A stretch of DNA of 25,727 nt, taken from IMG/VR virus record IMGVR_UViG_3300025286_000125, positions 1-25,727 of that record. One strand, written 5' to 3'. Positions 1 to 25,727 of this stretch are shown here, piece after piece; the stretch's first letter is position 1; every line of letters starts with the position of its first letter. The DNA comes from a virus. Its lineage: Duplodnaviria; Caudoviricetes. The translations under genes were made by a program, and so were the position numbers. Under the pieces are notes generated by a model, which searched no databases, was not told where the DNA came from, and was given only the letters and a program-made list of their open reading frames with translations.

Positions 1-1838
1 CGGATGAACAATATAATACAATTGTTGGTATGGGTGCTATGGGTGCATTTGATGAAGGAACTAATGGGCATATTGACCATAATATAGCTTTAGGATATGA
101 CACACTGCGTGGTGCTGATTTAGGAACGGCAAGTGTTACAGTGTCAGATAATATTGCTATTGGGTCAGAGGCTTTAAATGCTACTGGTGCAAATGCTCAT
201 ACGGGAACTATTGCTATTGGGCGTTCTTCTCTTGGAGCCCTCACAGTTGGTGCGAATAATATCTCTATTGGTCACACTGCCACATCATTACTTACTACAG
301 GTAATAATAACACTGTGATTGGTGATTCAGCTTTTAATGATGCTGATGCTGGTGAATCGGATAATGTGGCGATTGGTACTGCGGCAATGGGTAATGTTGA
401 TGAGGGCAGTGGAGGTGGAGGAGACCAAAACGTCTGTATCGGTGTAAGTTCTGGTCTTGGTGGAGGTTTTGGTTCATCAACAAAATATTTTAATGAAAAT
501 GTTGCTATTGGTTATCAATCTATGGATGGTAGCGGTACTGAAAGTTGTATTGGAAATGTATTTGTTGGTAAATCTGCTGGTACTGGTTCTTGGGGAACTG
601 GTGGAGCTTCTTATAATGTAGGAATTGGCATGGGTGCTCTATCTGCCGCATTAACTGACGCTACTTATAATGTCGCAATAGGAAGAGATGCTGGAGACGC
701 CATAACAGAAGGTGATAATAATATTTTGATTGGTCGAGATGCAGGTGGTGCAATGTCAACTGGAATAACTACCATTGCAATTGGCCCTAGCGCTGGTTCT
801 GGTCTTACCACTAATACCAACGGTGAGTTAGTCCTTTTGGGAAATGCCGCTGGTAGAAGTATAACAACTGGTTATAACTCTGTCGCTATTGGTGGCGGTG
901 CAATGGGTGAAAACGCTAGCAATGCTATAACTGGATTTAATAACACGGCAGTGGGTTATCTCGCTGGATATGAAATGGCAGGAGCTTCAAATAACAACAC
1001 CATGATAGGGGCATACGCAGGTCAAAATATAGAAAGTGCGGATTCAAACGGAACTACAGCGGTAGGTGCGTATGCATTAGCCGACATGACTGATGGAGCT
1101 GGAAATACAGCTCATGGTTATTACGCATTGAAGGGTTGCACTACAGGTGATAATAACACTGCTGTCGGATTTCAAGCGTTAGATGCTATGACAAATAAAA
1201 GTAAGTCCACTGCGGTTGGTTCTCAAGCGATGAGTGCGTGTACTGAAGATGACAATACTGGTATAGGTTATAATGTTCTTTCAAATCTTGTAGGTGGTCA
1301 AAGCAATGTTCATGTAGGTACAAGCACTACTGTTTCGAGTGCAAGTAATAACTTCACAATTTTTCTTGGGACTGGTGCTGGAGCCACCCCAGAAAATGAT
1401 TTTCAATTTGGTAAATCAAGTAATTATGTTTCAAATGATTTTGATACAGATGCTAACTGGTCACATTCTTGTGATGAGCGTAAAAAACGTAATATTAATG
1501 ATGATTCTCTCGGATTAGATTTTGTAAAAGATTTACGCACAGTTACTTTTCAATGGAAACCTGCTGAAGAACATCCAGAAGAATGGCACGCTTGGGATGA
1601 AGATGAAGACGGAAATAAAGTATATCACGAAATGACCACCGATGCAGTGATGCATGGCATGATTGCTCAAGAAGTCAAGTCGGCATTAGACACTGCAAAC
1701 GTAAGCACATTCTCAGGGTGGTCTGAGATGGAAAATGGTCAACAGCAACTTTCACCAGAAATGTTTGTATATCCACTCATCAAAGCAGTACAAGAACTTT
1801 CCGCAAAAGTGGAAGAGTTAGAAGAAAAACTTAAATAA
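1..1838 (+). CDS. Tail fibre/spike with N(V/T)A(I/V)G repeats and C-terminal intramolecular chaperone (Peptidase S74-like); 5'-truncated
   Basis: Frame is open from base 3 (DEQYNTIVGM...), so ATG 30 is probably internal. Many ~14-aa repeats (NIAIG, NTAVG, NVAIG). C-terminal CDERKKRNI...LGLDFVKDLR..F.WK...HGMIAQEV...PLIKAVQELSAKVEELE matches the endosialidase-type chaperone pattern. Confidence 0.9.
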   Translation, partial: DEQYNTIVGMGAMGAFDEGTNGHIDHNIALGYDTLRGADLGTASVTVSDNIAIGSEALNATGANAHTGTIAIGRSSLGALTVGANNISIGHTATSLLTTGNNNTVIGDSAFNDADAGESDNVAIGTAAMGNVDEGSGGGGDQNVCIGVSSGLGGGFGSSTKYFNENVAIGYQSMDGSGTESCIGNVFVGKSAGTGSWGTGGASYNVGIGMGALSAALTDATYNVAIGRDAGDAITEGDNNILIGRDAGGAMSTGITTIAIGPSAGSGLTTNTNGELVLLGNAAGRSITTGYNSVAIGGGAMGENASNAITGFNNTAVGYLAGYEMAGASNNNTMIGAYAGQNIESADSNGTTAVGAYALADMTDGAGNTAHGYYALKGCTTGDNNTAVGFQALDAMTNKSKSTAVGSQAMSACTEDDNTGIGYNVLSNLVGGQSNVHVGTSTTVSSASNNFTIFLGTGAGATPENDFQFGKSSNYVSNDFDTDANWSHSCDERKKRNINDDSLGLDFVKDLRTVTFQWKPAEEHPEEWHAWDEDEDGNKVYHEMTTDAVMHGMIAQEVKSALDTANVSTFSGWSEMENGQQQLSPEMFVYPLIKAVQELSAKVEELEEKLK

Positions 1839-1850
1839 CAGGAGAATAAA

Positions 1851-2180
1851 ATGGATTGGTCAAAATACAGTTCGTTGAAATCTGGCAGTAAAGTTTCTTT
1901 TGGAAAAGAGAAACAAGTCATGCGAGAAGCAGTAGCCGAAGAAAGAGATGACGATGGCAAGGTCGTGAGAGCGGCTCAAGCCAAAGAGGAACGTGAATAC
2001 GTTGCTATGAGTCAGAAACGATGGGATGCTGAATCTGGTGAAGCTCAGGATGATAGCAAGCAAGAATACTCACTTTCAGATTTAGAACGTGAGAAAGAAC
2101 GTCACGATGCTGAACAGGCGAGAGCCAAAGCTCAGAGTGATGGCTTAAAAGCCGCTATTGCAGATTTCAAGAAATTATAA
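1851..2180 (+). CDS. Hypothetical charged protein downstream of tail fibre (109 aa)
   Basis: ORF with SD AGGAG at 1840-1844; C-terminal coiled-coil-like segment. Confidence 0.8.
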   Translation: MDWSKYSSLKSGSKVSFGKEKQVMREAVAEERDDDGKVVRAAQAKEEREYVAMSQKRWDAESGEAQDDSKQEYSLSDLEREKERHDAEQARAKAQSDGLKAAIADFKKL

Positions 2181-2211
2181 CACATAACCAAATAACCGAA
2201 AGGGGTTAATA

Positions 2212-2499
2212 ATGGCTGAAAAACAAAAAGAGAAAAAGCCGACATTTACCTTTGGTGATAAAGAATATATTATCGAGGATATGAGTGACGATCAAAGGGT
2301 AATAGCTGCAAAGGTTCTTAAATTCCAGGATCATGTAAATGATATTCAAAAAAAGTTACAAACTAATATGTTTCTTAAGGAACAGTTTATAGAAAATGAA
2401 AAAACCTTTCTCAGGAAATTGGAAGTTGGTAAAGCTGAATTGCAAAAAGCATTAGAACCAGCAGAAGAAACTATTATTGCTGATGAGGTTGCTGCATAA
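2212..2499 (+). CDS. Hypothetical coiled-coil phage protein (95 aa)
   Basis: SD-like AAGGGG upstream. FGDKEYIIEDMSDDQ followed by a helix resembles small proteins often found next to phage tail fibres. Confidence 0.8.
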   Translation: MAEKQKEKKPTFTFGDKEYIIEDMSDDQRVIAAKVLKFQDHVNDIQKKLQTNMFLKEQFIENEKTFLRKLEVGKAELQKALEPAEETIIADEVAA

Positions 2500-2510
2500 T
2501 ATGAAGTAAA

Positions 2511-2828
2511 ATGAATGAAATAGCGGAAATGTATATGCAAATAGGGGCTGCTGGTGTGATCGCAGTCCTGTTTGCATTTATGATTATGAATCTTATTAAA
2601 AGTCAGAGAGAACAGACTGAATATTTAGAACAGATCATGAGAGATATAACAAAACTAGCTACAGAAATGAGTAATACTATGAGTATAGTGATAAAGTTAG
2701 TGGATAGAATGAATGTATCTGATTCTGCAAGTCAAAGACATAGAGAAGATATTGTCAAAGAATTGAATGATCTCAGTGATATTCTAATGGAGATCAAGGG
2801 TAATATTGCAAGGATAAATCACCGTTAA
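2511..2828 (+). CDS. Putative holin-like membrane protein (N-terminal TM plus coiled coil)
   Basis: TM segment IGAAGVIAVLFAFMIMNLI; upstream of the endolysin; TAATG overlap with next gene. Confidence 0.6.
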   Translation: MNEIAEMYMQIGAAGVIAVLFAFMIMNLIKSQREQTEYLEQIMRDITKLATEMSNTMSIVIKLVDRMNVSDSASQRHREDIVKELNDLSDILMEIKGNIARINHR

Positions 2829-3064
2829 TGGCAAGTAAATTAACAGTGTCAGAATACAGAGCAGAGAATACTGCAAGGCTTGTTAAGCTTGAAGAGAGAC
2901 AGATAAGTATATTTAAAACATTGCAGCGAGTAGAAAAGAATATTGATAAGATTAACGGCCAGGTACAGGATAATAAGACCAATCTAACTAAGATAGGTAC
3001 AATTGGTTCTATCTGTGTGTTTGTAATTCCTATAATTGTATCAGTAGTAATGAGATTGTTATAG
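2828..3064 (+). CDS. Putative XhlA-like lysis membrane protein (coiled coil plus C-terminal TM)
   Basis: RLVKLEERQ..IFKTLQRVEKNIDKI coil, then TM IGTIGSICVFVIPIIVSVVM; start and stop overlap the neighbours. Confidence 0.6.
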   Translation: MASKLTVSEYRAENTARLVKLEERQISIFKTLQRVEKNIDKINGQVQDNKTNLTKIGTIGSICVFVIPIIVSVVMRLL

Positions 3065-3360
3065 TGAAGAAGAACGATGATCATCTTCAGCTACCTGTTA
3101 CAAGTAAGCAAATATTAAGTTTCTTTATATCTGCTATTCCTGTTATTGCAGTAGGTGGATATTTGTATGCTGAGTTTGAAAACAGATTAGATAAGATTGA
3201 ACAAGATAGATTAGAAGATAGGGCTCAGATAGAGGAACTTGTACAGAAGCATGAAAGGGAATCTGAACAAAGGTTTGAAGCAATGGAAGAACAGGTTAAA
3301 TGGTATCAGAAAGAACTGGGCTTTAATTTGAATCCTTTCAGTAGAAAAAAGAAAAAATAA
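3064..3360 (+). CDS. Membrane-anchored coiled-coil protein in lysis cassette
   Basis: GTG start overlapping previous TAG; TM ILSFFISAIPVIAVGGYLY; basic C-terminus. Confidence 0.65.
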   Translation: MKKNDDHLQLPVTSKQILSFFISAIPVIAVGGYLYAEFENRLDKIEQDRLEDRAQIEELVQKHERESEQRFEAMEEQVKWYQKELGFNLNPFSRKKKK

Positions 3361-3369
3361 GGAGTTATT

Positions 3370-3603
3370 ATGGAATGGTTAAGTTTAGAAAACGCCGCTT
3401 ATCTGATGGCGATTATCTTAGGTGCAATGGCTACTATGGTAGCTACCAAGTACCGTATTATCCTTAAGGAGATGAAAGAAGCAGCTGCCAAGTATCATGA
3501 AGCAGCTAAGGATGGTAAGATTACTAAAGATGAACAGCAAGCTATTGCAAAAGAGTGTATGGACGTTCTTATGGCAGCAGTTAAACTTGTCTGGAAATTC
3601 TAA
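3370..3603 (+). CDS. Putative holin / small membrane protein (77 aa)
   Basis: SD AAGGAG; TM AAYLMAIILGAMATMVA; immediately upstream of the endolysin. Confidence 0.65.
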   Translation: MEWLSLENAAYLMAIILGAMATMVATKYRIILKEMKEAAAKYHEAAKDGKITKDEQQAIAKECMDVLMAAVKLVWKF

Positions 3604-4098
3604 TTGATTGCTATTATCATGAATTCTGAGATTATAAAGCATGTATTAAGACGAGAAGGTGGTGACAAGATCACCCGTGATCCAGATGATCCAGGTGGTC
3701 TTACTAAGTTTGGAATATCAAAACGATCACATCCAGACATTGATATTGAGAATCTAACAGAGGATGATGCTGTTCTTATATATCTGGAAAAGTATTGGAA
3801 ACCATCTAGAGCTTCTGAACTTTCACTTCAATTGCAGGATATGTATTTTGATATGGTAGTTAACTTTGGTCAGCGTAGGGCAGTTAGAATTCTACAGGAA
3901 GCATGCAATAGTAAGTCTAAAAGCAATGGTCTTGTTGTAGATGGGAGGATTGGCCCTAAAACCTTAAAAGCAGCCAGAACTCTTGAGAAGGACAGGCTTT
4001 TAGCTTTTAGGGTATTGCATTATTCAAAGATAGTCTTGAAGAAAAACAGTTTAATGAAATATTATTATGGTTGGATCCGTAGGTCAATATCAATTTAG
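3604..4098 (+). CDS. Endolysin, glycoside hydrolase family 108 with C-terminal peptidoglycan-binding region
   Basis: REGG...DPDDPGGLTKFGIS, Y..KYW, FDMVVNFG, LQ, VDGRIGPKT and YYGWIRR are GH108/PG_binding_3 hallmarks. The start could be TTG 3604 or ATG 3619. Confidence 0.92.
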   Translation: MIAIIMNSEIIKHVLRREGGDKITRDPDDPGGLTKFGISKRSHPDIDIENLTEDDAVLIYLEKYWKPSRASELSLQLQDMYFDMVVNFGQRRAVRILQEACNSKSKSNGLVVDGRIGPKTLKAARTLEKDRLLAFRVLHYSKIVLKKNSLMKYYYGWIRRSISI

Positions 4099-4148
4099 TC
4101 CTGATTACTGGGTAACAACTGTTAGCTGGGATTGGATTGAGGTAGTTT

Positions 4149-7127
4149 ATGCCTAAGCAGCTGTTAAAAATTGAGCAGTTTCATGGTGGTTTAAATACTA
4201 ATGCAGACCCTCGTGATCTTCCTGTAAATGAACTTTCAGGGGCTACAGATGTAATGGTAGATGAGCTTGGTAAAATTAGATTCATGGGAGGTGGAGCTTC
4301 ACATGGCACTATAGATGCTCGAGGGAATCAAATTAATCCTGGTTATGGATTATTTCAATTTAGTAGTGATAGACTTGCAGCTGGAATGGGGGGGCTAGAG
4401 CATTTAAATAATAGAGGTTCTTTTGATGGTAATTGGGATTTTACAAATGACATTTCTGGTGATGCTACTGATGCCTCATATGTACATTCAGCTGGAAATG
4501 GTTTAATGACTCAAACTGCTGCTAATCGTGTTTATAAAGGGATTGCTAATACTGGATATGCATTTACATATACAGTTTCTGGTGTAACTGATAGTGGTAA
4601 TATTAGTCAATTTCGTATTCAAGGTGGTGGAAGTAATTTTGCATCAGCAGCAACTAATTTAACAGCAACTAATGGAACTCATACTACTACTTTTACATCA
4701 CACGCTACTGATACAGATCAGCCTTTTACTATAAGATGTGCAGGATCAGGCTCTGCTGCACTCAATATTGATAATGTTTCACTTAAGGTATTTGATGCTC
4801 CTGAAACTGGTGATGATTATCTTGCATTTTCTGAACCTGATACTGCTGGAACTGTAGATATTTATAGTCTAAGTAATGATTGGTCAGGTGCAGATATATG
4901 GTTAAGCCCTATAACTGGTATGACTGATAATACTTCTGGTATACGAAAAGATGTTTTTTATTATGCTGATGGAGCATTAAGGATAGCAGATGCAGATTTT
5001 GGTAATGCTAATGAACCTGTATGGTATGGATATGTAGACAGGCATTTCTTTGGTGATGGTACTACTGGATATGATGAGGATGGTTATTCTCAAGGTAAAA
5101 AGATTAGTACATGGTTTAAGGATGATATGGCTCCCAAGGCATTGCCTATAAAGTCGTTTATGGGGGCTATAGCAGGTGCTACACCTGATATTAGCAGTCC
5201 TATATCTATTGATTTGGATCCTACGGGTGATTATCAAAATGTATCAGGAAGTGGTATAATACAAGATGAGACTAACGTTATACAAACTTTTGTTACTTTT
5301 TCAGCTTCTACACCTAATGTAACTGCAGTTTCTCATACAACTCCTGGTTTTAGCAGATTTTGCAGTATAGGAGATAAGATTAATATAACTGATTCTCTTG
5401 GCTCTGGAGAGAATGATCAAATATTTACAGTAGCAGATGTTCCTGAATATGGGACTGATCCTGATCCTAATACAATGGATTTTGAGGAAACTGTTGCTGC
5501 AAGAGTTAATGATTATGTTTATATGACTAACTTATCAAAGAGCGCATGGTTTGATCCTGTTAATACTGGCTGGCAGGTAGCAGTATCTACTCTTTATGAT
5601 GACAGTAAGCAAGAATCTGCTTTAGATGTTTCAAGTACAACATTACAACCCCATGACAGTGGTAGTAATAATGAGATTATTGCTACTTCAACAGGATATA
5701 AAAAGATTAGGATTGATGCTCATGTGTTTGCTGGTGATGGACATACTACTGGACTTGCAGTGATTAATTCCAGGGTTTCTGGATTTAAGATATATATGCG
5801 TAGAGAAAATACATCTACATGGTATTTACAAGCAGAGATAGATATGACTAAAGGAAATAAATGGTTTGGCAGGGGTGATTGGGAAATGTGGGCAGATGGT
5901 GATGAATTGACTGATTGTGCTCATGCTGATGGAGAATATCTTGAATTTCCCAGAGAAGTAGAGACTTATGAGAGTGAAACTGGATATGATTCTTCTCTCA
6001 CTACTGTTGGTTTTGATGGAACAGCAGCTGGATTTAAGACTGCAGTGGTTGCAAATAATATTGCTTATGTTGGAAATGTAAGAATGAAGGATTGGAAAGG
6101 TAAGGGTGCTGAAGGGTACAGAACTCATGGAGATGCAATATTAAAGTCTGTTGTCGGAAAATTTGATTCTTTTGTATTAGAGAGGCGAATTGAAACCTCT
6201 AAAAGTGATGGTGATTCTATAGTTAAACTTGAAGAGTATGCAGATAGATTGCTTGAGTTTAAAAAGAATAAGATGAGTTTAATTAATATATCTCAAGAGT
6301 TAGAATTCTTAGAAGATGTTTTTATGCATAAGGGTGTTACACATCCATCAGCTGTATGTAAAACAGATTATGGTGTAGCATGGGTTAATAGTCTTGGTTG
6401 TTATTTCTATGATGGGCAGAAAGTTGATAATTTACTTGAGAAAGACGGTAGGCAGATAATAAAACTATCTGATTGGACAACTTTTGCAGCTAATGCCCCT
6501 ATGATTGGATATATACCAAAGAAAAGACAGTTACTTGTTGTAGATGATAATTTTACTGATGGTGACGGCTCTACTTTTTTATATGATATGGTTACACGGT
6601 CTTGGGTTCAAGGAGCTGCAGCTACTATTGCTGATCAGGCTAAAACAAATTTTGTTACTGATTGGAATAATGATTTAATGTGGACAGATACATCTGATAC
6701 AGGTAACTCATTTATATGGGATGATGCTGCAGATGTTAGTTCAAAAATTAATATAACCACTAAAGATATAGATTTTGGACAACCAGGGCAGTTAAAAAAT
6801 GTGTATAAAGTTTATTTAACATTTAGGGGAAATGCTACTCATGTACAGGTACAATATGGTAAGGATGGACTTGCCCCTGCTTTGAATTTTTTTCCAATTA
6901 CAAGTGGCACTGATGGATCAAGCACTGGTACTGGAGCTGCTGCTAAATGTATAGCCTATGATGCTGGGACTACTGATTGGCTTAAAGCTGAATTAAAACC
7001 TGGAGCTGCTATTACTAATATTAATAGTTTTAGATTAAAAATAAGTGGTGACGCTTCTAATGCTATTGCAGCAGATTTTGAAATCAATGATATATCAATA
7101 GTTTATAGATTAAAGGGAATGAGATAA
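4149..7127 (+). CDS. Tail nozzle / DNA stabilization-like protein (P22 gp10 / T7 gp12-like role)
   Basis: N-terminal FHGGLNTNADPRDLPVNELSGATDVMVDELGKI is typical of short-tail nozzle proteins. Propeller-like C-terminal part (GVAWVNSLGCYFYDG; TKDIDFGQPGQLKNVYKVY). SD GAGG; precedes the ejection-protein cluster. Confidence 0.75.
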   Translation: MPKQLLKIEQFHGGLNTNADPRDLPVNELSGATDVMVDELGKIRFMGGGASHGTIDARGNQINPGYGLFQFSSDRLAAGMGGLEHLNNRGSFDGNWDFTNDISGDATDASYVHSAGNGLMTQTAANRVYKGIANTGYAFTYTVSGVTDSGNISQFRIQGGGSNFASAATNLTATNGTHTTTFTSHATDTDQPFTIRCAGSGSAALNIDNVSLKVFDAPETGDDYLAFSEPDTAGTVDIYSLSNDWSGADIWLSPITGMTDNTSGIRKDVFYYADGALRIADADFGNANEPVWYGYVDRHFFGDGTTGYDEDGYSQGKKISTWFKDDMAPKALPIKSFMGAIAGATPDISSPISIDLDPTGDYQNVSGSGIIQDETNVIQTFVTFSASTPNVTAVSHTTPGFSRFCSIGDKINITDSLGSGENDQIFTVADVPEYGTDPDPNTMDFEETVAARVNDYVYMTNLSKSAWFDPVNTGWQVAVSTLYDDSKQESALDVSSTTLQPHDSGSNNEIIATSTGYKKIRIDAHVFAGDGHTTGLAVINSRVSGFKIYMRRENTSTWYLQAEIDMTKGNKWFGRGDWEMWADGDELTDCAHADGEYLEFPREVETYESETGYDSSLTTVGFDGTAAGFKTAVVANNIAYVGNVRMKDWKGKGAEGYRTHGDAILKSVVGKFDSFVLERRIETSKSDGDSIVKLEEYADRLLEFKKNKMSLINISQELEFLEDVFMHKGVTHPSAVCKTDYGVAWVNSLGCYFYDGQKVDNLLEKDGRQIIKLSDWTTFAANAPMIGYIPKKRQLLVVDDNFTDGDGSTFLYDMVTRSWVQGAAATIADQAKTNFVTDWNNDLMWTDTSDTGNSFIWDDAADVSSKINITTKDIDFGQPGQLKNVYKVYLTFRGNATHVQVQYGKDGLAPALNFFPITSGTDGSSTGTGAAAKCIAYDAGTTDWLKAELKPGAAITNINSFRLKISGDASNAIAADFEINDISIVYRLKGMR

Positions 7128-7129
7128 TT

Positions 7130-7894
7130 ATGGCAATGTCAAGAGAAGAAAGAATTGCCAGAAAAATACAGCATACGAAGCAAGAAAGACTTCAGATATC
7201 TGAAGGAGTTCCTTCTGTCAATGAACTTAGAACTGGTGTTCCAGTAGTAAGGGCAACTACAGAGGGCTTGGTAGAATATACGAAATATAATAATGCTCTC
7301 TATAAGAAGGTATTAGATAGAGCTGATATTGCTAGAACTAGGACTATAACTACTGATAAAGAAGTAGATATACTTCCTATATTTCAAGTATATGTTGGTA
7401 GTACTCAAAGTAATATGGCAGTAGGTAGTGAAGTAGATTTACAATTTAATACAGTATCTATAGATACAATATCAGGCTATACTACTAGTACTTATCTTTA
7501 TACTATATCTGCTAGTGGTATTTATTATTTATATTACAATGTAACAATGAGTAATTTTGATTCAGGTATGACAGCTGGGCAGATACAAATGAAAGATGGT
7601 GATGGAAACTATTTTGCTATTTGTAGATTAGATGATAAAGAATTTACTGCTGATTCTGCTTATGTAAGTAGAAATGCAAATGCTATCGTAAACTTTAGCG
7701 TAGGTGATACAGTAAAAGTTACATATTATCAAACTGGTGGTGATGCTATAGCTGATATAATACAAAATACTAGCAGCACTGCTGGTGCTGAATCTATTTT
7801 TGGTGGTTATATGATTACAGATGTAAAATCTAGTAGAGCTGCAGGTTCAGCTGCTGCGGAAGGAAGTGGTGGTAATGGACATGCCGCTTCATAA
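7130..7894 (+). CDS. Virion fibre/decoration protein with C-terminal C1q/TNF-like domain
   Basis: FQVY...LQFNTVSID...YTISASGIYYLYYNV...VNFSVGDTVKV...SIFGGYMI follows the C1q strand pattern. Confidence 0.7.
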   Translation: MAMSREERIARKIQHTKQERLQISEGVPSVNELRTGVPVVRATTEGLVEYTKYNNALYKKVLDRADIARTRTITTDKEVDILPIFQVYVGSTQSNMAVGSEVDLQFNTVSIDTISGYTTSTYLYTISASGIYYLYYNVTMSNFDSGMTAGQIQMKDGDGNYFAICRLDDKEFTADSAYVSRNANAIVNFSVGDTVKVTYYQTGGDAIADIIQNTSSTAGAESIFGGYMITDVKSSRAAGSAAAEGSGGNGHAAS

Positions 7895-7911
7895 TATAAT
7901 AGGAGAGAATT

Positions 7912-8487
7912 ATGGCATACGGCGCAGGTAGGTCAAGATTAATAGCAGCAAAGGGTAAAGAAAAAGCCTTTGAAGCAAGAAAATATGATGAAGAGTTAGT
8001 TGTAGCTGAGGAAGCTGCTAGGAGAGAATCTGAAGGGAAGACTTTATCTTCTGCTGTTGGTTCAGGTTTTGGGCTTTTATGGGGTCTTTATACAGGAAAT
8101 CCATATAAAGGCTATCTAGCTGGACGTGAAGGAGGAACGTGGCTTCATAATTTGTTTTCAGGTTATGATCCAGGGGATTATGCTTTAAGTACTGATATGG
8201 GTAGGTTTAATGTAACTCAGGATATAGATATAAGAGACGTTAATAGACAATTTGAAGAAGCACATAAGGCTGAATTTTGGAAAGATGTGGCTGGTACAGG
8301 AAAAGCTGTAGGTACTCTTGCATATTTAGGAAGTGATCTAGGAAAGATGTTTACTGGTAGTGAAATACTAGAAAAAGGTACAAATGTTTCGGGCTTTTCG
8401 CCCAGGAATCTTTATGGAGGCGAACCTGGAGATTTTTATCGAATTGGTCGTGGTAAGTCTATGCTCGTTGGTACTGATTTAGCTTAA
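7912..8487 (+). CDS. Putative internal virion (ejection) protein, 191 aa
   Basis: SD AGGAG; Gly-rich hydrophobic segment AVGSGFGLLWGLY; no Cys; position after tail genes. Confidence 0.6.
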   Translation: MAYGAGRSRLIAAKGKEKAFEARKYDEELVVAEEAARRESEGKTLSSAVGSGFGLLWGLYTGNPYKGYLAGREGGTWLHNLFSGYDPGDYALSTDMGRFNVTQDIDIRDVNRQFEEAHKAEFWKDVAGTGKAVGTLAYLGSDLGKMFTGSEILEKGTNVSGFSPRNLYGGEPGDFYRIGRGKSMLVGTDLA

Positions 8488-8518
8488 ATATGAAAGATTT
8501 AAAATAAGAATATAGATT

Positions 8519-9637
8519 ATGCCAACATGTAGTGAAACATATGGCCCAAATTGGGTAGGTGAATATCCTAATTGCAGGTATGAATCCTCTACTCCTCCTG
8601 GTACAGGACAAGAGCAGACTTCTTTCACAGGTACTGTGGGGTCTCTTGGTTATGGTGATATACTTGCAGGAAGTAGTTGGGAAGATGACTGGCAACAATT
8701 CTTTGATCCATATGATCCTAGAAGAGAAGAGATGGCTGAACGACATGCTGATATTGATATTGGTCAGCTTGGAGCTGCTTGGGGTTTACAGGAAGAACAA
8801 TTAGGAGAAGCTTGGGGCTTAAGAGGAGCCCAACTTGGAGAAACATTAGATCTTGGTAGAGAACAGCTAGGTGAGTCTTGGAGATTACAAGAAAGAGGTC
8901 TAGGTGAACAATGGGAAGGACAAAGAGGAGAGTTAGGTGCTGAAGCACGTAGAGGTTATCAAGATGTAACACGAATGGGAGAACAAATGTTAACTAGAGG
9001 TCGTGGGTTGACATTTGGAGGGCAAAGACAAAGACAAGCTGAAGAAGAAGTTTCTGGAGCGTATGCAAGATCTTTTGGATTAGGACAATCAGCATATGAA
9101 CAAGCTCTAGCAGCAGGTCAATCTCGTTATCAACAGGGTTTAGAAGCTCAGACATTAGGTTATGAACAAGCTATGGAAACTGGACAGATGGGGTATGAAC
9201 AAGCTTTAGAAACAGGTCAATTAGCATTACAGCAGGGTACAACAGATATTTATCAAGGTTTGGAATCTGATATATTTGGGCAAAGAGAAAGTTGGGAGGA
9301 GCAAAACCGAGCTACATTGAATGTTCTTCTTGGTTCAGGTATATGGTCAGGTGATGATGATTATACTCCTCCTCCAGGTTGGACTGATCCTAATACAGGA
9401 ACAGTTACTTGTTGTGATGGTACTGAACAGCCAGCAGCATATATGTGTGGCTATGGTAATCAACCTGCAGATTGCTATGGAGGTAAAACTTCAACGGGAG
9501 GAGATACAGGAACTGGCACAGGCACAGGTACAGGCACTGGTACAGGCACTGGTTCGGGGACAGGTACAGGCACTGGTAGTTTAGTAACAGGTACACAAAA
9601 TATGGGCCAAGTTATGGGTGCAAGAAGATATGGTTAA
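8519..9637 (+). CDS. Putative virion/pilot protein with 11-residue repeats, Cys clusters and a Thr-Gly tract
   Basis: QLGEAWGL... and YEQALETGQ.. repeats with 11-aa period; (TG)n near the C-terminus. Confidence 0.7.
   Translation: MPTCSETYGPNWVGEYPNCRYESSTPPGTGQEQTSFTGTVGSLGYGDILAGSSWEDDWQQFFDPYDPRREEMAERHADIDIGQLGAAWGLQEEQLGEAWGLRGAQLGETLDLGREQLGESWRLQERGLGEQWEGQRGELGAEARRGYQDVTRMGEQMLTRGRGLTFGGQRQRQAEEEVSGAYARSFGLGQSAYEQALAAGQSRYQQGLEAQTLGYEQAMETGQMGYEQALETGQLALQQGTTDIYQGLESDIFGQRESWEEQNRATLNVLLGSGIWSGDDDYTPPPGWTDPNTGTVTCCDGTEQPAAYMCGYGNQPADCYGGKTSTGGDTGTGTGTGTGTGTGTGSGTGTGTGSLVTGTQNMGQVMGARRYG
8765..8960 (+). repeat. 33-nt / 11-aa coding repeat (QLGxxWxLxxx), about 6 degenerate units
   Basis: QLGAAWGLQEE-QLGEAWGLRGA-QLGETLDLGRE-QLGESWRLQER-GLGEQWEGQRG-ELGAEARRGYQ. 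Confidence 0.85.
9095..9226 (+). repeat. 33-nt / 11-aa coding repeat (YEQAxExGQxx), 4 units
   Basis: YEQALAAGQSR-YQQGLEAQTLG-YEQAMETGQMG-YEQALETGQLA. Confidence 0.85.
9506..9577 (+). repeat. Hexanucleotide coding repeat encoding (Thr/Ser-Gly)12
   Basis: acagga actggc acaggc acaggt ... with synonymous variation between units. Confidence 0.9.
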
Positions 9638-9642
9638 AGAAG

Positions 9643-9810
9643 ATGAATAAGGGATTAGGAGATACAGTATCTAATGTCATTAAGAAAGTTTCTGGTGGCA
9701 AGATAAAAGAATGTGGTGGCTGCAGTAAGAGACGTGACTGGCTTAATGAAAAGGTATCATATAGGCGTAATGCTTTAGATGCAATTGATAAGATACAGAG
9801 TAATAAATAA
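9643..9810 (+). CDS. Small CxxC protein (55 aa), absent from the ORF track
   Basis: Hand translation MNKGLGDTVSNVIKKVSGGKIKECGGCSKRRDWLNEKVSYRRNALDAIDKIQSNK; fills the gap and overlaps the next gene by TAATG. Confidence 0.85.
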   Translation: MNKGLGDTVSNVIKKVSGGKIKECGGCSKRRDWLNEKVSYRRNALDAIDKIQSNK

Positions 9811-11372
9811 TGGCTTTTAGACAACCAAGAATATATTCATCAGCAGATGCATTCCGTGATGCTACAGATCATGCACTAAAGCTGGCTCTTGCTACTATTG
9901 GTGATAAAACAACTGAAGAAACAAATAGAGTAAACCTAGCTATTAAGAGATTAAACTCTCTGGAAAGCCAAAGAAATACGATTCAAGTTGCTTGGCTGGA
10001 GAAACAAGCTCAGATAGCTGGTTATATAGGAGAATCTGATAGCTTACAAGATATATATAAAACTGGTAAAGAAGGAAAATTAGGGAGTAGTGTAGAAGAT
10101 ATAACAGCTGATTTATATACGGAGCCTTTCAAATACCATACGCAAGCTATGCAAGTCACACAAAATCAGATTGATGTGCTTGGCCCTGCTATGGCTAGTT
10201 CAATAGATAAGTTAGCAAAGCTATCCCAGGCACAGGACTTTATTACTAAAGGCATAGGTGCTACTTTTAAAACTGGAGCAACAGAAGAAGAAATAGCAGA
10301 GTGGGGGCCTGAAGATCTTAGTCAAGCTGCATTCAGAGGAAAGTTTTATCCTGATTTGAAAGAGGGCGAAGAGATACCTAAAGAACTGGAGGTTTTCTTT
10401 CAAAGACATCAACCTGACCCAATAACTATTGCAGGTTTAGAAACTAAAAGAAAGAGGGAAGATTGGGAAATAGAACAAAGAGAGATAACAAGAGCAGGTG
10501 AACAAAGAGCTATAGATACTGCTCTTATGGCTAAAGAGCGACATGCTATTGAAACAGGCAAGCAGAGACATCCTGGTGATGTAGAAACAAATAAGAGTTT
10601 AGCAAGAATGAATATTTATAATCCTATGATTGAAGAATCTATGACTGGAATGCTGTCTGCTTCTTTTGGATATGCAAATATGCTTTCTGGTCAGAAAGAA
10701 CAAAAGCCAGACCTTATAGAAAAAGGTCAAACAGTTTTTGATGCTGAAGCATTTAGGATAGGATTGATTTTTAATCCAGCTCCTGCTGGTGATTTAGGTA
10801 TAGATCCACAAACGATACGAAACATGAGTTCAATTGAGTTTCAAGATAGATATGAAGAACTTTTAGGTAAAAAAGCTAATGATCCTAAAAGAATACGGGC
10901 TATACAAATAAAACAATTGGGAGAAGAAATATATCATGAAAATAAGCCTACTAGAATGTCAGATCCTCTTCAGGTTAAAAGAGGACTAGAGGTACCTGCT
11001 TATAATGATAGGGATGAATTAATAGCTCAAGCATATAAAAGATTTAGTGATGTTAAGAAGGTTAGTTCAACTGCAGCTGGTAAATATGCTGATGACATTA
11101 AATATATTCTTGGTGTAGATCTTCGACATGAAGGCACTGTTCGAGGTATATTAAAAGAATACTTTAGGACAAATTATCTTGAAAGTGCTATTGGTTATGA
11201 AGGTGGATATGATACTATTTTAGAAAAAAATCTTACCGTGTATCAAAAAGACCTTGCAGGTGATTTTATGGATCTAGTTAAACGTAATTATAATTATGAT
11301 ATAGTTGAAGATAGGTGGATTGATGGATGGCAAAGACTTGCTGATGGAACAATGGTACCACAATATGAATAA
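9810..11372 (+). CDS. Putative internal virion (ejection) protein, 520 aa
   Basis: Long helical-looking Cys-free ORF within the virion protein cluster. Confidence 0.65.
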   Translation: MAFRQPRIYSSADAFRDATDHALKLALATIGDKTTEETNRVNLAIKRLNSLESQRNTIQVAWLEKQAQIAGYIGESDSLQDIYKTGKEGKLGSSVEDITADLYTEPFKYHTQAMQVTQNQIDVLGPAMASSIDKLAKLSQAQDFITKGIGATFKTGATEEEIAEWGPEDLSQAAFRGKFYPDLKEGEEIPKELEVFFQRHQPDPITIAGLETKRKREDWEIEQREITRAGEQRAIDTALMAKERHAIETGKQRHPGDVETNKSLARMNIYNPMIEESMTGMLSASFGYANMLSGQKEQKPDLIEKGQTVFDAEAFRIGLIFNPAPAGDLGIDPQTIRNMSSIEFQDRYEELLGKKANDPKRIRAIQIKQLGEEIYHENKPTRMSDPLQVKRGLEVPAYNDRDELIAQAYKRFSDVKKVSSTAAGKYADDIKYILGVDLRHEGTVRGILKEYFRTNYLESAIGYEGGYDTILEKNLTVYQKDLAGDFMDLVKRNYNYDIVEDRWIDGWQRLADGTMVPQYE

Positions 11373-11898
11373 GGAAGAACTTAAAAAGATACAGGCAAGT
11401 TGGAAGTTAAGGCAGGTTGAAAGAGATTCTATTCTAGCTTCACAAAAAATTAATCTTCCAGGTGATTCTGTGGAAGTTAAGCCTCCATATGAAGGTTTAC
11501 CCGCTTTTTCTGATATGCCAAAAATACCTGGTATAGGAGAAGGTAGTATTCTTGATCTTTTTGGAAAAGGTATTATGTACTCAGGTCAGGCTGAACAAGC
11601 ACGATCTCAAGCAGCTATAGAAGCTGGTAAGGTTGCAGTAGAAGCAGTCGAACCTGTGGTAGAACCTTTAGTTTCAGGAGTACGGTCTCTTACAGCTGAT
11701 ATGCTGACTGGGGATTATCAAAGATCAGTTATAGCTGGCGCAGTTGGTGCTCCAGTAGATATGGCTAACTCACTTCTTTCTTTGTTAGGCATTGAAATGA
11801 CTTATAGTGATAAGCCTTTTATGGGATCAAAACACATTAAAGAATCTTTAGATTATCTGTCTGGCTCTCCTTATTCTACCAGATTTATGGTAAAATAA
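11365..11898 (+). CDS. Putative internal virion protein (~177 aa)
   Basis: ATG 11365 overlapping the previous stop is more plausible than TTG 11305. GAPVDMANSLLSLLG...KPFMGSKHIK resembles a motif of phage internal virion proteins. Confidence 0.65.
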   Translation: MNKEELKKIQASWKLRQVERDSILASQKINLPGDSVEVKPPYEGLPAFSDMPKIPGIGEGSILDLFGKGIMYSGQAEQARSQAAIEAGKVAVEAVEPVVEPLVSGVRSLTADMLTGDYQRSVIAGAVGAPVDMANSLLSLLGIEMTYSDKPFMGSKHIKESLDYLSGSPYSTRFMVK

Positions 11899-11901
11899 AT
11901 T

Positions 11902-14900
11902 ATGAGCAATGGACTTTATACGTCTCCCGTAGAAGAAGATGAGAATAAAAGGTATCTAGAACAGTTAAGACAACTAGAGCTTGGTAAGGGTATGGATCCC
12001 ATCTATGATGAGGATGATAGTAGTTGGCTTACAGATTTTACAGGTAATCTTTTATGGGGGGGAACATCTGCTGCTACTTGGGGTGCTTTTGATGTAGCAG
12101 CACTCACTGAACTTGGAAAAGGTGGAAGATCAGCCCTTTCTCTAGGTACCTACAGGCCATGGGAGGAACAAACAGGAGCAGGTAAGGCTGGGTTTATACT
12201 TGGACAGGGTGTGGGAATGTTTGCCACATTTAGCTGGACTGGTAAAGCATTAGGATTATTAAGTAGTGCTTTTACAAAGAAATTTCCTACAGGTAGGGTT
12301 GCTACACATATAGCAAAAAAAGCAGGTACTGAAGCTGTAGAAAAGTTTGGTGAGAAAAAAGGCATTGAGTCTTTAGCAAAATATGGGGACAAATTATTAA
12401 AAGGTGAAGTAGGTGACTTAGCAATGGAGGGTCTGGAAAGAGGAACCCTTGAAGCTATGAGAGAGGCTACTAAAATAGTCAGGTCTCCTGGATATAAAAG
12501 ACTTTGGAAGTTTAATCAAGAAGCTTATACACATGCAGTAGATGATATGAGTCGTAAGCTGCTTAGTGAAATGCCTGATATGGGGGCTGAGTCTGCATTA
12601 AAACTATCAGATAACTTAATATCCTCTGCCATGAAATATTCTACACATCAATTCCATAATTATATGGATGCTGTTGTAGGGTTGGGTGCTCAAGCAGCCG
12701 CTAAGAGACCAGGATCTATAGCAAGAGGGTCTCAGTGGACATTAACTGGTAAGACAGGTAGAACACTATCTGCAATGTCGACTGATGCAGTGTTGGGATT
12801 TACGCATCATCTGGCTCAAGCTGCTATTGAAAATGTGACTCATAAAACTGGAGAAATACTGGGGGGTGAATTTGATGCTAAAGAGTTAAAGCATTTAGAA
12901 AATTTGAATTCAGGTCTTATGGATGTACTTATTCATTCTGGTCAATCTGGATTGTGGATGTCTTTAATTGCTCCTACCAGATTTATTAAAGGTGGTAGAA
13001 CTACCAAGCTTCATAAGGAAGCAATGGCTGGATTAAATACTTTAAGAAAAGCATGGAAACCTGCAGATAGAATGGCAGGTCATCAAGCAAGAACTACATT
13101 ACAGTTTATAGATGATGTATCTGAGGGTTCTTTGAAGAAAACCATCTTGTCCAAGGAATTAGCTGGAAGGGAAATTGAAAATCTTACCAGAGATGAAGCT
13201 GTTTCTATGCTAAAGAATGTAAGGAAGGGTTTTTCTCGTGAGTGGCTGAGTTATATGGGTAAGGAAATAAAGGAAGATCTCACAGGATCTGCAGGTAGAA
13301 TGATAGCAGGTGCATTGGCTATGAACCTTCCAGCTATAAAACAATATTATGATGAAACTGGTAAGTTTGATCCTGTAGGAGCTCTTGGTGCTGATCCGTC
13401 AGAAATAGTGTCTAATATGATTGTTGGGATGTTGTTTGCAAAGAGTGGCAGAACTTTTGGGGAAGGTGGTACCAGTAGAAAGCAGTCAAGACTTTTTGAA
13501 ACAGGAGAAATGAAGCAGTATTACACTGCTAATGTTAAGAAGATACAATCTATCAGAGCTGGTCTTGAAGTGATGGGATATAAATCATCTGGTGAAGGTT
13601 TAAATATTAATAATGCTGCTACAGAACTCTTTGGTCGTTACTTAGTTAATACTGGTGATTATAAGATAGTAGATGATATTCTTAGAGATAAATTTGTTAT
13701 AGCTGAGGACTCTCCCGTAATAGAAGGAGCAAAGCCCCTGAATGAAGCTTATGAATCAGTTGTTAATGTAGTAGCTGATCCTGTAGCAAAAGGAAAATTA
13801 GATATTGCGATGAAAGTTATTGCTCATTATGACAATAACTCTACTGATATCGGAAATGTAATGAAGCATGTTACTCCTGATGAAGCTGTAGATATTGTAA
13901 AAAGAATAAATGAGATACCTGGGATAAGAGAGAACCAGGCTTTTCCTGAAATTTGGCTGAGAAAGGTTGAACTTCAGGCTGGATGGACTGCAAATGAAAA
14001 GTTTTATGACTTACAGCTTGGCAGTGCGATAGGATTTTATGAGTCTATTGGAGTAACAAATTATTCATATGATCCCAGTACTAGTATTCTGAGAGTTCCA
14101 GAAGTTAATCTTCAAAGATTGTTAGGCTCAAGGCCATCTGAGACACTGAATGATTTCAAAGTCACTCATGAAAAGTTTCTTGAAGAAGGACAGAAGAATG
14201 GTAAGGTTATTATTGAGGGTAGACTAGCAAGGGAGAAACCAGCTCTAGGAGACCAACAATTAAAGGCTTTGGAAACTTCATATGAGGGTTATGTTGCATT
14301 GATGAATGAAAGTTCATACGGCAGAGATTCTATGATGTTTGATAAAGGTATCATGCACGATAATAATATGTGGATAGCTTACAATGTCACAAATGCTGAT
14401 ATAGATATAAATAATACTCTTCGCATGTTTACTGACGTTAAAAGAGACAGGATATTTACAAACTTAGCTAAAGAAGATGTTGAGTTTCTACAAAGACAGA
14501 TAGATAGTATGCAGTTAAACAGAAGTAGAGTGCCTGAGCTATCAGATAAAGATGTTATACAAACTAAAGCAGACCAACAAAGGTTTGATGATCTTACAAA
14601 GTTTTATGCCAGAGTACAGAATGTTTATAATGTATTAACTGGCAACAAAAATTTAAATGTATCTACTGACAAAGCTATTACTATGGATGCAATTGCAGGT
14701 GCAAAGGATAATATGACCAATAAGTTGGGTGATGTTTTTATGAATGATGCTGTGTATGAAAGATTATTAAACCAATCTGTAAATCATATGGTTAATACTC
14801 TTGATATACAGAGTCTTGGTAGAAATCAGCAGCTGAAGCATAGTTTACTAGTTATGATGAATGGTGGAGTGGGAACTAGTGGTACTAGTGTTGGTGATTT

Positions 14901-17900
14901 AAACAAGTATGGTGGCCTGGTTGTAAGAAGAGAAAACCAGATACAAATACCAGATACAAATACATTATTTAGAATTTTAAAATCATCTCCAGAATTACAG
15001 AAAGAGAATTTAGATAGTCTAAGAGAATATTATTCTGATTTTCAAGAAGGTATCTCAGCTGCATCAGGCCCTATAAATATTACTAAAGATGCTACCGCAA
15101 TTACTGAGTTAATTACAAGTGTTGGCGGAGCTTCTAATGCAAGAGGTATACTGAATATAGCTAGGATCTTTTCACAAGTGGGCCATATTAAGGATTTGCA
15201 TAATGGATATGAAAGTCTGACAGACTATATGAATAAGATAAAAAATGATTCTGACTTATATGTTGAAAACTATACAGCAATGTCTGATTTTGATGCATCC
15301 ATTAGTGGAAGTCTTAGAGAACTTGTTCATCAGATGGGAACATTAAGATCAAACATAAAACATCTTATTGATACTCGTGACTATCAAGCACTTATAGATA
15401 TTAAGCTTGAGGAGAATTCTTCTCTTATGCAAAGTCTTGAAAGATTTAAAAATAGGGATTTGATAGATGTTATTGATAAAGATACAGGAGATATAGTTAG
15501 TACAAAGTATAAACAAGAGTTGGTTGATGTAATAGCAAGAACAAAAGAGCTTTTAGGTAACAATGTTCTTAACGAAGAGAATATTTCTTCTTATGTAAAT
15601 GAGCAAATTGCAAAAAGTGAGTATGATATATATACAAGGGAACATACTTTAAGAATGAATACTACTCCTCAAAGATTTGAATCGGATTATGGAGTTCCTA
15701 CAGCGCAACAAGAAATTATTATAGACAATGCTTTAGGTGGTAAGAATGTTCGTTCAGCTCAAGTTACCAATGAAAAAATTCTAAATTCAGTTAGAGAGCT
15801 ATATCGTGAGGCAGTACAAAGACAGCTTGAGATATTTCAAGATACAGGAAGAGTAACTGAAAGATTAACTGATGAACAGTTATATAATGATGCTTGGCAG
15901 CTTACATCTGCTAAAGCTTTTTCTGGTAAAGTTAAGAGAGTTAAATATATTGGAGGTTATGATGGTGGTATTCTTGTATCTAGTGAAGTTGGATATCCAG
16001 TACAAAGTCAACGTGATGGAAGAGGAGTCACAGGATTAAAGAATATTTTATTTGAGGGTGGAGAAGGTTGGTATGTTCTTCAGCCTGATATGAAGTTTCT
16101 TATGGAGGGGCAAGCTGTCGCAAAAGATCTTGTTATACTTGATAAAAATGTGATGTCTGCTATAGATAGTCAAATAGAAAACGGAATAGGTATAGATTCT
16201 AAAACTGTAAGAAATGAATACCATAAACAGACGTTGGAAAAAAGTTTAGTGGAAGAAATCACTGCAACCAAGGTTCCAATGATAAGAGTTATTTTGAATG
16301 ATAGGACGCAGTTAGCTGTAAGTAAGGATCTTGCTCAAAGATCTATAAGTAGAGCATATAGTGAGGGAGGAGCATTATCCATGCTTGTCAGAACAATATA
16401 TGGTGATGGCAATCAACGTGCAGCAGATACTTTTTTAGAGAGATTTAGAACACCTAACATGAGTGTTGATGTGTTAAAAGAAGGTATAAATGAGGCTTGG
16501 AATATTTTAAATCAACCTTCTTTACTTATACCTGGTGAAAGAAGCAGGCTGGATAGAGAAATAGAACTTGACTATATGAAAAGAAGAAAGCTTGCAGATA
16601 TATCTAAGGGTAAGATTTTAAATAGCAGGTATCGTGAAGCATTAACTGAGTTTTATGAGTTTGTTAGTCAAGAAACTAACAGTCCTTTAGCTAGAGCATT
16701 AGCAGATTCTTATGCTGAGATGAGAGGTGAGGACGGAAGAAATATACCGATGAGAAGTTTATCTATAAATGATAGTGGAGACCAGCTATCTGTCATAAGC
16801 AGGTTCAGAAGAAGACTAGAAATGTATGACGAAGATATGATGGCAGGTATAGATAGAAATCAAGTAGAAACTTTTATAGAAGGTATGAGTAAAGAAGCAA
16901 CTGATTCTCCTACATTTTTAACTAAAGGATCTTTCTTAAGGTTTCTCGGTACATTTGCTCCAAGCAGAGATCTTATTCAGTTTAATGAATTGAATGAGGT
17001 TATTGGATTTAATGTAGGTGCAATGAAACCTAAAGGTGTTGATGTTTTTGTGGGGGAAGATGGCAGTGTGAGAGTTTCCTACGACAAGTCAGCATTTTTT
17101 TACAGTCCTAAAATAGGTGAAACTCTTGAAGCAGCAGGTTTGGATGAGGTTAAATTTAGATCAGGCAATAAAATAAATGTATCAAGGACAGGTACTGGAG
17201 AATTAACTGAAAATTATGTTGATCCTGTTACACGTAGAGCTGAAGTTGAAGCTCGTAGTATAGAAGAGATAGTTGAATGGACAATAGAAGCATCTCAGGA
17301 TAGAGTACAAGAAATACCTTGGGCAAGTTATGATCTTACTCAAGCATCTGTTCCGCATTCAGGAACTGTTGGTGCTAATACAGGGGTGCATTATTCTAAC
17401 AGGAGTGGTTTAAATGATTGGACTCAGATTGCTAGGCGTACAAATGAGTTTAATGAATTGTTGTCAAGGGTACAGGATTCACCTGAAGCTCTTACTAATA
17501 TAGGAAGAAGTTTATCAGAGTCGTCAAGAGCTGAAGGAGATCTAAATCCAACCAGGACAGCTCTGGATTCTTTTCTTGACAGTCAGGGACTAGTTGTAAG
17601 TGATTGGATGGGAGATTTAATAGTTGATAATCTATTCAACAGGTATTTTCAAGGTTCTAAAATTGCTTCAAGAGAAGTTAGAGGTTCTTCTTATAGTCCT
17701 ATGGCTCCATTTCTTGCAGATCAAAATGTGGACTTACCATTAATTTATACTGATACGGATAATATAGGTAGGCAAAGGATATATGGCGGCTTTGGGATCA
17801 ACAGTGAAATAGCAGAGATGCCTTTTAAGGCTCTAGGAAGGTCTACCTTGACAGAAACTACTCCTAATGGTGACCATAACAAGCTTGTGACTGGATTCTT

Positions 17901-20721
17901 CATAGGAAGACACAATTTTCACAATCCTGCAGTTGGAAGAGTTAGTAAATCAGAATTTGTTATTATACCAAATGAGAAAAAAGGTTTTACTGCTATGGTA
18001 GAGGGAATGGAGCTACAAAAAGATGGAACTTTTGTAGATATAGTTAAAGGTAGATTGGATGCTTTGAGTCCTGAACAGCAGAGAATCAATAGAAGAATAT
18101 ATCGTACTATAGAATCTGACGTTAAAGAGCTAAGAACATTTTGGGAGAATGAGGGTGCTTCTAATGAGAAGATGCTTAATAAATTAGCCCTAACTGATAA
18201 TATGTGGATGGGAATATTAAATACAAGGCAGCCCAGAAATGCTTATGATGTTGTCATAAATAAAGTTCACAGAGAGAATCTAGGTTCAGAGGAAGTTCCT
18301 AACTGGAAGCATTATGATGCAAGGGAAGGTAACAGTACAAAACAAAATGTTGTTGATGTTTTAAGGCAGGATGCTGACCATGATTTTGACAAATCAAATG
18401 TATATACAACAGCTCCGCATGATTTTATTAAAGAAGTTGCTACTATGGCTGGATCTAAAGTAGTAAATGATCCGTTAGAATATTCAAACTTGATTATTAA
18501 AAAACTTCAGGTTGATATGGGAGACCAGGCTGGTATGAGAGCATGGTTTGAAGATGTTAATAATACTTCTGCATTGCGTGGTAGATTTATGAAACTTCAC
18601 CAGATATCTACTTATCTCAGTAATGCTCTTGGTGAAGGAGGAACTTTAGGAACGCTAACTATAAATAATAAGCAAGTCCGCATTAAAATGAAGAGTAGAA
18701 AAGACTATGTTAATGTGGTGGGTGATATATCCAGAACAGTGAAGTATTTTTTAGATAACTATAAAGATATTGTAGATGTACGAACAGAAGCTGGGTTTGC
18801 TCCTGGAGTAGATAAGTTTGTTAGAGATATTTTATTTGGTGCAGAAAATGTAGTAAATGGACAAGTCATGAGTAGATTTGAGGGATTGTTTAAGTTTGTA
18901 GGAGAAGGTAATAACCCAGACATTAATCAAGCTCGTTTAAATGCTGGTGTTGGTGGAGAATTATTATCAGAAACATTATACAATCAGATTGTCAGTCCTC
19001 TTAATAGGTATTTATCTTATAATAGAGGAGAGCTTACTCAGGCAGATATTAAAAGTAAGATAACATTAAAAGATGTTCATCGTGGATGGTCTGATATTAG
19101 AGATACATTCTTTATAAAAAAGGGAAGGAAAGATAGAGTTCTTGACTTAGATGCTATAAAACTAGATTTAACAGAAGGTAAGAATCTACTTTATGATTTT
19201 TTAACAGTTGAAAGTAATAATCCATTTGATATAGCAATGGCTTCTTTGTCAAGTGCTTATGATACTGGATTAAAAGTAAAGAGACATGCTGGACATCTGC
19301 AGACTAATATAGAAAATTTGATATTTGAAGGAGAAAGTAAAACTTTGTTGAAAGGAGTGGATGGTCTTAGGAGCACTAGCAGGCAAATTTTTAGAATGGT
19401 TAAAGATGAGGGGTCACTAGCTAAACTTGTTATAATTTCTGATAGATTGGAAAGCTTGGGAGGTGAGCTTGCAAGATTACAAGCAAATCAATACTCTAAT
19501 CAGTATGATGTAGATAAAATTGCCAAGAGAGTTGACTACTATGCTGGCCTTAAGACAGAACTTGAACTTTTGGTTGGCTCAAAGATAGCAGTAGAAAGAC
19601 TTGAGAATGTGTTCAGGTATTCAAAAGGTAGAAAAGAAGGTATGCAAACTGCTTTTGGTGAAGATTGGGTAGTGTGGGATAGTCAAGGTAAAAATATAAA
19701 ACAAGTAATTAGAGAAGGTGAGACAAATAAGCGAGACATATCTCCAAGCGATCTTGTAGTAAGAGGTGGAAAAAGTTTTGAGTTTCATCCACCTAAAAGA
19801 CAGGACAGGTTAAGAGAAAAGTGGATTGCTTATGGAAAGCCGCAACTTGAAATGGCTACAGAAGATGGCAGGATGGTAGCTATGGATAAACTTCAATATG
19901 ATGGGTCTGTTATTCCTGCTTATATAGATTTCTCCTCTGAGTATAGAAAAATTGGAAGAGAATGGGCAGTTCACAGGGATGGAGAATTACTAGCTATTCA
20001 GCGAAAAGCTTTATTAAATATGTTTATGAATGATATTGGTAATAGTTATGGATTGTCTGATCCTTTAAAGAGAAGAGCATTTTTATTTAAGCTGATGACA
20101 CCAGAAATGGATAATAGTACATATGTAGTTAAGGAAAGTAATGGAAAATATGCGTATGACTATAAGTTTACTGAAAATGAAAAAATATCTAAGACTGTCT
20201 ACAGTTATCTTACTGATGTAGTAGAGGGACAATCTTTTTCTAGGGATAATTCTATGACCAGGATAGAAGCAAATAATATGATACAGGAATTATCTAGAAA
20301 GGGTGCTCTTGCATTTTATGGATTAACGGATCCTTATTCTACTGTTAATATTCCTTTTACAAGAACTTCATCTTACCTTGATAAGGTCAGCAAAAGATTG
20401 GTTGATATTGATAAGAATATATTGAGGCCTACTAATGTAGTTAAGGGACAAGAACATGAATTTAATAGTGCTATCTCTATGATAAATCAGTTTATAAATG
20501 GAGATAGACTTATTACTCCATTTGATATGGCAAGAATATCAAGAAAGATAGTTGGCACTAGGGGTGGTGTTGATATGTTTAGAGTTGGGGAAAGTGGGAA
20601 TTCTAATCCTGTGTTAGTTAGGAAAGCAGGTGTAAGAGGGTCTGAGCCTAAGCAAACAATTGATCAGTTGTTTAATGATCTGGCTAAAAGAAGGAGAAAC
20701 TGTGAGGGAGGAAGACCTTAA
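11902..20721 (+). CDS. Giant virion protein (2939 aa) containing a putative two-barrel (double-psi beta-barrel) DNA-dependent RNA polymerase
   Basis: Ordered motifs: DSPTF (D1668), MKPKG (K1709), YDKSAF (K1729), FRSGNK (K1757), LNTRQP (R2109), ADHDFDK (D2159/D2161/D2163), then FLDNYK. Lies among ejection genes and has only one Cys. Confidence 0.8.
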   Translation: MSNGLYTSPVEEDENKRYLEQLRQLELGKGMDPIYDEDDSSWLTDFTGNLLWGGTSAATWGAFDVAALTELGKGGRSALSLGTYRPWEEQTGAGKAGFILGQGVGMFATFSWTGKALGLLSSAFTKKFPTGRVATHIAKKAGTEAVEKFGEKKGIESLAKYGDKLLKGEVGDLAMEGLERGTLEAMREATKIVRSPGYKRLWKFNQEAYTHAVDDMSRKLLSEMPDMGAESALKLSDNLISSAMKYSTHQFHNYMDAVVGLGAQAAAKRPGSIARGSQWTLTGKTGRTLSAMSTDAVLGFTHHLAQAAIENVTHKTGEILGGEFDAKELKHLENLNSGLMDVLIHSGQSGLWMSLIAPTRFIKGGRTTKLHKEAMAGLNTLRKAWKPADRMAGHQARTTLQFIDDVSEGSLKKTILSKELAGREIENLTRDEAVSMLKNVRKGFSREWLSYMGKEIKEDLTGSAGRMIAGALAMNLPAIKQYYDETGKFDPVGALGADPSEIVSNMIVGMLFAKSGRTFGEGGTSRKQSRLFETGEMKQYYTANVKKIQSIRAGLEVMGYKSSGEGLNINNAATELFGRYLVNTGDYKIVDDILRDKFVIAEDSPVIEGAKPLNEAYESVVNVVADPVAKGKLDIAMKVIAHYDNNSTDIGNVMKHVTPDEAVDIVKRINEIPGIRENQAFPEIWLRKVELQAGWTANEKFYDLQLGSAIGFYESIGVTNYSYDPSTSILRVPEVNLQRLLGSRPSETLNDFKVTHEKFLEEGQKNGKVIIEGRLAREKPALGDQQLKALETSYEGYVALMNESSYGRDSMMFDKGIMHDNNMWIAYNVTNADIDINNTLRMFTDVKRDRIFTNLAKEDVEFLQRQIDSMQLNRSRVPELSDKDVIQTKADQQRFDDLTKFYARVQNVYNVLTGNKNLNVSTDKAITMDAIAGAKDNMTNKLGDVFMNDAVYERLLNQSVNHMVNTLDIQSLGRNQQLKHSLLVMMNGGVGTSGTSVGDLNKYGGLVVRRENQIQIPDTNTLFRILKSSPELQKENLDSLREYYSDFQEGISAASGPINITKDATAITELITSVGGASNARGILNIARIFSQVGHIKDLHNGYESLTDYMNKIKNDSDLYVENYTAMSDFDASISGSLRELVHQMGTLRSNIKHLIDTRDYQALIDIKLEENSSLMQSLERFKNRDLIDVIDKDTGDIVSTKYKQELVDVIARTKELLGNNVLNEENISSYVNEQIAKSEYDIYTREHTLRMNTTPQRFESDYGVPTAQQEIIIDNALGGKNVRSAQVTNEKILNSVRELYREAVQRQLEIFQDTGRVTERLTDEQLYNDAWQLTSAKAFSGKVKRVKYIGGYDGGILVSSEVGYPVQSQRDGRGVTGLKNILFEGGEGWYVLQPDMKFLMEGQAVAKDLVILDKNVMSAIDSQIENGIGIDSKTVRNEYHKQTLEKSLVEEITATKVPMIRVILNDRTQLAVSKDLAQRSISRAYSEGGALSMLVRTIYGDGNQRAADTFLERFRTPNMSVDVLKEGINEAWNILNQPSLLIPGERSRLDREIELDYMKRRKLADISKGKILNSRYREALTEFYEFVSQETNSPLARALADSYAEMRGEDGRNIPMRSLSINDSGDQLSVISRFRRRLEMYDEDMMAGIDRNQVETFIEGMSKEATDSPTFLTKGSFLRFLGTFAPSRDLIQFNELNEVIGFNVGAMKPKGVDVFVGEDGSVRVSYDKSAFFYSPKIGETLEAAGLDEVKFRSGNKINVSRTGTGELTENYVDPVTRRAEVEARSIEEIVEWTIEASQDRVQEIPWASYDLTQASVPHSGTVGANTGVHYSNRSGLNDWTQIARRTNEFNELLSRVQDSPEALTNIGRSLSESSRAEGDLNPTRTALDSFLDSQGLVVSDWMGDLIVDNLFNRYFQGSKIASREVRGSSYSPMAPFLADQNVDLPLIYTDTDNIGRQRIYGGFGINSEIAEMPFKALGRSTLTETTPNGDHNKLVTGFFIGRHNFHNPAVGRVSKSEFVIIPNEKKGFTAMVEGMELQKDGTFVDIVKGRLDALSPEQQRINRRIYRTIESDVKELRTFWENEGASNEKMLNKLALTDNMWMGILNTRQPRNAYDVVINKVHRENLGSEEVPNWKHYDAREGNSTKQNVVDVLRQDADHDFDKSNVYTTAPHDFIKEVATMAGSKVVNDPLEYSNLIIKKLQVDMGDQAGMRAWFEDVNNTSALRGRFMKLHQISTYLSNALGEGGTLGTLTINNKQVRIKMKSRKDYVNVVGDISRTVKYFLDNYKDIVDVRTEAGFAPGVDKFVRDILFGAENVVNGQVMSRFEGLFKFVGEGNNPDINQARLNAGVGGELLSETLYNQIVSPLNRYLSYNRGELTQADIKSKITLKDVHRGWSDIRDTFFIKKGRKDRVLDLDAIKLDLTEGKNLLYDFLTVESNNPFDIAMASLSSAYDTGLKVKRHAGHLQTNIENLIFEGESKTLLKGVDGLRSTSRQIFRMVKDEGSLAKLVIISDRLESLGGELARLQANQYSNQYDVDKIAKRVDYYAGLKTELELLVGSKIAVERLENVFRYSKGRKEGMQTAFGEDWVVWDSQGKNIKQVIREGETNKRDISPSDLVVRGGKSFEFHPPKRQDRLREKWIAYGKPQLEMATEDGRMVAMDKLQYDGSVIPAYIDFSSEYRKIGREWAVHRDGELLAIQRKALLNMFMNDIGNSYGLSDPLKRRAFLFKLMTPEMDNSTYVVKESNGKYAYDYKFTENEKISKTVYSYLTDVVEGQSFSRDNSMTRIEANNMIQELSRKGALAFYGLTDPYSTVNIPFTRTSSYLDKVSKRLVDIDKNILRPTNVVKGQEHEFNSAISMINQFINGDRLITPFDMARISRKIVGTRGGVDMFRVGESGNSNPVLVRKAGVRGSEPKQTIDQLFNDLAKRRRNCEGGRP

Positions 20722-20825
20722 TATGAAAAATAACGAAAAAGTTATCTCATATATATCAATTTTTCAAACTTGTTTTAAAAAGTCGCCCTACCCTACACAT
20801 CAAAATTTGAAACTTTGGAGTTGTA

Positions 20826-23660
20826 ATGGCAATATTAGGTAATTGGGTATTCTGTAATAATCCTAAGAAACTTCATCCTGATCTTAGCGATAAAGAGCTA
20901 GAAGCGGTGGATAACAAATTACGAGAAGTTGTCATAAAGTCATGGAAAGAAAATCAAACAATGAAGAAGTTTGGCTGGCATAATGATGCAGAAGAGTTTA
21001 AAAGTAGATGGCAGCAGGCAACTGGAAAAAATATTGAATTACATCAAGCTACGATGAGTGACGTTAAGGTCTTTGAATCATATATGAAAGGATGGACAAA
21101 ATCTATAGAAAATGGGTACGAAACATCATGGCATGCATGGAAACTCTTGCCACAAAAATTAAAGATGCTTCCAGGTGGAGAGACCACTTACAGAGATTTA
21201 ATAGATATAGTTTCATATGAAAGAAGACATAAGATAAATGCTCAATTACAACTTAAGGATATAGAAGTTGCTTTAAAGAAATTAGCAGGTAAAAAATATT
21301 TTGATGTAGATACAGAAAAAGTGGCAAAACTGGAATCATTAATAATGTCTACTACTGATGTTAGGGATGTAGAAACAATTTATAATGAGTTAATGAAAGA
21401 ATTAGGCTCTAAGGGTGGCGTAAGGGCAAGAAAAGCTGCTGGAGACCTGTTTTATGGCTTACAAGATGTATTAGAGGGAGCTGACCCACAGAGTTTAAGG
21501 AAATCTTCTCCTAGTGGTAAATCTGTTCCATGGAGTTATTCTGAAAAGAAATTGGCAACCGAAATTCAAAATGCTTGGATTTCGACAAGAAAAGATTTAG
21601 CAATAGTGGCAATAAATGCTTTAAGGATAGAGAAGGATTTTGCTAAAAGGTTAGATGTAAGAGAAAATCATGCAAGAGGACTTGAAAAACATCTTGATAC
21701 TATAGAAAGTAAAATAAAGGAACTTGAATTAACAGTACAATCTAAAGATCCAAATAGAGATAAAAGATATGATTTAAATGATAATCAGGTTAAAAAATTA
21801 GGCGAATCTGGTAGTCTTCGTAAAGAATATATGCCTCATCAGATTTTGACTATGATCAAACATCTTGACGCTTTTCATAATTGGATGGAAGCTGATGTAC
21901 CTGATATGAATATAACTGCATCTGAAAAGTTTAAAAATTTAGTATTAAGTAGTGATAGATCTTTTATTGAGAGGTTGAAATCCAGAGGAGAAACAGGGGA
22001 AGAGTATTATTCAAGAAATCCTTTGTTCTTCATATCTCAATATATACAGGATATAACAAGGTATAACTATAAACGATCAGTAGAAACTGTATTAGCAGAT
22101 TCTTTTGATAAGTTAATAAAAAGTAAAAAGTTTGCTGAAGGTAAGGGTACGGTTGAAAGAGAACAGGTAATAAAATTTGTTGATGAAGCTTTAGGCACAC
22201 TAAATAATATTGCAGAAGAAGCTTTAATTACTGATAGTCGAGGAAATAGCAGATCTAAAAGATTGTCAAATTTTGCTACTACATTGGGCTTCATAAGAAC
22301 TATGGGTTACAATGTAAGAAGTCCATTAAGAAACTATACTCAGAAGTATTTTGAGCATATGGATATGGGATATAGAGCACCGAGAGAAGCTAGATCATAT
22401 GTACAAGGTAATAAAGAAATTGAAACTGCTATGACTGATGCTATTGAAAGGCATGGTCTCTTTTGGAAAACTGATGATAGCTTTATAAAGTCACTTACAA
22501 CTACTTATCATACTGCTGCTGCAACTAGAGGTACAAAAGAAAGTAGTATTCTGCCTCCTGGTATGGCTGAAATTAATGGTAAGGTAATGATTGTTAATGA
22601 AACATTGTTTGATAAGACATTAAGAGCAATAGACAAAATAGCAGATGTTGGTTCTTTTATGCATAGAAAAGTAGAAGATGTAATAAGAGCTCATTCTTTT
22701 ACTACTGCTTATGGACTTGCTCATAAAAATTTATCTGAATTGCCAGTTTGGTTTATAAATCAAGAAATGGGAAAAAAGTCTACTACTGAAGCAACACGAA
22801 AAGATTGGATAAATAAAGCTGCTGGTTCATCGGCTTATGGTAAAGTTATTGATATACATTATGAATATTCCATGATACAAAAGCCGAAACTTATTAAAGG
22901 GCCAGTAGGATCAGTAATAGGACAATTTAAACAGTACAGGTTTTCTAATATAGATATGCAATGGAACTGGATAAAAGCAGGAATGAGAAGAGTTAAATCT
23001 GGTGGACTTGCTGAGTATGATGCAGTAAGACTGTATAGATTAGGTGTGACTTATTCTCTTATATCTGGACTTACTGCAGCTGTAGGTATTGGTTTTTCAA
23101 ATTTATTTCAAAATGATACTTATGAATGGATTAAGAGTTATTTTACTTACTGGACTGCTGATAGAACTACTGAAGAGGGCAGAAAAAAGGCAGAAAGAGC
23201 TCTATATGAAAAAGGAGAGCTTGGAGAGCTTGGGCCTACTTTTGGTGCTCTTATTGAAGTATTAGATATATTTAAACTTATGAGGATTGATCATTCCCAT
23301 AGACTTGCTATTCTTGGAATAACAAATGATATCTCCCCAGTAGAAAGTATTGATGATATGGATAGAAATTACAGATTAGCTAGACTCGTTAATTTGCAGG
23401 CAGCTAGATCTTGGTATCATACAAGAGAATCTTTACTGAATAAAAATTATACTAAAGCTTTTCTTACTGAAACTGGACTATTTGCTAATGCAGATGAACA
23501 GGAATCTTCAGATACATTTATGGGGTGGATAAGAAGGCTTACCAGAACAAAAACTTATGAGCCACCATCTGTAAAAAGAGAAAGAGAACGTACTTTAAGA
23601 GAACTTTCTCCTGCTTATGCAGCAGCTGTAAAAAGTATAGATACTTATTTAGTTAGCTAA
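20826..23660 (+). CDS. Large internal virion (ejection) protein, 944 aa
   Basis: SD GGAG. YMPH, MGYNVRSPLRNYTQ, IGQFKQY and hydrophobic LGVTYSLISGLTAAVGIGF resemble the C-terminal helical module of large phage ejection proteins. Confidence 0.7.
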   Translation: MAILGNWVFCNNPKKLHPDLSDKELEAVDNKLREVVIKSWKENQTMKKFGWHNDAEEFKSRWQQATGKNIELHQATMSDVKVFESYMKGWTKSIENGYETSWHAWKLLPQKLKMLPGGETTYRDLIDIVSYERRHKINAQLQLKDIEVALKKLAGKKYFDVDTEKVAKLESLIMSTTDVRDVETIYNELMKELGSKGGVRARKAAGDLFYGLQDVLEGADPQSLRKSSPSGKSVPWSYSEKKLATEIQNAWISTRKDLAIVAINALRIEKDFAKRLDVRENHARGLEKHLDTIESKIKELELTVQSKDPNRDKRYDLNDNQVKKLGESGSLRKEYMPHQILTMIKHLDAFHNWMEADVPDMNITASEKFKNLVLSSDRSFIERLKSRGETGEEYYSRNPLFFISQYIQDITRYNYKRSVETVLADSFDKLIKSKKFAEGKGTVEREQVIKFVDEALGTLNNIAEEALITDSRGNSRSKRLSNFATTLGFIRTMGYNVRSPLRNYTQKYFEHMDMGYRAPREARSYVQGNKEIETAMTDAIERHGLFWKTDDSFIKSLTTTYHTAAATRGTKESSILPPGMAEINGKVMIVNETLFDKTLRAIDKIADVGSFMHRKVEDVIRAHSFTTAYGLAHKNLSELPVWFINQEMGKKSTTEATRKDWINKAAGSSAYGKVIDIHYEYSMIQKPKLIKGPVGSVIGQFKQYRFSNIDMQWNWIKAGMRRVKSGGLAEYDAVRLYRLGVTYSLISGLTAAVGIGFSNLFQNDTYEWIKSYFTYWTADRTTEEGRKKAERALYEKGELGELGPTFGALIEVLDIFKLMRIDHSHRLAILGITNDISPVESIDDMDRNYRLARLVNLQAARSWYHTRESLLNKNYTKAFLTETGLFANADEQESSDTFMGWIRRLTRTKTYEPPSVKRERERTLRELSPAYAAAVKSIDTYLVS

Positions 23661-23690
23661 AGGGGGAAAGATCTCTCTCTCCCCCCTTCT
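23660..23690. terminator. Probable bidirectional terminator hairpin between convergent units
   Basis: aagggggaaaga-tctc-tctctcccccctt imperfect stem directly after the + strand stop and just before the - strand stop at 23698; U-tracts are short. Confidence 0.65.
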
Positions 23691-23697
23691 CATGAGG

Positions 23698-23886
23698 TTA
23701 ATTAACAAACTTGTTTATATCCTTATTTAAGACAATATTTAAGTTACTAGCATGTTGAAGTACTTCTAATGAAGTTCTGGAATTATTTATATTCTTTGTT
23801 GTATTACTTAAATATGAGTTAAATAGTTTTTTAACTTCTTTAACTTTTAATTTATTGATTGCTTTCAGTACTTTTATATTATTCAT
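23698..23886 (-). CDS. Hypothetical basic protein (62 aa)
   Basis: Fills the gap after the resolvase; AAGGT upstream; very AT-rich. Confidence 0.6.
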   Translation of the reverse strand: MNNIKVLKAINKLKVKEVKKLFNSYLSNTTKNINNSRTSLEVLQHASNLNIVLNKDINKFVN

Positions 23887-23889
23887 TTT

Positions 23890-24216
23890 TTACCTTTCTT
23901 CGGGCATTGTGGATACAAACTTATCATCCAGCCAATCGTCAAATCGCATAATAATAAGTGTTTCTCCTCTATCTTGTTTACATACAACAGCATCTACATG
24001 CTCACTTGGAAGTAGGAATGCTGCTAACTTCTTTCTGCATTTGGCTTGTATTTTTATTTCAGGTTCTCTACCAATCGTGAGATCTACTTCTTCATGAAAA
24101 CCTAATGATTGACCATTAGATCCCCATGCACGTACAGCAGTAAAACCTGCTTTCTTAGCTTCGTTTACTATCTCTCTTTCAAATCTATTGCCTTTAGCTT
24201 TACTTGGTGAAGGCAT
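23890..24216 (-). CDS. Holliday junction resolvase, Hjc-like PD-(D/E)xK nuclease
   Basis: SKAKGNRFEREIV...GF.A.R.WGS.G...VDL...IQAK; SD AAGGAG. Confidence 0.85.
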   Translation of the reverse strand: MPSPSKAKGNRFEREIVNEAKKAGFTAVRAWGSNGQSLGFHEEVDLTIGREPEIKIQAKCRKKLAAFLLPSEHVDAVVCKQDRGETLIIMRFDDWLDDKFVSTMPEER

Positions 24217-24383
24217 TATGCTTCTCCTTTCTTGGAAAATACAATTTTAACAGTGTTTAGATTATTCATCACCACTTGGACAACTGCATCATAATCTTCA
24301 GGAATCATATCATTAGCTTTGAAGAATGATAATGGTATAGTTAGTCTACCTCTTTTGTCTAGATTACATTTAGCTATGTTCAT
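24216..24383 (-). CDS. AbrB/MazE/SpoVT/MraZ-like DNA-binding protein (55 aa), absent from the ORF track
   Basis: Hand translation MNIAKCNLDKRGRLTIPLSFFKANDMIPEDYDAVVQVVMNNLNTVKIVFSKKGEA; LDxxGRLxIP motif; SD AGGAGG; TAATG coupling to the resolvase. Confidence 0.8.
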   Translation of the reverse strand: MNIAKCNLDKRGRLTIPLSFFKANDMIPEDYDAVVQVVMNNLNTVKIVFSKKGEA

Positions 24384-24555
24384 TTTTCCCTCCTATATCC
24401 GTTTTTAAAACTTCAACAACTTCTTTACTTCTAAATCCATCATCACCTATTACAATATCTACTGCTTCTCTTATATCGTCTATATAATATAATCCATGTT
24501 CAGCAAAGTATTTTTTTGTGGATGGATTTTCTTTCAACCATTTGATTTTACTCAT
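24370..24555 (-). CDS. Hypothetical protein (61 aa)
   Basis: SD AAGGA upstream; overlaps the next gene. Confidence 0.75.
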   Translation of the reverse strand: MSKIKWLKENPSTKKYFAEHGLYYIDDIREAVDIVIGDDGFRSKEVVEVLKTDIGGKNEHS

Positions 24556-24574
24556 TTTTTATCCTTATAGAAAA

Positions 24575-24671
24575 ATTAGGGGAGAAGCCAACAATTCACA
24601 TGGTAACCTTTTTCTATTGATATTCCACACACCAATTGGTTAAAAGATTGTAGTAAATATTCTCCCCTAAT
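24575..24671 (-). repeat. Perfect 12-bp inverted repeat enclosing 73 nt (structured intergenic element)
   Basis: ATTAGGGGAGAA at 24575-24586 and TTCTCCCCTAAT at 24660-24671; followed by a T-run on the - strand. Confidence 0.8.
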
Positions 24672-24672
24672 G

Positions 24673-24936
24673 TTATTTGTTCTCAAAATCCCTGAAATAC
24701 TTTATGGTTTCACCATATCCAACTGTTTTAGGGCTGACAGTATCGCCTGTTGGCTTTATACTCTTCATTACTATCCTATTCAAGATAGATTCAGCTCTAT
24801 ACAATCTATGTTCCAGGTCAGATATTTTGTCCATGTAATGCTTTTCTGGCATTTCTGAATCAAAAACTCTTCCCATTTCCTCACTCACTTTCTTATCTAT
24901 TGGTTTGACAATTGATGCTAATTCTTTAAACAACAT
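24673..24936 (-). CDS. Hypothetical protein (87 aa)
   Basis: GAGGT upstream; tightly packed - strand unit. Confidence 0.7.
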   Translation of the reverse strand: MLFKELASIVKPIDKKVSEEMGRVFDSEMPEKHYMDKISDLEHRLYRAESILNRIVMKSIKPTGDTVSPKTVGYGETIKYFRDFENK

Positions 24937-24938
24937 AT

Positions 24939-25091
24939 TTACCTCGGCATTCCTATTCGATTCTCTATCCTCTTAATTCTGATTGACAGGTTTAACATAT
25001 TTTGTTCAATCAAATCTAACTTACTAATCATCTTAAGTAAATCTTTCTTGACTTCCTTAAGTCCTGTTGTTGGTTTTATTTTAGTTGGCAT
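24939..25091 (-). CDS. Hypothetical coiled-coil microprotein (50 aa), absent from the ORF track
   Basis: Hand translation MPTKIKPTTGLKEVKKDLLKMISKLDLIEQNMLNLSIRIKRIENRIGMPR; AGGAGG upstream; fills the gap. Confidence 0.7.
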   Translation of the reverse strand: MPTKIKPTTGLKEVKKDLLKMISKLDLIEQNMLNLSIRIKRIENRIGMPR

Positions 25092-25282
25092 TTCTTCTTT
25101 TCCTCCTGTTTACGTAAGAATTTTCTTAGCCTTTCAGCTTTATCTTTATCTGTAGTTCCTCTTAATTCTTGTAATCTTTCATAAGCTGAACCACCTTTTT
25201 TTATTATTCCAGACCTTAATATATTTTCATAAAATTCAACCTTAGAACCATTTTTATCTAAACCATTACGTAATTCTTTCAT
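25076..25282 (-). CDS. Hypothetical basic protein (68 aa)
   Basis: ATGA overlap with the upstream gene. Confidence 0.7.
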   Translation of the reverse strand: MKELRNGLDKNGSKVEFYENILRSGIIKKGGSAYERLQELRGTTDKDKAERLRKFLRKQEEKKKCQLK

Positions 25283-25596
25283 GATTTAGATCTCCAGTAT
25301 CCATCTCTTGAACCTTTAATTTCTTTTCTAGAATAATGTATATCAGTTTGCTCTTGCATATCATCAGCAGCTTCCTGTAAAGTATCATAAGGAGCTTCTT
25401 CTAAGTAATCAGAATTGAATTCATCAGCTGTAGTGGGTTCAGATGGATAGTACTCTTCACAAAAATCTTTACATACTTTATCTGCTACATCTTTTTTAAA
25501 TACTTTTGTTATAAATATTGGATATGAATAGTTACCTAATGCATCTACAACAATTGTATGAAGATTTCTTTTTGGCTTTTTATCCTGTTTTTTCAT
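25279..25596 (-). CDS. Hypothetical protein (105 aa)
   Basis: Purine-rich SD-like AAGGGAAGG upstream; overlapping neighbours. Confidence 0.75.
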   Translation of the reverse strand: MKKQDKKPKRNLHTIVVDALGNYSYPIFITKVFKKDVADKVCKDFCEEYYPSEPTTADEFNSDYLEEAPYDTLQEAADDMQEQTDIHYSRKEIKGSRDGYWRSKS

Positions 25597-25726
25597 TCCT
25601 TCCCTTCCTGTTCATTACTAGTCCAATATATCCTATCAAATCTAAAGAGATTCGCTTTATGTTATTGTTTTTACAGCTTAAAGCCCATCTCTCTACCATT
25701 CTGCTTACTTCACTATCAAGAAAATC
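25580..25726 (-). CDS. Partial CDS (C-terminal 48 aa), possible histone-fold protein
   Basis: Frame open to the window edge: DFLDSEVSRMVERWALSCKNNNIKRISLDLIGYIGLVMNRKGRNEKTG. Confidence 0.5.
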   Translation of the reverse strand, partial: DFLDSEVSRMVERWALSCKNNNIKRISLDLIGYIGLVMNRKGRNEKTG

Positions 25727-25727
25727 A

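Follow-up and report, generated by a model that had tools for sequence, protein, structure and literature searches.

A predicted two-barrel RNA polymerase of marine short-tailed phages, with paired terminal cysteines and a candidate hairpin promoter

Can a giant viral protein that matches no named family be recognised as an RNA polymerase, and would such an enzyme travel inside the virion? The question is raised by a 25,727-nucleotide stretch of caudoviricete DNA (IMG/VR record IMGVR_UViG_3300025286_000125; hereafter the window), in which a single-chain, two-barrel RNA polymerase, injected with the phage DNA and marked by a DHDFD catalytic loop, had been proposed from the sequence alone (the original prediction). 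Our main reading, to which we give a probability of roughly 0.8, is that the giant ORF of the window (Table 1) encodes a two-barrel RNA polymerase that is likely packaged by a marine short-tailed phage and likely injected for its early genes. Public runs show that the polymerase sequence is genuine. Of 24 listed, 19 contain at least half of its words, eight of these being possibly its source, and the labels of the 19 are marine, seawater or aquatic in 18 cases and missing in one. None of the listed runs containing the sequence is an RNA run. The gene is also present in two GTDB records, one of them titled as a Dehalococcoidia MAG and possibly a mis-binned phage contig.

Table 1. Features of the window discussed in the text (positions in nucleotides of the window, residues in protein numbering)
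Feature	Position	Strand	Basis or remark
ORF of 992 aa, conserved family F2, likely tail nozzle/muzzle	4149-7127	+	Label from size and position
Two cysteine-free ORFs (520 and 197 aa) directly upstream of the polymerase	9810-11898	+	Likely further ejection proteins
Giant ORF, 2,939 aa, single cysteine	11902-20721	+	Predicted single-chain two-barrel virion RNA polymerase
Modelled beta-like barrel, DPBB-B (approximately residues 1700-1815)	16999-17346	+	Model strands; boundaries approximate
Invariant DPBB-B lysines K1709, K1729, K1757	17026, 17086, 17170	+	27 homologues, 57 loci
Modelled beta-prime-like barrel, DPBB-A (residues 1927-2171), with long insertion	17680-18414	+	DPBB domain alignments
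Catalytic-type loop D2159-H-D2161-F-D2163	18376-18390	+	Triad in 27/27 and 57/57; positions 2 and 4 variable
Long helix 2210-2243, conserved RGRFxKxH; putative bridge helix, from its position	18529-18630	+	Model helix 651-684
Helix ending FLDNYK; putative trigger helix	18697-18765	+	Model helix 707-726; D2285 in 57/57
C2934, only cysteine of the polymerase, six residues from the C-terminus	20701-20703	+	
Ungapped conserved non-coding element of 94 bp	20725-20818	.	Between polymerase stop and F1 ribosome-binding site
Partner ORF F1, 944 aa, likely ejection protein	20826-23660	+	Only cysteine C10 (20853-20855)
Convergence-point hairpin, then end of the opposed early/replication operon	23662-25727	-	Likely transcription target
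RusA-like resolvase in the early/replication operon	23890-24216	-	

Conserved residues and predicted fold of the giant protein

The eight motifs on which the original prediction was built all lie in frame within the giant ORF, where it had placed them: DSPTF (from 16903), MKPKG (17023), YDKSAF (17080), FRSGNK (17155-17172), SREVRGSSY (17668), GILNTRQP (18211-18234), QDADHDFDK (18367-18393) and FLDNYK (18748-18765). QDADHDFDK is the one stretch of the protein that bears DxDxD. Taken alone this motif is within chance, since DxDxD occurred in 57% of 2,000 shuffles of the polymerase protein and [RK]xP-x(20-100)-DxDxD in 18%; it is conservation, together with the predicted fold, that raises the observation above that level. 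A search with residues 1620-2330 identified 27 proteins out of 7,996 scored, 23-100% identical and none of them named (P0001 among them represents the cluster of the window itself, with four residue differences). All 27 retain not only the Asp triad, as the original prediction had expected, but also R2109-Q-P-R-N, K1709, K1729, K1757, R2226, K2231, H2233 and D2285, and the maxima of conservation coincide with the motifs. A further 36 viral and 77 metagenome loci came from contig scans; 98 have the full core, and 56 of these, kept at below 92% identity, were aligned with the window (57 sequences). R2109-Q-P2111 sits 50 residues before DxDxD, with R and P in 57 of 57, which is the arrangement that the [RK]xP filter selects in Supplementary Data 4 of PMC10770324 (excerpts).

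The composition of the loop places it among known enzymes rather than apart from them. Because the 57 loci were gathered partly by loop pattern, their loop counts are selected: the second position is F in 38, H in 9, Y in 9 and N in one, and the fourth is F in 36, M in 16, Y in 4 and L in one, with Ile or Val in none. The 27 unselected proteins carry DHDFD (14), DYDYD (7), DFDFD (3) and three singletons, also with no Ile or Val at the fourth position (0/27), and the equivalent of His2160 is His in 15 of them, as against 9 of the 57 loci. The idea that DHDFD is a special catalytic variant did not hold, as the second position varies freely and His also appears in a Gly-type sister clade (DHDGD); His as a clade-wide feature was rejected, the position being F, H, Y or N. 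These counts make His a sub-clade trait and the bulky fourth residue (F/M/Y/L) the family trait. The latter parallels the Ile or Val found at this position in Crassvirales virion RNA polymerases, including gp66 of phage phi14:2 (excerpts of bioRxiv 2020.03.07.982082), and is thus a variation on a known theme. By analogy with what has been proposed for the gp66 Ile, the bulky residue might keep the site off until the protein refolds, the most tentative step of the mechanism considered here.

An AlphaFold2 model of residues 1560-2460 (901 of 2,939), built from the 57 sequences, reached a pLDDT of 82.6 and a pTM of 0.83. Foldseek against the PDB ranked gp66 first (E 1.1e-6, TMq 0.40), with QDE-1 next, and in a Foldseek-free comparison with 48,161 chains six reached Z >= 8, every one a single-chain two-barrel polymerase: QDE-1 at 13.9 (465 residues aligned, rmsd 6.1), gp66 at 11.2 (609, 6.9), gp96 at 10.7 and 10.6, gp62 at 10.2 and RDR2 at 9.8. 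Multisubunit RNA polymerases remained at Z <= 7.9 and match mainly the second half of the model. The model aligns over QDE-1 672-1186 and gp66 876-1813, spans that both include both barrels, and isolated DPBB domains (7dbo, 7dww, 7dvc) superpose on its residues 368-612 with an rmsd of 2.2-2.4 A over 84-85 residues (Z 5.3-5.5). Predicted DPBB-A starts at SREVRGSSY and contains R2109-Q-P-R-N (18226) and the Asp triad, the predicted second barrel, DPBB-B, lies N-terminal to it in the same chain, and K2231 and H2233 of the putative bridge helix are present in 57 of 57. From likeness of motif, K1709 and K1757 may be the counterparts of QDE-1 K743 and K767. The latter are conserved barrel lysines (excerpts of PMC9508822), spaced 24 residues apart in QDE-1 and 48 here.

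The double-psi barrels foreseen in the original prediction are therefore predicted by the model, and the structural matches, the triad and the barrel lysines uphold its assignment to the gp66/QDE-1 kind of enzyme. At an rmsd of 5-7 A and some 10% identity the superposition is a loose one, which points to a distant branch. Among predicted viral structures (BFVD), unnamed entries came first, two of them at 23-28% identity, followed by crAss-like proteins, many weaker. A T7-type right-hand polymerase core of the N4 kind was rejected, as both the model of the conserved core and its structural matches are of the two-barrel type. On the strength of the model, the fold is almost certainly that of a single-chain two-barrel DNA-dependent RNA polymerase, and D2159, D2161 and D2163 would very probably bind Mg2+ in an active enzyme. 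The marine polymerase is accordingly predicted to work like gp66 and to belong to the single-chain two-barrel clade.

By sequence, this relationship is far less visible. Pfam and PHROGs offered no named family for the polymerase, nor did GenBank phages by tblastn, and PDB sequence searches with the protein and with the 57-sequence profile returned no gp66 row, a result compatible with remote kinship. Rows for Wza in the PDB searches were dismissed as a chance likeness over 18 residues. The ESM Atlas gave RdRP at 0.84, which is a lead only. Sixteen long proteins matched in a profile search, one of them new; the size of the family is a lower bound. No description of the family was found in the literature, with an earlier notice in print possible (the UniProt entries at 23-28% identity are unnamed), and RQPRN, DHDFD, DFDFD and DFDMD are absent from the text and supplements of PMC10770324 in the parts examined. 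The suggestion of a new clade stands to the extent that sequence searches link it to no named family; that of an undescribed kind of system does not.

Gene neighbourhood, cysteine depletion and packaging

Gene order was examined in 50 sequences, the window and 49 of the 113 loci. It runs from a conserved gene of 800-1,300 aa (33/50) through several smaller genes to the polymerase, then F1 and a convergent operon; F1, a gene of 900-1,050 aa, follows the polymerase in 49 of the 50, and the remaining locus ends early. Tail spike and endolysin are encoded upstream in the window, whose 992-aa F2 ORF has no Pfam or PHROG match, and in one relative (G001) the gene two before the polymerase carries an SLT domain. 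The convergent operon of relatives encodes a resolvase, a primase-helicase, an SSB and annealing proteins. Relatives of 59-62 kb hold a P22-like portal (P22_portal) and terminases, and the capsid protein matches SU10_MCP in five of five relative records. The ORFs scanned in G001, G002 and G006 (longer than 110-130 aa, some of them truncated where a stretch ended) included neither a DNA polymerase nor another RNA polymerase, and sigma-70 promoters and terminators in 9500-25727 were at chance level.

The relatives are marine and of the podophage type, apparently outside Crassvirales, as the capsid points elsewhere; capsid, portal and terminase genes are absent from the window itself. Crassvirales systems of the gp66 type have a cleft-blocking domain and a neighbouring zincin-like gp65. 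That the protein is instead a far-diverged gp66 orthologue in a crAss-like phage would fit the rank of gp66 as top Foldseek match in the PDB and longest structural alignment, as well as the many weaker crAss-like proteins in BFVD. We consider this unlikely, because the fourth loop residue is neither Ile nor Val in any of the 57 sequences, the capsid is of the SU10 type in all five relatives, and the genomes measure about 55-60 kb as against about 103 kb for crAss001 (excerpts of PMC10172136).

Cysteines are scarce across the structural genes. Across 148,577 residues the polymerases contain 49, and none occur in eleven of the families upstream, compared to 0.76% in other genes, and cysteine loss is a trait of N4/DEV ejection proteins (excerpts of PMC11445570). 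Depletion is not exclusive to ejected proteins, since some upstream families do carry cysteines (six in a 372-aa ORF of the window) and the SSB family is nearly cysteine-free. Together with the gene order, it suggests that the polymerase is probably expressed late, along with the structural genes, and packaged together with the cysteine-free ejection proteins. A two-barrel polymerase that is not packaged, made after infection to transcribe late genes like YonO or gp64 of phage P23-45, is improbable: the gene takes the penultimate place in the structural operon, with cysteine-free neighbours, its product is five times the size of gp64, and the ORFs scanned in the three relatives yielded no other RNA polymerase. 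In favour of such an enzyme, the fold also matches the non-virion gp64 and gp62 (Z 10.2-10.6), and the conserved element described below, which precedes the small terminase and F1 genes, could serve as a late promoter.

A pair of terminal cysteines

The few cysteines that remain are regularly placed. A single polymerase cysteine lies 2-7 residues from the end in all 67 non-identical loci (53 with the full-length gene), and F1 has a single cysteine at position 3-15 in 65 of 67 pairs; in the two exceptions, the frame directly after the polymerase opens with a cysteine-bearing peptide and is then broken. The F1 model is all-helical (pLDDT 74.5), with no Foldseek match at E <= 0.001 and a best Z of 6.9 in the Foldseek-free search. 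Core proteins of T7, E1004 and PhiM1 were rejected as fold relatives of F1, these being weak rows and no evidence. LPD39 also came up for F1, as a lead only.

We favour a bond between C2934 and C10, by which polymerase and F1 would exit the capsid as one head-to-tail chain, to be reduced by the host cytoplasm. The co-variation of the identities of the two proteins, given below, also speaks for such a link. Phage particles assemble in a reducing cytoplasm, so that disulfide formation would have to await lysis or take place in the periplasm, and both cysteines sit in poorly ordered ends (pLDDT below 50 for F1 residues 1-17). The paired cysteines might instead bind a metal or another group, or mark a processing signal, which we regard as the less probable outcome. 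It has to account for exactly one cysteine per chain, at facing ends and among unconserved neighbours, a pattern shared across clades of 15% identity. It also has to account for the same geometry being a disulfide in the solved pre-ejectosome of cyanophage A4, where Cys1715 of gp27 is bonded to Cys5 of gp26 (excerpts of PMC12002296).

The proposed link to F1 also bears on what the injected enzyme would do, as it could hold the polymerase at the entry channel. This would suit an ejection protein of polymerase fold that mainly pulls DNA in or makes primers, rather than early mRNA, as would the lack of a DNA polymerase among the ORFs scanned in the three relatives and the transcription-driven pulling proposed for N4 (excerpts of PMC13434306). 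We consider this very improbable, because the phages encode their own primase-helicase and because gp66, the closest phage structure, makes early mRNA (excerpts of bioRxiv 2020.03.07.982082). Pulling and mRNA synthesis are compatible.

Cassette exchange and a candidate promoter

Record G002 combines parts of two related phages with different giant proteins, one carrying DWDGD. Gly-type polymerases form a sister clade of 9 proteins and 9 loci that shares 15% identity with the bulky-loop family over 2,449 aligned columns and occupies the same slot, before an F1 homologue. In four cross-type pairs on independent contigs, the primase-helicases are 84-91% identical and the F1 proteins only 24-27%; in one cross-type pair (L123 and L080), the nozzle-like gene is 78% identical. 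On a tree of 29 primase-helicases, which covers only loci whose sequence reaches that gene, loop type changes five times (shuffled mean 6.3), at least four of the changes being forced by supported branches. Polymerase and F1 identities co-vary (r 0.94 over 1,128 pairs), indicating that the two genes move together. Judging from these comparisons, close relatives exchange the polymerase and F1 genes as a unit. The two-phage make-up of record G002 was rejected as the source of this pattern, which is seen on independent contigs. The primase-helicase tree, taken alone, is silent on which module moved.

The 94-bp element between the two genes matches nothing in Rfam and does not fold into a stable RNA structure. 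Its profile matched 39 of 133 sequences (17 of them seeds), and it lies at the polymerase-F1 junction in 21 of 67 pairs, three Gly-type ones among them, and is absent from the other 46. All 19 exact matches to its pattern in the viral collection follow an ORF that ends in a single cysteine, and the ORF after it has one cysteine near its start in 18 of 18 readable cases, including some loci missed by protein searches. As a crossover point between polymerase and F1 the element was rejected, with 0 discordant pairs among 1,128.

A second, related element, which shares both its ends (AAAATAACG ... TTTnAAAC), stands at the head of the early operon in four of five relatives, the fifth being read only in part, with none in shuffles; its matches number 96, of which 71 are distinct. 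Within it, the template strand of the early genes carries a small hairpin, with perfect stems of at least 5 bp in 62 of 71, loops that are mostly GATA or GTTA, and several compensatory pair types. A ribosome-binding site follows 30-59 nt past the element, in the early direction, in 57 of 71. Stem pairing in fixed register was found in 53 of 71, compared to 37.9 +/- 2.4 with shuffled partners (0/2,000), a statistic in which the outer three pairs are fixed by the search pattern and relatedness among sequences is not removed. These features make the hairpin-bearing element at the early-operon head a candidate promoter. N4 virion RNA polymerase starts at DNA hairpins (excerpts of PMC13434306), and gp66 prefers single-stranded DNA and its transcripts have no common upstream motif (excerpts of bioRxiv 2020.03.07.982082). 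In 58 of 71 the hairpin element is also found some 500 nt upstream of the gene for the small terminase, and this placement makes a packaging or late signal a real rival to a promoter. The 94-bp copy in the window has no hairpin and may be an internal promoter for F1. Tentatively, the injected polymerase could start at the hairpin-bearing element and copy the minus-strand replication genes.

Among known systems, gp66 of Cellulophaga phage phi14:2 (Crassvirales; PDB 6VR4) is alike in its two barrels per chain, its DxDxD with a non-Gly fourth residue, its giant size and its position among virion genes, with a structural alignment of 609 residues. It differs in an identity of 8-10%, in Ile/Val where F/M/Y/L stands here, and in a length of 2,180 aa against about 3,000, while the marine phages have an SU10-type capsid, a smaller genome and a visible candidate promoter. 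QDE-1 and plant RDR2 (RNAi polymerases, PF05183) share the order of barrels and helices, with a top Z of 13.9-14.2, but are eukaryotic and also RNA-templated, at about 10% identity and with no Pfam match here. The polymerases gp96 (virion) and gp64 (non-virion) of Thermus phage P23-45 are likewise single-chain two-barrel enzymes (Z 10.2-10.7), and gp96 is injected; unlike the marine protein, it is fused to a tape-measure protein, carries DFDGD, lacks a clamp and belongs to a siphovirus (excerpts of PMC10770324). In the cyanopodophage A4, a C-terminal cysteine of one ejection protein is bonded to the N-terminal one of another, as proposed here, but the available excerpts mention no RNA polymerase, and fold searches gave no homology between gp26 and F1. 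The N4/DEV virion RNA polymerase (Schitoviridae) is also giant, cysteine-depleted and injected, and that of N4 starts at hairpin promoters (according to the excerpts cited above); it has a T7-like fold and no cysteine at all, and is unrelated to two-barrel enzymes.

The main weight of these findings lies in the cysteine link, the swapping and the promoter candidate, more than in the His loop. Few injected two-barrel polymerases have been studied so far, and in the case of gp66 both promoter and activation step are still to be defined (excerpts of bioRxiv 2020.03.07.982082). The marine phages supply material for natural comparisons, namely closely related phages whose loops are of the Gly or the bulky type, a single conserved candidate start site that shows compensatory base changes, and a single defined cysteine pair. 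Since Pfam, PHROGs and the GenBank phage set all fail to recognise the polymerase, its genes stay unannotated in marine viromes, and since its core resembles QDE-1 no less closely than gp66, it widens the pool of phages for a possible origin of RNAi polymerases. A widespread marine podophage lineage outside Crassvirales that combines a disulfide-linked, redox-released polymerase-F1 chain with a single N4-like hairpin promoter, kept through cassette exchange between clades of 15% identity, is, taken as a whole, a doubtful proposition. If true, a promoter would be defined for the first time for an enzyme of the gp66 type, along with a case of very different polymerases reading one signal.

The polymerase–F1 junction and its cassettes

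The junction between the predicted two-barrel RNA polymerase gene and F1, the next gene (944 aa, likely an ejection protein), can carry a 94-bp element that is 72-97% identical across phages whose proteins share only 15-25% identity. In one seawater run, this element was far deeper than its flanks. A second common stretch of 75-110 nt directly follows the element, ahead of the F1 start, at some related loci (L024, L077, L126, L141, L151), and small ORFs occupy its place before F1 at others (L005, L055, L057, L123).

Phages with near-identical backbones were found to differ in their polymerase–F1 cassettes, with Gly-type polymerases (glycine at the fourth position of the DxDxD loop; L122, L123, L124, L125, L126) vs bulky-type ones (F, M, Y, or L there; L018, L080, L032, L025). 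The same junction also accompanies more divergent giant proteins, with loops DNDGD and DFDVD (L152, L155, L135, L141, L143), all of which were retrieved solely via the DNA element. Four homologous polymerases (P0010-P0013) share an insertion of ~100 aa in the catalytic barrel, near residue 2130, between RQPRN and the aspartate triad.

Features of the window and of related loci
Feature	Location	Remarks
94-bp element	window 20725-20818	non-coding, optional; polymerase–F1 junction
Divergent giants	L152:12233-19999; L155:5806-14703
372-aa ORF	window 8519-9637	among ejection-type genes
Fib_succ_major domain	L120:15001-18492	inserted in nozzle-like protein of G002
91-bp element	L164:1501-1590 (-)	covarying 5-bp hairpin; early-operon head; also L228, L200, L254
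ThiF (E1-like) gene	L158:941-2468; L153:10349-11873; L114:13612-14340	early operon
Class II tRNA-synthetase-like gene	L116:3113-3931	G001

Related records and a possible host

The 83-kb record G002 (L117-L121), rated complete, contains parts of two related phages, with repeats 78-89% identical, and is probably a chimeric assembly. Another family member was observed on a 47-kb contig (L131) in a record titled as a Dehalococcoidia MAG, which may represent either a host hint or a mis-binned phage.

Ejection-type and early genes

The 372-aa ORF of the window has a core of repeats rich in Gln, Glu, and Gly, and a tail of GT repeats; its six cysteines lie close to the two ends. The 91-bp hairpin element is located ~500 nt away from the small terminase gene, and is a candidate promoter or packaging signal. 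In two genomes, a JAB-domain gene adjoins the ThiF gene; these early-operon genes constitute a ubiquitin-like conjugation module of these phages.
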